From the NCBI GenBank assembly GCA_050124795.1, contig JASFEO010000004.1:1968-65967 (forward strand): a stretch of DNA of 64,000 nt. The letters are read 5' to 3'. Positions within the stretch are counted from its first letter, which is position 1. Every line of letters starts with the position of its first letter. Under the pieces are notes generated by a model, which made no database searches, had not been told where the DNA came from, and was given only the letters and a program-made list of their open reading frames with translations. The stretch comes from Candidatus Pacearchaeota archaeon. GTDB lineage: Archaea > Nanobdellota > Nanobdellia > Pacearchaeales > GW2011-AR1. Made by a program: the position numbers and the translations under genes. Positions 1 to 64,000 of this stretch are shown in pieces.

Positions 1-2
1 AA

Positions 3-845
3 TATGCAAAAACAAGATTACTTGACCCGGCGGTTTCAACTTTCCCAAGAGTGGAGTCTGTTATTACTGAATCAACTTATGGCTCAAAAAATGATGTCCT
101 GCCCCCAAGAAAAGTTACAGAAGAAAGATTCTTTGAATTAGTTAAAGAGACAATTAAAAAAGGCGGGAAAGTTCTCATCCCAGAATTAGGACTTGGTCAT
201 GCACAGGAAGCCTTGCTCAGAGTTGAAGAAGCAGTAAGAAAAGGAATTCTGCCAAAAGTTCCAATGTATATCGACGGCATGATTTGGGACATTAATGCAA
301 TTCACACAGCTTATCCTGATTTTTTGAGCAACAGAATAAAGTCAGAAATTTTCCAGGACAAAAACCCTTTTGTGTCAGAAATTTTCTCAAGAGTTGGTTC
401 AGCACAGGAAAGAAAAAAAGTAATTGAAGGCGGACCCTGCATTGTTATTGCAACATCAGGAATGCTCGTCGGAGGAGCCTCAGTTGAGTACCTGAAAAAC
501 TTTGCAGAAAACCCCGACAACCTAATGATTCTTAGTTGTTATCAGGGACCGGGTTCAATTGGCCGGCAGATTCAGGACGGAGAAAAAACAATAACTATTG
601 AAGATGAAGGTCAAAAAAGAGCTTTGAATATAAATTTAAAAGTTGAATTATTGCATGGTTTGTCGCCTCATGCCGGACGCGGAGAACTTGTTTCATATTT
701 TAATAACATACGACCAAAACCAAAAAGAATAATCATTAATCATGGAGAAGTTTCAAAATCTCTCGACTTAGCTTCAGCACTTTACAAACTTAACAGGGTT
801 GAGACAAATGTTCCAAGAACTCTTGAAACTTTGAGATTGAAATAA
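3..845 (+). CDS. beta-CASP metallo-beta-lactamase RNase, archaeal CPSF1-like; C-terminal part only, the 5' end runs off the window
   Basis: Frame 3 is open from nt 3. ESTYG, GKVLIPELGLGHAQE, IATSGMLVGG and GLSPHAGRGEL...INHGE fit the beta-CASP motif order. Confidence 0.75.
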   Translation, partial: YAKTRLLDPAVSTFPRVESVITESTYGSKNDVLPPRKVTEERFFELVKETIKKGGKVLIPELGLGHAQEALLRVEEAVRKGILPKVPMYIDGMIWDINAIHTAYPDFLSNRIKSEIFQDKNPFVSEIFSRVGSAQERKKVIEGGPCIVIATSGMLVGGASVEYLKNFAENPDNLMILSCYQGPGSIGRQIQDGEKTITIEDEGQKRALNINLKVELLHGLSPHAGRGELVSYFNNIRPKPKRIIINHGEVSKSLDLASALYKLNRVETNVPRTLETLRLK

Positions 846-900
846 TTAAAAATTTAAAAACCCAACTTACCTATTTATTTAACGAGGTGAAAAAAATAAA

Positions 901-1848
901 GTGAAACACAACCTAAAAATAACAATTATCCTTTTTAGTATGTTTATCCTAACGCAGTTTATAGGACTTTATGTAGTTGACCATTATTCCGGAACTAAGG
1001 TTGTTGACGGACAAATCACAGACGTGAATAATCCTGACCTGCCCTTTGGATTAAAGTCCCCTGAAATAAAACAGCAAACTGATTATCGTGATTTTTTCTA
1101 TGGAATAGTTTTTGCATTTGTAATTGCAATATCAATTTTATTTCTCTTAACAAAATTCAATGCAGAATTTATTTTAAAACTCTGGTTTTTTGTCGTCGTT
1201 ATAATCGCCCTTGGGATTTCACTTGTTGCAATTTTGCCCCCGATTCAATATGCTTCAATCATGGCAATAATCATTGCATTACCTTTGGCATTTGTAAAAA
1301 TATACAAAAGAGAATTCTTAATCCACAACCTAACTGAACTTTTTATTTACCCCGGAATCGCAGCAGTCTTTGTTCCAATCCTGAATATTTACACAATTGT
1401 AATTTTATTAATTTTAATTTCAGCTTACGACATGTGGGCAGTCTGGCATTCAGGCATCATGCAAAAAATGGCAAAATACCAAATCAATAAATTAAATATC
1501 TTCGGAGGATTTTTCATTCCATATGCAGACAAGAAAACAAAAGAAAAAATAAAAATCTTAAAACAAAAAAACAAAGACAAAAAGAAACTTGAAGCAGAAT
1601 TCAAAAAAAAGAAATTTAAAATTAATGTTGCAATTCTCGGCGGAGGAGATGTCATCTTCCCAATAATTGCTTCAGGAGTAGTCATGAAAACTCTTGGTTT
1701 CTTGCCAGCAATTTTTGTAATCTTTGGCGCAACACTCGGAGTCGGCTACTTATTTTTATTTTCCCAAAAAAAGAAATTCTATCCCGCAATGCCATTTATT
1801 TCAGCAGGAATTTTTATTGCTATGATTCTGAGTTATCTGATTTTTTAG
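901..1848 (+). CDS. presenilin / signal-peptide-peptidase-like intramembrane aspartyl protease (A22 family)
   Basis: Polytopic membrane protein with YD (SAYDMWAV), GxGD (LGGGDVIFP) and PAL-like (YPAMPF) motifs in the canonical order. GAGGTGA lies 10 nt upstream of the GTG start. Confidence 0.7.
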   Translation: MKHNLKITIILFSMFILTQFIGLYVVDHYSGTKVVDGQITDVNNPDLPFGLKSPEIKQQTDYRDFFYGIVFAFVIAISILFLLTKFNAEFILKLWFFVVVIIALGISLVAILPPIQYASIMAIIIALPLAFVKIYKREFLIHNLTELFIYPGIAAVFVPILNIYTIVILLILISAYDMWAVWHSGIMQKMAKYQINKLNIFGGFFIPYADKKTKEKIKILKQKNKDKKKLEAEFKKKKFKINVAILGGGDVIFPIIASGVVMKTLGFLPAIFVIFGATLGVGYLFLFSQKKKFYPAMPFISAGIFIAMILSYLIF

Positions 1849-2204
1849 AATTTATCCTTAGCTTCTTTATACAAATTAATTCCTTCATTGGTTAATTCCA
1901 AGAAACATTTTCTCATGTCTTCAAAATATCCCAGCTTATTAACTAATTTCTTTCTTACTAGATTCGGAATTGTAGACCCTGCAGAATCTAAACCAATTTC
2001 TTTTGGAACAACCATTGCCCCTCTTTTTTCATTATATTCTGTAGTCAAACCTTCTAAATCAGGGTGTCTTTTCAAAGGAATCCCAAATCCATTATCCCCC
2101 ATATAAATTAATGCCTTTAACTCAGTAGTCTTTAATGTTAATTGCTTAGCTACACTTTTAACCATTCTTTCTAATCTAAAATATTCTTCAAAGTTAATTC
2201 CCAT
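1845..2204 (-). CDS. small winged-helix (MarR/PadR-like) protein, tentative
   Basis: 119-aa ORF. The C-terminal LVNKLGYFEDMRKCFLELTNEG resembles a wHTH wing (DRR..v.LT.kG). It overlaps the upstream gene end by 4 nt. Confidence 0.4.
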   Translation of the reverse strand: MGINFEEYFRLERMVKSVAKQLTLKTTELKALIYMGDNGFGIPLKRHPDLEGLTTEYNEKRGAMVVPKEIGLDSAGSTIPNLVRKKLVNKLGYFEDMRKCFLELTNEGINLYKEAKDKF

Positions 2205-2300
2205 AAATTCTTCAACAAATATTTCATTTAAATAATTTACGATTATGTCCTCACTTCATAAAAGTAACAAACCATAAAGTTTATAAACCCTTTTCAAGTA

Positions 2301-2603
2301 GTGAATTTTATGACAATAAAAAATTTATTCAGAAAAAAAATTACTGGAAAAGCTCTTGAAGGCTTGACAAAACTCTTTGATTTTGACTGGGGGAATCCCC
2401 CCGCAGACTGGAGTCGTTTTAATCATTATGCAAAACTAGAAGTAACCCCAAAAGAAGATGGAATCCTATTAACTGCATATTTTGAAAGTAAATTGTTTCA
2501 TAGGGAATACAATGCATTTGGTAAAGGGTATGAAGATATTGAAAGGAATACTTCCCCTTCTATACGCTCAATTAAAATACCTTATGATCAAATAAAACAA
2601 TAA
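2301..2603 (+). CDS. hypothetical protein
   Basis: 100-aa ORF directly abutting the trmB-like gene. No recognisable motif. The start is uncertain (GTG 2301 or ATG 2310). Confidence 0.45.
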   Translation: MNFMTIKNLFRKKITGKALEGLTKLFDFDWGNPPADWSRFNHYAKLEVTPKEDGILLTAYFESKLFHREYNAFGKGYEDIERNTSPSIRSIKIPYDQIKQ

Positions 2604-2604
2604 A

Positions 2605-3390
2605 ATGTTAGTTAAACAAGAACTAATAAGTAAGATTAAAGATTTTTTTAGTCTGAATATTTATGAAACAAAAGTTTGGTTAGCTTTGCTTGGAAAAGGA
2701 ATTGCTTCAGCAGGGGAGATTGCAGAAATTTCAGGTGTTCCGCGTTCGCGAACTTATGATGTTCTCGAAGGACTTGATAAAAAAGGATTTGCAATTGTTA
2801 AAATTGGTAAACCTGTTAAGTACATCGGAGTAAAGCCAAAAATAATTTTAGAAAAATTAAAAAACGATGTGAAAAAAGATGCAGAAGACAGAATAAAAAG
2901 TTTAGGAAATATAAAATCAACAAATGAATATGAAGAACTTGAAAACTTATACACAAGCGGAATTGATCCTGTAAAAAGAGAGGATGTCTCAGCCTCGCTA
3001 AAAGGAAAAACAAACATCTCAAATTACTTAAGAGAAATTTTGCATGAAGCAAAAAAAGAAGTTATTATTTGCACAAATGCAGAGGAACTTTCTTCAAAAT
3101 TAAAAATCTTCAAGCAGACATTCAATATATTAAAACAGGAAAACATAAAAATAAAAGTCGCGCTTTCAGGAGATGCAGAACTAATAAAAAAATTATCAAA
3201 AGACTTAGATGTAAAAATCAAAAAAGTTGACATTGATTCAAAGTTCTTTATAATTGACAAAAAAGAAATTTTATTTTACTTGTCAAAAGATTCAAATGGA
3301 GAAGAAATCGCAATCTGGCTAAATAGCGAATTTTTCACAGCTTCATTCACAGCTCTTTTTGAACAGGCTACAAATGGAGGGAAGAAGTAA
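2605..3390 (+). CDS. TrmB-family transcriptional regulator
   Basis: N-terminal wHTH (YETKVWLALLGKGIASAGEIAEISGVPRSRTYDVLEGLDKKGF) plus a C-terminal TrmB-type domain. Confidence 0.8.
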   Translation: MLVKQELISKIKDFFSLNIYETKVWLALLGKGIASAGEIAEISGVPRSRTYDVLEGLDKKGFAIVKIGKPVKYIGVKPKIILEKLKNDVKKDAEDRIKSLGNIKSTNEYEELENLYTSGIDPVKREDVSASLKGKTNISNYLREILHEAKKEVIICTNAEELSSKLKIFKQTFNILKQENIKIKVALSGDAELIKKLSKDLDVKIKKVDIDSKFFIIDKKEILFYLSKDSNGEEIAIWLNSEFFTASFTALFEQATNGGKK

Positions 3391-3391
3391 G

Positions 3392-4153
3392 ATGAAAACA
3401 ATAACAAAATACATTTTAGGCGCAACAGCAGGATTAGGATTATTAGCAAACTCTGCATTTGCAGATAAAATTTGTGTTGCAGGAAATTTCGACGGAGACA
3501 AAGTAAAGGCAGGGATGATTTCAGATTTTTGCAAAGAACAAAATTCAGATGCAATTCTTTTAATGGGAGATTATAGTGTTAGAGGCTTGCCTGGAGAAAC
3601 AAATTACAGAACAGATTTTGTTTCAACAAAAAGAGTATTGGATAAATTTGCAGATTCAAAAACTCCTGTGTTTGTTTTATCCGGAGGAAATGATAGTTTA
3701 AGAGATGTCAGGCAAATTTCAGAAAGTTATGAAAACATGCATGCATTAGAAGACAATGTTAAAACAAAAATTGCAGACTTAGATGTAATCCCATTAAATG
3801 GTTATAATAACAAAAGATTCATGTTTGAAGGAGCAAAATTTGTAAGTGAAAAAGATTTAGATAATTATTTGCAAAAACTCTCTGAAAATCCTGATGCAGT
3901 TTCTGTTTCACATATTGCCCCTTATGGCGATGTTGATGTTGTTCCAAATATAGGAAGTGCCGGGGAAAGAAAACTGGAAAAAGTTTTGCAGAAAAATAAT
4001 ATTGATTCAATAAGTAATGCAATTAGAGAAAGCCCAAGCAAAAAGAAAATTCATAATAGATGGAAAATAAATCCAAGTGTATTCCCAGTTATAATTAACA
4101 CAAATGGAAAAGGAAAGATAAAAAAAGTTGATTTTTATAGAGTTAGAAAATGA
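3392..4153 (+). CDS. secreted calcineurin-like metallophosphoesterase, divergent
   Basis: The start was moved to ATG 3392, which has GGAGG upstream. Signal peptide MKTITKYILGATAGLGLLANSAFA. LLMGDYSVRG, SGGND and SHIAPYG resemble MPE motifs. Confidence 0.45.
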   Translation: MKTITKYILGATAGLGLLANSAFADKICVAGNFDGDKVKAGMISDFCKEQNSDAILLMGDYSVRGLPGETNYRTDFVSTKRVLDKFADSKTPVFVLSGGNDSLRDVRQISESYENMHALEDNVKTKIADLDVIPLNGYNNKRFMFEGAKFVSEKDLDNYLQKLSENPDAVSVSHIAPYGDVDVVPNIGSAGERKLEKVLQKNNIDSISNAIRESPSKKKIHNRWKINPSVFPVIINTNGKGKIKKVDFYRVRK

Positions 4154-4679
4154 AAATCCTAACACTTGGAGTTTGGAAACCTGAAAAATCAAAAGAGTAT
4201 AAGCCTCAGATTAAAAAAACTTGGAAAAATTCTTGCAAAAAGAAATCATACGCTTATTGCATCCCCTAGTTCAGGAGTTCAGGGTTTAGTTGCAAAATAT
4301 TATAAGGAATTTGGAGGAAGAGAATTTATTGGTTATTATCCTGATTTAGAAGAAATGAAAAGAGTCGGAGAAGAAGTTTTAATTAAACCAGATGTTTCTA
4401 TAATGACTAATTGCAAGTTACTTTACAATAAATGTAATGCAAATAGAAGAATGTACAGAAGGAATAATTGCAATAACAGGCGGAGGCGGAACATTTGCTG
4501 AAATTGAACAAGGAATAGGAGATTTAGAATTGCCTTTTTCATATTATTCAGGAAGTAGTAAGAAACTTGACTTGGGATTACCAATCTTTGGCTATGAAAA
4601 TGGTTCTCACAATGGACGAGTTTTATGGTCACAAAATATTTTGGAAATGGTAAAACATTTGGAGAAGTTTAGAAGATGA
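4150..4679 (+). pseudogene. TIGR00725/LOG-like Rossmann-fold protein interrupted by two frameshifts
   Basis: Three consecutive frames read as one family-typical protein: MKILTLGVW..KPQIKK / LGKILAKRNHTLIASPSSGVQGL..GGREFIGYYP / ..EGIIAITGGGGTFAEIE (GGxGT.E motif). The first shift is at the A7 run 4213-4219. Confidence 0.6.
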
Positions 4680-4927
4680 AAACAAATTACTATTTTAAAC
4701 ACTTCATAAAAAATTTCTTAATTGGAGCAATTGTTGGAGGTTTGAATAATGGAGACTACAATAATGCCAGTATTACTTTAGCTTCACTCACAGCAGGATT
4801 AGGCGCACTCCCTTTACGGGATAAATATGTTTGTAAAGACTCCTGGAAAGAGGTTTATGAAAAAGTTCCAGCACAAACAGCAGGACTTTATGCAGGATTA
4901 AGCTTAGTAAAAATTTTAACTAGCTAA
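4676..4927 (+). CDS. small hydrophobic hypothetical protein
   Basis: 83-aa ORF whose start overlaps the preceding stop by 4 nt (ATGA). Gly/Ala-rich hydrophobic stretches. Confidence 0.45.
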   Translation: MKTNYYFKHFIKNFLIGAIVGGLNNGDYNNASITLASLTAGLGALPLRDKYVCKDSWKEVYEKVPAQTAGLYAGLSLVKILTS

Positions 4928-4946
4928 AATTATCTCTCAAAATTTT

Positions 4947-6203
4947 TTATTCAAGTAACCATCTCCAAACAGGCTTTACAATTATTTTCTTTTTATTAAT
5001 TATAATTTCTTCGTCGTCATCCATTGTTAAAACCAATCCTGTTTTTAGTTTGAATTTTTCCATTGCTTCAGCAAGTCCGTTAATCTCCCTGTCCCTATTT
5101 TTATTTGTTAATTCAAAACAAACCTGAATTGCGTCAGTTACTTTGTTTAACTTCTTTGCAATAAAATCACATTCCCCTTTCCCTGAATAATAAGAAACAT
5201 TGTTTTTCCTTCTTAATAATTCTACAAAAACAATGTTCTCAAGAATCCATCCTTTGTTTGGAGAAAACATTGTTCCAAAAACTTTTTGAAAAGAATGGTC
5301 AATAAGATAAACTTTTTTTGGGGAATTCAATTGCTCTTTTAATGAATAACTAAATCTGAGAACTTCAAAAAACAAGTAGCTATTTTTTAAATATCCAATG
5401 TATTCTTTTATTGTTATTGCATTTGAGAGTTTCAGGGATTTTCTTAAAGAATTGTATGTAAAAGTGTTGGACATGTTGGATGTCAAAAGCACCACGAGTT
5501 CCTTTAGAACAACTTCTTTTCTTATGTCATATCTTGCAACTATATCTCTGTAAATTATATTGTCATAGACATTTTTTAAATAGTCAACATCTCCTAAATT
5601 AAGATACTCTGGCATTCCTCCTTTGCCCATATAATCGCTAAACATTTTTTTTATCATGGCTTTTTTCTTTGTTATAAAAAAATCTTCTTTTGAATAAACA
5701 AAATTATTATATAAAAGAAATTCCTTAAAAGAAAAAGGATGGACTTCAAAGGATTTATTTCTTCCTGTTAATTTTGTTGCAAATTCTTTTGAGAGCAAAC
5801 TCGCATTTGAACCTGTTATAATTATCTTTTTCCCGTCGTCCTGAAGCCTCCTTACAAAAGATTCAAAATTTTTTACTTCCTGTATTTCATCAAAAAAGTA
5901 AAATTTATTTTCTCCATAAACGTCTGTTAAAACTTCATTTAGATCTTCAAAATCTTTTGCTTCAAAATCCAAAAGACCTTCATCTTCAAAATTCAGATAA
6001 GTAAAACCTTTGCAGGACTTAATTAAATGCGAGAGAATTGTTGACTTCCCACTTCTTCTTATCCCGGTCAATATAAGTATTCGATTATCTTTAAAAAAAC
6101 TCAAAACTTCTTTTTCTATAGTTCTCTCTGTTGTTTCCTTTTTTGCAAGCATCCTGTTTTTTTGGTTTAGAACTATCCTCCTTAATTTTTCCTTTGAAAT
6201 CAT
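4947..6203 (-). CDS. AAA-superfamily ATPase with DUF4143-type C-terminal domain (COG1373-like)
   Basis: Walker A GIRRSGKST and Walker B FFDEIQ. The length and C-terminal layout are typical of this archaeal ATPase family. Confidence 0.7.
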   Translation of the reverse strand: MISKEKLRRIVLNQKNRMLAKKETTERTIEKEVLSFFKDNRILILTGIRRSGKSTILSHLIKSCKGFTYLNFEDEGLLDFEAKDFEDLNEVLTDVYGENKFYFFDEIQEVKNFESFVRRLQDDGKKIIITGSNASLLSKEFATKLTGRNKSFEVHPFSFKEFLLYNNFVYSKEDFFITKKKAMIKKMFSDYMGKGGMPEYLNLGDVDYLKNVYDNIIYRDIVARYDIRKEVVLKELVVLLTSNMSNTFTYNSLRKSLKLSNAITIKEYIGYLKNSYLFFEVLRFSYSLKEQLNSPKKVYLIDHSFQKVFGTMFSPNKGWILENIVFVELLRRKNNVSYYSGKGECDFIAKKLNKVTDAIQVCFELTNKNRDREINGLAEAMEKFKLKTGLVLTMDDDEEIIINKKKIIVKPVWRWLLE

Positions 6204-6302
6204 GCTAAGAAAAAGATATTCTGAGTATTTAAATCTTACTAATTACTAATTATCACTTTTATACTTTTTTGCTAATTATTAATTAGTAAATAATCAGACC
6301 TT

Positions 6303-6349
6303 TCCATTCTAAATGGAAATTATTTAATAAAAACTCCATTAGCAATGGA
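6303..6349. promoter_or_regulatory. two copies of the palindrome TCCATT-N3-AATGGA, 32 nt apart
   Basis: 6303-6317 (TCCATTCTAAATGGA) and 6335-6349 (TCCATTAGCAATGGA). They are nested in an 11-bp outer inverted repeat, 6298-6308/6344-6354. Confidence 0.5.
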
Positions 6350-6360
6350 AAGGTTAAACT

Positions 6361-7638
6361 CTACAAAATCCTCAACCCACTAATACACATCTCCTTAACC
6401 TTCTTCAAATTCTTCTTTTTCCACTTATTCATAAACTCATTTATTCCAAAATTAATTTTCTCTTGTGCATAAATCCTTTTCCCTTTTACAAAAGTTTTTC
6501 CTTTGTGTTCTTTTTTAAATTTCAAAATATTTTTCTCATCACCTAAAAACGGACCAGAAAAAATAATTTCCTTTTTTCTCTTCACAACAAAAAAATAATT
6601 TGCAGTCTTGCCTTCACAATAAATAAATCCATTTTTCTTAATAACAAAATATTTTTTCATTTCCTCACTTAAATGATTATAAAATTTTTTTAACTTGCTT
6701 CCTGCAACATCACCTTTTTGTTTATTTGTCTTTGCCTCAATTAAAATAAATTCATTTTTATTTTTTATAGCATTTTTTTTGATTTTTTCTAAATCAGTTT
6801 TCTTTTTTTCAAAAGAATTTAGAGAAGGACTTTTCAGAAATTTATTAGCTCCTTTTTGAAACTTTAAAAAAGTTTCATTTGATAAAGCTGCCAAAGCATT
6901 TCTCTGTTTACAAGTCGGATCAACCAAAATAATTGGCGACGATAACTTAGAAGAATTCATATCCATTAAAACAAAACTTTTATTTTTGTAAAGTTTCTCA
7001 ATATCAATAATCTTTTTTTCATTCTTAACTTTTAAAATCTCTCTTAAAAATTTTAAAAAACTTCCATAATAAATAATTAATAACTCAAGTGCATAACCTG
7101 AGAAACCATTTATGTAACTTTCAGCTCCATAACAATTTTTCGCATGACAAAACGCCTTTGCTAATTTTATTTCATTTAAAATTTTTTCATTTGCTTTTTT
7201 ATTAACATAACGAACATGCGAATAGGACAAATCAGTAATATTTTCAGCCCCCTTAGAATTTTTTATTTTTAAAACAGGAATAATTTCAAAAAACAAATCA
7301 TTATTTTTTTTAATTCTAAAATAATCACGTGAACCATGAACTCTCTTTACATTCTTAATTCCATTTAAAACTTTTTTTGTTAAAACTGAAAAATTCTCTT
7401 TATGCTTTTTATTAAACCTTAAAAAAATATCAATATCATATTTGTTTTTTTTAATTATAGTTTTTTTAGCAAAACTCCCCCCAACAAAAACTTCAGCATC
7501 AATATTTAATTTCTTTAATCTCTTTTTAACAAACTCAAGAAATTCATCTAAAGAATTTTTTATTTCTTTTAACTCACTTGCCGAAGGATTTATTTTTTCC
7601 AAAACTTCATCTAAAATCAATTTTGTTTTTTTATTCAT
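6361..7638 (-). CDS. cca: archaeal class-I CCA-adding tRNA nucleotidyltransferase
   Basis: VFVGGSFAKKT..DIDIFLRF nucleotidyltransferase core. ESYINGFSGYALELLIIYYGSF matches the archaeal CCA enzyme signature. Confidence 0.85.
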   Translation of the reverse strand: MNKKTKLILDEVLEKINPSASELKEIKNSLDEFLEFVKKRLKKLNIDAEVFVGGSFAKKTIIKKNKYDIDIFLRFNKKHKENFSVLTKKVLNGIKNVKRVHGSRDYFRIKKNNDLFFEIIPVLKIKNSKGAENITDLSYSHVRYVNKKANEKILNEIKLAKAFCHAKNCYGAESYINGFSGYALELLIIYYGSFLKFLREILKVKNEKKIIDIEKLYKNKSFVLMDMNSSKLSSPIILVDPTCKQRNALAALSNETFLKFQKGANKFLKSPSLNSFEKKKTDLEKIKKNAIKNKNEFILIEAKTNKQKGDVAGSKLKKFYNHLSEEMKKYFVIKKNGFIYCEGKTANYFFVVKRKKEIIFSGPFLGDEKNILKFKKEHKGKTFVKGKRIYAQEKINFGINEFMNKWKKKNLKKVKEMCISGLRIL

Positions 7639-7676
7639 GAATAGTAAAACACAATAATGTTTATAAGATTATTGTG

Positions 7677-7952
7677 ATGTGTAATTTAGTGGAAATAGAA
7701 GAGATGCTAAATAAAACAAAAGGGAATTATTTAATTGACCTAATTTTAATCATGCCTAAAGATAGTTCATATGAAAAATTAAAAGATTTATTAGGAGAAA
7801 AATATAAATTTTGCATGTTTGATTATTTTGAAAAAACCTATCCAAATATTTTCATAAGAGGTCCCCGAAAAAACTTAAAAGAACTTTCCATTGAAGCAAA
7901 AACAAAAGGATATAAAATAGAATTCATTAAAAATCAATCACCTTACAATTAA
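7677..7952 (+). CDS. hypothetical protein
   Basis: 91-aa ORF from ATG 7677 (the track starts 3 nt earlier, at GTG 7674). It is the only plus-strand gene inside the minus-strand block. No motif recognised. Confidence 0.4.
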   Translation: MCNLVEIEEMLNKTKGNYLIDLILIMPKDSSYEKLKDLLGEKYKFCMFDYFEKTYPNIFIRGPRKNLKELSIEAKTKGYKIEFIKNQSPYN

Positions 7953-8360
7953 TCACTCTTCAGGATTTATAATTTCTGTTGCATCCTTCATGTTTCTCTT
8001 CAAGGTTGAAGCCAAATCAATAATATATTTCCCCTCATCTAATTTGTAAATTAAAGGTCGCTTTTTATTAAACAAATTCACAATATCAATTTCAAACTTA
8101 CCAGAACCAACTGCCCGAACAGACTCTAAATCCAAAATAACCGGACTATCCTCATCAGTAATCCCTGCCATCTCCCTAACATCTTTTTCAATTTTCTTTT
8201 TCTCAGGTTCAGGAATAACAATTGGATTTTCCTTTATTTTCTCAAGCCGCTCTTCACGAACATAAAAAAAGAAATGCCCCTTGCAATCATTGCACCCTTC
8301 CAAAAGCTCACGACTTCCAGTAGGAATAATTCTTGAACAACGAACGCATTGGTGTGGCAT
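7953..8360 (-). CDS. archaeal Zn-ribbon protein (COG3364 / OapC-like)
   Basis: N-terminal CxxC...CxxC (CVRCSRIIP...GCNDCKGHFFFY) followed by a conserved C-terminal domain. An OapA/OapB-like pair lies nearby. Confidence 0.55.
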   Translation of the reverse strand: MPHQCVRCSRIIPTGSRELLEGCNDCKGHFFFYVREERLEKIKENPIVIPEPEKKKIEKDVREMAGITDEDSPVILDLESVRAVGSGKFEIDIVNLFNKKRPLIYKLDEGKYIIDLASTLKRNMKDATEIINPEE

Positions 8361-8361
8361 T

Positions 8362-8691
8362 TTATATTTTCAACCTCTTAACAACTTTTTTTAATAAAGG
8401 GATTTCACTTTTTATAATATCCCATAATAATTCAGAGCTAATTTTAAAATAAGCGTGACTAATCACATTTCTTAACCCCTCCAAATAACTCCAGTTAACC
8501 TCTTTTATTGGTCTTTTAATTTTATCAGGGATTTTCTTGCAGGACTCTCCAATAATCTGAATTCTCATAGCAGTTGCATCAATTAAATTTTTATCCTTAA
8601 CAAAAGAATTAAAATTTTTCTTTTTTGTTGTTTCTTCTATAAGTTTAATTGCCTTAAGAATATCCTTGACATAAAGATTATATTTTAACAT
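8362..8691 (-). CDS. hepT: HepT-type HEPN toxin (DUF86)
   Basis: Rx4H HEPN motif (RNVISHAYF), about 110 aa, overlapping the upstream MNT gene by 14 nt. Confidence 0.8.
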   Translation of the reverse strand: MLKYNLYVKDILKAIKLIEETTKKKNFNSFVKDKNLIDATAMRIQIIGESCKKIPDKIKRPIKEVNWSYLEGLRNVISHAYFKISSELLWDIIKSEIPLLKKVVKRLKI

Positions 8692-8977
8692 ATTCTGCCT
8701 CTCTCTTTACATACTTTAATTCAGGTTTTAAATCCTTTTCAATTACTAAATCCACATTTTTTCTAAAAGCCTTTTCCAAAAACTCTAACAACGCCATGTA
8801 ATTTCTAAATCTTATCTCACTAAAATCAACCAAGAAATCAATATCACTTTTCCCTGTCTGCTTATTTTGTAAATATGATCCAAAAAGCCCAATCTTTCGA
8901 ACTCCATATTCACGGATTTTATTTTTATTCTCTTTAATTGTTTCAATTATTTTTTTTGAAGTTAATTTCCTCGCCAT
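8678..8977 (-). CDS. mntA: MntA-type minimal nucleotidyltransferase antitoxin
   Basis: GLFGSYLQ...SDIDFLVDF (GS...DxD) minimal NTase motif, 99 aa, immediately upstream of hepT. Confidence 0.8.
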   Translation of the reverse strand: MARKLTSKKIIETIKENKNKIREYGVRKIGLFGSYLQNKQTGKSDIDFLVDFSEIRFRNYMALLEFLEKAFRKNVDLVIEKDLKPELKYVKREAEYVKI

Positions 8978-9027
8978 AACTAAAATTAATCAAGACAAGT
9001 TTTTAATTGTTTTTATTTACTATAAAA

Positions 9028-9653
9028 TTAATCAAGAACAATTATTCGTCCATTTCTCATTCTGCTCTTATTGTTATCTTTTAACTTTAATTCAGGAGCC
9101 GCATAACTCTGCATAAAGACATAACTATGCCCGCATGTTTCAGATCTATCAAAAAAATAAATTGGAATATCATTACTAAATTCTCTTTTTATCTTAACAG
9201 GACTTTCAGCATAGTGTTTAGGAGAACGAAACCCTACAAAATAAGCAACTCCCCATGTTCACCGCAAGTTGTGCAACTATTAAACCTCTTTTCAGTTTTA
9301 ACCCCTCTTAAATCCATCTTAGAAACTTCTCTCACTAAACCTTTTTCAAAACTAACAGGAGTCTCACAAAATTTCCACGTTGAACAAACAGAAGAATTAA
9401 AATTATAATTAATACTCCCAACATTTAATGAAATAGAACTGGGGATAACATCTTCAACCAAACTTCCTGAATGAAAAGGACAATACTTAATTCCAAATTC
9501 TTTCAAAAAATTCTCTGCATTAGCATTTATTCTTTCTTCTCTTTCTTGTTGTGCCACAACAAAATCCCTAACAAAATTTCCAAATTCGCTTGGATGACGA
9601 CTAACATAATCCAATGCTTCTGCAAAATCATCATCACAACCACGAAATCCCAT
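9028..9653 (-). pseudogene. Cys-rich hypothetical protein, apparently frameshifted (about 208 aa if repaired)
   Basis: The track ORF stops at 9234. A start-less 68-codon open frame continues to 9028 in another frame (GFRSPKHYAESPVKIKREF..ETCGHSY..GRIIVLD). One extra T in the T4 run (9238-9241) joins the two. Confidence 0.5.
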
Positions 9654-9700
9654 AACTTAATTTAGAAAAAAGAGTTTTTAAGAATTTGTATAGTGTATTC

Positions 9701-10525
9701 CTAATGAATCGTAAACAACCCATTGCGGGATTCAAAAAAATATTTTCTTGCAAAATCAGATTCAAACATATCGATACGTGTTCCCCCATCTTCATCTTTT
9801 TCGTAAATCCTCACTCCAGTCTCAGCATCAACTGAAAAATCTTTTGACCCTAAACATGCTCCAATATCCCTTATTCGATTGCAAATATTACTAGAGTTAT
9901 TCCCTCCTGCAAAACAAACAACCAATCTAGGATTCCTATCTTTAATCTCCGAGTAAAGTTTTGAAGAATAACTTAAATTAAAGTCATCTCCCTTGCCTCC
10001 TGAAGGATCCATTATTGTTCCCTGAATAAATTTAGAATAATTATTTAACTTTCTTGCAATCTCTTTTTCTCCTTCACCCTCCAAAATTTTTTTAGGCAAT
10101 TGCAAAACTATCTGCATCTCTGGGAACTGATTTAAAATTTTTTCAAGTTCACTCTTTTTTGGCCAGGCTAAATTTAATTGTAAAGCCCTGCAAAGATTAT
10201 CCTTATAAATTCCATCTCTATTAAAAATAGAAATCACATCTTTTGCTAAACCTTGGTCATGTTTTACACCATAATGAACCATGTTAAGCACAGCCTCATT
10301 TGAGTAACTCATAACTCTCGCAAGAGAACTAATAGGGGTGTATCTCTGGTGGGGAATTTTGCCTTTACTAGGAGGAATGCCTTCAAGAGTTTTCTTAATC
10401 ACTAAAAAGCCAATCATTGGAACATGAGAACCCTGCATTGAAAAACCCGCACTCCTGGCGGCATTCATTGCCAAAATATTATCACTAATATTCACAACCC
10501 CAGTAACACCAACATAATTTTTCAT
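9701..10525 (-). CDS. phosphoribosylanthranilate-isomerase-like (TrpF-like) TIM-barrel protein, divergent
   Basis: The motif order parallels PRAI: VGVTG (KICGIT), LQLNLAWP (VQLHG), IMDPSGGKGDDFNLS (GGSGKTFDW), VCFAGGNNSSNI (LSGGLNPENV), FSVDAETGV (VDVSSGVE). Confidence 0.5.
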   Translation of the reverse strand: MKNYVGVTGVVNISDNILAMNAARSAGFSMQGSHVPMIGFLVIKKTLEGIPPSKGKIPHQRYTPISSLARVMSYSNEAVLNMVHYGVKHDQGLAKDVISIFNRDGIYKDNLCRALQLNLAWPKKSELEKILNQFPEMQIVLQLPKKILEGEGEKEIARKLNNYSKFIQGTIMDPSGGKGDDFNLSYSSKLYSEIKDRNPRLVVCFAGGNNSSNICNRIRDIGACLGSKDFSVDAETGVRIYEKDEDGGTRIDMFESDFARKYFFESRNGLFTIH

Positions 10526-10577
10526 CCAATAAAAACCAAAAACTTCTTTTTAAAAATTTATATTCAAATTAACAAGT

Positions 10578-10991
10578 TTACTTATTCAACAACAACTCAA
10601 TCTTCTTAGGATTTCTTTTTATTTCCTTAACAATTGTCGCAGGACCAATAATTGTTATTGACGTTAAATCCCCGCCGGACAAAGCACTCACAATTCCCTT
10701 TTTAAATTTTCCAAACAAACTAGAATTTCCATTTCCTGCAATCACAGCGAGTTCAATTCCCTTAAAATCCTTTACATGATTTATCATTGCCATGGTGTCT
10801 CCGATTAATCTTGTTTCCTCCATTGGTCTCAGTCTCCCCTGCAAAATCAAAATATTATTTCCAAAAACAATATCAAGAACTTTTCTGATTCTCTCATCTG
10901 AATTTAAATCCCTTATTTCTGAGAACGGCAAAAACTGCAATTGCAACCCCCTTAACTTCCCAACAGTCTTCCCCCTCTTTTTTTTCGCCAT
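10578..10991 (-). CDS. DUF2073-like conserved archaeal protein (OapB-like)
   Basis: 137 aa. LQGRLRPMEETRLIGDTMAMI...FKGIEL fits my recollection of DUF2073. It lies directly downstream of the small GTPase gene. Confidence 0.5.
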   Translation of the reverse strand: MAKKKRGKTVGKLRGLQLQFLPFSEIRDLNSDERIRKVLDIVFGNNILILQGRLRPMEETRLIGDTMAMINHVKDFKGIELAVIAGNGNSSLFGKFKKGIVSALSGGDLTSITIIGPATIVKEIKRNPKKIELLLNK

Positions 10992-11029
10992 TTTATTATT
11001 AATGTTTTTTAACTTTTAAAATTATTTAA

Positions 11030-11671
11030 TTATAGTTTTTTAGTTAATTTAAAAATTGATTCATAAAATTCTTCCAAGTTGTCGCCATACTTTGCACTGA
11101 TTGAAACCAAGTCATATTCAGAAAATGCAGCCTCAATTCTTTTGACATCTGAAGATTTTAAATCAGTTTTATTCGCAACAATTAAAACAGGAATTTTCCT
11201 TGCAACTAAATTTCCAATAATAGTTATATTAACCTGGTTATACGGGTTCTCAGTTGAATCTAAAACAACAACAACTATGTCCATGTCATCAAGCCACTTT
11301 ATACTTTCAATAACTCCCTGCGTTGCTTCTTTGGCCCGCTTCTTAGCTTCCTTTTTCTTTACCTTAAATTTTAGAAATTCTTCATAATCAATTTTTGTGG
11401 CGATCCCGGGAGTATCAATCATCTTAAACACCAAAGTTTTTCCCTTGTATTTAATTTCAACCTTTTCCTTAAACTGAACATTCCTTGTCTCATGAGGAAC
11501 TTTTGAAACACTTCCGATTTCCTCTCCTGTAAAATCCTTACAAATTCTGTTTGCTAAAGAAGTCTTTCCTGCATTAGGTGGACCATAAAACCCAAGCTTG
11601 ACCTCTTTTTTATTTCTGAAAATTCCTGAAAAAACCCTCCCAAAAAAATTCTTAAAAATTTTTATTACCAT
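11030..11671 (-). CDS. small GTP-binding protein (OapA-like / Era-like)
   Basis: G1 GPPNAGKTS, G3 DTPGI and G4 NKTD in the correct order. Confidence 0.8.
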   Translation of the reverse strand: MVIKIFKNFFGRVFSGIFRNKKEVKLGFYGPPNAGKTSLANRICKDFTGEEIGSVSKVPHETRNVQFKEKVEIKYKGKTLVFKMIDTPGIATKIDYEEFLKFKVKKKEAKKRAKEATQGVIESIKWLDDMDIVVVVLDSTENPYNQVNITIIGNLVARKIPVLIVANKTDLKSSDVKRIEAAFSEYDLVSISAKYGDNLEEFYESIFKLTKKL

Positions 11672-11721
11672 AATTCAATTTACCAATTAGACTTTATTAA
11701 GTTTATTGTGTTCTTTCACAA

Positions 11722-14394
11722 TCATCTCCTAAATCCCCTTCTTTGATTAAATCGATTAAACGGATTTTTATTTTGCTTTTTATCAAGAACTCCTTTTTTC
11801 TTTAACTTATCCAAAACCTTGCCAATCGGAAGTTCAAACATTCCTGTCCGCTTTCCGGCATGCTTTTTCATTGCATAATTAACCTGCTCAGAATTCCAAC
11901 CCGCCTTTCTTAACTTAGAATAAATATCCTTATCCTTAACACCTTTCTTCCGCGAGTTCTGAATATAAACAACAAGATTATACAAATTATTTCTATTCTT
12001 AAATAAATAAGTTTCATACCGATTCTTATACCAGCGCTGCAGAACAACATAAACAATCAATCCTATAAGAATCAACAAAGACAAAATAGAGCCAAACAAA
12101 ACCCATCTTGAAAAGGTTTCCTCTTCCTGAACAGAAGTAACCTTAGCCGAAAGTAATTCATCAATCTCCGGGGAAATAAAAAAAGGAAGATTAGTAAAAT
12201 CAACATCCTCTGTTGTTGAAAAAGAAACAGTCTCTTCTCCTTCCAGTAAAAAGTAAGTAAAACCAGACTCCTCGCTCTCAAGATAATCCCCATCAAAATA
12301 AAGATCATCTAAATTCTCTATTATAAAATAAGGCTCCCTTCCAAATTCCTCTTTTGGACTTACATCTATTTCAAAAAATCTCAAAATAGGTTCATCATGA
12401 GAAACATACCTCGCAGAAATTTCTTTAAAAGTTATCTTTGTACCAAGGTTCTCCTGGTTCCACGACAAAATTGCTTTAAGATATTCATCAGTTCTGTCAA
12501 TATCATAAATTCCCCCGCCAACAGTTTCAAGAATATACAAATCTATATATTCCTCCCTCGGGAAATAGGCAATTGAATTCGCACTCTTAGTTGTAAGGAC
12601 TAATTCAGGAATTTGCAGATCAAGAAGATCAGTCATAATCTGGTTATACTCTTCCTCAAAAAATGAATCCCCATAATCCTTCTTAAGCCTTTTTAATTCA
12701 TCCTCAAAAAATTCAAAATCAAAAAAAGAATTCAGGCGTTCCTGATAAAAACTATCAAAACCCTCTATCTGGAGTTTCACATTTTTCAAATCCCTTGTCT
12801 TCTTAATAAAAGTGGTGTTTATCAAATTTTCAGGGGACACAACTTCGATATCAAATTCCTTAAAAGAAGACCTCCCAAGAGAATCGACAACAGTCACCCC
12901 GAGTGTATAATCCCCCGAAGACGCATATGTATGGGTGACCTGATTGATTGGGGTTATCCCCGTCTCACCATCGCCAAAATCCCACTCAAAACTCGCAGAG
13001 TTATTATTTAAAATCGGGACTATAAAAAGTGTTGGAAAAGCAGAAGCAGTTTTAGAAGGATAAATATTTCCAATCAAAGGAACATCTTCTATTGAGATAG
13101 TTTTAGAAAAAATTTGCTCATCATTAAATTTCAAAGTAAAATCAAAAGAACCATACTCCCCAGGAAGGATAAACCCCCCGCCATCAAGATGAAGCTTCTG
13201 GAAATCCGCGCTCAATAAAGAAGGGGTCTCGCCCAAAGCATAAAAATTATTCTCCTCTATCCCAACAAGACCTGGCTTACTATGAATAAGTTTAAGATTA
13301 TCAATTGTCAATTCCTGGTCTTTCCCTGAGATGATTCTTATAGGGATTATGCAACCATTTGAACAATTAAGCCCCCCATAACGATCAAAAAGATAATTAT
13401 TCACAAGCCCGCTAAAACTATTCCCCCCGGGAAGAACATTTGACACATTCAACACTCCCACAGAAGCAAAAGCCCTTGTCTGAGCAAAAAGCTGATAAGA
13501 ATTAGTCTCTCCCTTAACAGGAAATCCATTAAAACCACACAATTCTCCTGAAGAATATCCTCTTGTTCGGTATTCCCCGTCCCCCTCATCTGAATAAAGA
13601 CACACATAATAATCAGAAGGAGTTGCCACCATATAATCTACATCACATGAAACTTCACTCCCATTCGCAGTTATATTCTCTTTTGGTAAATCACATGACC
13701 TTTTAAAATCTCCATCAAGAGTATAAAGAGCCATTGTTAAATCCTTATTCCCCCCTTCTTCCTCGTAAACCCACGCTCCAAGCTTAAGCCCGGCAGAGCC
13801 AAATAAACTAATTCTCTGGCAATAAGGGAGGTTTGTTATTGCAGGGTTATAAAAATCTTCTGTTTCATTAAAACAACCATAGCTTTTAAGAAAACCACAT
13901 ACATCCAAAAGCGCCTTATCATTCCCATAATCAATAACTCCGTCATCTAATATGTCAAGACTCACCTGATTATAACAGGATGAAGAAGCATCACTCTCAA
14001 TATTAAAACTAATTGAAGTTATTGATTGGATTTCTCCTGAAACTCTAAGCCCGATAATTTCAGAATCCCTTGAGCCAAAAGAAAAACTTTTAGAAGTTTC
14101 AGGATTAGAAACAAAATAATCAGGGACACAATTAGTAGTAGTGCATGTATAAATAAAGCCAGGGGTATTGTTTGCCAGTGTGCCCAAACTAACTAAATTG
14201 CCAAAAGAATCTTCAAAAGAAGAATTAGCAGGTTCATCATTAAAACTTAAATTTACCCATCCGGTAAAATCCGCGCCAGGACCATAAATAGAAGAAGTAG
14301 AATGCGAAGGCTCTCCAATATTAAAAGATGCACAAACAAAAGCAGATAGAAAAACTGCCAAGGATAAAACTACAAAACCTCTTTTTTTCATCAT
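11722..14394 (-). CDS. large secreted surface protein with a PKD domain and a C-terminal membrane anchor
   Basis: Sec-type signal peptide. PKD-like WDFGDGE...HTYASSGDYTLGVTVVD. TM helix WVLFGSILSLLILIGLIVYVV near the C-terminus, then a basic tail. Confidence 0.75.
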   Translation of the reverse strand: MMKKRGFVVLSLAVFLSAFVCASFNIGEPSHSTSSIYGPGADFTGWVNLSFNDEPANSSFEDSFGNLVSLGTLANNTPGFIYTCTTTNCVPDYFVSNPETSKSFSFGSRDSEIIGLRVSGEIQSITSISFNIESDASSSCYNQVSLDILDDGVIDYGNDKALLDVCGFLKSYGCFNETEDFYNPAITNLPYCQRISLFGSAGLKLGAWVYEEEGGNKDLTMALYTLDGDFKRSCDLPKENITANGSEVSCDVDYMVATPSDYYVCLYSDEGDGEYRTRGYSSGELCGFNGFPVKGETNSYQLFAQTRAFASVGVLNVSNVLPGGNSFSGLVNNYLFDRYGGLNCSNGCIIPIRIISGKDQELTIDNLKLIHSKPGLVGIEENNFYALGETPSLLSADFQKLHLDGGGFILPGEYGSFDFTLKFNDEQIFSKTISIEDVPLIGNIYPSKTASAFPTLFIVPILNNNSASFEWDFGDGETGITPINQVTHTYASSGDYTLGVTVVDSLGRSSFKEFDIEVVSPENLINTTFIKKTRDLKNVKLQIEGFDSFYQERLNSFFDFEFFEDELKRLKKDYGDSFFEEEYNQIMTDLLDLQIPELVLTTKSANSIAYFPREEYIDLYILETVGGGIYDIDRTDEYLKAILSWNQENLGTKITFKEISARYVSHDEPILRFFEIDVSPKEEFGREPYFIIENLDDLYFDGDYLESEESGFTYFLLEGEETVSFSTTEDVDFTNLPFFISPEIDELLSAKVTSVQEEETFSRWVLFGSILSLLILIGLIVYVVLQRWYKNRYETYLFKNRNNLYNLVVYIQNSRKKGVKDKDIYSKLRKAGWNSEQVNYAMKKHAGKRTGMFELPIGKVLDKLKKKGVLDKKQNKNPFNRFNQRRGFRR

Positions 14395-14436
14395 TAAAAA
14401 AATAAATAAAACAAGTTTATAAAATTATTTATCAAA

Positions 14437-15993
14437 TTACTTCGCCTTCTTTTTTGATTTTCTTTTCTTAGTTTTTTTAAAATTTTTATTCTTAAAAATT
14501 ATATATCCCAAAATTAAAATAACCGCAACAATCACAAAATTCTTAAGGGTAAAAAAAGAAAGCTGAACCTTGGCAGGACATTGCAAAGTGCTGCTTCCGC
14601 CGAGACATTCTGTCAACAAAGAATTAATTCCGTTGAACAAAGGATCATAATGCCACAAATCATCAAATCCGGTTTCTATTAAAGAATCAAAGAAAACACA
14701 GCTTAGCGCATCTCCCCCGGCGGCCATGCATTCTGCCTGACTTCCCCATCCACTATTATCTGTTGGCCAATCAATATCTGCGACCCATGAATAAGTTAAA
14801 AATCCATCATTACAATCATCATTAGTATTTTCATTATAATTGCAGATACCAATTCCTAAAGAAGAAGTATCATATTCATAACCCAAACTTTCATTAACAG
14901 ATTCCCATCCTGCATTACACTCTCCTGTAGAATTCTCCCAAAAACAATTGCATACATAGCCATCCCCACAAGTGATATCCTCATTAATCGCTCCAACACT
15001 ATCTACCGCTACAAGACAAGTATCTTGGGTACATGTTGTTTCAGCGCCATAATCCCTGCAATAATTAATATTAACACAACTTCCTCCGCTAATAGTAAGT
15101 GCAAGGTCATTGCTCTGCCTTGAATCTACCTCAAAAAAGAATTCTCCTAAATCAGAAGTCTTAGATAAATCATCCTGTGTAATTGTCCAATAAACTATAC
15201 TTGTTCCATTGCTGTCAACATCGCCAATTAAAGCATCACTTCCTGTCCTGATTTCATCATCATCACTAATAAAAGGAATATAAGGATCATCTTCAAATAT
15301 CTCAAAAGAAACAGTTCCACTGGGAGGATCAACATTTTTTACAACAAGTGCTACCTGAGTAACTCCGGGCACAACTTCCAGATAACTAACTGCATAACGG
15401 GGGTCATTTGGGCTCCCCCAATAGATTTCCCCTGAAACACACCTCCCATTAAGATTACAGACTTCTTCTGCTGCACATCCCGGGGGGCAAGTTCCCCCGC
15501 AACCATCATCTCCGCATTCCTTACCAGTACAATTAGCAACACAACGCTGGCGACAGCAAACTTTTATAGGATATGTTGCAAAATCTGACAAGTGAGCATT
15601 TGTTGTAGAAGACAATGAAAGCATCGGGATATCATACCCCGCCGGGCATGAGCCAGAATTACTTGAACACTCTAGATCCCCGAAATAAACATTAGTTGCA
15701 TAATTAGTTAGACTTGGGATTTCTGCATGAGCATTCGTAGAAGAAGAAAGACCAAAAATTTTATTATTCCCGTCCTGTGTATGGTTGCCAGTAAAATTAC
15801 AGCAAAGAAAATAATTATAATTTGCCCCGTCATATACTTCTGCATGAGCATTTGTTGTATCGGATAATTTAAGAACAGTGTTTTCAGGAGCGCACGAAGT
15901 CTGAATATCACAATAATCTGCAGCAGAAACAACTAAGGAAAAAAATACAATTAAAAATAATCCTACAAAAAACAAACCCCTTTTTCTATCCAT
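14437..15993 (-). CDS. Cys-rich secreted surface protein with a 3x TNAH repeat and a C-terminal TM anchor
   Basis: Signal peptide. Three repeats (LSDTTNAHAEV / LSSSTNAHAEI / LSSTTNAHLSD). A CGDDGCGGTC module. C-terminal TM plus a K-rich tail. Confidence 0.75.
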   Translation of the reverse strand: MDRKRGLFFVGLFLIVFFSLVVSAADYCDIQTSCAPENTVLKLSDTTNAHAEVYDGANYNYFLCCNFTGNHTQDGNNKIFGLSSSTNAHAEIPSLTNYATNVYFGDLECSSNSGSCPAGYDIPMLSLSSTTNAHLSDFATYPIKVCCRQRCVANCTGKECGDDGCGGTCPPGCAAEEVCNLNGRCVSGEIYWGSPNDPRYAVSYLEVVPGVTQVALVVKNVDPPSGTVSFEIFEDDPYIPFISDDDEIRTGSDALIGDVDSNGTSIVYWTITQDDLSKTSDLGEFFFEVDSRQSNDLALTISGGSCVNINYCRDYGAETTCTQDTCLVAVDSVGAINEDITCGDGYVCNCFWENSTGECNAGWESVNESLGYEYDTSSLGIGICNYNENTNDDCNDGFLTYSWVADIDWPTDNSGWGSQAECMAAGGDALSCVFFDSLIETGFDDLWHYDPLFNGINSLLTECLGGSSTLQCPAKVQLSFFTLKNFVIVAVILILGYIIFKNKNFKKTKKRKSKKKAK

Positions 15994-16035
15994 CTTAACT
16001 GTATTAATAAAATGAGTTTTATAAATCTTTTGAAA

Positions 16036-17460
16036 TTAACCCTTAACAACTGTTAATGGTTTCAATCTTGCAACCTTCTTGCTTATCCCAAGTTCATCAA
16101 CAACCCTTACAACCTCGTCGATGTCCTTGTAAACTTCAGGAGCTTCCTCTGACAAACTCTTAACACTCCCTGCCATAACTTCAATTCCTTTTTTATGAAG
16201 ACTTTCCTCCACACTCTCACCTTTAATATTTTTAATTGCCTTGCTTCTCGATAAAACCCTCCCTGCACCATGAACAGTTGAACCCCATGTTAATCCTTCT
16301 GCTTTTTTTGTTCCAACTAAAACATAAGAAGAAGTCCCCATGCTCCCGGGGATCAAAACCGGCTGCCCAACTTTTCTATACTTTTCCGGGACTTCAATTC
16401 TTCCAGGACCAAAACTTCTCGTCGCGCCCTTTCTATGAACGCAAATTTTTTTCTTTTCACCGTTAATTTCATATTCTTCAAACTTTGCAATATTATGGCA
16501 CACTTCATAAACAACTTCAATCTTCAAATTCTTTTTATCAAAAAATAATTTTTCCAATTCCTCACGAATCCAGTGCGTAATTAATTGCTTATTTGCGAAT
16601 GCAAAATTTGCTGCAGCATTGTGCGCTGCCAAATAATCCCGCCCCAATTTAGAATTTATTGGCGCATTAATTAATTCCCTGTCAGGCAAATCGCGAAAGC
16701 CATATTCACTTTCCATTTTTTTAATATAATCGCTTGCAATCTGATGGCCCAATCCTCTAGAACCGCAATGAATCATAATTGTCACATTTCCTTTTTTTAA
16801 ATTAAAAACTTCTGCAACCCCCTCATCAAAAATTTCATCAACATATTGAATCTCAAGAAAATGATTCCCTGCCCCCAAAGTTCCAAGCTGCCCGACTCCC
16901 CGCCGAATTGCTCTCTCAGAAATCTTAGTTGCATCAGCCCCATTCAAACACCCTTCCTCTTCAATATTAAGATAATCCTCCTTCTTTCCAAAACCTTTCT
17001 CAACAATATATTTGCTCCCTTCTTCAAGAACTCTAAAAAATTCTTTTTTTGTAATATTAAATCCGCTCCCCCTTCCGACCCCCGAAGGTATTTTTTTATA
17101 AAGTGCTTCAACAACTTCTTTTTGTTTTTTTAAAATATCTTCCTTTGTCAAATTTGTTCTAAGCAATCTAACTGAGCAATCAATATCATAACCAACACCC
17201 CCCGGAGAAATAACTCCTTTTTCCAAATCAAACGCAGCAACCCCGCCGATTGAAAACCCATATCCTTGGTGAGCATCAGGAAGCGCGATTGAATAATTCA
17301 AAATCCCAGGCAAACACGCAACATTTTTCACCTGCTCAATTGTCTTATCTTGTTTTATTGCTTCAAAAATTTTCTCAGACGCAAAAATCCTCGCAGGAAC
17401 ATTCATCTTCCCTTCTTTTGGAATTTCATAAATATTCTCAGAAATTTTTTTTATCTCCAT
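16036..17460 (-). CDS. rtcB: RtcB RNA 3'-phosphate ligase (tRNA-splicing ligase)
   Basis: ALPDAHQGYGFSIGGVAAFD, GYDIDCSVR, GAGNHFLE and HCGSRGLGHQ are canonical RtcB motifs. Confidence 0.95.
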   Translation of the reverse strand: MEIKKISENIYEIPKEGKMNVPARIFASEKIFEAIKQDKTIEQVKNVACLPGILNYSIALPDAHQGYGFSIGGVAAFDLEKGVISPGGVGYDIDCSVRLLRTNLTKEDILKKQKEVVEALYKKIPSGVGRGSGFNITKKEFFRVLEEGSKYIVEKGFGKKEDYLNIEEEGCLNGADATKISERAIRRGVGQLGTLGAGNHFLEIQYVDEIFDEGVAEVFNLKKGNVTIMIHCGSRGLGHQIASDYIKKMESEYGFRDLPDRELINAPINSKLGRDYLAAHNAAANFAFANKQLITHWIREELEKLFFDKKNLKIEVVYEVCHNIAKFEEYEINGEKKKICVHRKGATRSFGPGRIEVPEKYRKVGQPVLIPGSMGTSSYVLVGTKKAEGLTWGSTVHGAGRVLSRSKAIKNIKGESVEESLHKKGIEVMAGSVKSLSEEAPEVYKDIDEVVRVVDELGISKKVARLKPLTVVKG

Positions 17461-17494
17461 TCAAAATAAAAATAAGAGAATTATTTAAAATTAT

Positions 17495-17905
17495 CTAAAC
17501 ATCCAAAACAACCTGCACGACCCACTTTTCATTTTCTTTTTTTACAAACATCTGGTTATATGTTATAGCCTTAACATTATTTGTAAAGTCATAATTCTTT
17601 GACTCATCACCAAAAACTTCGGCACTCAAATTTCCGTTTATAATTTTAATATTCCTTATTTCACTAATTAAAAAATTCTCTGAATCAAGCAAATACAAAA
17701 ACTCTTCCAAAAAATTATAAAGAAGACTTTCATCATCCTTTGCCTTAATCTTTATTTTCTTCCTTATCTTTTTCTGAATTTTTAACCCCCCGCAGATAGA
17801 TTCTCGTAATGCAAAAAAAGAATTTCTAAATGCCCCCTCCTTTGTTTTTCCAAATGCCTGAAATTTTATATCTGCAGTATGTTCTAGGAATTTAAAATTT
17901 TTCAT
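17495..17905 (-). CDS. archease (RtcB activator)
   Basis: FKFLEHTADIKFQAFG N-terminus, about 136 aa, directly upstream of rtcB. Confidence 0.85.
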   Translation of the reverse strand: MKNFKFLEHTADIKFQAFGKTKEGAFRNSFFALRESICGGLKIQKKIRKKIKIKAKDDESLLYNFLEEFLYLLDSENFLISEIRNIKIINGNLSAEVFGDESKNYDFTNNVKAITYNQMFVKKENEKWVVQVVLDV

Positions 17906-18381
17906 TTAACATAACAAAAAAGTTTTAATTGCCTTGGGCTAAAAACTGCATAATTCGCAACAATAGTTATCGCCTGTGTATAAATCTCTCCGTCCAAACT
18001 TCCTTCCAAAAGACATGGGTCCTCCAATTCACAAATCCTCGCCGTGCAATTAAGATATTCAGGAGTTTGTTCAATTATTCTGTCTCTTACTCCCTGCAAA
18101 ATCCTTTCCCCGTTATTATCAAACTCCTCCCAAGGAATAGGCAAGGAACTTTCATTAAGTAAAGGACTATAGCTTGATCTGTTTGAAACAAGAATATTAT
18201 TTCTTAAAGTCTCATCAACCTGAACTCCCCTTAAAATAGAAAGCTGCGCATCATAGATTTCCGTCGATAGATCTCTTCCGATATAGCCTTTATTAATAAC
18301 CATCAGCAAAACCCCCACAATTAACAATATCGAAACAAACGCTTCAACAATCTTCATCCAACCCCTTTTATTTTTTAACAT
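17902..18381 (-). CDS. prepilin-like protein (class III signal peptide)
   Basis: MLKNKRG/WMKIVEAFVSILLIVGVLLMV: a basic-Gly cleavage-type motif followed by a hydrophobic helix. The stop overlaps the archease start (ATGA). Confidence 0.6.
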   Translation of the reverse strand: MLKNKRGWMKIVEAFVSILLIVGVLLMVINKGYIGRDLSTEIYDAQLSILRGVQVDETLRNNILVSNRSSYSPLLNESSLPIPWEEFDNNGERILQGVRDRIIEQTPEYLNCTARICELEDPCLLEGSLDGEIYTQAITIVANYAVFSPRQLKLFCYVK

Positions 18382-18458
18382 AATAAATAAAACAAATTTG
18401 ACTTAATAAATTTAATTATTAACCTATTTCTTAAATAAATCAGTCTCTGCAAAAAATC

Positions 18459-19175
18459 TTACCATACTTTTATTGTCAGGAATCCTGGGTTTATATCTGC
18501 CTCGCTATCAACAAAAAGAACAGGAATCTCTTCTGCGTAAACACTTGTCGAAACATTTTCATCAGGAGTCTCAATTAAAATTGTTTTTTTATCTGTAAAT
18601 GAAAATCCGAAATTAGACGAAACCTCCAGACTAAGATTCTCCTTAAGTGAAGAGTAATTAGACCAGTAATCAAGAATCACATCATTAATCTTAGATAAGA
18701 AAATTTCATTATTAATATTAGCTGATTTGAAAATATAACTATCATTTGAAAGTAATTGGCAGCCGGGGAGATTCCCTTTTCCAACAGTCCCGAACTCCTC
18801 TGAATTATATATTCTAAAAAGAGTATCATTAAGACTATTTCTATCGATCAAAAGATCATCCTGGTGATCTCTTACCTCAGTTATAATCCCACCGGATTCA
18901 TTTTTTAAAATAAAATTCTCGCTCTTCAATTGCCCGACAAAATCTTTCAGGCGAACACAATTAGAACTCGTAGTAACATTGATAACAAAGGTTATTCCCT
19001 CCATTTCTGACGAAAACGCTTCAATTAATTCTATTTCAATATTATCAAGAATCTTTTCTTTGTCTTCCTTTATCTGGATTGAAGGCTGCAATATCGAATA
19101 TAAAAATACAATAAAAGTTATAAAAATAACAAATGACAAGATCACCCCGACATGAGAACCCTTTTTTGAATGCAT
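18459..19175 (-). CDS. prepilin-like protein
   Basis: MHSKKG/SHVGVILSFVIFITFIVFLYSIL N-terminus. Located inside the pilus locus. Confidence 0.55.
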   Translation of the reverse strand: MHSKKGSHVGVILSFVIFITFIVFLYSILQPSIQIKEDKEKILDNIEIELIEAFSSEMEGITFVINVTTSSNCVRLKDFVGQLKSENFILKNESGGIITEVRDHQDDLLIDRNSLNDTLFRIYNSEEFGTVGKGNLPGCQLLSNDSYIFKSANINNEIFLSKINDVILDYWSNYSSLKENLSLEVSSNFGFSFTDKKTILIETPDENVSTSVYAEEIPVLFVDSEADINPGFLTIKVW

Positions 19176-19214
19176 AGATTAAATAAGAAAATTAGATTTA
19201 TTAATTTAACTTAT

Positions 19215-20054
19215 TTACGCACCAAGAAATAAATTAGCCACAGAGAAAATCAAAAAAGAAATAACCATTAATGCAAAAGAATGTTTAATCCCTGCCTTAA
19301 TGTTCCCCTCAGAAAGTTTTCCTATGGCGAGCCCGGAAAAAAAACCCTGAATCAAAAGCAAATATAAAAAAGCATCTGCTAATTCGGAACTTTCAATTGG
19401 AACAATAGTAGATGTCCCGGAAAAACCCGCTTCTAAGCCGGCTCCTGCAAGACCTGTAACCATCGGCAAAATCTTAAACTGCATTATAAGAATAATTAAA
19501 ATAAAAACAAAGAAAATTATATAACCCTGAACAACAAGGGTGGAAATTGCTGCCTTTCTTTCTTTTTTTAATTTATCTGTCATTGTCACTGCCCCTGCGA
19601 CTGCCTGTAAAATCCTCCCGATATCCCCCCCCGCCTTTTCTGCCTGGCCGATTAAAGTTAATGCTCTTGAAATTGTTTTGTTATCAACATCCTTTGAAAA
19701 AGTCTGCAAAGCAGAATTTAATGGAATGCCCAAGGAAATTTGATTTGCGAGTTTTCTTACATTCTTGCTTAAAACCCCGTAAGACTTCTTCTTCAAATTA
19801 ATTATACTTTTACTTATCGGAGTTCCGCTTGAAACACTTTCAACTAAGTTTCTTGCAAATTCCAAAAACATTTCTTCTTTTTCATTAGCAATTCTTGTTT
19901 CATTAATACTGGTTACAACAAAAGGAATCGCCCCGATAAGCAGACCAAAGCCAATTAAAATAAAGAAAAAAGAAGTATCAATAAAAAATAGAGATCCAAT
20001 CACGATTAAAAGAGAAACTGCGATTGAAATCCAGTGTATTTTTTTTAATTCCAT
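19215..20054 (-). CDS. type II secretion F-domain platform protein (TadC/FlaJ-like)
   Basis: Polytopic protein. The cytoplasmic helical domain between TM segments is typical of T2SSF. It abuts the preceding platform gene (TAA then ATG). Confidence 0.65.
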   Translation of the reverse strand: MELKKIHWISIAVSLLIVIGSLFFIDTSFFFILIGFGLLIGAIPFVVTSINETRIANEKEEMFLEFARNLVESVSSGTPISKSIINLKKKSYGVLSKNVRKLANQISLGIPLNSALQTFSKDVDNKTISRALTLIGQAEKAGGDIGRILQAVAGAVTMTDKLKKERKAAISTLVVQGYIIFFVFILIILIMQFKILPMVTGLAGAGLEAGFSGTSTIVPIESSELADAFLYLLLIQGFFSGLAIGKLSEGNIKAGIKHSFALMVISFLIFSVANLFLGA

Positions 20055-21377
20055 TTATGTGCTCGGCTGTTTTAAATATAAAAATGTAAGGAAGAGAACA
20101 TTAATCATTGAAACTCCAAGTATCATTATAAGAGTGATAACTGAAGTGCTTAATGCAATTCCAAGACCGCTTATTTTAATTAAAATAACAAGAAGCATTA
20201 AAATCATCGGCGCTGCAATAACTACACTTATATAAATATCCATAAAAGTTTCTGCAGACTTAGTATATTTTTCCCTCTCAAGGCGGTAATCAAAAAGAAG
20301 TGTCTCTGATCTCTTGTCAAAAAATTCTCTTAAATCCCCCCCTGAAGTAATTGTTGTCGCGAAGCCATTAAGAAGTTCTGCAAGTTTTTTGCTTGGAGTA
20401 TTTAACGCAGTACTCTTCAAAGCATTAACAAGATCATACCCATAAATAGCGATTTCATTTATTAATTTTATAAATTCCTTTTCAATTGCAACATATTCTT
20501 TTGTTGAAATTAAAACACTAAAAATTTTGCTTGGGTCAATCAAAGAACCTGAGATCGCGAACATATGAATTGCTGCGAATGGAAGTTCCTGATTAATCTG
20601 GTTCTCAAGTGCCTTTTTCTCCATTGAAGGATAAAAATATCCAAAAGCAAAAGTTACAAGAGGAATTGCAAAAGGAATCCAAAAAATTTTCAATAACCTG
20701 CTTATTGGATCAACTGCAGCTCTTGTAATGATCGGCCACTCTGCCCCGAAATTAAAGAATATAAAGAATAAAAGAATAAAAAGTGAAACAAAAAAAGAAA
20801 GAAGAGTTGTAAAAAAAAGAGTTGAAATATAACTCGCAGGAATAAACTGCAGATTTGCTTTTATCAAATCTCTTTCAAGCCCCCTAAAAATTTCGCTCTT
20901 GGAAACCGAAGAAGAAAATTTAAAGAAAAATCTATTCGCAAATAAAACATATTTATTTGGTTTTTTTATCTTCTTTTTTGCCTTAACTGCTTTTTTCTTT
21001 TTTACTCTTTTCAAGGTCTCTTTCTCAAGACTTGATATTCCAATCTCTTTTTCAAAAGATTTTCCAAATAAAGATTCAAAAACTCCTTTCTTTTTTATTT
21101 TTGGTATTTCTTTTTTATTTGGAAGGTTGTCTCTCATTTCAACTTCATTAGAAGTTTTTGGAATCAAGGGTTTTGCAATAGAAATATTTTCAACAAAAGG
21201 AATAATATTTTTATTTTCATCTTTTAATGACTTAGTTAAAGAATTAATATGAGACATAATTATTTTTCTCTCAGAACCCCTTCTTCCGCTTAAAGAAGAA
21301 AAAGAAGACTCAAGTTCATTAAATATTTTTTTCTCATTCATGATTATCTCTTTTAACTTAACAAAATCAGGCTTCAT
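20055..21377 (-). CDS. type II secretion F-domain platform protein (TadB/FlaJ-like) with a long N-terminal extension
   Basis: The C-terminal half has the T2SSF layout (helical domain flanked by TMs). The N-terminal ~150 aa are K-rich and soluble. Confidence 0.6.
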   Translation of the reverse strand: MKPDFVKLKEIIMNEKKIFNELESSFSSLSGRRGSERKIIMSHINSLTKSLKDENKNIIPFVENISIAKPLIPKTSNEVEMRDNLPNKKEIPKIKKKGVFESLFGKSFEKEIGISSLEKETLKRVKKKKAVKAKKKIKKPNKYVLFANRFFFKFSSSVSKSEIFRGLERDLIKANLQFIPASYISTLFFTTLLSFFVSLFILLFFIFFNFGAEWPIITRAAVDPISRLLKIFWIPFAIPLVTFAFGYFYPSMEKKALENQINQELPFAAIHMFAISGSLIDPSKIFSVLISTKEYVAIEKEFIKLINEIAIYGYDLVNALKSTALNTPSKKLAELLNGFATTITSGGDLREFFDKRSETLLFDYRLEREKYTKSAETFMDIYISVVIAAPMILMLLVILIKISGLGIALSTSVITLIMILGVSMINVLFLTFLYLKQPST

Positions 21378-21550
21378 TTTAAAACTTCCTCGATCTTTTT
21401 CTGTGCTTCAAGAATAAATTCTTTTAACATTTGAACTCCGTCATAATTTTTATTTTGATATGCAGTCTCAAGTTTCACTTCTGCTTCCCCAAGACTTCTG
21501 ATTAACTGTCCCAAAAAAATAATCTCTTCTTTTTTCAATCCCTCTTTCAT
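21374..21550 (-). CDS. unannotated 58-aa helical micro-protein, first gene of the platform operon
   Basis: ATG 21550 to TGA 21374: MKEGLKKEEIIFLGQLIRSLGEAEVKLETAYQNKNYDGVQMLKEFILEAQKKIEEVLK. The stop overlaps the next ATG (ATGA). A TATA-like box sits about 25 nt upstream of the ATG. It falls below the 60-aa track cut-off. Confidence 0.5.
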   Translation of the reverse strand: MKEGLKKEEIIFLGQLIRSLGEAEVKLETAYQNKNYDGVQMLKEFILEAQKKIEEVLK

Positions 21551-21571
21551 CAACTAAAATAGTAAAGATAG

Positions 21572-21579
21572 ATTATAAA
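21572..21579 (-). promoter_or_regulatory. TATA-box-like element (TTTATAAT on the minus strand), possibly giving a leaderless transcript
   Basis: 21 nt separate the box from ATG 21550. No Shine-Dalgarno sequence lies between them. Confidence 0.35.
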
Positions 21580-21602
21580 TATTTTGTTTTAAAAAATAAA
21601 AA

Positions 21603-23024
21603 TTAAGCAACAGTTATGGAAGTGTTTCCAAGAGTTGTAGTTACGCTTCCTCCTTCAAGACCATAAACTCCTCCAAAGTTATAAGTCCCCGGAGTTGTTG
21701 GCGCCTGAACAGTATATGTAAATGGATCATTTCTTACATCATATGGAGACAAAGAAAAATTATCAATCCATACCCATGCCAACCTTGTTGAATTGCCATA
21801 TCCTCCATCATCATCAGTTATAGTCCATCCTACAGGGATATATTCTTCCAAAGCATAATATTCTTCTCCACTCTGAAGATATACATAAACATCAATATTC
21901 ATTGTTCCACCAGGCGAAATAGTTGAACTTGAAAACTCTCTATACATCATTGAAATTGCTGGTGAAGTACATGTTTGGTTACAGCATCTTGTTGAATCAG
22001 ATGCAACCAATATTGTTCCTCCGCAGGTCTCTGCTCCAACACAAATATCTCCTGAGCAAGGTTGAGATGAACCATTGCTTACAGCCAAAGTTCCTCCTGA
22101 ACTAATAATACTTTCACTTTCTCCTGCAACATATGCAATAAAATAATAATCCCTTGGATCTATCCCAACATCATCATCACCAACATATGTCCATGATGCT
22201 ATCCAGGATCCACTTGAAGAAGTTCCTGAAAAAGTTATATTAGCAGGATTTGTAGGAGAAGTTGGAACAAGGTCATCAGAAACAAGAAAATCATATTCCC
22301 AAATCTGAAACCAAATATCCTTGCCATCACAATCAGTTCCCTGAAGATTCATTGAAACAGTTGCCCCATCAACAACACTTAAAGTACTCCAGAAAGCATT
22401 TGTCAAATCACATGTCGCAGTATCAATTTCACAACTTCCAATAGAAGTATTACAATGATAACCTGAAGAACATGAACCGCATCCACAAGTAGAACCATTC
22501 ACACTATAATATCCACAAGTATAACTATTGTCAGAACAAAAAGAAGGACAATTAACAGAAGCCCCACCACCAGCTACATTCAATCTATAAAAAGCAATAA
22601 TCCCCCCTGTAATTGTTTTTCCTGAATCAGACTTATATATCGGAGCAATAGAAATTGTTTGAACATTATCAATATCTAACTGAGCTAATGTAAAATTAAA
22701 TCTCTTTTGCCCTAATTCTTGTAAACTAATATCATCAAATTCAAAAACTTCAGAATTTTGCCCATCATTAACAATAAATTTCAATCCATATAAATCCCCT
22801 TTTCCTGCATTTCTTTTAACATCAATCTCAGCATAGTCAGTTGAATTATCAACATTCACATTTTTTATATCAAGACTTGTTGTAAACTTATCAAGAAAAA
22901 TTTGTTCCCCCCCTTCCTGAACAAGGTTTGCAATTACAACCCAGACAATTCCAATTGCAACTAAAACTAAAAGAATTATTATCAAAGTTGTAACAATAGT
23001 ACTCAACCCCTTTTTCTTAAGCAT
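21603..23024 (-). CDS. large prepilin-like protein with a Cys-rich adhesin-like C-terminal region
   Basis: MLKKKG/LSTIVTTLIIILLVLVAIGIV class III-type N-terminus. Cys-rich block (CPSFCSDNSYTCGYY..CGCGSCSSGYHC). A module similar to one in ORF 14437-15993. Confidence 0.65.
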   Translation of the reverse strand: MLKKKGLSTIVTTLIIILLVLVAIGIVWVVIANLVQEGGEQIFLDKFTTSLDIKNVNVDNSTDYAEIDVKRNAGKGDLYGLKFIVNDGQNSEVFEFDDISLQELGQKRFNFTLAQLDIDNVQTISIAPIYKSDSGKTITGGIIAFYRLNVAGGGASVNCPSFCSDNSYTCGYYSVNGSTCGCGSCSSGYHCNTSIGSCEIDTATCDLTNAFWSTLSVVDGATVSMNLQGTDCDGKDIWFQIWEYDFLVSDDLVPTSPTNPANITFSGTSSSGSWIASWTYVGDDDVGIDPRDYYFIAYVAGESESIISSGGTLAVSNGSSQPCSGDICVGAETCGGTILVASDSTRCCNQTCTSPAISMMYREFSSSTISPGGTMNIDVYVYLQSGEEYYALEEYIPVGWTITDDDGGYGNSTRLAWVWIDNFSLSPYDVRNDPFTYTVQAPTTPGTYNFGGVYGLEGGSVTTTLGNTSITVA

Positions 23025-23115
23025 GCTACTTATAGAAAAAAAGAGTTTATAAATATTTTGCTAAACAAAATCCTCAATAATAATTTAATTAGTCCTGCCA
23101 CGAAGAGAAATAAAG

Positions 23116-24684
23116 TTAAATCTGAACCTTAAACTTTTTCAGAACTTCATCCGGCTTTTTATAATATTCATCTACTATTTTCTGAACCTCTTCAAACCTA
23201 AAGATTTTATTTCTATAAAGAGAATATATTAATTTCGTCCTCTTTCTAAATTCCTCTTCAAGCTCATTCATCTTCATCCCGGTTCTCTTTGCGATCTTCT
23301 CAAATATCTTTGAATTTTTCTTAAAATAAAATTGATCATCAGCAGGATTCCACACAAAAGGGGTATTTGTTACTGCAACACCATCGGGGTTTACATTTAC
23401 AATCTCGACAATCTGCTTTAGTTTTCTTGTCTCATGACGATTAACAGTAGCATGAGTCATAATGCCGACACAATCAAGAACATTAACAAGCGTCGGTGAA
23501 AGTTCAATCGGCGGGGTCTCCAACCTTTTAATCACAGTATCAACTGAATCTGCATGCATAGTGCTAACTGAAGAATGACCTGATGCCATCCCCTGAAATA
23601 AAACAAATGCTTCTTTTCCCCTCACTTCACCGACGATAACATAATCTGGATTCTGTCTAAAAGAACTTCTAAGCAAAGTAAACAAATCAATCTCCTGGGT
23701 TTCATTAGAACCGGTCGCCCCTCTTGCAACACTTGGAAGCCAGTTTTCCCTCGGCAAATTCAATTCTCTTGTGTCCTCAATCGAAACAACCCTTGCTTCA
23801 GGAGGAATAAAAAACGCAACAGCATTCAATAAAGTTGTTTTTCCCGACGCTGTTCCCCCGGTTAACAAAATATTCATCTTATATTGCACCAAAAGCCACA
23901 AATACGCAAGCATCTCTGCAGACAAAGTATTCATTGACAATAACTGCGTCGGTGTCCATGGGGTTTTTGTAAACTTCCTTATTGTAAAAGTAGGCCCCCT
24001 CGACGTAATATCCTTTGTATAAGTTGCATTTACACGACTCCCATCAGGAAGACTTCCATCGAGAATTGGTCTTGCATAAGAAATATATTTTCCGCACCTT
24101 TGCGCTAACTTTTCAACAAAACTTGAAAGCCTTTCGATATCCTTAAAAACAAGATTTGTCCTCAAGTTTCTGTAAACACGATGAACAATATAAACAGGAG
24201 TGTCCGCCCCATTGCACTCAATATCCTCGACAAAATAATCCCTTAATAACGGGTCAACCTCATTAAAACCAATAAAATCCCTGCACAAATAATAATATAT
24301 CTTCTTATAAGTTTCATAATTAATATCTATCCCAAAATCAACTGCCAAAAACTTAAACCTCTTATCAATATACTCAAGAAGCTTCTCCTCCTTTTTCTCA
24401 ACAATCTCCTCAGTATTAATCATATCCCTTAAAATAGATTTCATTTTTTCCTTATACTCAAACTCCTCCTTGCTTAACAAAGGCTCTTCAATCTCATAAA
24501 CAACTTCATAAATCTTCGGGTCCCAATAAATATGAACATAAGCAAAAGGCGCAGCAAGACAATACCGAACATTAATCTTTGTCCTGTCTTTTATTTTTTT
24601 CAATGGATAAACCTTTGGGGAAAAATCCAAATACGGTCTTGCATAATTTTGTATTACTTCTTTTATTGAACTTTTCTTTTTCAT
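23116..24684 (-). CDS. type II/IV secretion ATPase (FlaI/PilB/VirB11 family)
   Basis: Walker A LLTGGTASGKTTLLNA. GEVRGKEA and Asp/His-box regions. The length and N-domain are typical of archaeal pilus/archaellum ATPases. Confidence 0.9.
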   Translation of the reverse strand: MKKKSSIKEVIQNYARPYLDFSPKVYPLKKIKDRTKINVRYCLAAPFAYVHIYWDPKIYEVVYEIEEPLLSKEEFEYKEKMKSILRDMINTEEIVEKKEEKLLEYIDKRFKFLAVDFGIDINYETYKKIYYYLCRDFIGFNEVDPLLRDYFVEDIECNGADTPVYIVHRVYRNLRTNLVFKDIERLSSFVEKLAQRCGKYISYARPILDGSLPDGSRVNATYTKDITSRGPTFTIRKFTKTPWTPTQLLSMNTLSAEMLAYLWLLVQYKMNILLTGGTASGKTTLLNAVAFFIPPEARVVSIEDTRELNLPRENWLPSVARGATGSNETQEIDLFTLLRSSFRQNPDYVIVGEVRGKEAFVLFQGMASGHSSVSTMHADSVDTVIKRLETPPIELSPTLVNVLDCVGIMTHATVNRHETRKLKQIVEIVNVNPDGVAVTNTPFVWNPADDQFYFKKNSKIFEKIAKRTGMKMNELEEEFRKRTKLIYSLYRNKIFRFEEVQKIVDEYYKKPDEVLKKFKVQI

Positions 24685-24685
24685 T

Positions 24686-25324
24686 TTAATCTATATCAAT
24701 ATTTATACTTAAAACCTCCTGAACATATTTGCAATAATTAGCAATACAATATTTTGAAAACCCAACTGAATATTGGGGATTTGTGCATGTTGAAGTATTT
24801 CCTGATGAACAATTGGAAGACAAATCAGTAAACTGATAATGCCCCCGATTAAGGATAGTTGCCTTATAAGAATTTGACGAAGAAGAAAGAATCTTTAATT
24901 TGTCTTCTGCAAAATAACTTAAATTGTATTCATCTGAATAATCTTTTGTTAAAGTTACATTATTTATTTTCCCGATTTTCTCTGTATAAAAGGTAATCCC
25001 CGACGCATCATTGTCAATCAAAACCCAGGGTTCAGAATATTGATATTTGCTTTCCATTTCAAAAATAATCTTATCAGACTTTGCATCAATTATGAAATTT
25101 CCTTTTTTTACTCCAAGTTCAATTATTCTTTGGTTTCCCGGAGCCTGAGACAAATCCTTAAAAACAGAGTCAAGAGTTTTCATTAATCCAAGGGATTGAT
25201 CAAGCACTGCCTGGTCCCGGCCTGCTTCAATTTTTGGTTTCACAACAGAAATTACTGTTCCAATCATAATCAATGCAATTAAAGTATAAATTACAGTTTC
25301 AACCCATACCTGACCTCTTTTCAT
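24686..25324 (-). CDS. prepilin-like protein
   Basis: MKRG/QVWVETVIYTLIALIMIGTVISVV N-terminus. Confidence 0.6.
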   Translation of the reverse strand: MKRGQVWVETVIYTLIALIMIGTVISVVKPKIEAGRDQAVLDQSLGLMKTLDSVFKDLSQAPGNQRIIELGVKKGNFIIDAKSDKIIFEMESKYQYSEPWVLIDNDASGITFYTEKIGKINNVTLTKDYSDEYNLSYFAEDKLKILSSSSNSYKATILNRGHYQFTDLSSNCSSGNTSTCTNPQYSVGFSKYCIANYCKYVQEVLSINIDID

Positions 25325-25366
25325 TCATCTAATATGAATTCTTAATTAATAAACTTAACGCAAAAA

Positions 25367-25876
25367 TTAACTCGCTAAGATTGAACAATCAGGAATATCA
25401 TAAACAGTGTCTGAAACCTTGCACGCTTTTCCATCTATAATAGGGGCCACCTCGATAAATCCTGGCTTGCCGGAAAATCCGGTTCCAATATAAGTTCTTC
25501 CTGAACTTTTATTTGGAATTACAACCTGTGCTCCTGAAGGGTAGGCAGACAAATCCGCAACAGTCGACAAAACATTTGTTATTTCATAAGACTTGGAAGC
25601 CTTTGTTGAACTATCAAAAACAGAGACAATTAATTTTTCCAAATCAACATCCCCTACATTTATCGAGAACTGAACATCATACGACGAAGAATTATAACAA
25701 GTATATTTGCTGTTAATTGTCACAGCATCAAAAATCCCAAAGCATGACTCTGCCTCTTCAAGACGATCTTCAACTAAATTCTTTACCATAACCCATACAA
25801 AACTAACCAAAGTAACAACCAGCAAAACAAGTATCAATACAGTAACAACCCCTGACAAACCTCTTTTTCTTAACAT
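25367..25876 (-). CDS. prepilin-like protein
   Basis: MLRKRG/LSGVVTVLILVLLVVTLVSFVWV N-terminus. Confidence 0.65.
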   Translation of the reverse strand: MLRKRGLSGVVTVLILVLLVVTLVSFVWVMVKNLVEDRLEEAESCFGIFDAVTINSKYTCYNSSSYDVQFSINVGDVDLEKLIVSVFDSSTKASKSYEITNVLSTVADLSAYPSGAQVVIPNKSSGRTYIGTGFSGKPGFIEVAPIIDGKACKVSDTVYDIPDCSILAS

Positions 25877-25927
25877 ACAAAATAAAAAATTTACAAGTTT
25901 ATTAATTTATCTGCTAATTAAATAGAA

Positions 25928-26371
25928 TTAATAAATAACAAGTTCATAGCCATGCTGGTTTTCATCACAGACAAAAGTTCTCTCTCCTCTTTCAGAACTT
26001 CCCAACAACACAGGAATTAAAACTATATTTGTTGCGCTCCCAATATTAACTCCTCCTGAAAAACTTCCACCCTGACTTAGGCCGCTAAACCCGGTTACAT
26101 CAACAGTATCATAACTTCCTTCTCCAATAACTTTCATTTTCATTCCATAAATCGGAACATTCCCATTATTGACTATTGATAATTCCCCTGCAGAATAACC
26201 CGCGTCAAAAGAAACATCATTGCAAACAAGTTCAATGTTCGTCCCTTCAAACTTTGTAATTGATTCCCGCGTCATTCCTTGAAACCATAAAAATATAATC
26301 AACCCAATAACAACAACCATCGCAATTAATAAAACCGTCGCAATCACCGGCGAAACCCCTTTTCTTTTCAT
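25928..26371 (-). CDS. archaeal type IV pilin (class III signal peptide)
   Basis: MKRKG/VSPVIATVLLIAMVVVIGL is the classic archaeal pilin N-terminus. Confidence 0.8.
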   Translation of the reverse strand: MKRKGVSPVIATVLLIAMVVVIGLIIFLWFQGMTRESITKFEGTNIELVCNDVSFDAGYSAGELSIVNNGNVPIYGMKMKVIGEGSYDTVDVTGFSGLSQGGSFSGGVNIGSATNIVLIPVLLGSSERGERTFVCDENQHGYELVIY

Positions 26372-26468
26372 AATAAAAATAAATAAATATGTTTTAAATA
26401 TGTTTTGATAATTAATTGTTAAATTTTAACAGCCCGCGCAATCGCGGGCATCTTCTAATCTCCACTCC

Positions 26469-27800
26469 TCATTCATTCAATCTTTCTATCGCATTAGCTA
26501 TTTGTAACATTCGCTCGTCGCAGAATTTGTCGCATGCAATCTGCATTCCAACAGGCAAATTATTTATCTTTCCAATAGGCAAACTAATTGCACAATTCCC
26601 AACAATATTCATTGGACAAGTAAGAGCATCATAAAAAAACATTTCTTCATCACCTATTTTCTCTCCAATCTTATGCGGCAGCCTCGGAACAGCAAAAGAA
26701 ACAAGCGCATCAAATTCCTGGAAAACTTTTTCAAATTCTTTTTGCAAAAGTCGCCTGACTTTTAATGCCTGATTATAATACCTCCCCTTATGTTCAGCTT
26801 TTGAAATTTCCCTCCCGCCTAAAATTCTTCGCAAAACTTCTGGCCCGCATGTGTCTTCAATTCTTTTCCCGAATCTCCTTCCATCAAACTTTCTCGTGCC
26901 TGAAAAAAACTCAGTATAAACAATTGGATAATAAGTTGCCAAAGCCAAATCAATATAAGGAATCTTCACCTTCTTTATTTTCCAGCCATACTTTTCACTT
27001 GCCAAATTTATTTTCTTATTGATTAATTCATCAATTCTTTCGTCACTAGCAGGAAAATCAATTAAACCAATAGTCAAGTTCTTAGGAATTTTTTCAATAT
27101 TTTTTAAATTAATTTTTTTATTACCCTGACTAATTGAATCGTGCTTGTCTTTACCATAAATCACACTTAATAATAAGGCAGCATCTCTAACATTTTTTGC
27201 AATTGGCCCTATTTGATCAAAACTCATGCACATGTCTATAAGTCCGTAACGGGAAACACTTGAATAAGTTGGTTTTACTCCAACGACTCCGCAATGACTT
27301 GACGGCACTCTTATGCTCCCGCCAGTATCAGTTCCGAGGCTTAAATCACAAAAATTTGCAGCAACTGATGCGACACTTCCTGAAGAAGAACCTCCTGCAA
27401 CCAAACTTAAATCATGAGGATTTTTTGTTGGACCAAATGCACTTGTTTCACCTGACCAACCGCATGCAAACTCATCACAATTCACCATTCCAATAATAAG
27501 CCCGTCTTCATCCTTAACTTTACGAATCGCAGTCGCATCATATGGAGATTTATAATCTTCTAAAGTTTTTGAACCACAAGAAGCATGAAACCCTAAAACA
27601 TTAATAACAGCCTTAACAGAAATAATTTTGCCGGCAAGTTTTCCAGCAACACCTTTTTTTATCTTTTCATCAATTTTTTTAGCTTCATCAATTAATACTT
27701 TTTCAGGACGAAGTTCGAGAAATGCATTTATCTTTTTACCTTGTTTGTCATTTTTCTTTATTCCTTCTAAATATTTTTTTAGTTTTTCAAGTGTTGTCAT
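26469..27800 (-). CDS. gatA: amidase-signature protein, Glu/Asp-tRNA amidotransferase subunit A-like
   Basis: GGSSSGSVASVAA amidase signature and GTDTGGSIRVPSSHCGVVGVKPTY. Its position is consistent with an operon headed by a GatC-like ORF. Confidence 0.75.
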   Translation of the reverse strand: MTTLEKLKKYLEGIKKNDKQGKKINAFLELRPEKVLIDEAKKIDEKIKKGVAGKLAGKIISVKAVINVLGFHASCGSKTLEDYKSPYDATAIRKVKDEDGLIIGMVNCDEFACGWSGETSAFGPTKNPHDLSLVAGGSSSGSVASVAANFCDLSLGTDTGGSIRVPSSHCGVVGVKPTYSSVSRYGLIDMCMSFDQIGPIAKNVRDAALLLSVIYGKDKHDSISQGNKKINLKNIEKIPKNLTIGLIDFPASDERIDELINKKINLASEKYGWKIKKVKIPYIDLALATYYPIVYTEFFSGTRKFDGRRFGKRIEDTCGPEVLRRILGGREISKAEHKGRYYNQALKVRRLLQKEFEKVFQEFDALVSFAVPRLPHKIGEKIGDEEMFFYDALTCPMNIVGNCAISLPIGKINNLPVGMQIACDKFCDERMLQIANAIERLNE

Positions 27801-28468
27801 TTTAACTCAGCCTCGATAAAATCTTCTTTAGTTAATCTAAAGCATCTTGAACAGCAGGTTAATAATTCATTTGATAAGGAAAAGCGACTTTTTCTGATTC
27901 TATCAAAATAAGTAAAAAGATAAACTTCAATTCCTCTTTTTTTAATGTCTTGAATAACAGGGCAAAAATCTGTGTCAGAAGAAATAAGAATTATTTTTTT
28001 TATTTTAGGGTAATCTTCTTTAATGTGGCTTAAATCAATTGTCATCAAAGTATCAACACCTTTTTGCTTATAGATAGGTTTTCCATTTATTTCTAATTTT
28101 TGAACCCTCCCTTCTTTTATAGTAATTATTTTATGCTCACTTAATGACTTGACAAAATTTTCATATCCTTTTTTTCTTTTTCTTTCTTCAAGTGTTGGCG
28201 GTGTTCCCTGAAAAGGCGGAGCAACATAAATAAAAATATGCTTGCAAAACAAACTTAATTTTTTTGATAAATTCTTAGCAAGTTTTATATAACTAATTTT
28301 AATCTTTTGCCCGCTTCCAAAATGCATTGAAAGTTTATATAAAAATCCCTCGTCAATAAACACAAGAGTTTTATCCAAAAAAAAGTCATCTAGTGACCCC
28401 TTAGGATCACTAGGGAACATCTTAAAATTATTAGATTTTTCTTCTTTATAAATTTTTTGCTTAATCAT
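27797..28468 (-). CDS. NYN/LabA-like (PIN-fold) predicted RNase
   Basis: VFIDEGFLY..., KGVDTLMTIDL and ILISSDTDFCPVIQDIKKRGIEVYLF match the NYN domain acidic motifs. Confidence 0.7.
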   Translation of the reverse strand: MIKQKIYKEEKSNNFKMFPSDPKGSLDDFFLDKTLVFIDEGFLYKLSMHFGSGQKIKISYIKLAKNLSKKLSLFCKHIFIYVAPPFQGTPPTLEERKRKKGYENFVKSLSEHKIITIKEGRVQKLEINGKPIYKQKGVDTLMTIDLSHIKEDYPKIKKIILISSDTDFCPVIQDIKKRGIEVYLFTYFDRIRKSRFSLSNELLTCCSRCFRLTKEDFIEAELK

Positions 28469-28469
28469 T

Positions 28470-28931
28470 TTAATTTGGAATCTTTAACTTGGATTCAGAA
28501 ACTTGTTTATTTTTCTTTAATCTTTTTTCTTTTTCTTCTTCACTAATCCACTTAGACTTTCTCTCAAGTTCATCAACTAATTTTTCTCTTGTTTTTTTAT
28601 TATCTTTTGTTCTCACTAGAATTATAACTTTATCTTTGCCAAAAAAAACATCAACCTCAAATTTTTCATTCTGAAAAAACCAGATCACATCAACTAAATC
28701 AAAAACCTCTTTAATAAAAACCTTCTCAGTCTCCCCTTCATTATCATCATCCTCATAAGTTCTCACAATAAACTTGTCATTTATTTTTCCTTTATCAAAA
28801 CCTAAACTTCCCATAAAACTCAAAAAACTTTTTTTGAAATCTTTTGTCTTGTCAAAACTATATCTGTGCCTAAACCCATTATTATCTGTTCCATTTAAAA
28901 CTAAATTTTTCGGAACTTTGATTTCTACCAT
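28470..28931 (-). CDS. hypothetical protein
   Basis: 153-aa ORF tightly packed between the GatC-like and NYN genes. No motif recognised. Confidence 0.55.
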   Translation of the reverse strand: MVEIKVPKNLVLNGTDNNGFRHRYSFDKTKDFKKSFLSFMGSLGFDKGKINDKFIVRTYEDDDNEGETEKVFIKEVFDLVDVIWFFQNEKFEVDVFFGKDKVIILVRTKDNKKTREKLVDELERKSKWISEEEKEKRLKKNKQVSESKLKIPN

Positions 28932-29179
28932 TTCTTCCTCTCTGCGATTATAAAATCACTTGTTTTTTTTGGAGCATTAAGAAACATTACTTCTCTTGAA
29001 AAACTCTCATCACACTTCTCTCCTTCTTTTCTTTCACAATCTTCTCTCTCAATTAAAGAATCAGAAATTTCTCTATCAACTTTTTCTAGCTTTTCTGAAA
29101 AATCATCTAAAATTTCTTTAGACTTTTTTCTGATTTCTTCTCTTTCTTCGTCTGTTACCTTATGATGCAAAAAATCCAT
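28925..29179 (-). CDS. GatC-like small subunit, tentative
   Basis: 84 aa. ILDDFSEKLEKVD and the C-terminal MFLNAPKKTSDFIIAE resemble GatC (..Il.yv..L.evD.. / ..l.NAP...dgyf.VP). Confidence 0.4.
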   Translation of the reverse strand: MDFLHHKVTDEEREEIRKKSKEILDDFSEKLEKVDREISDSLIEREDCERKEGEKCDESFSREVMFLNAPKKTSDFIIAERKKW

Positions 29180-29254
29180 AAATAAACTTAGAATTAATAG
29201 TTTAAAAGAATTGCTTAAATAAAAAACAAAATAAAAAATTAAAGAGAGATTTAC

Positions 29255-29344
29255 TTACTCGTCGTCTTCGTCATCCCAATCATCTTCTTCAGATTCCTCT
29301 TCTTCCATTTCTTCGTCTTCTTCATATTCTTCGTCATATGACAT
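29255..29344 (-). CDS. 29-aa extremely acidic micro-ORF
   Basis: MSYDEEYEEDEEMEEEESEEDDWDDEDDE. GGAGG (complement of 29355-29359) lies 10 nt upstream of the ATG. It sits in an otherwise empty 310-nt intergenic region. Confidence 0.35.
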   Translation of the reverse strand: MSYDEEYEEDEEMEEEESEEDDWDDEDDE

Positions 29345-29490
29345 TTTGGAATTTCCTCCAATTTAAAATTAATGCTATTAATCCAGGCTATTTTTAAACA
29401 TTTCTATACACTAAAAAATAGAAATAAATCTTAAGATTTGTTGTTGGCAAGTTCAGTTATATTTTTAAGATTACAAAACCTAAGTCATCT

Positions 29491-29934
29491 ATGGAAGAGA
29501 TTAAAATTAGAAAAGCCAAAGTTTCAGATGTTGATACACTTTTAAAAATTGGGAATAAAATTGAAGAGTTTGAAGTTGATGAAGAACAAAATTCATTTTG
29601 GACAAAGGAACAATTAACTAACTGGGTTAAATCAAAAAATGATGTGATATTAATTGCAGAGTCTGATAAAGAAATTGTTGGGTTTGTAACTTTTGCACTT
29701 CATATTCCAACAGGAAAAGTGACTTGGGAAAATGCCTGGATAAATCCAAATTTACGTGGGAAAAATATCGTAGGGAAATTATATAAGAAGGCAGAGAAAG
29801 AATTAAAAGATAAAGGAGCTAAATATATTTGCGGCATGACAAAACCTACTAGTAAAGCCTCAATTAAAATGCAGGAAAAATTAGGATTTGAACAAGGTCT
29901 TAAATTTATTTGGATGTGGAAATTTTTAAAATGA
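29491..29934 (+). CDS. GNAT-family N-acetyltransferase
   Basis: IVGFVTF...LRGKNIVGKLYKKAEKELKDKGAKYI is an acetyl-CoA-binding motif A-like segment. Confidence 0.7.
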   Translation: MEEIKIRKAKVSDVDTLLKIGNKIEEFEVDEEQNSFWTKEQLTNWVKSKNDVILIAESDKEIVGFVTFALHIPTGKVTWENAWINPNLRGKNIVGKLYKKAEKELKDKGAKYICGMTKPTSKASIKMQEKLGFEQGLKFIWMWKFLK

Positions 29935-30671
29935 AAAACAAATTAAAAAACAAATTTTTTGATATAAATAAATTTCCTTCAAAAGAAGGAATGTTAGTTT
30001 TTGGAATTTCAATGAGCAAAATTTCAAATATACAGAGCGCAACAAAATGTTTTGATTATATCAAGGAACTTACAAATAAAGTCTCATATCCTTATGTAGG
30101 TTTAACATTTTTATATTCAGATAATCTTTATTTATATCAAAAAGGAGAACCCTCCAAACTAAACAAAAGGTTTCAGAATTTAATGATTTCTCACAAAAAT
30201 GAATTTCAAAAAATTTTAAATAAAAATCTTTGGTACATCAGAGACTCTTTTGGATTTATCACATGGAACCAGGCACTCCTCGAGACAAAAGATTTTATAG
30301 GTTACTTCTCAAAACTAAAAGAAATCTATAAAAAAGATAAGACTTTTCAAAAGTATCTAAGAGAGGATATTAAAGAATCAAAGAAAAAAATTAATGAAGA
30401 AAATATTATGTTTATCCTAGAAGAAATTTTAGTTTGTTATCTTGCTTCAAAAGGAATATTAAAATTCCCAAATAAATTTCTTAATGGAAAAGAAAAGTGG
30501 GTTATCTGGTGCTATCCTGGCAAGCCATTAAAATCTGAGATATATCTATATCAAAAGAATTTTTTTAAATTGCAAAATAAAGAAAACGATTATGAAAATT
30601 GTTATTATGATTTGGAAGAAAATAAATTATATAATTACGATAATGTAGATTTAAAGACTTTGAAATTATAA
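29931..30671 (+). CDS. hypothetical protein
   Basis: The start was set at ATG 29931, which overlaps the GNAT stop (ATGA). 246 aa. No motif recognised. Confidence 0.55.
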   Translation: MKNKLKNKFFDINKFPSKEGMLVFGISMSKISNIQSATKCFDYIKELTNKVSYPYVGLTFLYSDNLYLYQKGEPSKLNKRFQNLMISHKNEFQKILNKNLWYIRDSFGFITWNQALLETKDFIGYFSKLKEIYKKDKTFQKYLREDIKESKKKINEENIMFILEEILVCYLASKGILKFPNKFLNGKEKWVIWCYPGKPLKSEIYLYQKNFFKLQNKENDYENCYYDLEENKLYNYDNVDLKTLKL

Positions 30672-30765
30672 AATCACTCTATATTTTTATCCTTAATAAT
30701 TTCGCCTGTGCAAAAATCTCATTATAATTATTCAGCACAAAACTAAAAATTCCTAAAGGGGATTT

Positions 30766-32067
30766 TTATGGTGTCAACCTATCCCTATCCCTCGGAAATA
30801 AACATGCTTCTCGAATATTTGGCAAATTCAAAATCAACATTGTCAGTCTCTCTAAACCCATTCCCCAGCCAGCATGAGGGGGGGCGCCAAATTTAAAACT
30901 ATCAATATAACTTTTGAAATCTTTTGGATTTAATTTATTAGCCTTTAATCTTTTTTCTAATAAATCAGGCAAATGAACTCTCATGCCCCCGGAAGTTATT
31001 TCCATTCCCTTGTAAATTGCATCAAAACCAGTTGACAAATTTTCACCTTTTGGCATAATATAAAATGGCTTCCCTGCAATTGGCCAGTCATGCACAAGAA
31101 CAATAGTATCAGGAAAAAGTTCTCCTAATTTCTTTTCACCTTCACCTGTCAAATCATGCGAATCAATACTCACTTTTTCTTTTTTCAAAATTTTATTAGT
31201 CTCTTCAAAAGTCAAATACTTAACCTTAGGAACCTTTAACTTAACTTCTAAAATTTCCAATTCCTTTTTATTTTTTTCAATAACTCTCTTTATAATAAAT
31301 TGAACACACCTATGTAAAACATCCATCACAACAAACTCATCTGCAAAAGCCTGTTCATAATCAAGTTGCCTTGCTTCATTCAAATGTCTGACTGTGTTGT
31401 GTTTCTCAGCACGCCAAACAGTAAAAATAGCAAAAACTTTTTCCATTGAACATGCTAAAATTTGCTTATACAATTGGCAGCTTTGCGAAAGATATGCTTT
31501 CTTTTCAAAATACTTTGCACTAAATAATTCTGTTCCTCCTTCAGAACTTGAAGAAATTATCGACGGGAAAAAACACTCTGTTGCATTTTCTTTTTCCATG
31601 AATTCACGATATGCTCCTGCAATAGTTGACTGAACTTTGAAAATGCTTTGAGTTCTCATTCTATGCAAATCAAGTCCGCGATAATCCAATCTCTTTGGTA
31701 GTTCGGTTTTTGAAAATTCTGAAACATCAATTGGCAAATCCTCTGCAGAATTAATCAAAACAATTTCACTTGGAACAATTTCTTTTCCTCCTGGCGCCTG
31801 CTTTGAATCCTTAACACTTCCCTTAACATAAACAACACTCTCTCGCGACACTGAATCCATTAAATTGAAAATCTCATCACTTGTCTCTCCTTTCACACCA
31901 ACAATCTGGATAATTCCTGTTAAATCCCGCAGCAGCATAAAACGAATTTTCCCTAATCCCCGAGTATTACTAACCCAGCCGGCAAGTTCAACTTCTTTTT
32001 TATCTTCCTTGAAAACTTCATTAATATGAATTCTATTTTTTGTTAATTCCTGCAAATTAATTTCCAT
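30766..32067 (-). CDS. aspS: aspartyl-tRNA synthetase, archaeal type
   Basis: OB-fold N-domain (VELAGWV..RGLGKIRFMLLRD). Class II motifs (WRAEKHNTVRHLNE; GAPPHAGWGMGLERL). C-terminal FPRDRDRLTP. Confidence 0.9.
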   Translation of the reverse strand: MEINLQELTKNRIHINEVFKEDKKEVELAGWVSNTRGLGKIRFMLLRDLTGIIQIVGVKGETSDEIFNLMDSVSRESVVYVKGSVKDSKQAPGGKEIVPSEIVLINSAEDLPIDVSEFSKTELPKRLDYRGLDLHRMRTQSIFKVQSTIAGAYREFMEKENATECFFPSIISSSSEGGTELFSAKYFEKKAYLSQSCQLYKQILACSMEKVFAIFTVWRAEKHNTVRHLNEARQLDYEQAFADEFVVMDVLHRCVQFIIKRVIEKNKKELEILEVKLKVPKVKYLTFEETNKILKKEKVSIDSHDLTGEGEKKLGELFPDTIVLVHDWPIAGKPFYIMPKGENLSTGFDAIYKGMEITSGGMRVHLPDLLEKRLKANKLNPKDFKSYIDSFKFGAPPHAGWGMGLERLTMLILNLPNIREACLFPRDRDRLTP

Positions 32068-32097
32068 AAAAGAAACAGAAAAAAGGGATTTAATAAA

Positions 32098-32490
32098 TTA
32101 TCTCTTCTTGTGAGTTCTCTTCACATGTTTCTCAATAACTTTCTTAACAGTATCCTCAAACTCTTCTTTTGCAGTTTGTTCTTGTTTTACATCCCGCTTT
32201 ATTTCACTTACCTTTTGAGTTACATGTTTTTTAAAAAGCGCACTTGAGATATTTGAAAATAAATAAAGAGCAGTTGCAACTCCGAAAAATGCAAAAAACA
32301 TTGTGAAAATTTTTCCAACATCAGTCGATGGTGACAAATCTCCATAACCTATTGTAGTAACAGTCACAACAACAAAATAAAGTGAATCAATAAAACTCCA
32401 GCCCTCGACATTTTGATAAATCAGTGCCCCAATTAAAATACCAAAAATGAATATTCCTAAAATAATAATTACATTACCTCTTATTTCCAT
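32098..32490 (-). CDS. minimal two-TM potassium channel
   Basis: TVTTIGYGD selectivity filter between two TM helices. 130 aa with a short charged tail. Confidence 0.8.
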   Translation of the reverse strand: MEIRGNVIIILGIFIFGILIGALIYQNVEGWSFIDSLYFVVVTVTTIGYGDLSPSTDVGKIFTMFFAFFGVATALYLFSNISSALFKKHVTQKVSEIKRDVKQEQTAKEEFEDTVKKVIEKHVKRTHKKR

Positions 32491-32600
32491 AAAACAAGAA
32501 AGAAAAATAGGTTTTTAAAATTTAGTTTTTATTGAGTATCCCCCTGAAATATATTTTGCACTAGCATTAAGTTTTTATAAACTGCAATTAACTAAAAAAT

Positions 32601-32969
32601 ATGTCCCTTGAAGAATTTGCAGTTACTCTTGAAGAATTTGATAAAGCTATCAACATATTCATAAAAGAAAAATGCGAAAAACATTGCGACCATCTTGTTC
32701 ATAAAAATTGCGGCGGAGACATAAGAGTAGGATTTCTTAATTTATTTTATTTAAATGAAAATGGAACATTAGATCCAGGAGAAGATGGATTTGGAATCGG
32801 TCCAAGAAGAGTTCCATATTGTGAAAGATGCTTCCCTCCTGATGGCTTCAAACACACATATGCATATAGATTTCCAATTTTAAGGGAAAGAAAAAATAAT
32901 TATAATTGTGAATTCACATGGGGCAACAAAGAGATTACTCAAGGAAATAAAAAAATACTTTTGGAATAA
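32601..32969 (+). CDS. hypothetical Cys-rich protein
   Basis: 122-aa ORF. CEKHCDH...NCGGD...PYCERCFPP suggests metal binding. No family recognised. Confidence 0.5.
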   Translation: MSLEEFAVTLEEFDKAINIFIKEKCEKHCDHLVHKNCGGDIRVGFLNLFYLNENGTLDPGEDGFGIGPRRVPYCERCFPPDGFKHTYAYRFPILRERKNNYNCEFTWGNKEITQGNKKILLE

Positions 32970-32991
32970 GAATAAAATAGATAACTAAAAT

Positions 32992-33780
32992 TTAGTTTTT
33001 ATTTACATCAACCAAAACATAATCTCCTTCATAACCAACATTATAAACTTTTGATTTTCCGATTTTTGCCTTACCTTTCCCTTCGTGAAGATGCCCGCAA
33101 AAAACATAACGAGGTTCATTCTTTTTTATATAATTTAAAATCACTTTACTTCCTGCATGTTTTCCAATCCAAGGTTTTGGAGCTCCATATTTCCCACTGA
33201 CTTTATCCAAATAACCATAAGGGGGTTGATGACAAACTAAAATATCAACTTTTCCAAAACCATTCAAAATTCTTTTTGCTTTCTCAGTTTGTCTTTTTGC
33301 ATTTTCAAAACGTTTTTTATCTTTAATTCCAAATTCTTTTAACCAACACGTATCAATAAAATATTCCAAAAACCCAACCCTCAATCCATTAATATTTCTT
33401 AAAACATTTCTAACAAGATAAAAATTTTTTGTGTTCTCGATTTCACTCCTTAACCTAGGAAGTTTTATTCCAAGCCTCTCTTCATCTTTTTTTATTTCGT
33501 AATCAGTTGCAGTTCCGGCATTTCCGAGAATAGAATAAGTAGGAATATTTTTTGGTAATTTTTCTAAAACATCCTTTGTAGAATAATAGACTTCATCCCA
33601 AATTTTCCTTTGAATTTTCGGGTCTTTTTTAATTATATCTCTTTCTTCGCTACTTTTGCTAAGATATAAACTTCTAGCTAAATCAGCCTTGGGTAAATCT
33701 CCTGTGCACAAATTTAAATCTGCCTTAGGAATCTTCTTAGGCAAAACTCCGTGCGGGTCTCCAATAACTAATACTTTCAT
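32992..33780 (-). CDS. metallophosphoesterase
   Basis: VIGDPHG, GDL, GNAG, CHQPPYG and GHLHEG are the canonical calcineurin-like motif set. Confidence 0.8.
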   Translation of the reverse strand: MKVLVIGDPHGVLPKKIPKADLNLCTGDLPKADLARSLYLSKSSEERDIIKKDPKIQRKIWDEVYYSTKDVLEKLPKNIPTYSILGNAGTATDYEIKKDEERLGIKLPRLRSEIENTKNFYLVRNVLRNINGLRVGFLEYFIDTCWLKEFGIKDKKRFENAKRQTEKAKRILNGFGKVDILVCHQPPYGYLDKVSGKYGAPKPWIGKHAGSKVILNYIKKNEPRYVFCGHLHEGKGKAKIGKSKVYNVGYEGDYVLVDVNKN

Positions 33781-33823
33781 AAGATAATTGGGAAATCCTA
33801 GTTTAAAAGATTTACCAATAAAT

Positions 33824-35266
33824 TCACTTAGTAAATTTTTTAATTATCCTCATAGCCCCTCCCCCGTCGACTTTTCCCTTAAACTCTTTCATCACAAGAC
33901 CCATATAAGCATTAGGGTTTAATCCGGGTTTTTCTTTTATCATTTTATGAATCTTTTCTTCAATAGAACCCAAATCATGCTTTTCAATTTTTATTGCATC
34001 TTTAAAATTTTTCCCACTAACAATTTTCATTAAAACTTCTTTTGCATCCTCCTCATTAATTTTTTTCTTTTTTATTGCACTTAAAATATCCCCTGCAAAA
34101 TCCATTGCAACTTCATTCACTTCATTAAAATCCTTGTTAAGTTTCTTTGAAATTTCTTTTGGAAAAAGTAAAATAAGTTTTGCAATAAAATTAATATCTG
34201 AATAAATCCCTAACAAACTTTTAAATTCATCTAGTTTATTCTGCTTTAATAAAAGTTTTATCATCTCTTCACTAAGACCTTTTTTCTTTAATTCATTAAT
34301 TTCTTCACTTCGTAATTTAGGCAAATTCTTTTTTACTTCATCAATAAAACTTTTCTTGATTTTCAAAAGTGGCAAATCAGTTTCAGGATACATTCTATCA
34401 GCTCCGGGCATTGGCCGCAAAAATTCAGTTGTTCCGTCAGGATTTGGCTTTCTTACAGTTGATTCAATTTTCTCTTCTTTCTCAATTAGTTTTAACTGTC
34501 TTTCAATTTCATTGTTCATTGTAGAAATAATTAAATCAGGATTCTGAACCCCTTTAAGTTCAGTTCTCACACCCCCTTTTATTGATAAATTAACATCCTG
34601 CCTGATTGTCCCAAGTCCCCGACGAACCTTGCAACTTCTCAAGACATCCCCAATATGCAGAGCCACTTCACGAGCTTGTTCAGGATTTTTAATATCAGGC
34701 GCAGTTGCAATTTCGATCATAGGAATTCCTAATCTGTCAAGACGATAAATAACTTGCTTTTCACTTTTTGAAATTGGTCTTGCAGCATCTTCTTCTAAAA
34801 AAATTCCATCAATTCCAACTCTGCCAAATTCAGTTTCAACATATCCGTCTTTAGCAATTAAAACAGTTCTCTGAAAGCCAGTTGTGTTTGAGCCGTCAAT
34901 AACCGTCTTTCTCATAATCTGAGTAATTGGCATAATTTTGCAATTAAGTAATAAAGAAATTTCCAAAACAATCTTCAAGCTTTCAGAATTTATTTCATGC
35001 GGCGGCTCTTCATCTAACTCAACCAAACAAGTCGTGTCATAACCCTGATAAACAAATTCTTTATTTTTTGAAGCCTGATATTCTGCAGCCAAATCCACAT
35101 TCCCGCTCTCACCTGCAATTGCATGAAGTTTCCTTTTCACAATAAAATCAGGATCATCCTGTCTTAATAACGAAGGACACCTGCAAAAAAGTTTCGAAGT
35201 ATCCAACTGCTGATGAATTTCAAGTCCTGACTTTAAACCTAATTTTTCATAATCAAAATTTTCCAT
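33824..35266 (-). CDS. gatE: Glu-tRNA(Gln) amidotransferase subunit E, short form
   Basis: YEKLGLKSGLEIHQQLDTSKLFCRCP, CLVELDEEPPH, IDGSNTTGFQRT and a YqeY-like tail (GLVMKEFKGKVDG). 480 aa. Confidence 0.85.
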   Translation of the reverse strand: MENFDYEKLGLKSGLEIHQQLDTSKLFCRCPSLLRQDDPDFIVKRKLHAIAGESGNVDLAAEYQASKNKEFVYQGYDTTCLVELDEEPPHEINSESLKIVLEISLLLNCKIMPITQIMRKTVIDGSNTTGFQRTVLIAKDGYVETEFGRVGIDGIFLEEDAARPISKSEKQVIYRLDRLGIPMIEIATAPDIKNPEQAREVALHIGDVLRSCKVRRGLGTIRQDVNLSIKGGVRTELKGVQNPDLIISTMNNEIERQLKLIEKEEKIESTVRKPNPDGTTEFLRPMPGADRMYPETDLPLLKIKKSFIDEVKKNLPKLRSEEINELKKKGLSEEMIKLLLKQNKLDEFKSLLGIYSDINFIAKLILLFPKEISKKLNKDFNEVNEVAMDFAGDILSAIKKKKINEEDAKEVLMKIVSGKNFKDAIKIEKHDLGSIEEKIHKMIKEKPGLNPNAYMGLVMKEFKGKVDGGGAMRIIKKFTK

Positions 35267-35314
35267 AAATAAAATAAATGAAAAGAGTATATAAAATTTC
35301 GGATGATCACTTAA

Positions 35315-35926
35315 TTAACAAAGAATTTTATTGTTATCCCCATTACATAGAATTTCTAAATTTTCTCTTTCACAATAATCACTAATTAATTTTTCTCCAA
35401 CATTATTAGGAATAGAATGATTTAAAACAAGAACATATTTCTTATTTCCCTGAAGAAAGTTTCCAATAAATCTTGATATAACTTCTCCTTCCATTCCATT
35501 TGGCGCACCTTTATCCCTTAATTTTCCTGAGGAGAATTCAAGAATATATTTTTTCCCAGATTTATCTAAAGTTAAATATTCAAAATTAACTATCTTACTT
35601 GAATCACCTGTTCTCCAATAATCTCCCCAAATTTTTGGTTTCATTCCAAGAGCAACACCCATGTAATGTTCAGATCTTAAACCAGCAGACTGAGTTTTCA
35701 TAAGATAAGAAGTTGCTCTCCTCCACAAATCCATTTTTTTTGGAGATAGAGTTTTTAGAAATTTAGAAAAATCATGAATTGCTTTAGTAGCATTTTGTCT
35801 ATAGATATTTTTTAATGTGCAAAGTTCTCCTTCAGAAATTTCCAAATCCCTCATAAATTTTTCAGGGAAAATCAAACCTTCGGCTTTCAAAACATTTTCT
35901 AAACAAGGACTATCTTTTCCAATCAT
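35315..35926 (-). CDS. hypothetical protein
   Basis: 203-aa ORF. No motif recognised. Confidence 0.55.
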   Translation of the reverse strand: MIGKDSPCLENVLKAEGLIFPEKFMRDLEISEGELCTLKNIYRQNATKAIHDFSKFLKTLSPKKMDLWRRATSYLMKTQSAGLRSEHYMGVALGMKPKIWGDYWRTGDSSKIVNFEYLTLDKSGKKYILEFSSGKLRDKGAPNGMEGEVISRFIGNFLQGNKKYVLVLNHSIPNNVGEKLISDYCERENLEILCNGDNNKILC

Positions 35927-36047
35927 AAAAATCCAAATAAACCCCCACTTTTAAATCTTTCTATTTGTATTTCCTAATTAGTTACAACAAAAACAAATAA
36001 TCAAATAACAAAAGTTAAATTTATATAATAAAAACAAATCAACATAA

Positions 36048-36509
36048 ATGACAGAATTAGAATCAGTTAAAATCCTAAAAGGAAAAAATATTCCTTATAG
36101 ATTAATTAAATTATCAGACAAGGGCATCTCATTTGAAGATGTTATCAGAAATGCAGAAGACAAAATCAATCCTGATGAAATCTGCAAGACAATTGTGGTT
36201 AAAGATAAAAAGGAAAATAAATACGCTTTCTTACTTAAAGGAAATCAAAAAATAGATTTTTCAAAAGTAAAGGAAGTTATTGGCAAAAAAGCAAGCATTG
36301 TAAGTTTTGAAGATTTAAAAAAATCAATAGGAAAAGAACCCGGCGCCATCTGTCCTTTTCTTTTAGACATGCCGATTTATATTGACAAAAAAGTTTTTGA
36401 AACTGAAAAAATAAATTTTGGTTCAGGAGACCACTTATATGGATTGGAAATTTTCTCAAAAGATTTGAATAAAATAATTCAATTCCAAAAAGTAGAGGTT
36501 TCAAAATAA
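36048..36509 (+). CDS. YbaK/ProX-like aminoacyl-tRNA deacylase
   Basis: ICKTIVVKDKK..YAFLLKGNQKIDFSKV...GAICPF...INFGSGDH fits the YbaK-fold pattern. Confidence 0.7.
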   Translation: MTELESVKILKGKNIPYRLIKLSDKGISFEDVIRNAEDKINPDEICKTIVVKDKKENKYAFLLKGNQKIDFSKVKEVIGKKASIVSFEDLKKSIGKEPGAICPFLLDMPIYIDKKVFETEKINFGSGDHLYGLEIFSKDLNKIIQFQKVEVSK

Positions 36510-36566
36510 AATCCCAAAAACCAGAACTTTAGAAATATTTATAATCCTCTAATCACATTAAGTTTC

Positions 36567-36986
36567 ATGCAAAAGAAAAAAGTTGAAAAAAATAAAGAAA
36601 ATAAAAAAGGAGTTGCAAGGATTATCCCGACATTTTCAACACCAAAAACAATCGGGGAAAAAACCTCAGACTGGCTCACAAAATGGGCAGGAAGCTGGGC
36701 ATTCATAATAATATTCTTTTTATTCCTTGGCTTATGGATGGCAACAAGCGGCACAATAATTTTAAAATACATCAAAGGAAATTTAACAGACCCTTACCCA
36801 TTTATCTTGCTTAATCTTGCTCTCTCATGTCTCGCAGCAATTCAGGCGCCAATAATTCTAATGAGCCAAAATCGGTCAAATCAAAGAGACAGACAAAGAG
36901 CAGAATATGACTATGCAGTAAACAGAAAATCTGAAAGAGAAATCCAGGAAATAAAAAAACTTCTTATGAATATGAAAAGAAAATAA
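36567..36986 (+). CDS. DUF1003 membrane protein
   Basis: Two TMs. LNLALSCLAAIQAPIILMSQNRSNQRDRQRAEYDYAVNRKSEREI is the DUF1003 signature. Confidence 0.7.
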   Translation: MQKKKVEKNKENKKGVARIIPTFSTPKTIGEKTSDWLTKWAGSWAFIIIFFLFLGLWMATSGTIILKYIKGNLTDPYPFILLNLALSCLAAIQAPIILMSQNRSNQRDRQRAEYDYAVNRKSEREIQEIKKLLMNMKRK

Positions 36987-37046
36987 TCCTTCTATAAAAA
37001 TATTCAAAGAACATAAACTTTTAAAACAAAGACTAATATAAAATCA

Positions 37047-37973
37047 ATGGTTAATCTAATTAAAAAAATAATATTTACAAAATATCTAAATCTAAAAGGA
37101 ATTCTTGACTTTCCAAAAACAGTTCTAATTGAAACAACAAATATCTGCCCATTAAATTGTATTACTTGCCCAAGAATATTTATGAAAAGAAAAATCGGAA
37201 TAATGAATTTTGACTTATTTAAAAAAATTATTAACGAATTAAAAACAAAAAAAATAAACCACATTACATTTCATTTATTCGGCGAACCTTTGGCAAAACC
37301 AGATCTCTTATTCAGGATGTTAGATTACACTCATAAAAAAATGCCAAAAACAACCCTTAGTTTTAGTGAAAATTGTGTCTTACTAAATAAGGAAAATTCA
37401 AAAAAAATTCTAGAATCTCCCCTAAATGAAATAACTCTCTCTCTTGATGGGGCAACAAAAAAAACATACGAAAAAATAAGAGTAAACTCAAACTTTGAAA
37501 AAATAACAAAAAATGTTGAAGAATTTCTAAAACTAAAAAAACAATCAAATTCAAAATTAAAAGCAACTCTTCAAATAATCAAAATGAATGAAACTGCAAA
37601 AGAAATTGATTTATTCAGGAAAAAATGGAAACCTTTGCTCGGGAAAAATGATAAAATCCTTGCCAAAGAATTCACAACATTCGGAGGAATTGTCAAAGAC
37701 AGAAGCATAAAATCATTAAAAAGAAAAATAAAAAGATATATTAGAAATTCCCTTCCTTGCCTAGCTTTATGGTCTGGAATAAATATTCAATGGAATGGAG
37801 ATGTTGTCATTTGTTGTATGGATTGTGAAGGGCAAACAAAAATAGGGAACTGTAAAAAAAATACCTTAAAAGAAATAATAAATGGAAAAAAAATGCAAAA
37901 TCTTAGAAAAATGAATTTAAATCTTGAATTAAAAAAACTCCCCTTATGTAAAGGATGTTATAATTCTTTTTAA
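37047..37973 (+). CDS. radical SAM protein with a SPASM-like Cys-rich C-terminus
   Basis: CPLNCITC (Cx3Cx2C). C-terminal CLALW...CCMDCEG...GNC...CKGC. Confidence 0.8.
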   Translation: MVNLIKKIIFTKYLNLKGILDFPKTVLIETTNICPLNCITCPRIFMKRKIGIMNFDLFKKIINELKTKKINHITFHLFGEPLAKPDLLFRMLDYTHKKMPKTTLSFSENCVLLNKENSKKILESPLNEITLSLDGATKKTYEKIRVNSNFEKITKNVEEFLKLKKQSNSKLKATLQIIKMNETAKEIDLFRKKWKPLLGKNDKILAKEFTTFGGIVKDRSIKSLKRKIKRYIRNSLPCLALWSGINIQWNGDVVICCMDCEGQTKIGNCKKNTLKEIINGKKMQNLRKMNLNLELKKLPLCKGCYNSF

Positions 37974-37974
37974 A

Positions 37975-39093
37975 ATGAAAAAAAGGTTGCTTGAAATTTG
38001 CGGGATTTCTTCAGGCGCAGACGGAACCTGGACAAGAGTGCTTGAAGAAGCTAAAAGACTCTCAGAAGATTACGAAATATTAATTGTTTCTTCAAATTTA
38101 GAAAAAGGAAAACCAATTAAAAAAACTCAGGAAAAAATTGACAATATAAAAATAAAAAGATTTCCTGTAAAATTTAAAATAGGATATGCACTATGGTTCG
38201 ATTTTGAAAAAGAAGCGATGAAATTTAAGCCGGATGTAATAATTGCCCATGGATTTAGAAAACCTTATTTAGAATCAGCAATAAAAATAAAGAAAAAAAT
38301 GAATGCAAAACTTTTTCTTGCCACACATGCGCCTTTTGTAGAAAAAAAATTAAGAAGCTGGAAACTAAATACAATTATTTATTTCTATGACAAATTCCAT
38401 GCCAAAAAAATTCTAAACTCTTTTGATAAAATATTTTCAATATCAAAGTGGGAAATTCCTTTCTTAATAAAAAAAGGTGCAAACAAAGATAAGATAAAAT
38501 TCACTCCAAATGGAGTCTCAAAAGAAATGTTTCTCAAAGAAAAAAAAGCTAAAACAAAAAATGGGAAAATCCTTTTTTTTGGAAGAATTGACCCAATAAA
38601 AGATATAGAAACTTTAATTAAAGCACTTTCAAAAGTAAAAGAAAAATACACTCTTGATATCACAGGACCGGGAGAAGAAAGGTATATTACAAAACTAAAA
38701 GAAATAGCATCAAAGCTTAATGTCAAGGTAGAGTTTAATCCTCCAGTATATAAATTAGAAGATAAAATTAAAAAAATAGATTCTGCAGAGATCTTTGTAT
38801 TGCCAAGCAAAAGTGAAGGAGCAGGAATTGCCTTAATTGAAGCAATGGCAAGAGGAAAATTATGTATCGCAAGTAAAGCCAATGGTCCTTCAGAATTAAT
38901 TGAGGACAAAAAAACAGGTTTTTTATTTGATATCGGAAATGAAAAAGAACTTGCAGAAAAAATATCTTTTTGTCTAAAAAATAAAAACTCAGATAAAATA
39001 AAAAGTATGCAAAAAAGGGTAAAAGAGTATGCAAAAAAATATTCTTGGGATAAAATTATTGACAGGTTGAAAAAAGAAATCAATTTATCTTGA
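37975..39093 (+). CDS. GT4-family (GT-B) glycosyltransferase
   Basis: SEGAGIALIEAMARGKLCIAS...GFLF is the E-x7-E region typical of GT4. The gene starts 2 nt after the radical SAM stop. Confidence 0.8.
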   Translation: MKKRLLEICGISSGADGTWTRVLEEAKRLSEDYEILIVSSNLEKGKPIKKTQEKIDNIKIKRFPVKFKIGYALWFDFEKEAMKFKPDVIIAHGFRKPYLESAIKIKKKMNAKLFLATHAPFVEKKLRSWKLNTIIYFYDKFHAKKILNSFDKIFSISKWEIPFLIKKGANKDKIKFTPNGVSKEMFLKEKKAKTKNGKILFFGRIDPIKDIETLIKALSKVKEKYTLDITGPGEERYITKLKEIASKLNVKVEFNPPVYKLEDKIKKIDSAEIFVLPSKSEGAGIALIEAMARGKLCIASKANGPSELIEDKKTGFLFDIGNEKELAEKISFCLKNKNSDKIKSMQKRVKEYAKKYSWDKIIDRLKKEINLS

Positions 39094-39478
39094 TGACATT
39101 TCCTTCTAAATCAAGCTCAATAAAATGTTTAACATTTCCATTTTTGTATTCTTCACATTGGTTTTCTTCTAAATCATCTTCTTGTATTCGAGGAACATGC
39201 ACAATATCAATTGCATAGTTTTCAACTGTTCCTAAACATTGACTTGAAAAGTTCATTCCTTCTTCAGCTTTTTCATAATAAAGTTTCATCGCGCCCAAAA
39301 TCAATTCTTGTTGCTCAACTGCCTCTTCAGTTATCTTTGCAGGACTTCCATGTTCAACATAAAGCCCATTTTCATCTTTTATCCAAGTGTCCTCTGGCCC
39401 TCCAAAAATAAACCTAACAGCAAGCAAAACTAAAAGTAAAAAAATTACTCCAATTATAACATATGATATTTTTTTCAT
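39080..39478 (-). CDS. membrane-anchored small hypothetical protein
   Basis: N-terminal TM (ISYVIIGVIFLLLVLLAV), then an acidic soluble domain. Confidence 0.5.
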   Translation of the reverse strand: MKKISYVIIGVIFLLLVLLAVRFIFGGPEDTWIKDENGLYVEHGSPAKITEEAVEQQELILGAMKLYYEKAEEGMNFSSQCLGTVENYAIDIVHVPRIQEDDLEENQCEEYKNGNVKHFIELDLEGNVIKIN

Positions 39479-39481
39479 TTT

Positions 39482-40762
39482 CTATTCCTCTAACCTATCA
39501 TTTAATTCCCCTGCAACATTCTCAAGCATTTTCTCTTTAACTTTCTCCTTATCCTTTGCCCAATCTTTATGTCCAAGAACCCAGCCCAATTTCACAAATG
39601 CAGTCTCCCCCAACATGTCTTCTAAATAAATAACTCCTGTCGCCATTAATTCACGACCCGCAGAATATACATAAGGATCTAATCTTCCAAAAATAGTCTG
39701 GGCAGCTGCGCAAACAACAATTCCCTTATCCTGGACTTCCTTTAATTTCTTAACCCACGAATTTCTCGAGCCTGATGTTGCAATCTGCCCGATCCCTGCA
39801 AACTCAATAACAATCCCCTTATATTTTTTATCAAGATAATAATCAAGAATTTCCGGGTCCTGACCAGGATAAAATTTTACCAAAGCAACTTTCTCTTCAA
39901 ATTTATTATCAACCTTAACCTTTCCTTTTTTCCTTGTCTTATAATGCGACATAACTTCAATTCCACTCGGCATAACTTTTGCAAAAGGTTTTGAATTCAC
40001 AACTCGAAACGCATCCCTACGGGAAGAATGCATTTTTCTCACCTTTGTCCCGGGCATTGCATAACAGAATTCATCATTACTATCTGCATGACCAACTAAC
40101 ATAACTTCAGCTATATCTGAAACAGCAGCAACTGCAGAACAAAGTAAATTCAAATTCGCATCAGAACTTGCCCGGTCAATACTTCTCTGTGAATAAGTTA
40201 AAACAACCGGCTTATTCAAATCTCTTAAAAAAAACGAAAGTGCCGACGCTGTGTAATGCAAAAAATCAGTTCCATGAGTAATAATCAATCCCTGCACATT
40301 TGTTTCATTAAGAAGTTTCTCAGCTAACTTTGCAATCTTTTGCCAATCCTTAAAATCCATATTTTCTGAAAACTTCATAAATGGGATTTCAACTTTTATT
40401 ACATTTACTTTTTCAAACAATTCAGGGTAAAACCTAAACAAACTTTCAGGACTATCCAACGGATGAACCCCTCCGGTCTTTGGATCATAACGCGACGCAA
40501 TTGTCCCGCCGGTGATAATCATCGCAACATTCGGCTTTTTAGAATCTTTTTTAATTTCTAATTTTTCTTTTTTATCTTCAACCTTGCCGATAAATTTAAT
40601 TTCCAAAATATCTTTTTTACGTAATCCAATATTATAACCAGAATCAAGTTTCAAAAGAATAATCCCTTTCTCGTCCTCAGGCGCCTCTAACAAGATTCCC
40701 TCATACTCTGTCTTTGGCATAACAACTTTCACCTTGTCGCCGGGAGCAGCTTTTTGTTTCAT
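39482..40762 (-). CDS. gatD: Glu-tRNA(Gln) amidotransferase subunit D
   Basis: N-terminal AD1-like domain plus an asparaginase fold (ITGGTIASR, HGTDFLHYTA). Confidence 0.9.
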   Translation of the reverse strand: MKQKAAPGDKVKVVMPKTEYEGILLEAPEDEKGIILLKLDSGYNIGLRKKDILEIKFIGKVEDKKEKLEIKKDSKKPNVAMIITGGTIASRYDPKTGGVHPLDSPESLFRFYPELFEKVNVIKVEIPFMKFSENMDFKDWQKIAKLAEKLLNETNVQGLIITHGTDFLHYTASALSFFLRDLNKPVVLTYSQRSIDRASSDANLNLLCSAVAAVSDIAEVMLVGHADSNDEFCYAMPGTKVRKMHSSRRDAFRVVNSKPFAKVMPSGIEVMSHYKTRKKGKVKVDNKFEEKVALVKFYPGQDPEILDYYLDKKYKGIVIEFAGIGQIATSGSRNSWVKKLKEVQDKGIVVCAAAQTIFGRLDPYVYSAGRELMATGVIYLEDMLGETAFVKLGWVLGHKDWAKDKEKVKEKMLENVAGELNDRLEE

Positions 40763-40893
40763 AAATAAAGAAGAATTTGTTGGTATAAAAATTTAATGAA
40801 TTTATCTAATTAATTCAATACAAAAATAAATTAATTTCTCAATAGTAGTTACAAAATAGAAAACTTTAAAAACCAAAATTTATCTTTATTTTT

Positions 40894-41298
40894 ATGAAAA
40901 ATAATAGATTAACTTATAGAGAAAGAAGAGAATTTCTAAAATATGGTCTCGTAGCAATAGCTTCTATCGGGGCAGCTGTTTCAGGAATTAGTTCCGCAGG
41001 AATAAAAGATTGGGCAAAAAAAGAAAATGAAAAATTAAATAAAGAATCTTATAAGAAATTAATCAAAATAGTTTGCGGTGAGAAAAATATAGATGTTATT
41101 CCTTCAAGAGGTTGGCAGTTTTATGCACAAGAAAAACTCAATGAAAATCCTTGGCTAAATAATTATACTAATCCAAGAGAACTTGGAGAGTTTTATAAAA
41201 CATTTAATGGAGGAGTGGAACCTTCAATAAAAAACAGAATAATAAAAGAACCTCTTTTCAAAAATCCAAAAACAGGAATTTGTGAAAAAAGAGAATAA
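40894..41298 (+). CDS. small exported protein with a twin-arginine-type signal
   Basis: YRERREFLKYGLVAIASIGAAVSGISSAG closely matches (S/T)RRxFLK plus an h-region. Confidence 0.55.
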   Translation: MKNNRLTYRERREFLKYGLVAIASIGAAVSGISSAGIKDWAKKENEKLNKESYKKLIKIVCGEKNIDVIPSRGWQFYAQEKLNENPWLNNYTNPRELGEFYKTFNGGVEPSIKNRIIKEPLFKNPKTGICEKRE

Positions 41299-41313
41299 TA
41301 ATTCTAAAGACAA

Positions 41314-41322
41314 ATATTTAAA
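41314..41322 (+). promoter_or_regulatory. TATA-box-like element upstream of tRNA-Arg
   Basis: ATATTTAAA is centred about 26 nt upstream of tRNA position 1 (41344), preceded by purine-rich AAAGACAA. Confidence 0.45.
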
Positions 41323-41343
41323 CTCTAAATTTCTAATTTTCCT

Positions 41344-41415
41344 AGGCCGGTCGTTCAATGGATAGGATACCAGGTTTCGGCCCTGTTGATGGGGGTTCGA
41401 CTCCCTCCCGGCCTG
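41344..41415 (+). tRNA. tRNA-Arg (anticodon UCG)
   Basis: Hand-folded cloverleaf: acceptor AGGCCGG/CCGGCCU, D stem GUUC/GGAU, anticodon stem CCAGG/CCUGU with loop UUUCGGC, T arm GGGGG-UUCGACU-CCCUC, discriminator G. No encoded CCA. Confidence 0.8.
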
Positions 41416-41520
41416 TAAAAATGGGTGAGAACCCCGGGTTCGATGAGCGATTTCGTGGTAGAATCATAATCCCAGTTGATTCGTGCGAGGTCGCGAACTT
41501 CCCTCCCGGCCTGTAAAAAT
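41403..41520 (+). repeat. 20-nt perfect direct repeat of the tRNA-Arg 3' end plus flank (41403-41422 and 41501-41520)
   Basis: CCCTCCCGGCCTGTAAAAAT occurs twice. Similarity extends upstream with two indels (tcgact / gcgaactt). Confidence 0.9.
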
Positions 41521-41523
41521 AAG

Positions 41524-42210
41524 ATGGTGAATTATCAATATACATATTTAATTGGAGTTGGAATTTATTTTGTAATATGGCTTCTACTTTTTATCAAAAG
41601 AAAAGATACCAGAAAAGAAATGCTAATAATTTCATTATTATTTGGTTTAATAGGGCCACTCGTAGAAACAATTCATATTAAAGATTGGTGGAAACCTTTA
41701 ACAATCACAAACACCCCAATAGGCATTGAAGATTTTTTATTCGGATTTTTTATCGGTGGGGCAGCTTCGGTGATATACCTTCACCTATTTAATAAAAAAA
41801 TAAGAAAAAAAGATTCTAAAATTAATTTAAAGTTTAATTACTCAATACCTTTTTTATTGGCGACAACTCTTTTCTTTGGAAGTTTTTTCATTTTCAAATT
41901 AAATACATTTATCTCTTCTCTAATAGCATTAATCATCCCGATATTATTAATTTATTATTTTAGAAAAGATTTAATAAAAAATTCTATAATTTCCGGGATT
42001 TTAATATGGATTGTTATGATTGTTGGGTACACAATTTTGGATTTGATAACTCCTGGATTCTTTGAAAAATTTTGGTATTTTGAAAATATCGGCAAAATAA
42101 TGTTTTTAAAAATTCCATTAGAAGAACATATCTGGTTTTTCCTGGCCGGAGCATTCATTGGTCCGCTTTATGAATATTGGCAAGAAGCAAAATTAGTTAA
42201 TGCAAAATAA
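41524..42210 (+). CDS. polytopic membrane protein, possibly with a lycopene-cyclase-type domain
   Basis: The start was moved to ATG 41524, because the track start lies inside the tRNA-derived repeat. About 7 TMs. IPLEEHIWFFLAG resembles the PxEE motif of CrtYc/d-type domains. Confidence 0.4.
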   Translation: MVNYQYTYLIGVGIYFVIWLLLFIKRKDTRKEMLIISLLFGLIGPLVETIHIKDWWKPLTITNTPIGIEDFLFGFFIGGAASVIYLHLFNKKIRKKDSKINLKFNYSIPFLLATTLFFGSFFIFKLNTFISSLIALIIPILLIYYFRKDLIKNSIISGILIWIVMIVGYTILDLITPGFFEKFWYFENIGKIMFLKIPLEEHIWFFLAGAFIGPLYEYWQEAKLVNAK

Positions 42211-42258
42211 AACAAAACTACAACTTCTAACCTAAAACTAAAAACAGCGAAGCTATTT

Positions 42259-43752
42259 TTACCTGTTATAATTCGGAGCAGCCTTTGTAATCAAAACATC
42301 ATGCGGATGAGACTCACTAAGCCCTGCTCCTGTGATTCTGTCAAAGTCACCTTTTTCCTTTAATTCTTCAATTGATTTTGCTCCAACATAACCCATTCCG
42401 CGTCGAAGACCTCCGACATACTGAAAAATAACATCTTTTAATTTTCCTTTGTAAGGAGTCAGACCTTCAATACCCTCTGGGATTAATTTATCTTTGCCGG
42501 ATTCCTTTTGATTGTATCTTTCTCTTGACCCGGAATTTTCTTCCATTGCGCCCATTGAACCCATGCCGCGATAACTTTTCCATTGCCTGCCGTCCTTAAA
42601 AATAACTTTCCCGGGTGACTCATCTGTTCCTGACAATAAACTTCCCATCATTACTGAACTTGCGCCTGCTCCAATTGCAACTGAAATGTCTCCTGAATTT
42701 TTTATTCCTCCATCAGCGCAAACAGGAATATTAAATTCTTGAACTTGTTTTGCACAATCATAAACTGCTGAAACCTGCGGCCGACCAATTCCTGCAATAA
42801 TTCTCGTCGTGCAAATTGAACCAGGTCCCTGCCCAACTTTTATCCCGTCTGCTCCGGCTTCAGCCAATCTCCTTGCAGATTTACCAACAGAAACATTTCC
42901 AACAACAACATCCAAATCAGGAAAAAGTTTTTTTATTTTTTTCAATGTTTCATAAACAGGCAATGAATCTCCATGAGCGGTATCAATAACAACAACGTCA
43001 ATATTTTTCCTAAACAATTCTTTTGTTCTCTCTATTGCTTCCTCGCCTGTCCCGATTGCAGCGCCAACTCTTAACTGATTATTGGAATCAACATTATAGT
43101 TTTTAGCGCTACCTGTTTTTATCCTCTTTAAATCACTAAAAACATAAAGCCCCACAATCTTTTTGTCCTCAACCAAAGGCAAAACCTTTTTTTTATTTTT
43201 TATCATAATCTTGTATGCCTCATCAAGAGAAGTATCTTTTGGGGCAATAAGAAGTTCATTTGACATCAGGTCTTTAGCAAAAAGTTTTTTATCCTCGCAA
43301 AATTCAAAATCATTTCCAGTTAAAATCCCAACAAGTTCCTCATCACTATTTACAATTGGAAAACTGGTGAATCCAAAACCTTTCTCACGAATATTCCTCA
43401 GAATAAATTCAATTGAATCATCCTCATGAAAACAAATTGGTTTTTCAACTAATCCATTCAAATGAAACTTGACTTTTGCAACCTGGGCAGCCTGTTCTTC
43501 AATTGACAAATTCTTATGAATAATCCCAAGGCCTCCGAGTTTTGCAAGTTCAATTGCCATTTTCCCCTCAGTCACAGTATCCATTGCAGCTGAAACAATT
43601 GGAATTTTCAAACTAACATTTTTTGAAAACCTTGAATCAAGAGAAACCAAATCAGGCATGACTGCAGAATAACCAGACTTTAACCGAACGTCGTCATAAG
43701 TAAGCGCAACACCATTTTTACTGGCTTCTTCAAGAACTTTTTTTCCTTCCAT
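42259..43752 (-). CDS. guaB: IMP dehydrogenase with a CBS pair
   Basis: GPGSICTTR catalytic loop, [12 protein letters not shown]...VVIDTAHG, and a CBS insert. Confidence 0.95.
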
Positions 43753-43854
43753 AATTAATAACTAAAAAATCCTTTTTTAATCCTTTTGGTCAAATAAAAC
43801 TTTATCCACAACTCTTAAAAATAATATTTCCCTTTTCTTATAAAAGGTGATATC

Positions 43855-44727
43855 ATGGCATTAAAAAGACACCACAAAATCATGATTGGAAGTTTCTCGA
43901 CTTTATTAATTATAGTTTTAATTTCAAACACAGTTTTTATTTATTTTTTATACGCACAATTGCAAATTTCAAATAACAATCTTGAAAAAGAAATCAAAGG
44001 AATTGAAGCAGACACACAAAGCAAAATAAATGAACTCACAACAAACTTAATTGAAACAAAAGAATCTTTAAGTAAAATTGACACCTCACTAAGCGACCTC
44101 GACGAATCTTTAAACTTGCAAATAAATAAATTAAAAGCCTCAAGTGATGACTTTTCAGGAATAGTTGAAGACGCTGTGCATTCAGTTGTCACAATCAGAA
44201 CCGATGTGGGACAGGGAACAGGATTTATAATTTCAGACAATGGATATGTTGTAACAAATGCCCATGTGTTGTCAGGAGGGAGCAGAGTTTCTGCAATAAC
44301 TTATAATCAGAAAACAATAAATGCAGATTTCATTGGATATGACTCTGACTTTGATATTGCACTATTAAAAATCTCAGGCTCTTACTCCCCCTTAGAAATT
44401 GGAGACTCTGATGATGTTTCTGTCGGACAAAAAGTAATTGCAATAGGAAATCCATTGGGCTTGCAATTCTCAGTTTCAGAAGGAATAGTCTCAGCAATTC
44501 ACAGACCCGGAATAAATTCAATTGAAGCCTATATACAAACCGACGCTGCCCTAAACCCCGGAAACTCAGGAGGACCATTAATCAACAAGAACGGAGAAGT
44601 AATTGGAATAAATAATTTCAAAGTCGGCGACGGAGAAAGTTTAGGTTTTGCACTTGAATCAAATTACATAATCAGTGCAGTTAACACAATTGCAGGGGAA
44701 GAGTTGAATCAGACTTTGATACAATAA
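43855..44727 (+). CDS. membrane-anchored trypsin-like serine protease (HtrA/S1C-like, no PDZ domain)
   Basis: N-terminal TM plus coiled coil. Catalytic triad context VTNAHV, DIALLKI, GNSGGPL. Confidence 0.85.
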   Translation: MALKRHHKIMIGSFSTLLIIVLISNTVFIYFLYAQLQISNNNLEKEIKGIEADTQSKINELTTNLIETKESLSKIDTSLSDLDESLNLQINKLKASSDDFSGIVEDAVHSVVTIRTDVGQGTGFIISDNGYVVTNAHVLSGGSRVSAITYNQKTINADFIGYDSDFDIALLKISGSYSPLEIGDSDDVSVGQKVIAIGNPLGLQFSVSEGIVSAIHRPGINSIEAYIQTDAALNPGNSGGPLINKNGEVIGINNFKVGDGESLGFALESNYIISAVNTIAGEELNQTLIQ

Positions 44728-44757
44728 TTTTAAATACATCTCTCAATTCTTTTCTTT

Positions 44758-46209
44758 ATGAATAAAAAAAATGAAAAAGCAATAACTGTGAAAAAAAATG
44801 AAAACTTTTCAGAGTGGTTTACAGAGGTAATTCAGAAATGTGAACTTGCTGATATTCGTTATAATGTAAAAGGATTTTTAGTTTTCCAGCCCTGGTCAGT
44901 TTTAGCAATGGAAAAAATGTATGACTATCTTGAAAAAGCATTGCAAAAAAAAGGACACAAGCCTTATTGGTTTCCAACAGTTATCCCCGAAGGAAATTTC
45001 AAAAAAGAATCTTCGCATGTTAAAGGATTTACTCCTGAAGTTTTCTGGATAACAAAAGGCGGAACAAAAAAATTAGAAGAACCCCTTGCATTAAGACCAA
45101 CAAGTGAAACTGCATTTTACCAAATGTTTAATTTATGGATTCGTTCTTACAAAGACTTGCCATTTAAAACTTATCAGAGAGGTAGTGTCTTTAGGCATGA
45201 AACAAAAGCAACAAGACCATTTTTAAGAACCAGGGAAATAAAATGGATTGAAACTCATTGTGTTCACGCAACTGAAGAAAACGCATTTAATCAGGCAAAA
45301 GAAGACATGAACACAACTTATGAAGTTCTGCATGATATGTTTGGAATTCCAGTAATAGTTTTTGAGCGGCCTGAGTGGGACAAATTTCCAGGAGCACACA
45401 GAACTTTTGCAGCAGATGCACTAAACCCCGACGGTAAAGTAATCCAGCAGCCTTCAACTCATATGATTTCACAAAACTTTGCAGAAGCATTTGATATAAA
45501 ATATAAAGACAAAGACGGCGAAGAAAAATTAGCATGGCTGACTTGCTATGGTCCTGCAGTCTCCAGAATTTTCGCAAGCGTAATAATAACTCATGGAGAT
45601 AACAAAGGATTAAAATTCCCATGGGGAATTGCGCCAGTGCAGGTTGCAATTGTTCCAATAAAAAATGACAAAAAAATAATTTCAAAAGCAAAAAGTTTAA
45701 AGAAAAAAATAGAAAAATTTGCAAGTGTTGAAATTGATTATTCAGAAAAAAGCCCTGGTGAAAAATTTAATTTTTGGGAAATGAAAGGAGTTCCAATACG
45801 TTTAGACATCGGTCCAAAGGACTTAGAAAAAAACCAAATAACAGTTTTCCGTCGTGACTTAGACAAAAAAGAAACAATAAAAGAAAAAGACTTAATAAAA
45901 GAAATTAAAAAAATTGCAAAAGAAACAACTCAGAATTTAATTGAATCTGCAGACAAGGTTTTTGAAGGGAGAATAAAAAATACAAAAAATTTAGAAGAAA
46001 TAAAAAAAGCAATTAAACAAGGTGCAATTGCTCGCTGTGAATTCTGTTCAGTAAATAAAAACGGAATTCCATGCGCAGAAATAATTGAAAAACAAGTTGG
46101 AGCAGAAGTCAGAGGAACCAGGTTAGACGAAAAAGAAAAAGCAAGTGGTAAATGCGCAATATGTGGTGAAGAAGCAAAAGAAATTGTTTACATTGCTAAG
46201 AGTTATTAA
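44758..46209 (+). CDS. proS: prolyl-tRNA synthetase, archaeal/eukaryal type
   Basis: Class IIa motifs (LRPTSET, FRHE, GAHRTF). C-terminal Zn-binding domain with CxxC pairs, ending in Tyr. Confidence 0.9.
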   Translation: MNKKNEKAITVKKNENFSEWFTEVIQKCELADIRYNVKGFLVFQPWSVLAMEKMYDYLEKALQKKGHKPYWFPTVIPEGNFKKESSHVKGFTPEVFWITKGGTKKLEEPLALRPTSETAFYQMFNLWIRSYKDLPFKTYQRGSVFRHETKATRPFLRTREIKWIETHCVHATEENAFNQAKEDMNTTYEVLHDMFGIPVIVFERPEWDKFPGAHRTFAADALNPDGKVIQQPSTHMISQNFAEAFDIKYKDKDGEEKLAWLTCYGPAVSRIFASVIITHGDNKGLKFPWGIAPVQVAIVPIKNDKKIISKAKSLKKKIEKFASVEIDYSEKSPGEKFNFWEMKGVPIRLDIGPKDLEKNQITVFRRDLDKKETIKEKDLIKEIKKIAKETTQNLIESADKVFEGRIKNTKNLEEIKKAIKQGAIARCEFCSVNKNGIPCAEIIEKQVGAEVRGTRLDEKEKASGKCAICGEEAKEIVYIAKSY

Positions 46210-46238
46210 ACAGCTTCGCTATATTTTTGTTTATCTAA

Positions 46239-46460
46239 CTAAAACATTTTTCTCTTTGAAGGTTTGTAGTCAATAAACCGATTCAAAAACATGTAAAAAG
46301 TCTCATACAATTTCTTAGGATCTCCAATTTTTCCAAAACAAGATTTTAATTTCGCATTATTTATTTCCCTTGATAATCCTCGAAGATTTTTACTGGATGA
46401 AGATAATTTAATCTTAAAATCATCACCTAACTCTTTCATAATTTCATTAACAAAAAACAC
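46239..46460 (-). CDS. hypothetical protein
   Basis: 73-aa ORF. No motif recognised. Confidence 0.35.
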   Translation of the reverse strand: MFFVNEIMKELGDDFKIKLSSSSKNLRGLSREINNAKLKSCFGKIGDPKKLYETFYMFLNRFIDYKPSKRKMF

Positions 46461-46696
46461 TTTTTAAAAACTTATAGAATAAACTATAAAATAGAGCATA
46501 CTAATTAGTAGAGAAATTTCTCTTTACGAAAACTATTCTTCATCCCTTATCATTGAATGCAGCTCATCTTCAAGTCGAAGAGTGAATTCCATTAAGCTGC
46601 TTAATTCTTCTTCTACCATTTTATTTTCCATTTCTTTTTTGCTCATTTTTTTGATAATTCATGAGTATCCCCCCCGAATAAACTTTTAGAAGTCTT

Positions 46697-46732
46697 GTTT
46701 AATTCAGGTTTGGATTTAACTCTGAATTAAAC
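46697..46732. repeat. hairpin motif copy A (GTTTAATTCAG-N14-CTGAATTAAAC)
   Basis: 11-bp inverted repeat. A related copy lies at 47676-47704 on the other side of ORF 46884-47612. Confidence 0.7.
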
Positions 46733-46883
46733 TCGTGTTGGTTTAATTGAAGCATAGACTAAACCAAAGCAATTTTTCCATTCCCCTAGTTTCAGTCTTT
46801 TTTCCATATCCTAAAAAATTATTTTCCCTTTTTATATCTTTTGTTTTTGATTTGTAACTTTTTACTGACGACAAAATTAATTT

Positions 46884-47612
46884 TTAATCCTTTACAAAAG
46901 AAACTTGCATGCGGAGTTCATCTTCCTCATCTTCCCATTCCTCCGTCTCATCGTTTGAAAATCCCGGAGATAAGTTTTCAACTAAACCTTCCATGTAATC
47001 TTTCGGAAGAGAATTCCCTTCTCTTGAAGCCATAATATACTCAACCAAATATTTGGAAATAGTCATTCTATCTTCATTAGAAAACCCAATTGAAACGTTG
47101 CCATTGCCCTCCTGAAAAGGAAATCCATCATAATTATAAACTAATTCCTTTACCAAATTCATTAAACCCTTTCTTGAACTAATTAAACTATCTTCGCATC
47201 TCCCATAACCCATAATAGCATCCAAAACCTCTGCAGAAGCATTTGCAGGAGTGCCGGTCTTCTCACTATAATTAACAGTTAATAAACATAAAATAGGTTT
47301 TATATCACTCATTGAAGGAATCACTTTTTGCTCTTCACAATTAGAACTAACTAATTCTTCAAGCAAATGAGGATTTTTACTTAAACTTTTATAAAAAACT
47401 AAAGCCTTTTCTCTGGGCAACCCTTCAACTATATTATTCCATTTACTAGAACCTTTCTTTAAAGAAACTTTTGCAAGACCATAAACCCTGTCAACATCAG
47501 GGGAGCAAAAACAAAAAAGCCTTTCATCTTTTCCTAAACTATCAAGCTGAGCATTTGCTAAGATATACTTTCCGTCAATAACTTTCCCTGCATAGTTTGT
47601 CTCTTTATCCAT
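46884..47612 (-). CDS. hypothetical protein with an acidic C-terminus
   Basis: 242-aa ORF. C-terminal DETEEWEDEEDE. No family recognised. Confidence 0.6.
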   Translation of the reverse strand: MDKETNYAGKVIDGKYILANAQLDSLGKDERLFCFCSPDVDRVYGLAKVSLKKGSSKWNNIVEGLPREKALVFYKSLSKNPHLLEELVSSNCEEQKVIPSMSDIKPILCLLTVNYSEKTGTPANASAEVLDAIMGYGRCEDSLISSRKGLMNLVKELVYNYDGFPFQEGNGNVSIGFSNEDRMTISKYLVEYIMASREGNSLPKDYMEGLVENLSPGFSNDETEEWEDEEDELRMQVSFVKD

Positions 47613-47675
47613 GATTTTATTAACAATAAAATCCAGAAATATTCCTATAGTCTCTAAAAAGAAAAACTCAAAATC

Positions 47676-47704
47676 AATTCAGGACCAAAGAAGTAGTCTG
47701 AATT
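47676..47704. repeat. hairpin motif copy B (AATTCAG-N15-CTGAATT)
   Basis: It shares AATTCAGG...CTGAATTAAA..TTGAAG with copy A, in the same orientation. Confidence 0.65.
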
Positions 47705-47827
47705 AAATTGAAGTATATTTAATCGCAAAGACCAGTCTAGGAATAATACAATTCCCTGGCAACATATGTCTCGCATTCATGTTACTACTATGCAAAGGAA
47801 GTTTAAATATATTTCGGTATTAAAATT

Positions 47828-48865
47828 TTAGGATTCTTTTCTGAATAATTCCTTAAACTTCTCCCAATCACCAATATTCACTCTCGCGCCAACAGCCTCT
47901 TCATGCCCCCCGCCGGTTGCATTATCTAATTTTTTAACTACACTTAAAATTTTCTCCTTAACATTTTTCCCGCGAATAGAAACATTCACCTTCGCCCCCC
48001 CCATATACCCGACAACAATTGTCTTACTGGGGAACTTTTGCTTGAGCGCATTTGCAACTTCACTTGAAATACTCATGTCCCCCCCATACTCAAAAAATAA
48101 AATCTTATCATTCGCCCTTGCAGCATCAACCCCTTTCTCAATTAACTTAACAAACTTCTTGTTTATTTCATTAAACCTTCTGTGCATAAAATAATTTTTA
48201 GAATTCTCCTCGAGAACATCATAAGGACTTTTCACTTTCATTAAAAATTTCAACATACCAACAACATTGCTTGTCTTATCTTTCAGACCTGCCCCAAAAA
48301 TCTTCGCCACTTTTCCAATTTCAGAAGTATAATAAATATCAAGTGCATTATCTGAATCAATTGTCAAATCAGGATTAGTTTTTTTAAACTCTTCATAAAA
48401 AGGAGGAACAAATGCATCAGCAATGCACCCTGCAACTGCAATCCACAAGTCTTCTTTTTTTCCTGAAACCTGATAGCAAAATAACGAAGTCGCCTCATAA
48501 TCTTTCTTCCCCAGCGACGGATTAAAATAAAAAACATTTTCCCTTTTCTTTGGCTTTCCCATATCATGATGATCAATCCAAACAATCGGAATATTAACCT
48601 GCCGTGCCTCCCTGAAAAACTCATCTGCCACATCAGGCTTATCCAAAATAAAAATATAATCTGCATTTAATTCATTTGCCCGCCGAAAATATTCCTTTGT
48701 CAAACCCGGAAAAGATTTTATTGCGACACCTTTCCCCCTCTCGATAAACCTCTGCAAAAGCAAAAAACTGCACAACCCATCCTGATCATTATCAAAAAAG
48801 AAAACAGGATTTTGCGCCCTCTCCAAATGCTCGCGAATTTCCTTAACTTGTTTTTGCGTTAACAT
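47828..48865 (-). CDS. DHH/DHHA1 phosphoesterase (RecJ/GAN-like or nanoRNase/c-di-AMP phosphodiesterase-like)
   Basis: DNDQDG (motif I), IDHHD (DHH) and GGGHEEAVGA (DHHA1 GGGH). Confidence 0.8.
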   Translation of the reverse strand: MLTQKQVKEIREHLERAQNPVFFFDNDQDGLCSFLLLQRFIERGKGVAIKSFPGLTKEYFRRANELNADYIFILDKPDVADEFFREARQVNIPIVWIDHHDMGKPKKRENVFYFNPSLGKKDYEATSLFCYQVSGKKEDLWIAVAGCIADAFVPPFYEEFKKTNPDLTIDSDNALDIYYTSEIGKVAKIFGAGLKDKTSNVVGMLKFLMKVKSPYDVLEENSKNYFMHRRFNEINKKFVKLIEKGVDAARANDKILFFEYGGDMSISSEVANALKQKFPSKTIVVGYMGGAKVNVSIRGKNVKEKILSVVKKLDNATGGGHEEAVGARVNIGDWEKFKELFRKES

Positions 48866-48889
48866 AAAAAAGAAAACAGGATTAGATAT

Positions 48890-49368
48890 TTAAGGGTTTG
48901 TATGAAACTTATTCCACTCTTTATAAAAATCTGATAAACCAGAAACAAATTCATTCAATGCTTCAAAAGCTTTATATTCAGGAGTAGAAGCATCATAAGA
49001 TTTATTAAAGGATAATTTAGAAGAATCAGAATCATCACTTGGACCTTTTTCTCCAGTATTAACCCATGTATCATTTGTTTAACAAATAATTCCTGATGAT
49101 ATTCTTTACTGACTCCAATCCTAACAAAGGTCTCTCCTTCAATCACTTCCTCAAGTACCATCTTTCCAGCCCCATCAAGACTATGGCATTTTGCAGAATA
49201 TTCAAAACTACTATAATGATTATGCTTTGCTAAATCAATCCTTAATCCTCCAAAACGCGCCTTGAGAATTGGAATTTTATTAACAACCCCTAATGTTTCT
49301 TCCGGGGGAAAAGGCACATATTCACTAAGTTCATTTAATGTCATGCCAGATAAAAAATAATCCCCCAT
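48890..49368 (-). pseudogene. hypothetical protein, apparently frameshifted
   Basis: Frame A (track ORF 48955-49368) degenerates into a low-complexity tail after ..SKEYHQELFVKQ. A second frame reads plausibly (TNDTWVNTGEKGPSDDSDSSKLSF..YKEWNKFHTNP) down to a stop at 48890. The junction is at about 49066-49082. Confidence 0.5.
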
Positions 49369-49421
49369 ATAAATATTATTATACTCAAAAACAAAATTAA
49401 AATTTCCTCACAGGAAATTTT

Positions 49422-50510
49422 TTATAAATTCTTCCCAACTAAAATCTTTTCTTTAATTGAATCTAGATTCTGCTTGAAAAATTTAACCAAACTCTCATCA
49501 TTAAAAACCTCCATTAAAGCTTCCTTATCCAAAGAAAAGATTTTATCCAAAGTTTTATATTTATTCAAAAGTAAAGCAATCTTGTCTTCCTCAAGACCTG
49601 TCTTTGACAAAAGCCTTTTTCCATTCGGAGTAATTGGCTTGTCCTGCGCCTCATTAAAAAAATCCTTCATTATATTTGAAGTTTCAAGAAGTAAATCAAA
49701 ATTCATTTCCTTTAACCCATTATCAACTTTTTTAACATCAGGAAAATAATCACTTAAAATCATTTCCCTCTCATGTGTCAAATGCCTTGTCAATTCCTGC
49801 AGCCGCATTGAAACAATAATTCCCTCCTTACCAAGTTCAACTAAATATCTTTTTACACTCTCAGCAATTCGTCTGATTGTTTCCATCTCCCTCATAATTT
49901 TCGCAATATCACTTGTTGTAACCAAGTTATTCATTTCCAAAAGGTTCAACGGATACAATAAATCATTAAAAATATCTTTTTGCTTTTCCAAAATCTGCAA
50001 AGTCTCAGCAGCGCGGCGCAAAATTTCAGAAGTCTCCTCTAAAACATATTTTGAATTACCATAATAAACAGTCACCTTGTTTTTCCTCTCAGAAACAGCA
50101 ACGACAATTGCATTAAACTGTTTTGCAGTTCTCTCAGCCGCCTTGTGTCTTGTCCCGGTTTCCTTTGTTGAAATTGAAATGCTCGGACTCAAAAGAGTAT
50201 TTGCATAAATAATTTTTTTCAAATTCTCAGACAAAACTGTTGCCCCGTCCATTTTGCACAATTCAACAAGCCTCTGCGGACTAAACTTGCAATTAACCCT
50301 AAAACCTCCCTCGACAATTGAAGAAACTTTTTCATTTCCAACAACAATCAAAGCACCCATTCTCGCGCGCATCAAATCATCAAGTGCAATTCTAACACTT
50401 GTTCCCGGAGCAAAAAGTTTCAAAACTTCAACAAGTTCAATTTCCCTGACCTGCTCTTCATCAGACTTAACATCTTTACCAAGACTTTCAGTTAATATTT
50501 TATTCTTCAT
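49422..50510 (-). CDS. disA: DisA-type diadenylate cyclase (DAC domain plus C-terminal HhH-like domain)
   Basis: GALIVVG, DGATVL and GTRHKAAERTAKQ (DGA / RHR DAC motifs), a long helical linker and a C-terminal HhH-like region. Confidence 0.8.
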   Translation of the reverse strand: MKNKILTESLGKDVKSDEEQVREIELVEVLKLFAPGTSVRIALDDLMRARMGALIVVGNEKVSSIVEGGFRVNCKFSPQRLVELCKMDGATVLSENLKKIIYANTLLSPSISISTKETGTRHKAAERTAKQFNAIVVAVSERKNKVTVYYGNSKYVLEETSEILRRAAETLQILEKQKDIFNDLLYPLNLLEMNNLVTTSDIAKIMREMETIRRIAESVKRYLVELGKEGIIVSMRLQELTRHLTHEREMILSDYFPDVKKVDNGLKEMNFDLLLETSNIMKDFFNEAQDKPITPNGKRLLSKTGLEEDKIALLLNKYKTLDKIFSLDKEALMEVFNDESLVKFFKQNLDSIKEKILVGKNL

Positions 50511-50684
50511 AAAAAAACAAAACTCATCAACTATATAAATTTTTAGTAGTAAAAAAAGAAAAATTACAAAATTAAAATATTAAATTATCTAATGCGGCCA
50601 TTAAATTTTTATAAAATGCAAATTTTCTTTCATATACTCCACAACAAAAATCTTTTTAAATAAAAATCAACCTATATTTTCACA

Positions 50685-50885
50685 ATGAATAAATGGATTG
50701 AATTATTGCTTGGATTGATTCTGGTCAACGGAGTAATCCTCCTTGTATGGTATTCTGCTGAATGGGGAAGTTTCTGGAACTTTCGTCACGCTGCATGGGA
50801 ATTCCTAAAAGGCGGAGCAGTCTGGTTTGTCTTAATGATCGGACTACTTTTCATAATGCTCGGAATCAGCGACCTAAAAGAATAA
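50685..50885 (+). CDS. small two-TM membrane protein
   Basis: 66-aa ORF with two hydrophobic helices. Confidence 0.45.
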   Translation: MNKWIELLLGLILVNGVILLVWYSAEWGSFWNFRHAAWEFLKGGAVWFVLMIGLLFIMLGISDLKE

Positions 50886-50921
50886 ACATATTTAATTTTT
50901 ATATTAGTTTATTTTAGATTT

Positions 50922-51673
50922 CTATTTAGAAATTTTCCAAAGACTTTCAAAAAAAGAAACAAATTGTTTTGCGATTGTTTTTGAAGTAATTACAATAATG
51001 CTTGGATTTTCCCAGTTTATTATATAAGTTTTGTTATCAATAATAATTATCGGAGCAAGGTCAAACCCTTTCAAAAATCTAAAATTAAAATTCTTAAAAT
51101 AACTTTTCTTCATTTTTTTCAACATTGCAACTGACTCATTTGAAACATCCGCAACAATTACTCTTGACTTTGCTTGTTTTTTATTTACAATAACTGAAAA
51201 CTGCTCCCACATTAAATTAATCTGCTCACTTCTAAAACCACTAACACCAAAATGCAAATGCTCTGAATTTTTCTTCATTGAATTCGCAGCATCAAAAAGC
51301 ACATTCCTAATCCCACTAAAACCCATAAAAATTTCAGCAGAATAATCTTCTTTTTTTCGCCTAATTTTTTTAACTCAGGGATTATCTTTCCAACCTCTTT
51401 TTCTTTTTCCTGAATTTCCTTTTTCTTTTTTGCAATATATTCTTTTAACTTTTCAGGATTCAAGGCAGAAAAGTGTTTTACATTATTTTTCAAAATATAC
51501 CCCGCAAGACCCTTGTCAATCAACTTATCAAGAACCTCATAAATTTTCCCGCTTGAAATCTTTGCATTGCTAACGATTTTTCCAGTAGCTGACTGCCCGA
51601 TTTTCAAAAGAGTAGTATAAACTAGTATTTCAGAATTTGTTAAACCTATTCCTTCAAGTTCTTTATATTTCAT
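50922..51673 (-). pseudogene. TrmB-family regulator split by a frameshift at an A7 run
   Basis: The N-terminal wHTH ORF (51275-51673) and the TrmB C-domain ORF (50922-51326) overlap in different frames. One extra A in the run (complement of T7 51351-51357) gives ..KKLGEKKEDYSAEIFMGFSGIRNV... Confidence 0.7.
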
Positions 51674-51769
51674 AAAAAAATAGAATTTAATTGATTATTT
51701 AAGTTTTGTTATTACTTCCTACTTAGAGGGAGGTAATGTTTAAGAGAATAATTTATGATAATAAAATAA

Positions 51770-53122
51770 ATGACAGAAACAATATTTGCACAAACAGGAA
51801 TCATAGATGTTTTATTGCTTTTAGCTTACTTTGCAGTTATGCTCGCAATAGGATTCTTTAATTCAAAAAAGAAAACTAATGATTCTTATTTAATAGCAGA
51901 CAGAAAAGCGGGAGCTCCCACTATCGGAGCAAGCCTCAGTGCAGGATTTGTCGGGGGAGGAACTCTTTTAGTTACAGCGACTTTAACATTTTTCTATGGT
52001 TTTGGCGCAATGTGGTTGTATATCGGACTTGCTGCGGGATTTCTTATTTTTCCTTTCTTTTTTAGAAAGATAAAAAAGGAAAATTATTACACACTATCAG
52101 ATTATGTCTATGATAAACTTGGAGGAAAAAATCAAATTCTTGTAACACTTATGATTTTTGTAGTATACTTTGCATACATTTTAAGCCAGATAATCGCCTT
52201 GGGAAAAGCTGTTGAATTTGTATTGCAAATTCCATATATTCTCTCCATTGGGATCGTTTCTATAATAATTCTCATATATCTTATTTTAGGGGGGTTCAAG
52301 TCAGTGCTTAAAACTGATTTATTCCAGTATGGATTGCTACTTGTTCTTTTCACCGTATTAGTATTTGCTTTTTTCAATGGAGGAACTATATCTGCAAATG
52401 AACTTAATTTATTTAATTTAGATATTGTAAATATTATCGCTCTGACATTATTTGGTTTCATTTCTGTTTTTGTTTTAGGGGAAGTATGGCAGAGAGGCTT
52501 TGCTGCAAAAGACGAAAAAACAATGATGAAGGGATTTTTCATAGCAGCATTAATTATGATTGTGCTTGGAGCTTCATTGGTGATTGTTGGTTTTAATGCA
52601 AAAAATTCAAGTGTGGATGTATCCCAAATGGCTCAGGATGCTTTTTTCTATGGTTTCGAGGGAATCCTTCCTTTTGGATTAAGCAGTATTGTTGTAATAT
52701 TAATTCTGGTATCTGTGATGTCAACATTAGACACTTCTATATTTCTCACATCAATGAATATTTCAAATGATATTTTATACAAGTTCGGCATTATCAGAAA
52801 AGATCAGCTTCAGCTGGTGTGCAAGATTTCTATGATAATGATTACTATAATTGGAATTTTGCTATCCTTGTTTATCGAAGATATGGGTTCTGTTGTTTAT
52901 AATATCGTTGCCATGATGCTGATATTTTTCCCTGCTGTTATTCTTTCAAGATTTATAAATATCCCTCGCGCCATTGTTTTTAGAAATATCATTCTTGGAC
53001 TTTTGGTATTCATCATTATGTATATAATGGGAATGTTTAATTATGTTACTGCGCTTATTCCTTCGCTGGTGGCGCTTGTTCATATTTCAATAGAATTGGG
53101 AATAAGAAAGATTTTTGTTTGA
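51770..53122 (+). CDS. sodium:solute symporter family transporter
   Basis: About 12-13 TMs. The N-terminal YLIADRKAGAPTIGASLSAGFVGGGTLL is typical of the SSF family. Confidence 0.6.
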   Translation: MTETIFAQTGIIDVLLLLAYFAVMLAIGFFNSKKKTNDSYLIADRKAGAPTIGASLSAGFVGGGTLLVTATLTFFYGFGAMWLYIGLAAGFLIFPFFFRKIKKENYYTLSDYVYDKLGGKNQILVTLMIFVVYFAYILSQIIALGKAVEFVLQIPYILSIGIVSIIILIYLILGGFKSVLKTDLFQYGLLLVLFTVLVFAFFNGGTISANELNLFNLDIVNIIALTLFGFISVFVLGEVWQRGFAAKDEKTMMKGFFIAALIMIVLGASLVIVGFNAKNSSVDVSQMAQDAFFYGFEGILPFGLSSIVVILILVSVMSTLDTSIFLTSMNISNDILYKFGIIRKDQLQLVCKISMIMITIIGILLSLFIEDMGSVVYNIVAMMLIFFPAVILSRFINIPRAIVFRNIILGLLVFIIMYIMGMFNYVTALIPSLVALVHISIELGIRKIFV

Positions 53123-53233
53123 TTTGATATTCTACTTTATCCCTAAGGAATAATCTGAATAATTATTATTACTCCAAACTAACTCAACTTTTAATAAAAA
53201 TAAAAAAGATAAAAAAACAAAAAAATAAATTAT

Positions 53234-53419
53234 TTATTTAACTGCATTATACAAAGCATAAATACCGCAAAGACCAACAACAAGGTAAACTACCATTGCA
53301 ACAGTCTCTCCTGCCCAACTGCCAATTAAAGCATCAACAGCATTCCAGCCAAGTGCATCAAGCCCCCAGTTGATAGCTCCGATTGCAGCTAAAATCAAAG
53401 CAGTTTTTTCATACCACAT
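53234..53419 (-). CDS. DUF378 small membrane protein
   Basis: 61 aa. AAIGAINWGLDALGWNAVDALIG matches the DUF378 signature. Confidence 0.6.
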   Translation of the reverse strand: MWYEKTALILAAIGAINWGLDALGWNAVDALIGSWAGETVAMVVYLVVGLCGIYALYNAVK

Positions 53420-53539
53420 TTTACACCTCCTTTTCTCGAATTTTATTACTTAAAATAAGTAAACCCACTATATAAAATTAACTTTTTATAAAAAATTAAA
53501 ATTATTAATAATATTGTTTACAATAAAAATTAAAAATTT

Positions 53540-54130
53540 CTAAATTAAACTTCCTTCAATAATCGCAGCAATAACTAAAAGCGGGATGACAATAAAAACA
53601 AAAACCCTCAAAGAATTCCAAAAATATTTTCTAAATGCTTCACTCTTGTTTGTTTGTAAAACAAAACTTGCTAATTTAAAACCAAGTGAAAGTGAAATAA
53701 AAACAGCAGGCAATTCAAAAATTCCATGAGGAAGAAGTCTCAACAAAATTCCTAAACCTCCTTCTCTAACTGCAATTGAAGAAACAAACCCCAAAATATA
53801 TCCATTGCCAATTGTATAAATCAAAGGAAAAATTCCAAACAATACCCCAAGGACAACACCAAAAAAACTAACCTGCAAATTATTTAAAAAAATAAATTTA
53901 ATTAATTCAAAAGAATTCATGCCTTCAGTCTCAAGCAAAAGTTGTTTTATATAATCTTTGATTACATCCTGAACTTCAATTGGAGCAGGAACAAAATATC
54001 CAATAAAAACAAAAACAAAAAAAAGCAAAATTGTGAAATAAAAAAACTTCCCTGACTCTTTTAAAAAATTCCATGACAATTCATATTGCTCTTTCAAACT
54101 AAATTTTTTCTTTCCTCTTTTCTTTTTCAT
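53540..54130 (-). CDS. SpoIIM-like (DUF95) membrane protein
   Basis: LLPHGIFELPAVFISLSLG motif and a 5-TM layout. Confidence 0.6.
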   Translation of the reverse strand: MKKKRGKKKFSLKEQYELSWNFLKESGKFFYFTILLFFVFVFIGYFVPAPIEVQDVIKDYIKQLLLETEGMNSFELIKFIFLNNLQVSFFGVVLGVLFGIFPLIYTIGNGYILGFVSSIAVREGGLGILLRLLPHGIFELPAVFISLSLGFKLASFVLQTNKSEAFRKYFWNSLRVFVFIVIPLLVIAAIIEGSLI

Positions 54131-54211
54131 ATTTTCATTAACTTTTCTGGATATATAAATTTATTGAGGAAAAAATAAAAACATTTTTATATTATTTTTA
54201 ATTATAATTAA

Positions 54212-54553
54212 ATGGGTTATAAATTATATACTGTTGAAGAATTGCTTGAAGGGAATTTTGCAAATGAATTAGTTAAAGTTAAAGGAATTGCGCGGGGAAT
54301 TGTCTCAAAAAAAGAAAAAATTTGCTGTTATCTCGAGGATAATAAAAATTTTCTTCCAGTCTATGGAAGAACAGGAATTGAAATTCAAAATGCCATATTC
54401 AAACCAATATTAAGTTTATTAAAAACTTCTTCAGAATCCGGATTGAAAATATTAATAAAAGGAATATATACCTCAATGGGTTACGAAGGTCATCCAGGAA
54501 CCTTAATTATTCACCAGGTAAAATTAAAAAATGTAAGCGCGCGAACTGATTAA
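54212..54553 (+). CDS. hypothetical protein
   Basis: 113-aa ORF. No motif recognised. Confidence 0.5.
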   Translation: MGYKLYTVEELLEGNFANELVKVKGIARGIVSKKEKICCYLEDNKNFLPVYGRTGIEIQNAIFKPILSLLKTSSESGLKILIKGIYTSMGYEGHPGTLIIHQVKLKNVSARTD

Positions 54554-54583
54554 AAGTTTCATTTTAATTTAGAAAATTTTTTA

Positions 54584-55255
54584 CTAACTAAACCTCTTTG
54601 AAATCATCTTAACTTTATTTGGAAACTTTCCTTGTAAATAAATTCCATAAACTAATCCTGCAACTAGTCCTCCAAGATGCGCAGTATTGCCAATTCCAAC
54701 ATTTGCAGTTACAGAAATCAACCATAAAATAAACAACAACCCTGGAATTGCATATTTTGCTTTTATTGGAATTGGAATAAACATTACATAAAGCGGCAAG
54801 TTAGGAGTAAGCATAACCATTAAACCTGCAACTCCAAACAATGCACCACTTGCTCCGACTGCAAAAGTATTAAAATCATTTTGAAAAATCAAACTCGACA
54901 AAACAAAAAAGATTCCTGCAAATAATCCTGAAAAAATATAAAACCATAAATATCTTTTTCTTCCCAAAATTTTTTCAATTAATGAACCAATAAAAAACAA
55001 TGAAAACATATTTGCAAAAATATGAAAAAAACCCCCATGCATAAACATGCTTGTTAAAAAAGTCCAAAGATATTTTCCACCTAAAATATTCGACGGTTTC
55101 AAAGCAATAAAATCAAGATAATTCACATCAATAAAAAGCAAAATCGTAAACAAAACAAAACATGCAATATTAATTAAAATTAGATTTATTGTTACACTAA
55201 AACCAGAAAAAAAATTTCCCTTTCTCTTTGGATAAATTTGATAAACACCTTTCAT
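54584..55255 (-). CDS. rhomboid intramembrane serine protease
   Basis: HGGFFHIFANM, GASGALFGV (GxSG) and AHLGGLVAG. Confidence 0.85.
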   Translation of the reverse strand: MKGVYQIYPKRKGNFFSGFSVTINLILINIACFVLFTILLFIDVNYLDFIALKPSNILGGKYLWTFLTSMFMHGGFFHIFANMFSLFFIGSLIEKILGRKRYLWFYIFSGLFAGIFFVLSSLIFQNDFNTFAVGASGALFGVAGLMVMLTPNLPLYVMFIPIPIKAKYAIPGLLFILWLISVTANVGIGNTAHLGGLVAGLVYGIYLQGKFPNKVKMISKRFS

Positions 55256-55265
55256 TTAATTTTAA

Positions 55266-56096
55266 TTATTTTTTCTTAACAACTTTTTTCTTTGCTGATT
55301 TTTTCTTAGGAGTTTTCTTTTTTGCAACTTTTCTCTTAACCACTTTCTTTTTAGCGACCTTCTTTTTTGCAACTTTTTTCTTTGCTGATTTTTTCTTAGG
55401 AGTTTTCTTTTTTACGGTTTTCTTTTTTACAACTTTTTTCTTGGAAGTTTTTTTCTCAATTTTTTTCTTTGCAGCCCTCTTTAAAGCAGCTGCCTTTCTT
55501 TTCTCTGCCTTCTTTTTTTCTTTTTCCTTTTTTTCTTTTGCAATCTCTTTTTCTTTTTGCTTTTCAATTAAACTCTTTTCTTTTTCTAGCTCTTCATTAA
55601 GTTCTGAAAGTTTTTTTTCTAACTTTCCCACATTCCTGTTAAGCTCATTTAAAACCCTTGAATTATCCTTAACAGAAAAAAGCTCTCCGCATTCAGGGCA
55701 GGCAAATTCATAAAGCAAAGCATTCTCCTCGTTAAACTCAATGCTGCATCTCCCACAAATATAAAACATTTTCCCGGACCTGTTTTTTATTTGCTGATTT
55801 AATTGACTTATTCTTTTTATTAAAGCTGTCTGCAAAAATTCAAGCGCCTTTAAATTTTCAACTTTCCAAAAATAAGTATACCAGCCTTTTCGCTTGTCTT
55901 TTTTCCTTGTATGAGAAACAAGCCCGTGCTCAATCAGCCGGTACAAAATATTTCTAACCTGGTTAACAGTTATGCCCATTTTTTTAGCAATCAAAAATTC
56001 ATTCATATATTTCTTTCCGTCGAGAAATTCGATTATCTCGCCCGCCGGCTTTCCGACAATAATCACAAAAGACTCTTTGATAAATTTATCCTGCAT
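55266..56096 (-). CDS. tfe: transcription factor E (TFE/TFIIE-alpha-like) fused to a long Lys-rich repetitive tail
   Basis: N-terminal wHTH (MNEFLIAKKMGITVNQVRNILYRL..KGWYTYFW). Zn ribbon (CGRC...CPEC). C-terminal ~100 aa of KKK(V/T/S)(A/P/V)KKK repeats. Confidence 0.7.
   Translation of the reverse strand: MQDKFIKESFVIIVGKPAGEIIEFLDGKKYMNEFLIAKKMGITVNQVRNILYRLIEHGLVSHTRKKDKRKGWYTYFWKVENLKALEFLQTALIKRISQLNQQIKNRSGKMFYICGRCSIEFNEENALLYEFACPECGELFSVKDNSRVLNELNRNVGKLEKKLSELNEELEKEKSLIEKQKEKEIAKEKKEKEKKKAEKRKAAALKRAAKKKIEKKTSKKKVVKKKTVKKKTPKKKSAKKKVAKKKVAKKKVVKRKVAKKKTPKKKSAKKKVVKKK
55280..55413. repeat. perfect 44-nt direct repeat, period 90 nt (55280-55323 and 55370-55413), inside the TFE tail coding region
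   Basis: CAACTTTTTTCTTTGCTGATTTTTTCTTAGGAGTTTTCTTTTTT occurs twice. Confidence 0.9.
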
Positions 56097-56242
56097 CTTA
56101 AATATAATCTATTTTTTAGTTTTAAAAAACTTTTCTTTAAAATATCTTTCAGTTTGTTAATCATAAAACAATAAAACGTCGAAGGATTTTTAAACTATAT
56201 TGTTTAATTATATATATTAAAAAATATATATTAAAAAGTAAA

Positions 56243-56797
56243 ATGGGGTGGTTTGACAAAAAAGAGGAGCAGGCAAAAATGCAGCCGGCCATGTCATTGC
56301 CTGAATTGCCAGAACTTCCTGAACTTCCTGAACTCCCGGACGCAGACGAAAAAGAACCAATCCCCCAACTGCCAAGTTTCCCAAATAATTCTTTAGGTGA
56401 CAAATTTTCTCAAGATACAATTAAAGATGCTGTAACTGGGAAGAAAGAAGGTGATGAGGAAAAGGCAGATGATTCTGAAGATACGCCGATGATGCCTGCT
56501 CCTCCAATAAAACACATGACAGATGAACCCGCTTCTTATAACGAACCAACACAATATAAAATAAAATCTCATCTTGAAGAAGCAGAACCTATTTTTGTTA
56601 GAATTGACAAGTTTGAAGAAAGCCTTGAAATATTTCAAAAAACAAAAGAAAAAATTTCAGACATTGACGATATGCTAAGAGAAATAAAAAAAATTAAAGA
56701 AGACGAAGAAGTTCAGTTAAATTCATGGGAAAAAGAAATTCAAAAAGTCAAAGCGCAAATTGAAAAAATAGACAATGAACTTTTTTCTAAATTATAA
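56243..56797 (+). CDS. hypothetical protein with an LPE tandem repeat and a C-terminal coiled coil
   Basis: SLPELPELPELPELPD near the N-terminus, an acidic linker, then PIFVRIDKFEESLEI... and a coiled coil. Confidence 0.6.
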   Translation: MGWFDKKEEQAKMQPAMSLPELPELPELPELPDADEKEPIPQLPSFPNNSLGDKFSQDTIKDAVTGKKEGDEEKADDSEDTPMMPAPPIKHMTDEPASYNEPTQYKIKSHLEEAEPIFVRIDKFEESLEIFQKTKEKISDIDDMLREIKKIKEDEEVQLNSWEKEIQKVKAQIEKIDNELFSKL

Positions 56798-57162
56798 TGG
56801 TAGACCAAAAACTTATTCATGTAAAGTTTGAATATGAAGAAGCACGAACACAAAAAATGCAGCTTCTTAATCTGCAAAAAGATTTGCTCAATATAGCCCA
56901 GACAATAAAAAATTATAATTCTCATCGCATAAATGAATTAAATGCAAAAGCAAAACTCCATTTAAAATCAAGATCAGTTTTAAACGACTTAAGAAAAATC
57001 CACAAACTTCTGCCAAAAGAAGGAATCCCGGAAATTCTCAAGGGCAAAATAAAAGAAATTCACAATGTAAAAGAAAAAAAGAAAGACAATAAAAAATATT
57101 CAACTGACATTCATTCGCAATTAAGTGAAATACAAAATAAGTTAAATGAACTCGCCAAATAA
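56797..57162 (+). CDS. coiled-coil hypothetical protein
   Basis: 121-aa ORF whose start shares one base with the preceding stop (TAATG). Confidence 0.5.
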   Translation: MVDQKLIHVKFEYEEARTQKMQLLNLQKDLLNIAQTIKNYNSHRINELNAKAKLHLKSRSVLNDLRKIHKLLPKEGIPEILKGKIKEIHNVKEKKKDNKKYSTDIHSQLSEIQNKLNELAK

Positions 57163-57197
57163 TAAAACTTAAAAGTCCTGTTTCTTAAAAATTAAAT

Positions 57198-58970
57198 ATG
57201 ATAACACGAAAAGAATTAATAAAAAAATACATTGAATTTTTTAAATCTAAAAACCATAAAGAAATTCCAAATGCAAGTTTAATTCCGGAAAACGACCCAA
57301 CTGTTTTATTTACAACTGCAGGAATGCATCCATTAGTTCCATACTTATTAGGTCAGCCTCATCCTTTAGGAAAAAGATTAATGAATGTTCAAAGATGTAT
57401 AAGAACAATCGATATTGAAGAAGTCGGCGACTCAACACATCACACTTTTTTTGAAATGATTGGAAACTGGTCTTTAGGAGACTATTGGAAAAAAGAGGCA
57501 ATTCAATGGAGTTTTGAATTTGCAACAAAAATCTTAAACCTTCCTATTGGAAATTTGGCAGTCACAGTTTTTGGTGGGGACAATAGAGAACCCCAAGTTC
57601 CAAAAGATGAAGAATCTGCAAAAATCTTGGAAGAATTAGGCATTCCAAAAAAAAGAATTGCTTATCTCCCAGGAGGGATTCATGAAAGTGAAGACAATTG
57701 GTGGGGGCCAGCTGGAAAAACAGGACCATGCGGACCTTCAACAGAAATGTTTTACTGGAAAGACAACTCTCGTCCTGCTCCAGAGAAATTTGGTCCTGAA
57801 GATGAAACCTGGGTTGAAATTTGGAATGATGTTTTAATGCAGTATAATAAAGATGAAAAAGGAAACTATAATTTAGCAAAACAAAAAAACATTGATAATG
57901 GAAGAGGTTTAGAGAGAGTTTTAGCAATCATAAACGGGCTTGAAGATAATTACTTAACAGAAGTATGGACTCCAATAATTGAAAAGATTGAAGAATTATC
58001 AAATAAAAAATATTCTGAAAATCCAAAAGAAATGCGAATAATTGCAGACCACATAAAAGCATCTTGTTTTATAATTGCCGACGGAATTGTTCCTGCAAAT
58101 TCAGATCAAGGTTATGTTTTAAGAAGATTAATTCGTCGTGCAGTTAGAAATGGAAAAACTCTTGGAATTGAAAAATTCACAAAAAAAATTGCAGAACCTG
58201 TTTTTGAAATTTACAATGATTATCCTGAACTTGAAAAAAACAAAGAAAAAATTTTAAATGAATTAGAAAAAGAAGAAGAGAAATTTTTAACGACACTAGA
58301 AAAAGGTTTAAATAAATTCAATAAATTTACTAAAGACAAAAAAGAACTTTCAGGAAAAGAAATATTTTTACTTTATCAAAGTTATGGCTTTCCAATTGAA
58401 CTAACTGAAGAAATTGCAAAAGAAAAAAACATTAAAATTAATAAAAAAGATTTTGAAAAAGAATTAAAAAAACATCAGGAACTCTCGCGAACAGCATCAG
58501 CAGGCAAATTTAAATCAGGCTTGGCAGACAATAGTGAGGCAACAACAAAATTGCACACAGCAGCGCATTTATTATTAAAAGCATTGCAAATAATTTTAAA
58601 AGATAACAACATTTTGCAGCGAGGTTCAAACATAACTCCTGAAAGACTAAGACTGGATTTTAATTTTGAAAGAAAATTAACAGAAGAAGAAGTAAAAAAA
58701 GTTGAAGATTTAGTAAATGAAAAGATAAATGAAAAGATAAAAGTTGTTCGCGAGGAAATGACACCAAGTGAAGCAAAAGAAAAAGGTGCCCAGGGAATGT
58801 TTGACAGAAAATATCCTGACATAGTTTCAGTTTATACAATAGGAAATTTTTCAAAAGAAATTTGCACTGGGCCCCATGTAAAAAATACTTCTGAATTAGG
58901 AAAGTTTAAAATTAAAAAACAACAATCATCAAGCGCAGGTGTTCGACGTATAAAAGCTGTTTTGGGATAG
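57198..58970 (+). CDS. alaS: alanyl-tRNA synthetase, bacterial-type catalytic core, short form lacking the C-Ala domain
   Basis: FTTAGMHP and HHTFFEMIGNWSLGDYWK. Editing-domain HTAAH and CTGPH motifs. 590 aa. Confidence 0.85.
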   Translation: MITRKELIKKYIEFFKSKNHKEIPNASLIPENDPTVLFTTAGMHPLVPYLLGQPHPLGKRLMNVQRCIRTIDIEEVGDSTHHTFFEMIGNWSLGDYWKKEAIQWSFEFATKILNLPIGNLAVTVFGGDNREPQVPKDEESAKILEELGIPKKRIAYLPGGIHESEDNWWGPAGKTGPCGPSTEMFYWKDNSRPAPEKFGPEDETWVEIWNDVLMQYNKDEKGNYNLAKQKNIDNGRGLERVLAIINGLEDNYLTEVWTPIIEKIEELSNKKYSENPKEMRIIADHIKASCFIIADGIVPANSDQGYVLRRLIRRAVRNGKTLGIEKFTKKIAEPVFEIYNDYPELEKNKEKILNELEKEEEKFLTTLEKGLNKFNKFTKDKKELSGKEIFLLYQSYGFPIELTEEIAKEKNIKINKKDFEKELKKHQELSRTASAGKFKSGLADNSEATTKLHTAAHLLLKALQIILKDNNILQRGSNITPERLRLDFNFERKLTEEEVKKVEDLVNEKINEKIKVVREEMTPSEAKEKGAQGMFDRKYPDIVSVYTIGNFSKEICTGPHVKNTSELGKFKIKKQQSSSAGVRRIKAVLG

Positions 58971-59243
58971 TATCTAAATCTTTTTATACATAATTCAAAA
59001 AATAATCTTATGGGTGATTTAAATAATAATGAATTTAAAATTAACTTGCTAAAATTGGAAGAAGCTTGTTTTGAGTATTTAATTTAAACCCCAAATCCCC
59101 CGCAACCCCAATCCCTCTATAGATTTCTTCTTTTTTCATAAAAACAAAAATCCGCACTTGCTTAAAAGAATTATTGCTCTTTAATATATTCTTTTAAAAT
59201 TCCAAATCATTTTATAAAAATAATATTGCAGAGCAATAATATA

Positions 59244-59315
59244 TGGTCCCACGCAGAATCGAACTGCGGTCTTATCCACGTCAAGGATATGTCTTGGCCA
59301 TTGGACTACAGGACC
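59244..59315 (-). tRNA. tRNA-Val (anticodon GAC)
   Basis: Hand-folded: acceptor GGUCCUG/UGGGACC (two G-U pairs), anticodon stem UAUCC/GGAUA with loop UUGACGU, T arm CGCAG-UUCGAUU-CUGCG, discriminator A. No encoded CCA. Confidence 0.85.
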
Positions 59316-59398
59316 TTCAACAGTGCTATCTAATCCTACTTATGACAACTTTTGAATGTGCTGTACAGGCAGGACCTTACAAAAAAGACAATTATTCA

Positions 59399-59692
59399 TT
59401 ATAAAAAACTTTTCTTGCTAATTCTCCTCCCAACTTTCCCCCCCTTAATCTGCCCCCAATTCTTCTCAACAAATTTAAAATTTAATTTTTTAGAATTTAT
59501 TTTTCCCAAGGAACACAAATCATTAAACAAATTCTCAGGCAAAAGCCTCCGCTCAACAAAATAATTTTTCATTGTTGAATAACTGACTCCAATTCTTTTT
59601 GAAAGTTCTCGTAGCGACGGAGAATTAACTTCTTTCATAAGTTTCTCTAAAAATTTCTTTTGCATATTTTTTCTAAACTTTATTCTTTTCAT
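59399..59692 (-). CDS. small HTH-containing hypothetical protein
   Basis: SLRELSKRIGVSYSTMKNY resembles a helix-turn-helix. Confidence 0.4.
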   Translation of the reverse strand: MKRIKFRKNMQKKFLEKLMKEVNSPSLRELSKRIGVSYSTMKNYFVERRLLPENLFNDLCSLGKINSKKLNFKFVEKNWGQIKGGKVGRRISKKSFL

Positions 59693-59754
59693 TTTTTATT
59701 AATTATCTCTTTAAGTATATAAACATTTAAAAACAAAACAAAATTTTAAACCTA

Positions 59755-59919
59755 ATGAGTTGCTTTGAAGATTGTTACCCTGAAATATGGGAAGAAAGAT
59801 GCAGAAAGGAAAAACCTTGGAATTATAATAATGGAGGACATCAACCTGACGCTGATGAACAGGCAATCATAGAACATTTAGAAGATTCTTTAAGAAATCC
59901 TCAAAATTATAAAGACTAA
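59755..59919 (+). CDS. unannotated 54-aa ORF
   Basis: MSCFEDCYPEIWEERCRKEKPWNYNNGGHQPDADEQAIIEHLEDSLRNPQNYKD. It fills an otherwise empty gap and its composition is non-repetitive. It falls below the track cut-off. Confidence 0.35.
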   Translation: MSCFEDCYPEIWEERCRKEKPWNYNNGGHQPDADEQAIIEHLEDSLRNPQNYKD

Positions 59920-59996
59920 CAAAAGAATTTTAATATTTTTACTGCGGCACCACAACTATAAAAACTTTTATAAACCAATATTTTTTTACTTTGGCA

Positions 59997-60314
59997 ATGA
60001 AGTTGCCAAAATTAACTAACAGATATTGTCCATATTGCAAAAAAAAGACAGACCAGAAAATCAAAATAGTTGGAACAGGAGGTAAAAGAGGAACCCTGAC
60101 TCGTGGTGGAAAGTCCAGAGCAAGATTAAGAGGTTTAGGACGAGGAATTGGGAACCTAGGAAAATGGGGCTCAAAACCCGCAGTTACAAAATTCAAAAGA
60201 AAAACAAAAACAACTAAAAAGACAAACATCATGTATACATGCCAAGTCTGCAAAAAATCTAAATACAGACAAGGCAGAAGAAATAAACGAACAGGAAAAG
60301 TATTACAGGAATAA
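59997..60314 (+). CDS. rpl44e: ribosomal protein eL42 (L44e)
   Basis: YCPYCKKKT...GGKRG...TKK..IMYTCQVCKK fits the eL42 Zn-ribbon pattern. The start was set at ATG 59997. Confidence 0.85.
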   Translation: MKLPKLTNRYCPYCKKKTDQKIKIVGTGGKRGTLTRGGKSRARLRGLGRGIGNLGKWGSKPAVTKFKRKTKTTKKTNIMYTCQVCKKSKYRQGRRNKRTGKVLQE

Positions 60315-60316
60315 AA

Positions 60317-60568
60317 ATGAAAATAAAATTATATAAAAAATATATTGGACAATACAGGAAATCAAAATTAAAAGTAAATCTTGAATATACCCAAGACAAA
60401 ATCAGAGATTCTCAGAAGAGCATAGAAGGATTAAGATTAATATTAGAAGACCCTTTATGTTTTTCTATACCTTTTGTAGATGATACTATTTTATCATTAA
60501 AAAAACATAGACTTAAAAGATTAAAAATTAAAGAAGGAAGATTATCTCAAAGATTAGGAGTAATTTAA
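60317..60568 (+). CDS. hypothetical basic protein in the position usually held by S27e
   Basis: 83-aa ORF, tightly packed between the eL42 and eS1 genes. It lacks the C4 zinc ribbon. Confidence 0.5.
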   Translation: MKIKLYKKYIGQYRKSKLKVNLEYTQDKIRDSQKSIEGLRLILEDPLCFSIPFVDDTILSLKKHRLKRLKIKEGRLSQRLGVI

Positions 60569-60569
60569 A

Positions 60570-61283
60570 ATGGCAATAGCAAAAAGAAAAAAGAAATTTT
60601 TTGAAGTTGACATGCCTATAATTCGAAAAGAAACTCAGCTTCAGGCATTTGAACCCAAAGAATTAGTTGACAGAATTATTCGTTATGACTTAACAAGAAT
60701 GAACAGAGGAAAAGGAATGCTCTTGCAATTAAAGGTAAAATCAAAAGACGACAAATTAACAACAATACCAACTGCGCTCCAACTAATGCCTTATTACTTA
60801 AAGCGTATGGTAAGAAAAGGAACAAATTATGTTGAGGATTCTTTTTCTGCTGATGCAAAAGATTCTGTAATCAGAATAAAACCATTTTTAATTACAAGAA
60901 GAAAAGTCTCGCGCGCAGTTAGAAAAGCATTAAGAAATAAAGCAAGAGAAGAACTTACAAAATATTTAAAATCAAAATCAAGTGAAAAAATATTTGAAGA
61001 AGTTTTAAAAAACCATGTTCAAAAAACACTTAGCTTGAAACTAAAAAAGATTTATCCATTAAGTTTGTGTGAAATCAGAATTCTAAAAGTAGAAAAGTTT
61101 ATTAAAGATAAAGTTGAAAATAAAAATATGGATGAAGAAAAAATAGAAAATGCAGCTGAGGAAATAACAAAAGATGTTGAAGTTGAAAATGTCAAAGAAC
61201 CTTCAGTAAAAGAAGAAGTTAAAAAAGAAATAGAAAAAGAAGTTGAAGAAGTAATTGAAGACGTTGCTGAAGACAAAGAATAA
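60570..61283 (+). CDS. rps3ae: ribosomal protein eS1 (S3Ae) with an acidic C-terminal extension
   Basis: KKKFFEVDMP..., MVRKGTNYVED, IRIKPFLITRRK and KKIYPLSLCEIRILKV. The tail is rich in E/K/V. Confidence 0.85.
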   Translation: MAIAKRKKKFFEVDMPIIRKETQLQAFEPKELVDRIIRYDLTRMNRGKGMLLQLKVKSKDDKLTTIPTALQLMPYYLKRMVRKGTNYVEDSFSADAKDSVIRIKPFLITRRKVSRAVRKALRNKAREELTKYLKSKSSEKIFEEVLKNHVQKTLSLKLKKIYPLSLCEIRILKVEKFIKDKVENKNMDEEKIENAAEEITKDVEVENVKEPSVKEEVKKEIEKEVEEVIEDVAEDKE

Positions 61284-61298
61284 ATAATCATTCTAAAA

Positions 61299-61868
61299 AT
61301 GACGACAACTTATATATTGCATGGAGGAAATACTGGCGTCCCTTGTGCAAGAAATTTTGAACTCTATAAAGAATTAGCTAGACAAACTCCTGACAAAGGA
61401 AAAATTCTTTTCATGTTTTTTGCAATAGACAAAGAAAAATGGGAACCTTCATTAGAACATAATAAAAATTCTTTTCAAAAAACTAAAACAACAAAAAAGT
61501 TTAACCTTGAAATTGCAAACCCAAAAACAGAAAAATTAATAGAACAAATTAATTCAACAGATACAATTTACATTTGCGGAGGAAACGACGATTGGTTAAA
61601 AAAACCTCTTGAGAAAATAAATAATCTTGAAAAATTATTAAAAGGAAAAACAATAATGGGGTGTTCAGCAGGAGCAAACATTCTCTCAAAATATTTCTAT
61701 CGAAATAGTAAACAAAGAGTTGAAAATGGATTGGGGATTATCCCAATAAAAGTTTTCTGCCATTATAACAAAAACAAAAAAGAAAAATTAAAAGAATTAA
61801 AAAGTTATGGAAAAAATTTTCCAATATACACAATTCCTGAAGAAGATTTTATTATACTTGAAAGATAA
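61299..61868 (+). CDS. peptidase S51 (peptidase E / cyanophycinase-like) family protein
   Basis: IYICGGNDDWL and MGCSAGANIL (GxSAG nucleophile elbow). Confidence 0.6.
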   Translation: MTTTYILHGGNTGVPCARNFELYKELARQTPDKGKILFMFFAIDKEKWEPSLEHNKNSFQKTKTTKKFNLEIANPKTEKLIEQINSTDTIYICGGNDDWLKKPLEKINNLEKLLKGKTIMGCSAGANILSKYFYRNSKQRVENGLGIIPIKVFCHYNKNKKEKLKELKSYGKNFPIYTIPEEDFIILER

Positions 61869-61958
61869 ATTTTAGAAAAATTTTAACTGTAATTTTAAAA
61901 TTGTAATAAGAATATAAATATTAATTATTAATGAAAATTACACAATATATGCTCTAAA

Positions 61959-62618
61959 ATGATTAATAAATTATCAAAAGAATTAATTAAAAGAAAGGTC
62001 TATCACAAAATACAAGACAAGACAATCTTAACAAGAAAAACAAAAGTTTCAATACCTAAGATAAATAAAGATATAGCATATCTAATAGGGGTTATTGCAG
62101 GAGATGGTTCATTAGTTGCCACACCAAGGAAAAGAGGGGGCTATCACTATATCTTAAGAATTTATGCAGAAAAAGAAGAATATCTAAAACTATTAAACAA
62201 GATATTTGAAAAACATTTTTTATTAAAAGGCGGGATAAAAAAGGATAAAAGAAAAAGAAGTGCGTATTATCTCTTAATTCAAAATGCATCAATATTCTTT
62301 TATTTTGTAAATAATGGAAGTGAAATCGGCAAAAAACAAAGATTCAAAATCCCAAAGGCTATTCAAGAAAATAGAAGGTATTTCTTAGAATATCTCGCAG
62401 GTTTGGTCGATACAGACGGGCATATCGCAAGAAAAAGAGTCCATTTAAAACAAAAAAGTGAGGTCTTGTTGCGGGAAATAAACAAACTTGCAAATAAAGA
62501 AGGATTAAACTGCAACCTTCCAAAAGTAAATTATACAAATGAAGAACCATATTACTATATTCGGTTTGACAATAAAATACCCTTAAGATTTAAAACAAAC
62601 AAATTTTTAAAGGGTTGA
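61959..62618 (+). CDS. free-standing double-motif LAGLIDADG homing endonuclease
   Basis: Two LAGLIDADG motifs: YLIGVIAGDGSL and YLAGLVDTDGHI, about 110 aa apart. Confidence 0.85.
   Translation: MINKLSKELIKRKVYHKIQDKTILTRKTKVSIPKINKDIAYLIGVIAGDGSLVATPRKRGGYHYILRIYAEKEEYLKLLNKIFEKHFLLKGGIKKDKRKRSAYYLLIQNASIFFYFVNNGSEIGKKQRFKIPKAIQENRRYFLEYLAGLVDTDGHIARKRVHLKQKSEVLLREINKLANKEGLNCNLPKVNYTNEEPYYYIRFDNKIPLRFKTNKFLKG
62604..62611 (+). promoter_or_regulatory. TATA-box-like element upstream of the tRNA-Thr locus
   Basis: TTTTTAAA centred at about 62607, which would place a transcription start near 62634, i.e. 14 nt upstream of the mature tRNA 5' end. Confidence 0.3.
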
Positions 62619-62647
62619 TTATTACTGATTTAAGCCTGTGTTGGTAC

Positions 62648-62756
62648 GCCTGCATAGCTCAGTGGTAGAGCAAAGTGTTTTGAGTTTTCAAGAGACTCTG
62701 ACTCGCTCAGCTGCCTTGTAAGCAGTAGGCCGGGGGTTCGAATCCCTCTGCAGGCT
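62648..62756 (+). tRNA. tRNA-Thr (anticodon UGU) with a ~37-nt non-canonical intron near position 26/27
   Basis: Acceptor GCCUGCA/UGCAGGC, D arm GCUC-AGUGGUA-GAGC, then 37 extra nt (about 62673-62709), anticodon arm GCUGC-CUUGUAA-GCAGU, variable loop AGGCC, T arm GGGGG-UUCGAAU-CCCUC. Confidence 0.8.
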
Positions 62757-62759
62757 TGT

Positions 62760-62782
62760 ACACATTCTTTCCAAGAATGTGT
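62760..62782 (+). terminator. perfect 10-bp hairpin directly after tRNA-Thr
   Basis: ACACATTCTT-TCC-AAGAATGTGT followed by TTAATT. A role in termination or processing is assumed. Confidence 0.4.
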
Positions 62783-62784
62783 TA

Positions 62785-62916
62785 ATTCTGAGGGATTCAA
62801 AGTCATGTAAACACAAGAGCAATTGATTCTCGGGGGCCGAACAACCTTGTGATAAAAGTATCGCCGGCACAGAAACTTTGTGCAAAGTTGGGAGATAAAG
62901 GAATCCCCCACAGGCT
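62785..62916 (+). ncRNA. GC-enriched structured region of unknown identity, ending in a tRNA-3'-end-like segment
   Basis: Visibly more GC-rich than the flanks. Nested complementarities: 62792-62798/62901-62907, 62812-62817/62846-62851, hairpin 62867-62883. No credible ORF with a start codon. Confidence 0.35.
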
Positions 62917-62969
62917 TTTATATTCTAAACAAAATAAATCTTTATAACTAAGAACTTTCTAAAAATAAA

Positions 62970-63220
62970 ATGGCTTGGCAAGACATTTCAATAACAATAA
63001 TTATTATTGCATTTAGTTATGCATTAACCCCTCAAATTTACCTTGGCCTTAAAGAAAAAAAGGTCTAATAAATCTTCAGACTTCAATTATAACTGCTCTT
63101 GGCATGTATTCTCTTGCAGTTATTTATACAACAATAAATCTTTTTGTCTCATCAATTCTGGCATTAACAACAGGAATTCTCTGGACAATTTTATTTTTGC
63201 AGAAGATGATTTATAGATAA
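62970..63220 (+). pseudogene. PQ-loop/SemiSWEET-like 3-TM protein split by a frameshift at an A7 run
   Basis: MAWQDISITIIIIAFSYALTPQIYLGLKEKK stops at 63066. The other frame continues GLINLQTSIITALGMYSLAVIYTT...LWTILFLQKMIYR. One extra A in the run 63055-63061 fuses them (about 83 aa). Confidence 0.5.
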
Positions 63221-63222
63221 AA

Positions 63223-63477
63223 TTAAAAATCAATATTTCCGATTTCAAGTTCATGATAAATAGATGAAACTTTCCTCCAAGCCTCTGGGATGATTTTATC
63301 TCTCCCGAACTCATACTCCCCCCAAGATGCCCTAGACAAAGCCATGCATGCATCTTCAAAATATCTTAAACTATCAAGACTCTTCAAAGAAAAAACTTTT
63401 TCAACAGAATTCTTTAATACTAAATTTCTATCCCGAAACTCTGATTCCTGATAAGCATCACTAAAACCATCTGACAT
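63223..63477 (-). CDS. hypothetical protein
   Basis: 84-aa ORF. No motif recognised. Confidence 0.45.
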   Translation of the reverse strand: MSDGFSDAYQESEFRDRNLVLKNSVEKVFSLKSLDSLRYFEDACMALSRASWGEYEFGRDKIIPEAWRKVSSIYHELEIGNIDF

Positions 63478-63550
63478 AAAAATAAAAAAATTAAACTCTA
63501 TTTAAAGATTTATATAATACAAAATAATAATTAATTTTCACAGAAATTTT

Positions 63551-63874
63551 TTACTTCAACTTAACAGCAGTCCCAAAAGCCAACATTTCACTTGCACCCT
63601 GCATTACCATTGAAGTTGAAAATCTCATTCCAATAATTGCATCTGCTTTTAACTTGATTGCCTCATTAACCATTCTGTTAAATGCTTCATCCCTTGCATT
63701 GGAAGTCATTTCAGTATAAGTCTTGATTTCTCCGCCAACTAAATTTTTTAATCCTGCGCCAATATCTCTGCCAATATTTCTCGCCCGAACAGTGCTTCCA
63801 CGAACAACTCCCAAAACCTCTGCAATTTTTTTATTTGGGATTTCCTCAGTTGTTGCAACAATTAATTTTTTCAT
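63551..63874 (-). CDS. YbjQ/UPF0145 (DUF74) family protein
   Basis: VRGSTVRARNIGRDIGAGLKNLVGGEI..YT...R.EA...M...A...GADAIIGMRF pattern. GGAGG lies upstream of the ATG. Confidence 0.75.
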   Translation of the reverse strand: MKKLIVATTEEIPNKKIAEVLGVVRGSTVRARNIGRDIGAGLKNLVGGEIKTYTEMTSNARDEAFNRMVNEAIKLKADAIIGMRFSTSMVMQGASEMLAFGTAVKLK

Positions 63875-64000
63875 TCATCCTTCCTCCTTTCAATTTTATC
63901 CTCATTCTTATTCACTAAAATAAAAATTCCAATTATAAATAAAGGTATTCCGTAAATTAAAGTCACAAAAGAACCCTCTGCTGAAAAAAATAAAGGCAAA
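63875..64000 (-). CDS. membrane protein, C-terminal fragment; the 5' end runs off the window
   Basis: Open frame from the window edge: ..LPLFFSAEGSFVTLIYGIPLFIIGIFILVNKNEDKIERRKDE. Its stop directly abuts the ybjQ-like ATG (TGA complement 63875-63877, ATG complement 63872-63874). Confidence 0.4.

Follow-up and report, generated by a model that had tools for sequence, protein, structure and literature searches.

Gene content and organization of the locus

The minus strand of the window, by which we mean the whole 64-kb stretch of DNA analysed, carries a cluster of ten intact genes between positions 17902 and 26371 (Table 1). These encode six proteins with N-termini consisting of [K/R]G and a long hydrophobic segment, one ATPase, two T2SSF proteins and a 58-aa ORF. 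The original prediction described eleven co-directional genes; the shared direction is correct, but the count is ten, and its own breakdown of 6+1+2+1 likewise adds up to ten. The 58-aa micro-ORF that it listed is present when read from the ATG. An archease gene adjoins the locus, overlapping the p159 stop by 4 nt, and it may have been taken as the eleventh gene. The host is a Pacearchaeota/Nanoarchaeota (DPANN) genome from a wetland metagenome, and that metagenome is the only DNA run in which the locus is present.

Table 1. Features of the locus, in order of transcription; a slash marks the putative leader cleavage site.
Feature	Position	Strand	Basis
Upstream intergenic region	26372-26468	-	Read directly from sequence
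p147, PilA-type prepilin, MKRKG/VSPVIATVLLIA...	25928-26371	-	TIGR02537
p169, second PilA-like prepilin, MLRKRG/LSGVVTVLILV...	25367-25876	-	TIGR02537
p212, Epd-type signal, MKRG/QVWVETVIYTLIA	24686-25324	-	N-terminal motif, AF2 model
Secretion/assembly ATPase, 522 aa, FlaI/GspE/PilB family	23116-24684	-	Pfam T2SSE
p473, putative variable modular pilin	21603-23024	-	Class III N-terminus like that of p169
m58 micro-ORF, 58 aa, ATG at 21550	21374-21550	-	Logan gene call
Platform protein N-half, 440 aa	20055-21377	-	Pfam T2SSF (1e-10)
Platform protein C-half, 279 aa, one T2SSF domain	19215-20054	-	Pfam T2SSF (2.4e-15)
p238, MHSKKG/SHVGVILSFVIFITF	18459-19175	-	N-terminal motif, AF2 model
p159, MLKNKRG/WMKIVEAFVSILLI	17902-18381	-	N-terminal motif

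The genes are arranged as p147-p169-p212-ATPase-(variable slot)-m58-platformN-platformC-p238-p159, and this order is kept from p147 to p159 in most of 80 related GTDB loci, which come from MAGs of Pacearchaeota, Nanoarchaeota and ‘Woesearchaeota’. The intergenic region ahead of p147 contains a GC-rich hairpin past the GatA stop (26432-26449) and an AT-rich stretch, TATTTAAA (26393-26400), lying ~22 nt before the p147 ATG; from its sequence, this region is a possible start of the transcription unit and a candidate archaeal promoter.

Prepilin signals and pilin-like proteins

In all six pilin-like proteins the [K/R]G motif is followed by more than 20 hydrophobic residues. A simple class III pattern scan over all 159 window ORFs of at least 60 aa matched these six and five others, a clustering far beyond chance; the five others comprise two large neighbouring surface proteins whose signals are Sec-like, the transmembrane helix of a K+ channel and two spurious ORFs. 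Five of the six families conserve the motif and the residues following it in 44-73 homologues, with [KR][KR][GA] at positions -3 to -1. Their leaders have a median length of 8-9 aa, and each family has an invariant, family-specific mature N-terminus. The pattern scan and these conserved motifs together bear out the class III-type N-termini originally proposed for the six proteins.

The first gene product, p147, matches the archaellin/pilin N-terminal domain TIGR02537 above its cut-off (E 2.6e-11), the UpsA model with 47 bits and, weakly, Pfam Pilin_N. Among solved structures its best matches are type IV pilins of archaea, from the P. calidifontis pilus (8FK7, E 4e-6) and from C. divulgatum (8REY). 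It is also the most conserved pilin, with a median identity of 53% over 65 loci, invariant S+2 and P+3, and G-1 in 92% of homologues, and is probably the major pilin. The neighbouring p169 likewise scores above the TIGR02537 cut-off (E 4.4e-6) and is kept in 69 loci with the signature [KR][KR][GA]/[LV]S.

Three further proteins are probable minor pilins. p212 occurs in 75 loci with Q+1, W+3 and E+5 conserved in 100%; p238 occurs in 48, with S+8, F+12 and two Cys invariant and H+2 in 93%; p159 occurs in 46, with W+1 and E+6 conserved in 100%, two invariant Cys and two further Cys conserved in at least 90%. A Ser (p238) or Trp (p159) at +1 is unusual for class III signals. The AF2 models of p212 (pLDDT 94.9; helix 3-58 and a beta head) and p238 (pLDDT 91.2; helix 8-54 and a beta/alpha head) predict a pilin-like shape in which a long N-terminal helix carries a globular head. 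Searches of Pfam, PDB and pilin family models matched none of the three proteins, and the modelled heads of p212 and p238 matched no solved structure, pilins included, so that their status as pilins rests on the N-terminal motifs and the predicted shape. One of 60 p212 homologues matches Pfam Arch_flagellin (E 0.009). Some JGI copies of p212 are labelled ‘pseudopilin PulG’, and 1 nt separates the end of the p212 gene from the start of the ATPase gene.

The sixth protein, p473, occupies a variable slot. Over its first 41 aa it shares 49% identity with p169; an acidic, Cys-rich C-terminal extension without a Pfam match follows, and the whole protein has 16 Cys and 10 N-x-S/T sequons. Among the related loci a full-length homologue occurs only in L004; elsewhere this slot, which lies between the ATPase and m58, is either vacant or otherwise filled. 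The size heterogeneity of the pilins, which had seemed unusual, is mostly due to this non-conserved insert. Its sequence makes p473 a candidate adhesin. PilB of Streptococcus sanguinis is reported to be a modular pilin (PMC8179133); p473 would resemble it in joining a pilin N-terminal module to a large, likely adhesive one, although the two have no sequence or domain similarity and the p473 module is Cys-rich with no family match.

The micro-ORF m58 encodes a charged, soluble protein in which neither a hydrophobic or transmembrane segment nor a family match was found. It is kept in 34 loci (tblastn) with the motif LNQLI.SLEEAE.KLE.AY.KKDY, and the end of its gene, stop included, shares 4 nt with the beginning of the platform N-half gene. 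An alternative TTG start would give 59 aa (21374-21553).

The motor ATPase and the split platform

The single FlaI/PilB-family ATPase expected at the locus is confirmed by its match to Pfam T2SSE (1.7e-33), with a weak match to PilB3_C. Its P-loop reads GGTASGKTT, and it has an intact Asp box, Walker B and His box; identity of 70-80% across the 80 GTDB loci indicates strong purifying selection. Of the NCBIfam models FlaI matches best, its 397 bits falling short of the equivalog cut-off of 550, with BasE at 208 and TadA at 143, and among PDB entries the GspE of A. fulgidus (2OAP, 371 bits) precedes FlaI (4II7, 279 bits) and CpaF (154 bits). In a plasmid comparison identity was ~40% to haloarchaeal pilus ATPases versus ~29-35% to CpaF. 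By these sequence measures the ATPase is much nearer to archaeal GspE and FlaI than to the CpaF of Tad systems.

Pfam and the sequence itself likewise substantiate the two T2SSF proteins and the TAA/ATG junction at 20055/20054. The N-half, found in 65 loci at a median identity of 51%, has a Lys-rich cytoplasmic extension of ~170 aa and one T2SSF domain. Against the NCBIfam ArlJ/FlaJ models, whose profile spans 555 positions, it aligns over the N-terminal half (44-245) and the C-half over the C-terminal half (271-547), the two being colinear with FlaJ and the N-half gene coming first.

In the window both platform ORFs share one reading frame and are parted only by the TAA. Together with a window devoid of a peptidase, this could be read as decay, a nonsense codon having broken a once-fused gene in a system that no longer functions. 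However, all of the 60 related loci in which both halves are present have the split, 44 of them with the halves in different frames, and the spacings range from -4 to +419 nt; the split is therefore an old gene fission rather than a nonsense mutation, and decay as its origin is refuted. Among the best 150 representatives the C-half has 107 near-full-length matches, 68 of them stand-alone proteins of 250-330 aa and 9 of at least 500 aa, so most of these nearest relatives are stand-alone. With ten intact ORFs and the conservation of the ATPase also against it, a decaying locus is scarcely credible. Nor is the split as unusual as was first supposed, as several classes of archaeal type IV filament, those of DPANN included, are known to have two platform genes (Makarova 2016, PMC4858521; Denise 2019, PMC6668835; bioRxiv 10.64898/2026.04.22.720090).

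Peptidase and archaellum genes

As predicted, the ORFs scanned include neither a prepilin peptidase nor an archaellum accessory gene. The scan applied Pfam to most remaining ORFs of at least 110 aa and used Logan Pfam calls for 27.8-35 kb, the ORFs at 56797-62618 and 54212-54553 lying outside it. Nothing of the A24 prepilin peptidase type turned up in the 64 kb, whose sole GxGD protease is a presenilin/SPP-type protein (901-1848), and the ORFs scanned outside the locus held no FlaB/F/G/H/X or other type IV pilus gene. The 80 related loci likewise showed no prepilin peptidase within ~8 kb of the ATPase, as far as their contigs extend, and FlaF/G/H/X/CDE were absent from the genes recognised beside them. 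Peptidases of this kind are commonly encoded away from the pilus locus, and a 64-kb window covers a small fraction of a genome. FlaK-type peptidases have been annotated in Woesearchaeota and Nanoarchaeota MAGs.

Such MAG papers count FlaI/J/K of these lineages as motility genes, KEGG-style annotation likewise assigns FlaI and FlaJ to motility, and JGI names many homologues of the ATPase ‘flagellar protein FlaI’. An archaellum would share a homologous ATPase and platform with this locus, and the FlaI and ArlJ/FlaJ models are indeed the best NCBIfam matches of the ATPase and both platform halves. These scores nevertheless fall under the equivalog cut-offs, the non-archaellar GspE of A. fulgidus is a nearer relative of the ATPase than FlaI is, and the platform is split. 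No pilin-like protein of the locus matches Pfam Arch_flagellin, p147 resembles ~140-aa pilins rather than archaellins, and archaellins and FlaF/G/H/X/CDE are missing from the locus, the latter also from the window ORFs scanned. A role in motility is thus very unlikely.

Relationship to known type IV filament systems

Two one-domain T2SSF genes also form the platforms of the bacterial Tad (Flp) pilus and the Epd pilus of Methanococcus maripaludis, and a ‘System 1’ pilus of Epd-like or Tad-like type, sharing an ancestral TadB/TadC-type fission, could account for them. The +1 Gln/+5 Glu of p212 is the signature of EppA-dependent pilins, Epd pili have many minor pilins, each of them needed, as there are many pilins here, and System 1 has been reported in DPANN. 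The Tad-like platform originally suggested is not supported, however. tadB, which is C-like, precedes tadC, which is N-like; here the halves run N then C. Neither half has a TadB/TadC model among its matches, FlaJ and UpsF being best, and the ATPase is distant from CpaF in both bit score and identity. The Epd ATPases form a fast-evolving sister clade of Tad, unlike the conventional GspE/FlaI-like enzyme here. The candidate major pilin has 147 aa and a globular part, compared with ~60-75 aa for Flp/Epd pilins (~74 aa and no globular head for the Epd major pilin). The locus lacks the dedicated peptidase EppA of the Epd operon, as well as the Flp pilin, TadZ, TadV and secretin of Tad systems. We regard this assignment as unlikely.

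A short pseudopilus or bindosome-like device for surface display or uptake (e.g. of DNA, or for substrate capture), rather than a long adhesive pilus, would be in keeping with the matches to NCBIfam BasE and BasF (26 bits). The five conserved pilin-like proteins recall the pseudopilin sets of T2SS and Com systems, and DPANN rely on imported nucleotides. Yet the Bas scores are far under their own cut-offs and under the FlaI and GspE scores, neither a substrate-binding protein with a class III signal nor a ComEC-like channel was found in the window, and p147 resembles the subunits of real pili; such a device is distinctly improbable.

The locus also resembles the euryarchaeal PilA/PilB/PilC pili (‘Clade 2’ of Makarova 2016, ‘System 2’; e.g. 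PilA1-6/PilB3C3 of Haloferax volcanii), with which it shares the PilA-type N-terminus [KR]G/xSPVIxxxLL of the major pilin. The pilin N-terminus at a Halobaculum locus, QAVSPVIGVILMVAITV, is similar to the PilA-type N-terminus here, and a haloarchaeal pil locus follows the same overall plan of PilA, ATPase and platform, with genes for small proteins that have hydrophobic N-termini coming last. Neither system has a linked peptidase. The two-gene platform differs from the single-gene platform of System 2 (2026 preprint), although many Clade 2 loci carry two tadC-like genes (Makarova 2016, PMC4858521). The ATPase is of minimal length, lacking the long extensions that haloarchaeal PilB (989 aa in L082) has at both termini, its nearest solved relative being the A. 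fulgidus GspE, and the p212, p238, p159 and m58 families have no recognised counterparts in these pili.

The subsystem 4A/System 1 loci described from DPANN/Nanoarchaeota (Sivabalasarma & Albers, bioRxiv 10.64898/2026.04.22.720090) combine pilins with an ATPase and a pair of platform genes, often together with an adhesin, and have accessory genes downstream of the platform. The present locus probably belongs to this class, although no PilY-like adhesin was recognised in it.

Proposed assembly and function

Domain matches, conservation, synteny and structure prediction agree with the type IV pilus-like assembly locus first proposed, and we consider it likely that this is an archaeal type IV pilus (type IV filament, TFF) assembly locus of a Pacearchaeota/Nanoarchaeota DPANN archaeon. 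The six pilin-like proteins would enter the membrane and their positively charged leaders (~4-9 aa) would, we assume, be removed behind the conserved Gly by an A24-type prepilin peptidase whose gene lies at another site in the genome. The ATPase may dock as a hexamer on a platform heterodimer of the two T2SSF proteins, equivalent to the N- and C-halves of FlaJ/PilC, and ATP hydrolysis would raise the pilins out of the membrane to stack through their N-terminal helices. PilA-type p147, first in the locus and most conserved, is the likely major subunit and p169 would be a second PilA-like subunit; the minor pilins p212, p238 and p159 probably prime assembly or build a tip complex. The strain-variable p473 would probably display its Cys-rich module as an adhesive, and m58 may be a small cytoplasmic accessory protein with translation coupled to the platform.

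Size fractionation indicates that Pacearchaeota act as strongly host-attached cells, and the archaeon is tiny and probably host-attached; we infer that the pilus most likely serves to attach the cell to a host or a surface. Archaeal TFF systems, those of DPANN included, are already known to have two platform genes, peptidases encoded away from the locus and numerous minor pilins, and the locus, which is real and strongly conserved, belongs to a known kind of machine.

Locus organization and gene content

The locus at 17902-26371 on the minus strand consists of ten tightly packed and co-directional genes, with intergenic spacers of -4 to 97 nt. The six pilin-like proteins are named by their length in amino acids, while m58 is the product of a micro-ORF and platformN and platformC are adjacent one-domain membrane proteins. 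The "eleven" genes of the original prediction were a miscount, as its own breakdown adds up to ten. The rest of that inventory is borne out by the data below: six class-III-type N-termini, one FlaI/PilB-family ATPase, two separate T2SSF genes in which TAA is directly followed by ATG, a 58-aa micro-ORF, and neither a prepilin peptidase nor archaellum accessory genes in the window.

Features of the pilus locus and of other parts of the window
Feature	Position	Strand	Remark
p147	25928-26371	-	first in transcription order
p169	25367-25876	-	second
p212	24686-25324	-	third
ATPase, 522 aa	23116-24684	-	fourth
p473	21603-23024	-	fifth
micro-ORF m58	21374-21553	-	sixth; 58 aa counted from ATG at 21550
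platformN, 440-aa membrane protein	20055-21377	-	seventh
platformC, 279-aa membrane protein	19215-20054	-	eighth
p238	18459-19175	-	ninth
p159	17902-18381	-	tenth
GC-rich hairpin	26432-26449	-	directly after GatA stop
TATTTAAA	26393-26400	-	~22 nt before p147 start
archease	17495-17905	-	overlaps p159 stop by 4 nt
RtcB	16036-17460	-	next after archease
Cys-rich surface protein, 518 aa	14437-15993	-	C-terminal TM anchor
surface protein, 890 aa	11722-14394	-	PKD domain
beta-CASP RNase	51-845	+
presenilin/signal-peptide-peptidase (SPP)-type GxGD protease	901-1848	+	PF06550
OapC	7953-8360	-
gap in ORF-poor stretch	8361-9233
OapB	10578-10991	-
repeat CTAACAAAATTTCCA	9363 and 9568		related copies at 8173; inverted copy 8518-8539
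DHH/DHHA1 phosphoesterase	47828-48865	-
DisA-type diadenylate cyclase	49422-50510	-
tRNA-Thr	62648-62757	+	109 nt (Rfam), 75 nt (ARAGORN)

The window has a GC content of about 31-35% and matches a Logan contig of a wetland metagenome, the locus being found in one run only, a DNA run. Homologues of the ATPase carry the names Pacearchaeota, Nanoarchaeota or "Woesearchaeota". A scan for bacterial promoters and terminators was uninformative, because the organism is an AT-rich archaeon. The hairpin upstream of p147 has a 7-bp stem (GCCCGCG-ATTG-CGCGGGC), GC-rich against a genome of 33% GC, and together with the TATTTAAA element that follows it would suit a terminator and then the promoter of a leaderless transcript. 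At the other end, the pilus genes and the archease/RtcB tRNA-ligase pair may be co-transcribed; among 80 related loci from GTDB genomes archease has a match in 26 and RtcB in 38, the usual place being directly downstream of p159. Two of these loci, L003 and L004, lie on different contigs of a single MAG (JBDRGM01), each with one copy, which reflects either two systems or a mixed bin. A third, L036, is probably mis-binned, since an archaeal locus sits on a contig labelled "Bacillota bacterium".

The ATPase and the absence of archaellum genes

The fourth gene encodes a secretion ATPase of the T2SSE/VirB11 family (Pfam T2SSE, 1.7e-33) with intact nucleotide-binding motifs (Asp box, Walker B and His box; P-loop GGTASGKTT, read directly from the sequence), which is 70-80% identical across the 80 related GTDB loci. 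Its placement rests on pairwise scores against GspE, FlaI and CpaF references. Among NCBIfam models the best is FlaI at 397 bits, followed by BasE (208) and TadA (143), and the protein falls short of the FlaI equivalog cut-off of 550 bits (NF058587). Among solved structures it scores highest with Archaeoglobus fulgidus GspE (2OAP, 371 bits), then with Sulfolobus acidocaldarius FlaI (279 bits) and Tad CpaF (154 bits), the GspE and FlaI alignments spanning nearly the entire protein. The nearest plasmid proteins are haloarchaeal pilus ATPases (~40% identity), and then CpaF (~29-35%).

Although FlaI is the best NCBIfam model, the locus is not an archaellum, because the ATPase lies below the FlaI cut-off and closer to GspE, and because archaellins and accessory genes are absent from the locus and the scanned window ORFs. 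[quoted passage not shown] Pfam searches of most remaining window ORFs, together with Logan Pfam calls for 27.8-35 kb, gave no FlaB/F/G/H/X, KaiC or MinD, the remaining scanned ORFs being housekeeping genes. Archaellum accessory genes are likewise lacking among the recognised genes flanking the related loci, where the flanks were compared with the window genes by tblastn.

A platform encoded by two genes

Each platform protein carries one T2SSF domain above the Pfam cut-off, and the polytopic platform of a type IV filament (TFF) is present here as two adjacent genes. On the ArlJ/FlaJ models platformN aligns to profile positions 44-245 and platformC to 271-547, so that together they make up a FlaJ/PilC-type platform, the first gene supplying its N-half and the second its C-half, colinear with the models; the similarity between the halves themselves is faint (E 4e-4). 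In the window the two ORFs abut in the same frame (...ACA TAA ATG GAA...). When all window genes were mapped onto the 80 related loci of GTDB species genomes, both halves were present in 60, and in 60 of 60 a stop codon closes the N-half. The halves lie in different frames in 44 of the 60, with a spacer that ranges from -4 to +419 nt and is most commonly 1 nt (ATAAAATG). A split in all 60 loci, with frequent changes of frame and variable spacers, rules out that the junction arose by nonsense mutation or sequencing error or is bypassed by programmed read-through; the fission is old, and translation of the two halves is tightly coupled. A HMMER scan of platformC against 1.84 billion representatives, with lengths tallied among the best 150 matches, gave 107 near-full-length matches, with 68 stand-alone proteins (250-330 aa) and nine of at least 500 aa matched at their C-terminus; the long, fused forms include one of 829 aa from Thermoplasmatota, while the clusters of distant platform relatives bore hardly any names. 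The halves are separated in a few loci by an ORF of ~100 aa that includes a hydrophobic segment.

Two platform genes with one T2SSF domain each are also what characterizes the Epd/Tad clade (System 1), and the split was originally described as Tad-like. This part of the original prediction is not supported, as the halves run from N to C, whereas TadB is C-like and TadC is N-like (PMC6668835), and the ATPase is far from CpaF by pairwise score. The locus also has no EppA and no TadZ. The short major pilin of the Epd/Tad clade (~60-75 aa, no globular domain) has no counterpart either, the smallest pilin-like protein being of 147 aa and the candidate major pilin globular. Beyond the split itself, therefore, the locus is probably not Tad- or Epd-like.

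Pilin-like proteins

Across the 159 ORFs in the window with 60 aa or more, a simple class III pattern matched the six locus proteins and five others: two large surface proteins encoded nearby, a K+ channel helix and a pair of spurious ORFs. Five of the six locus proteins are conserved families that retain the motif, with [K/R][K/R][G/A] at -3 to -1 and leaders whose median length is 8-9 aa, and each family has its own invariant mature N-terminus. These read G/[LV]SPVIATVLLIA in p147 (S+2 and P+3 100%), G/LS.V[VI] in p169, G/Q[VI]W[VI]ETVIYTLIA in p212 (Q+1, W+3 and E+5 100%), G/SHVG..LSF.IF.TF in p238 (S+8 and F+12 100%) and G/W[IL][KR]IVEAF.AILL in p159 (W+1 and E+6 100%), where the slash marks the predicted cleavage site. 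Such conserved residues just past the Gly would be expected for class III signals, unlike Sec signals.

Both p147 and p169 score above the cut-off of TIGR02537, the archaellin/pilin N-terminal model. Among solved structures p147 is most closely related to the archaeal type IV pilins of P. calidifontis (8FK7, E 4e-6) and C. divulgatum (8REY), and its alignment to globular archaeal pilins spans ~100 residues. The Q+1/E+5 pair, a signature of EppA-dependent pilins in M. maripaludis (PMC3875500), occurs among the locus proteins in p212 only, whereas in Epd systems such pilins accompany a locus-encoded EppA, and the locus has no peptidase gene.

The p212, p238 and p159 families have no Pfam, NCBIfam or PDB family match, member-wise Pfam scans gave no recurrent family, and their profiles found nothing significant among PDB sequences. 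Database copies are annotated "hypothetical" or occasionally "pseudopilin PulG". AlphaFold2 models built with 69 (p212) and 75 (p238) database homologues predict a helix at 3-58 followed by a beta head for p212 (pLDDT 94.9), and a helix at 8-54 followed by a beta/alpha head for p238 (pLDDT 91.2), a modelled "lollipop" shape typical of pilins in both cases. Foldseek matched neither model in the PDB at E up to 0.001. In a profile comparison of p212 with p159 the N-terminal helix alone aligns.

The prepilin peptidase

No A24 peptidase is encoded in the 64-kb window, where the sole GxGD protease is the presenilin/SPP-type enzyme, nor was one found in the 80 related loci at distances of up to ~8 kb from the ATPase, as far as the contigs extend. 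When every ORF predicted to have 3-4 or more TM segments was inspected, in the window as in these loci, the only finds were that type of GxGD protease, a rhomboid, SpoIIM and transporters. The peptidase PibD is unlinked in Sulfolobus and Haloferax. FlaK is annotated in Woesearchaeota and Nanoarchaeota MAGs (MAG studies), and the prepilin peptidase of this system is therefore most likely unlinked to the locus.

The PF06550 protease, a distant mechanistic cousin of the prepilin peptidases, follows a beta-CASP RNase gene, and nothing ties it to the pilus locus. An adjacent gene pair of 627 and 317 aa in L059 (10324-13202) resembles this RNase/protease pair by eye.

Two modules and a variable slot

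The pilin-ATPase half stands without a platform half after it in four loci (L005, L031, L059 and L062), from which it follows that the locus is built of two modules, p147-p169-p212-ATPase and m58-platformN-platformC-p238-p159, and that the system is sometimes encoded in two places. In L062, p238 and p159 are inverted and lie upstream. The genuine, cytoplasmic micro-protein m58 is conserved in 34 loci (motif LNQLI.SLEEAE.KLE.AY.KKDY), lacks a hydrophobic segment and overlaps the platformN start by 4 nt.

The slot between the ATPase and m58 is empty in most related loci and has other content in some. The sixth pilin-like protein, p473, has a full-length homologue in only one of the 80 related loci (L004). 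Over the first 41 residues it shares 49% identity with p169, and the acidic remainder, with 16 Cys and 10 sequons, has no family match. A Cys-rich module common to p473 and the neighbouring 518-aa surface protein was considered and rejected as not significant (E 0.1). Elsewhere the slot is occupied from the opposite strand, by genes for secreted proteins of 455-586 aa or by a pair of small ORFs, and sites of slot or platform inserts are L054 9603-11363 (-), L057 8460-9827 (-), L009 7073-7574 (-), L022 11516-11830 and L072 4324-4623.

Other features of the window

At least seven related loci encode a homologue of the 518-aa surface protein downstream of RtcB, and in L031 a similar 898-aa protein is next. 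The KRG plus hydrophobic N-termini of the 518-aa and 890-aa proteins look Sec-like and not class III, since the L031 homologue of one of them shows a plain Sec signal. Between the genes for the origin-associated proteins OapC and OapB lies a stretch that is poor in ORFs, contains short repeats and may be a replication origin; the repeats near the two genes gave no clear origin signature. The two lengths obtained for the tRNA-Thr disagree, perhaps on account of an intron or an extended 5' end. The proximity of the DisA-type cyclase and DHH/DHHA1 phosphoesterase genes suggests c-di-AMP signalling in this reduced genome.

Discussion

Of the four parts that define an archaeal type IV filament machine, three are present and strongly conserved in the locus, which as a machine fits the established plan. 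PilA-type pilins come first, followed by the ATPase, the platform and a set of small pilin-like genes, an arrangement that matches the euryarchaeal "grand architectural plan" and, overall, a Halobaculum locus. Archaeal loci with two tadC-like genes have been known since 2016 (PMC4858521) and the fission origin of TadB/TadC and Epd-like systems since 2019 (PMC6668835), while DPANN loci with two platform genes have been reported under System 1 and subsystem 4A; the MacSyFinder model of the latter includes arCOG11238/arCOG06117 pilins and, downstream of the platform, a PilY-like adhesin (bioRxiv 10.64898/2026.04.22.720090). It is usual in such systems for the peptidase to be unlinked and for minor pilins to be numerous, and together with these reports of split platforms this places the locus in a known kind of machine. 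What is mildly new is the set of three conserved pilin-like families and a micro-protein without annotation or structural match, the combination of PilA-type and Epd-type signals in one locus, and the two-module structure with its variable slot.

The mechanism is most likely the standard one. A peptidase acting in trans would cut the pilin-like proteins at Gly, and a hexameric ATPase on a heterodimeric platform would assemble a filament from p147, with or without p169; p212, p238 and p159 would be priming or tip pilins and p473 a variable adhesin. Attachment to hosts is the likely use, since Pacearchaeota fractionate with large cells (size-fractionation study).

We consider it improbable, but worth stating, that the five pilin-like families and m58 form a DPANN-specific pilus variant, in which the minor-pilin complex, and not the variable adhesin alone, would be the organ that recognises, holds and perhaps taps hosts, or takes up DNA. 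The head domains of p212, p238 and p159 match none among solved or curated ones. If true, this would overturn the view that pili on ultra-small groundwater cells belong to CPR bacteria, an assignment that assumes type IV pilus genes to be "missing in DPANN" (groundwater study).

The locus itself contradicts both the "FlaI means motility" annotation and the statement that DPANN lack type IV pilus components, which is likewise mildly new, and it corrects two habits of the MAG literature: calling such genes FlaI/FlaJ and inferring swimming, and assuming that DPANN archaea are without type IV pili. Defined targets follow from it as well, namely p147, the likely filament subunit, the unannotated candidate minor pilins p212, p238 and p159, and the variable slot of p473, which may help to determine host range.

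Few DPANN archaea are as reduced or as firmly attached to their hosts as Pacearchaeota, of which no member has, to our knowledge, been grown in culture. With its strong conservation, the pilus locus stands out as a candidate for their attachment apparatus.

What the first reader, a model, noticed from the sequence alone, without database searches (positions are those of the whole stretch)
62634..62916. Degenerate tRNA termini bracket the intact tRNA-Thr and a GC-rich structured segment
GCCTGTG (62634-62640) is perfectly complementary to CACAGGC (62909-62915). The upstream piece (GCCTGTGTTGGTA) resembles the tRNA 5' end (GCCTGCA..GTGGTA). The downstream piece (GGAATCCCCCACAGGCTT) resembles its T-arm and 3' end (CGAATCCCTCTGCAGGCTT). 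Between them lie the intact tRNA, a perfect 10-bp hairpin and about 130 nt of GC-enriched sequence with nested helices (62792-98/62901-07, 62812-17/62846-51, hairpin 62867-83). A TATA-like box at 62604-62611 would start transcription at about 62634. Possible readings are an old tRNA copy split by insertion of a new copy (integration scar), a processing stem enclosing tRNA plus an unknown small RNA, or a tRNA nested in the intron of a tRNA-like RNA. A start-less open frame (GIQSHVNTRAIDSRGPNNLVIKVSPAQKLCAKLGDKGIPHRLL) also crosses the segment, so it could be a gene remnant.
Basis: seen in the sequence. Interest (0 to 1): 0.7.

Follow-up and report, generated by a model that had tools for sequence, protein, structure and literature searches.

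The report
Leftover tRNA-Thr ends around replacement gene
The two short pieces that bracket the threonine tRNA gene are most likely leftover ends of an earlier copy of that gene, now wrapped around a newer intron-containing copy; this is an evolutionary scar typical of a recombination-prone tRNA locus, not a new RNA.

Summary
AAGCCTGTG (62632-62640) and CACAGGCTT (62909-62917) are a perfect 9-bp inverted repeat around tRNA-Thr(UGU). That tRNA is 62648-62756 and carries a 37-nt bulge-helix-bulge (BHB) intron at 62674-62710. The window comes from a Pacearchaeota-like DPANN archaeon. In relatives the order S3Ae, LAGLIDADG gene, tRNA-Thr is conserved. The closest relative has an intron-less tRNA-Thr with acceptor stem GCCTGTG/CACAGGC, which matches the outer pieces. 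A TTTTAAA box lies 22-24 nt before the tRNA start in relatives; here it lies 22 nt before the outer 5' piece, and the first T-run follows the outer 3' piece. So the old gene's promoter and terminator still bracket a newer intron-bearing gene. About ten related lineages carry similar 5' copies and several carry 3' copies, in no single clade. The 118 nt at 62783-62900 have no Rfam, Pfam or homology hit, no significant folding, and hold only small tRNA-derived scraps. Nested-tRNA, new-small-RNA and gene-remnant readings are not supported. The mechanism (allele replacement, integration scar or repair duplication) is inferred. This is a known kind of feature, of modest interest.

The parts
62604..62611 (+). 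TATA box (TTTTTAAA) of the tRNA-Thr transcription unit, inside the last codons of the LAGLIDADG ORF
   Evidence: A TTT(T)AAA box ends 21-26 nt before tRNA +1 in most relic-free tRNA genes of relatives. Here it ends 22 nt before the outer 5' piece. The role as promoter is inferred from archaeal promoter geometry, not shown.
62632..62646 (+). 5' vestige: copy of the tRNA-Thr acceptor 5' strand (GCCTGTG, 62634-40) plus spacer TTGGTA (then C 62647). Probable transcription start and 14-nt leader of the present tRNA.
   Evidence: The 7-mer is identical to the acceptor 5' strand of orthologous tRNA-Thr in L006, L014, L018 and L028. Homologous 5' copies with a spacer occur in L012, L027, L023, L055, L076, L084, L081, L092, L098 and L099.
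62648..62756 (+). Functional tRNA-Thr(UGU) gene. Exons 62648-62673 and 62711-62756; BHB intron 62674-62710 between tRNA positions 27 and 28.
   Evidence: Rfam tRNA model 48.6 bits, E 2.6e-9. A complete hBHBh' motif is present (h GGTA/TGCC, H GAGC/GCTC, bulges AA|A and AG|C). The motif is conserved with covariation in h' across 10 alleles.
62760..62782 (+). Perfect 10-bp hairpin (ACACATTCTT-TCC-AAGAATGTGT) in the trailer. Function unknown; no T-run follows it.
   Evidence: I2. No terminator-like call. No other copy in the window or in the loci.
62788..62801 (-). Inverted fragment of a tRNA-Thr T-loop and T-stem (TTTGAATCCCTC on the minus strand)
   Evidence: 12-nt exact match to the T-arm of L002, L006 and L011 on the opposite strand. 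nhmmer E 0.057. Inverted repeat I1.
62802..62900 (+). About 100 nt of unassigned sequence, moderately G+C-enriched. It contains a weak second copy of the 3'-end unit (62851-62872 GATAAAAGTATCGCCGGCACAG).
   Evidence: No Rfam hit. No tRNA-core similarity. No protein similarity. Fold z -0.83. The internal repeat reaches the observed score in 44 of 2000 shuffles.
62901..62919 (+). 3' vestige: T-loop/T-stem remnant, acceptor 3' strand and discriminator (GAATCCCCCACAGGCTT), then the T-run TTTT (62916-62919), the probable old terminator
   Evidence: nhmmer E 0.027. 17 of 18 positions match the L006 allele, and CCACAGGCTTTT is identical to L014. The termination role of the T-run is inferred.
61959..62618 (+). 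Context: conserved free-standing double-motif LAGLIDADG endonuclease gene immediately upstream
   Evidence: Pfam LAGLIDADG_3 E 1e-12. 55 homologs at 45-69% identity. Synteny S3Ae-(S51)-LAGLIDADG-tRNA-Thr holds in all relatives examined.

Best explanation
The outer pieces are vestigial ends of a tRNA-Thr(UGU) gene that once occupied this conserved position just after the LAGLIDADG gene.

A DNA segment carrying a different allele of the same tRNA now lies between those ends. That allele has acceptor stem GCCTGCA/TGCAGGC, a CTGC/GCAG anticodon stem and a BHB intron at 27/28. About 150 nt of extra sequence came with it or accumulated afterwards.

The old promoter (TATA box 22 nt upstream of the 5' vestige) and the old terminator (T-run after the 3' vestige) were kept. 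The present gene is therefore probably transcribed as a precursor of about 285 nt. In that precursor the 5' vestige is a 14-nt leader and the 3' vestige ends a 160-nt trailer.

The 7-9 bp outer complementarity simply reflects that the two pieces are the two halves of one acceptor stem. The vestiges have no function as a tRNA.

Shown: the identity of the pieces, their position, the functional intron-bearing inner gene, and recurrence in relatives. Inferred: the direction and mechanism of the event. I favour recombination with an incoming allele or double-strand-break repair at a hotspot next to the homing-endonuclease gene. The transcript boundaries and removal of the leader by RNase P are also inferred.
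For: 1. Synteny: tRNA-Thr(UGU) follows the LAGLIDADG gene by 10-37 nt in every relative.
2. The closest relative (L006, endonuclease 69% identical) has an intron-less tRNA-Thr with acceptor GCCTGTG/CACAGGC and 3' end TTTGAATCCCTCCACAGGCTT. These are the outer pieces.
3. The 5' vestige starts 15 nt after the endonuclease stop codon and 22 nt after the conserved TTTTAAA box. In relic-free loci the tRNA itself starts at that distance.
4. The inner tRNA lacks the T-run that directly follows the tRNA in most relatives examined (for example L002, L008, L003, L014, L012, L076). The first TTTT follows the 3' vestige.
5. The inner gene is a bona fide intron-bearing tRNA with a complete BHB shared by 10 alleles, with covariation.
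6. Recurrence: 5' copies GCCTGYR plus a 1-13 nt spacer lie at the transcription-start position in about 10 lineages. 3' copies lie downstream in L011, L023, L099 and at the window's own tRNA-Arg.
7. Relic-bearing lineages are scattered in the endonuclease tree. Introns can be 95% identical where the neighbouring endonucleases are 60% identical. This points to allele exchange at this locus.
8. The literature precedent involves the same tRNA family: Caldiarchaeum tRNA-Thr has a 5' fragment left at the original site plus a new intron-bearing copy (PMC3293823). tRNA gene fragments are pervasive by-products of integration (PMC9897764).
Against: 1. Only four acceptor variants (GCCTG-YR) exist at this locus. 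The match of the vestiges to L006, and to each other, therefore has a chance probability of roughly 1/4 each once they are accepted as tRNA-Thr ends.
2. The spacer family T(T)TGGTA(A)C after the 5' copy is shared by lineages with distant endonucleases (window, L012, L076, L084, L098). The 5' piece may thus have arrived with the incoming cassette, or be old and conserved, rather than being an in-situ leftover.
3. All seven differences between the 5' copies and the functional 5' strands in the unbiased sample fall at positions 6-7. Plain neutral decay would not predict that.
4. No pre-insertion ('empty') allele of the same species was found.
5. No mobile-element gene lies between the pieces.
Confidence: 0.68

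Rival explanations
1. Classical site-specific integration scars. One or more integrative elements recombined with the tRNA-Thr gene and duplicated the att core (tRNA 3' end plus trailer; separately the 5' end). The elements were later almost entirely deleted, leaving att copies 15-160 nt from the gene. On this view the outer pieces come from separate events, not from one old gene.
For: Downstream copies include trailer sequence, as att duplications do. Examples are the window's tRNA-Arg 21-nt perfect repeat, L023's 16-nt repeat and L099's repeat of about 45 nt. There are arrays of 3' copies in L011 and a weak second copy in the window. Archaeal integrases are known to target tRNA 3' or 5' ends with cores of about 44 bp (PMC3293823, PMC9897764).
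Against: No integrase or any ORF lies between the copies in any locus. The Thr 3' copy is only 17 of 21 identical to the inner tRNA end, but it matches another allele. The 5' copies abut the tRNA within 1-13 nt in about 10 lineages, which random deletion of an element would not give. No viral contig carries the segment or the 5' module.
Confidence: 0.17
2. Functional RNA element. The 5' acceptor-strand copy plus short hairpin is a selected leader. In the window it pairs with the 3' piece to form a long-range processing stem, like the stems flanking archaeal rRNAs, possibly releasing the tRNA and a second small RNA.
For: The outer stem forms in the minimum-free-energy and centroid folds of 62625-62925 (z -3.41). 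The first five bases GCCTG are intact in all five independently sampled 5' copies. Spacers can form small hairpins with different sequences (GTGC/GCAC, CCTC/GGAG, ATGC/GCAT). The transcription unit probably spans both pieces.
Against: The downstream partner is absent in relatives with the same leader and a homologous tRNA (L076, L084, L012, L092). No BHB could be placed at the leader/tRNA junction or in the outer stem by inspection using the geometry verified. Spacer hairpins are not significant against shuffled spacers (combined P 0.26). The segment 62785-62920 folds no better than shuffles and has no Rfam hit. The low z-score of the whole region is largely attributable to the tRNA and the 10-bp hairpin.
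Confidence: 0.08
3. A functional outer tRNA(-like) gene whose giant intron contains the inner tRNA.
For: There is a 7-bp acceptor-like stem. Multi-intron tRNA-Thr genes exist in relatives (three introns in L014/L015). A possible CAAC-CTTGTG...GTTG arm can be drawn by eye at 62842-62890.
Against: There is no D stem and no intact T arm (18 nt where 22 are needed). No tRNA model hit other than the inner gene appears even at E<=10. The spliced-alignment test is not significant (43 of 300 shuffles reach it). The anticodon would duplicate the inner one.
Confidence: 0.02
4. Chance similarity or a decayed protein-coding gene.
For: Short words are involved. A 45-codon open frame crosses the segment.
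Against: The joint occurrence of both acceptor halves of a real orthologous allele, at the syntenic transcription-start and terminator positions, is far beyond chance. There are no Pfam hits and no tblastx similarity to any related locus.
Confidence: 0.05

Closest known systems
tRNA-Thr(GGU) locus heterogeneity in Caldiarchaeum subterraneum (Sugahara et al. 2012, PMC3293823)
   Same: Same tRNA family. A 5' fragment of the older allele stays at the original upstream site. The working gene downstream is a different allele that carries an extra non-canonical BHB intron just after the D arm (24/25 there, 27/28 here).
   Different: There, a 1.8-kb insertion encoding a recombinase separates the fragment from the gene, and no 3' fragment was reported. 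Here the 5' fragment abuts the gene (1-nt gap). A 3' fragment lies 145 nt downstream, and there is no recombinase.
tRNA gene fragments (att duplications) left by integrative elements in archaea and bacteria (for example SSV1, pNOB8-type plasmids, PYG1; reviewed in PMC9897764)
   Same: A partial copy of a tRNA end lies in direct orientation next to an intact tRNA gene. Trailer bases are included in some copies (tRNA-Arg in this window, L023, L099).
   Different: No element lies between the repeats (40-160 nt instead of 9-23 kb). The Thr copies are not identical to the resident gene but to another allele. Both ends of the gene are represented.
Archaeal tRNA genes with non-canonical BHB introns, multiple introns, or split/permuted organisation (Thermoproteales, Nanoarchaeum, Caldivirga; PMC4090602, PMC3218864)
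   Same: The inner gene is a standard member, with an hBHBh' intron at a non-canonical position. Relatives carry up to three introns.
   Different: The outer pieces are not exons of a split or permuted gene. There is no BHB at their junctions, no missing half elsewhere is required, and the inner gene is complete.
Leaderless tRNA transcription in Nanoarchaeum equitans, which lacks RNase P (own knowledge: Randau et al. 2008; cited in PMC10100707)
   Same: The promoter box sits at a fixed distance so that transcription starts at or next to tRNA +1 in most relic-free genes of these relatives.
   Different: In the window the fixed distance points to the vestige, so the present tRNA has a 14-nt leader. 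Whether this organism has RNase P could not be tested.

Membership tests
tRNA (Rfam RF00005): outer pieces as a working tRNA | 7-bp acceptor stem with discriminator | tested here: met
   GCCTGTG/CACAGGC plus T
tRNA (Rfam RF00005): outer pieces as a working tRNA | D arm, anticodon arm and T arm giving a cloverleaf; covariance-model score | tested here: not met
   No model hit besides the inner gene at E<=10. No significant core similarity. The T-arm region is 4 nt too short and mispaired.
Archaeal intron-containing tRNA (inner gene 62648-62756) | Bulge-helix-bulge motif: two 3-nt bulges separated by a 4-bp helix, flanked by helices, placing both splice sites | tested here: met
   h GGTA/TGCC, H GAGC/GCTC, bulges AA|A and AG|C, h' GTGTT/GACTC. 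The same architecture occurs in 10 alleles with compensatory changes in h'.
Archaeal intron-containing tRNA (inner gene 62648-62756) | Cloverleaf and correct anticodon after intron removal | tested here: met
   Rfam 48.6 bits over model positions 1-71. The spliced sequence aligns over its full length with intron-less orthologs.
att-site duplication by a site-specific integrase | Direct repeat of a tRNA end flanking the inserted DNA | tested here: inconclusive
   CAGGCTTGTA/CAGGCTTTTA and GAATCCC...CAGGCTT are repeated 160 nt apart at 17 of 21 identity. The repeat is perfect and 21 nt long at tRNA-Arg.
att-site duplication by a site-specific integrase | Integrated element with integrase (or its remnant) between the repeats | tested here: not met
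   Only about 145 nt lie between them. There is no ORF with Pfam or tblastx similarity and no match in viral contigs.
Sugahara-type tRNA gene disruption (fragment plus intron-gained copy) | 5' fragment of the older allele retained at the original promoter, with a new allele carrying an extra intron downstream | tested here: met
Sugahara-type tRNA gene disruption (fragment plus intron-gained copy) | Mobile element with recombinase between fragment and gene | tested here: not met
   A 1-nt gap in the window and 1-13 nt spacers in relatives
Split or permuted tRNA / BHB processing stem | BHB formed by leader and trailer (or by the two halves) that directs endonuclease cleavage at the junctions | tested here: not met
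   By inspection with the geometry validated, no 4-bp helix flanked by 3-nt bulges can be placed at 62646/62648 or in the 62632-40/62909-17 stem. The downstream partner is not conserved.
Described non-coding RNA families (Rfam 15) | Covariance-model match for 62757-62916 | tested here: not met
   Only chance-level hits (E 0.86-6.8) far below gathering scores

The most novel reading that the evidence does not exclude
The tRNA-Thr(UGU) locus beside a conserved, apparently intact LAGLIDADG homing endonuclease may be an active allele-exchange hotspot in Pacearchaeota. On this reading, endonuclease-induced breaks or a dedicated recombinase repeatedly drive replacement of the tRNA by intron-bearing alleles, a homing-like spread of BHB introns. 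The 5' acceptor-strand copy plus mini-hairpin at the fixed transcription start would be a selected leader or landing pad, in organisms otherwise built for leaderless tRNA transcription, rather than debris.
Probability: 0.12. Interest if true: 0.7.

Novelty: new member of a known kind. Interest (0 to 1): 0.33.

Why it matters
The locus is a well-preserved snapshot of tRNA gene turnover in a DPANN archaeon. An intron-bearing allele sits inside the shell of its predecessor, between the old transcription start and the old terminator. How archaeal tRNA genes gain non-canonical introns and become fragmented is still debated, and the only detailed case so far is Caldiarchaeum. About ten related lineages show the same kind of 5' copy. 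Nearly identical introns occur next to strongly diverged neighbouring genes. Together these suggest that allele or intron exchange at this locus is ongoing and could be studied with metagenomes. Practically, it warns annotators in two ways. ARAGORN misplaces this tRNA. Fragments like these can also be mistaken for new structured RNAs.

Tried and rejected
- Rfam at permissive threshold over 62400-63100 found only the inner tRNA.
- Folding of the downstream segment gave z = -0.83, so it is not a demonstrably structured RNA.
- I looked for more of the old tRNA between 62783 and 62900. Local alignment to five alleles on both strands was not significant. A spliced alignment that allows an intron was not significant either (43 of 300 shuffles). 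The eye-drawn arm CAAC-CTTGTG|34 nt|A-GTTG is therefore unproven.
- I looked for other copies of the segment. There were none in the window or in about 100 fetched loci (blastn, tblastx), and none in viral contigs.
- Pfam on the open frames of both strands gave nothing.
- I tested for a conserved hairpin in the 5' spacer. It is suggestive by eye but not significant against shuffled spacers.
- I tried by hand to place a BHB at the leader/tRNA junction, or an intron at positions 5/6-7/8 that would make the 5' copy a true exon. The required 4-bp helix cannot form, so I rejected this.
- I tested for a single origin of relic-bearing lineages. It is not supported by the neighbour-joining trees of the endonuclease, but those trees are weak.
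- The interior of the tRNA-Arg insert is not significantly a decayed tRNA-Arg.
- The viral contig L068 carries an ordinary tRNA-Thr in a tRNA array and is not informative.

Full report
**What is in the sequence.** The window is AT-rich (32% G+C). Between the end of a LAGLIDADG endonuclease ORF (61959-62618; Pfam LAGLIDADG_3) and a small membrane-protein gene (from 62970) lies the following series:
- a TTTTTAAA box (62604-62611);
- GCCTGTG-TTGGTA-C (62634-62647);
- a tRNA-Thr(UGU) gene (62648-62756);
- a perfect 10-bp hairpin (62760-62782);
- about 118 nt of moderately G+C-enriched sequence (62783-62900);
- GAATCCCCCACAGGCTT followed by TTTT (62901-62919).

The word GCCTGTG occurs four times on both strands of the 64 kb, with 1.6 expected, and two of those copies bracket this tRNA. 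An independent assembly (L001) has the identical sequence, so this is not a one-off assembly artefact.

**The inner gene.** ARAGORN places the tRNA at 62683-62757. The Rfam covariance model places it at 62648-62756, with an insertion after the D arm (48.6 bits). The insertion is a 37-nt intron (62674-62710) between positions 27 and 28. It has a complete archaeal bulge-helix-bulge motif:
- outer helix GGTA/TGCC;
- central 4-bp helix GAGC/GCTC;
- 3-nt bulges AA|A and AG|C;
- inner helix GTGTT/GACTC.

The same architecture is present in ten orthologous alleles, with compensatory changes in the inner helix. The inner gene is therefore a normal, functional, intron-containing archaeal tRNA.

**Where it comes from and what relatives look like.** Homologs of the LAGLIDADG protein (45-69% identity) carry source names such as Pacearchaeota, Woesearchaeota and Nanoarchaeota. 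In all contigs examined the order is ribosomal protein S3Ae, sometimes peptidase S51, the LAGLIDADG gene, then tRNA-Thr(UGU) 10-37 nt after the stop codon. The tRNA has from zero to three introns:
- none in L002, L006, L008, L011 and L018;
- one at 27/28 in the window, L003, L012, L021, L023 and L027; other single-intron alleles are L025 (37/38), L055 (T-loop), and L024 and L026 (position not determined);
- two in L028;
- three in L014/L015.

The closest relative, L006 (endonuclease 69% identical), has an intron-less gene: GCCTGTG-TA-GCTC...GGGGGTTTGAATCCCTC-CACAGGC-TT. Its acceptor stem is exactly the pair of outer 7-mers in the window. Its 3' end matches 62901-62917 at 17 of 18 positions. 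A profile of intron-less orthologs finds the 3' piece (E 0.027 in the 880 nt searched) and also an inverted T-loop/T-stem fragment at 62788-62801 (E 0.057) (12-nt exact matches).

**Position relative to transcription signals.** In most relic-free tRNA genes of these organisms a TTT(T)AAA box ends 21-26 nt before tRNA position +1. This is the geometry of transcription starting at or next to +1, as described for Nanoarchaeum (own knowledge; see PMC10100707). In the window the box ends 22 nt before the outer 5' piece and 36 nt before the present tRNA. In most relatives examined the tRNA is followed directly by a T-run. In the window the inner tRNA is followed by TTGTAC, and the first TTTT comes right after the outer 3' piece. 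My inference is that the old gene's promoter and terminator still delimit the unit. The present tRNA would then be made from a precursor of about 285 nt, with a 14-nt leader and a 160-nt trailer. This is inferred, not shown.

**Is the outer pair a working RNA?**
- As a tRNA, no. There is no D stem. The region before the 3' strand is 4 nt too short for a variable loop plus T arm and does not pair. No model hit appears even at E<=10. Neither plain nor intron-tolerant alignment finds the tRNA core between 62783 and 62900.
- As a new structured RNA, there is no support. 62785-62920 folds no better than shuffles (z -0.83). The z of -3.41 for the whole 301 nt is explained by the tRNA and the 10-bp hairpin. 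There is no Rfam match, no homolog in the window or in about 100 related loci, and none in viral contigs.
- As a gene remnant, the open frames have no Pfam or tblastx similarity.
- The segment does contain a weak second copy of the 3'-end unit, GATAAAAGTATCGCCGGCACAG against GATAAAGGAATCCCC-CACAG (44 of 2000 shuffles reach the score). It looks like accumulated tRNA-end debris.

**Recurrence.** This is not a one-off.
- Among loci found through the endonuclease, five lineages carry a copy of the acceptor 5' strand directly upstream of the real tRNA:
  - window: GCCTGTG+TTGGTAC;
  - L012: GCCTGCA+TTGGTTAT;
  - L027: GCCTGCA+T;
  - L023: GCCTGTA+GTGCTTAGCAC;
  - L055: GCCTGTA+CCTCTTAGGAG.
- A metagenome pattern scan added L076, L081, L084, L092, L094, L098 and L099.
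- In every case the TATA box is 22-24 nt from the copy, not from the tRNA.
- 3' copies, often including trailer bases, lie 48-246 nt downstream in L011 (two copies), L023 and L099, and at the window's tRNA-Arg, which has a 21-nt perfect repeat.
- The window's tRNA-Val has its first 7 nt repeated 61 nt upstream, again 22 nt after a TATA-like box.

Relic-bearing lineages are scattered in neighbour-joining trees of the endonuclease. Introns can be 95% identical (L012/L028) where the adjacent endonucleases are 60% identical. Both facts point to repeated exchange or replacement of alleles at this locus rather than one ancient accident.

**Mechanism.** I commit to the following. The outer pieces are the ends of a former tRNA-Thr gene. 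Recombination placed a different, intron-bearing allele plus flanking DNA inside that gene's transcription unit, and the redundant old interior was lost or never retained. The closest precedent is the Caldiarchaeum tRNA-Thr locus. There, a 5' fragment (positions 1-27) of the older allele stays at the original site, and the working copy has gained an intron at 24/25 through a mobile element (PMC3293823). tRNA gene fragments are a pervasive product of integration into tRNA genes (PMC9897764). The differences here are:
- no element or recombinase lies between the pieces;
- the 5' piece abuts the gene;
- both ends are represented;
- the pieces match another allele rather than the resident gene.

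A pure att-scar model therefore remains a rival at about 0.17. The conserved LAGLIDADG gene immediately upstream, with the tRNA's TATA box inside its last codons, makes break-induced repair at this site an attractive but untested cause.

**Caveats.**
- Only four acceptor variants exist at this locus, so the agreement of the vestiges with L006 and with each other is not by itself strong.
- The spacer family T(T)TGGTA(A)C is shared by lineages with distant endonucleases. The 5' piece may therefore be older than the window's lineage, or may travel with the cassette.
- In the unbiased sample all differences between 5' copies and working 5' strands fall at positions 6-7, while GCCTG is intact. This leaves room for selection on the leader.
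- I tested the obvious functional ideas. A hairpin in the spacer is not significant. A BHB at the leader/tRNA junction, or a 5'-terminal intron, cannot be built.
- Whether the organism has RNase P to remove the leader could not be tested in a 64-kb window.

**Verdict.** The 'old tRNA copy / scar' reading is supported and the other readings are not. This is a new example of a known kind of feature, with modest interest (0.33). The main residual novelty is the possibility that this endonuclease-linked tRNA locus is an active allele and intron exchange hotspot with a selected leader (probability about 0.12).

Noticed in passing
window 61959-62618 (+): A free-standing double-motif LAGLIDADG endonuclease gene is conserved (45-69% identity) and strictly syntenic (S3Ae-[S51]-LAGLIDADG-tRNA-Thr) across Pacearchaeota/Woesearchaeota-like genomes. 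The tRNA's TATA box lies inside its last codons. In L055 only the last 27 codons remain.
   Followed up: partly
window 41344-41520 (+): tRNA-Arg(UCG) is followed by a 21-nt perfect direct repeat of its 3' end plus 7 trailer bases (TCCCTCCCGGCCTGTAAAAAT at 41402-41422 and 41500-41520). The 77 nt in between are 49% G+C and are not significantly tRNA-like.
   Followed up: partly
window 59244-59380 (-): tRNA-Val(GAC) has its first 7 nt (GGTCCTG) repeated 61 nt upstream, 22 nt after a TATA-like TTTTATAA. This implies a leader of about 60 nt that starts with a copy of the acceptor strand. Ten other tRNA-Val genes in relatives lack this.
   Followed up: partly
window 62970-63220 (+): A small membrane-protein gene is split by a frameshift at an A7 run (63052-63058). 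Its homologs in L076, L084 and L098 are single ORFs of 82-85 aa. This could be a sequencing error, a pseudogene or slippage.
   Followed up: partly
window 62683-62757 versus 62648-62756: ARAGORN mis-places the tRNA-Thr because of the non-canonical intron at 27/28. It also misses the intron-bearing orthologs entirely in L003, L012 and L014.
   Followed up: yes
L014 3572-3743, L015, L028 2163-2298, L003 2508-2651, L014 1757-1895: Relatives have heavily interrupted tRNA genes. tRNA-Thr has three introns in L014/L015 (about 26/27, 37/38 and the T-loop) and two in L028. tRNA-Val genes are 139-144 nt long.
   Followed up: partly
relic-free tRNA genes in L002, L003, L006, L008, L011, L014, L018, L025, L028 and window 41344: The TTT(T)AAA box ends 21-26 nt before tRNA +1 in most genes. 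This promoter geometry, leaderless or nearly so, resembles that reported for Nanoarchaeum equitans, which lacks RNase P.
   Followed up: partly
L012 / L014 / L027 / L028 tRNA-Thr first intron: These introns are 84-95% identical although the adjacent endonuclease proteins are only 54-72% identical. This suggests either strong constraint on the intron or recent exchange of tRNA alleles between lineages.
   Followed up: partly
L011 about 1565-1580; L006 1150-1350; L018 1-43; L055 1760-1960: Other debris and repeats lie near tRNA loci. L011 has an orphan tRNA-Val 3' end (CTGCGGGACCAT) without a tRNA-Val gene. L006 has a tandem repeat of about 95 nt that shares a GGAAGGTT..GTAAGGAAACC motif with the region upstream of tRNA-Val in L018. 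L055 has tandem copies of the end of the YbjQ gene.
   Followed up: no
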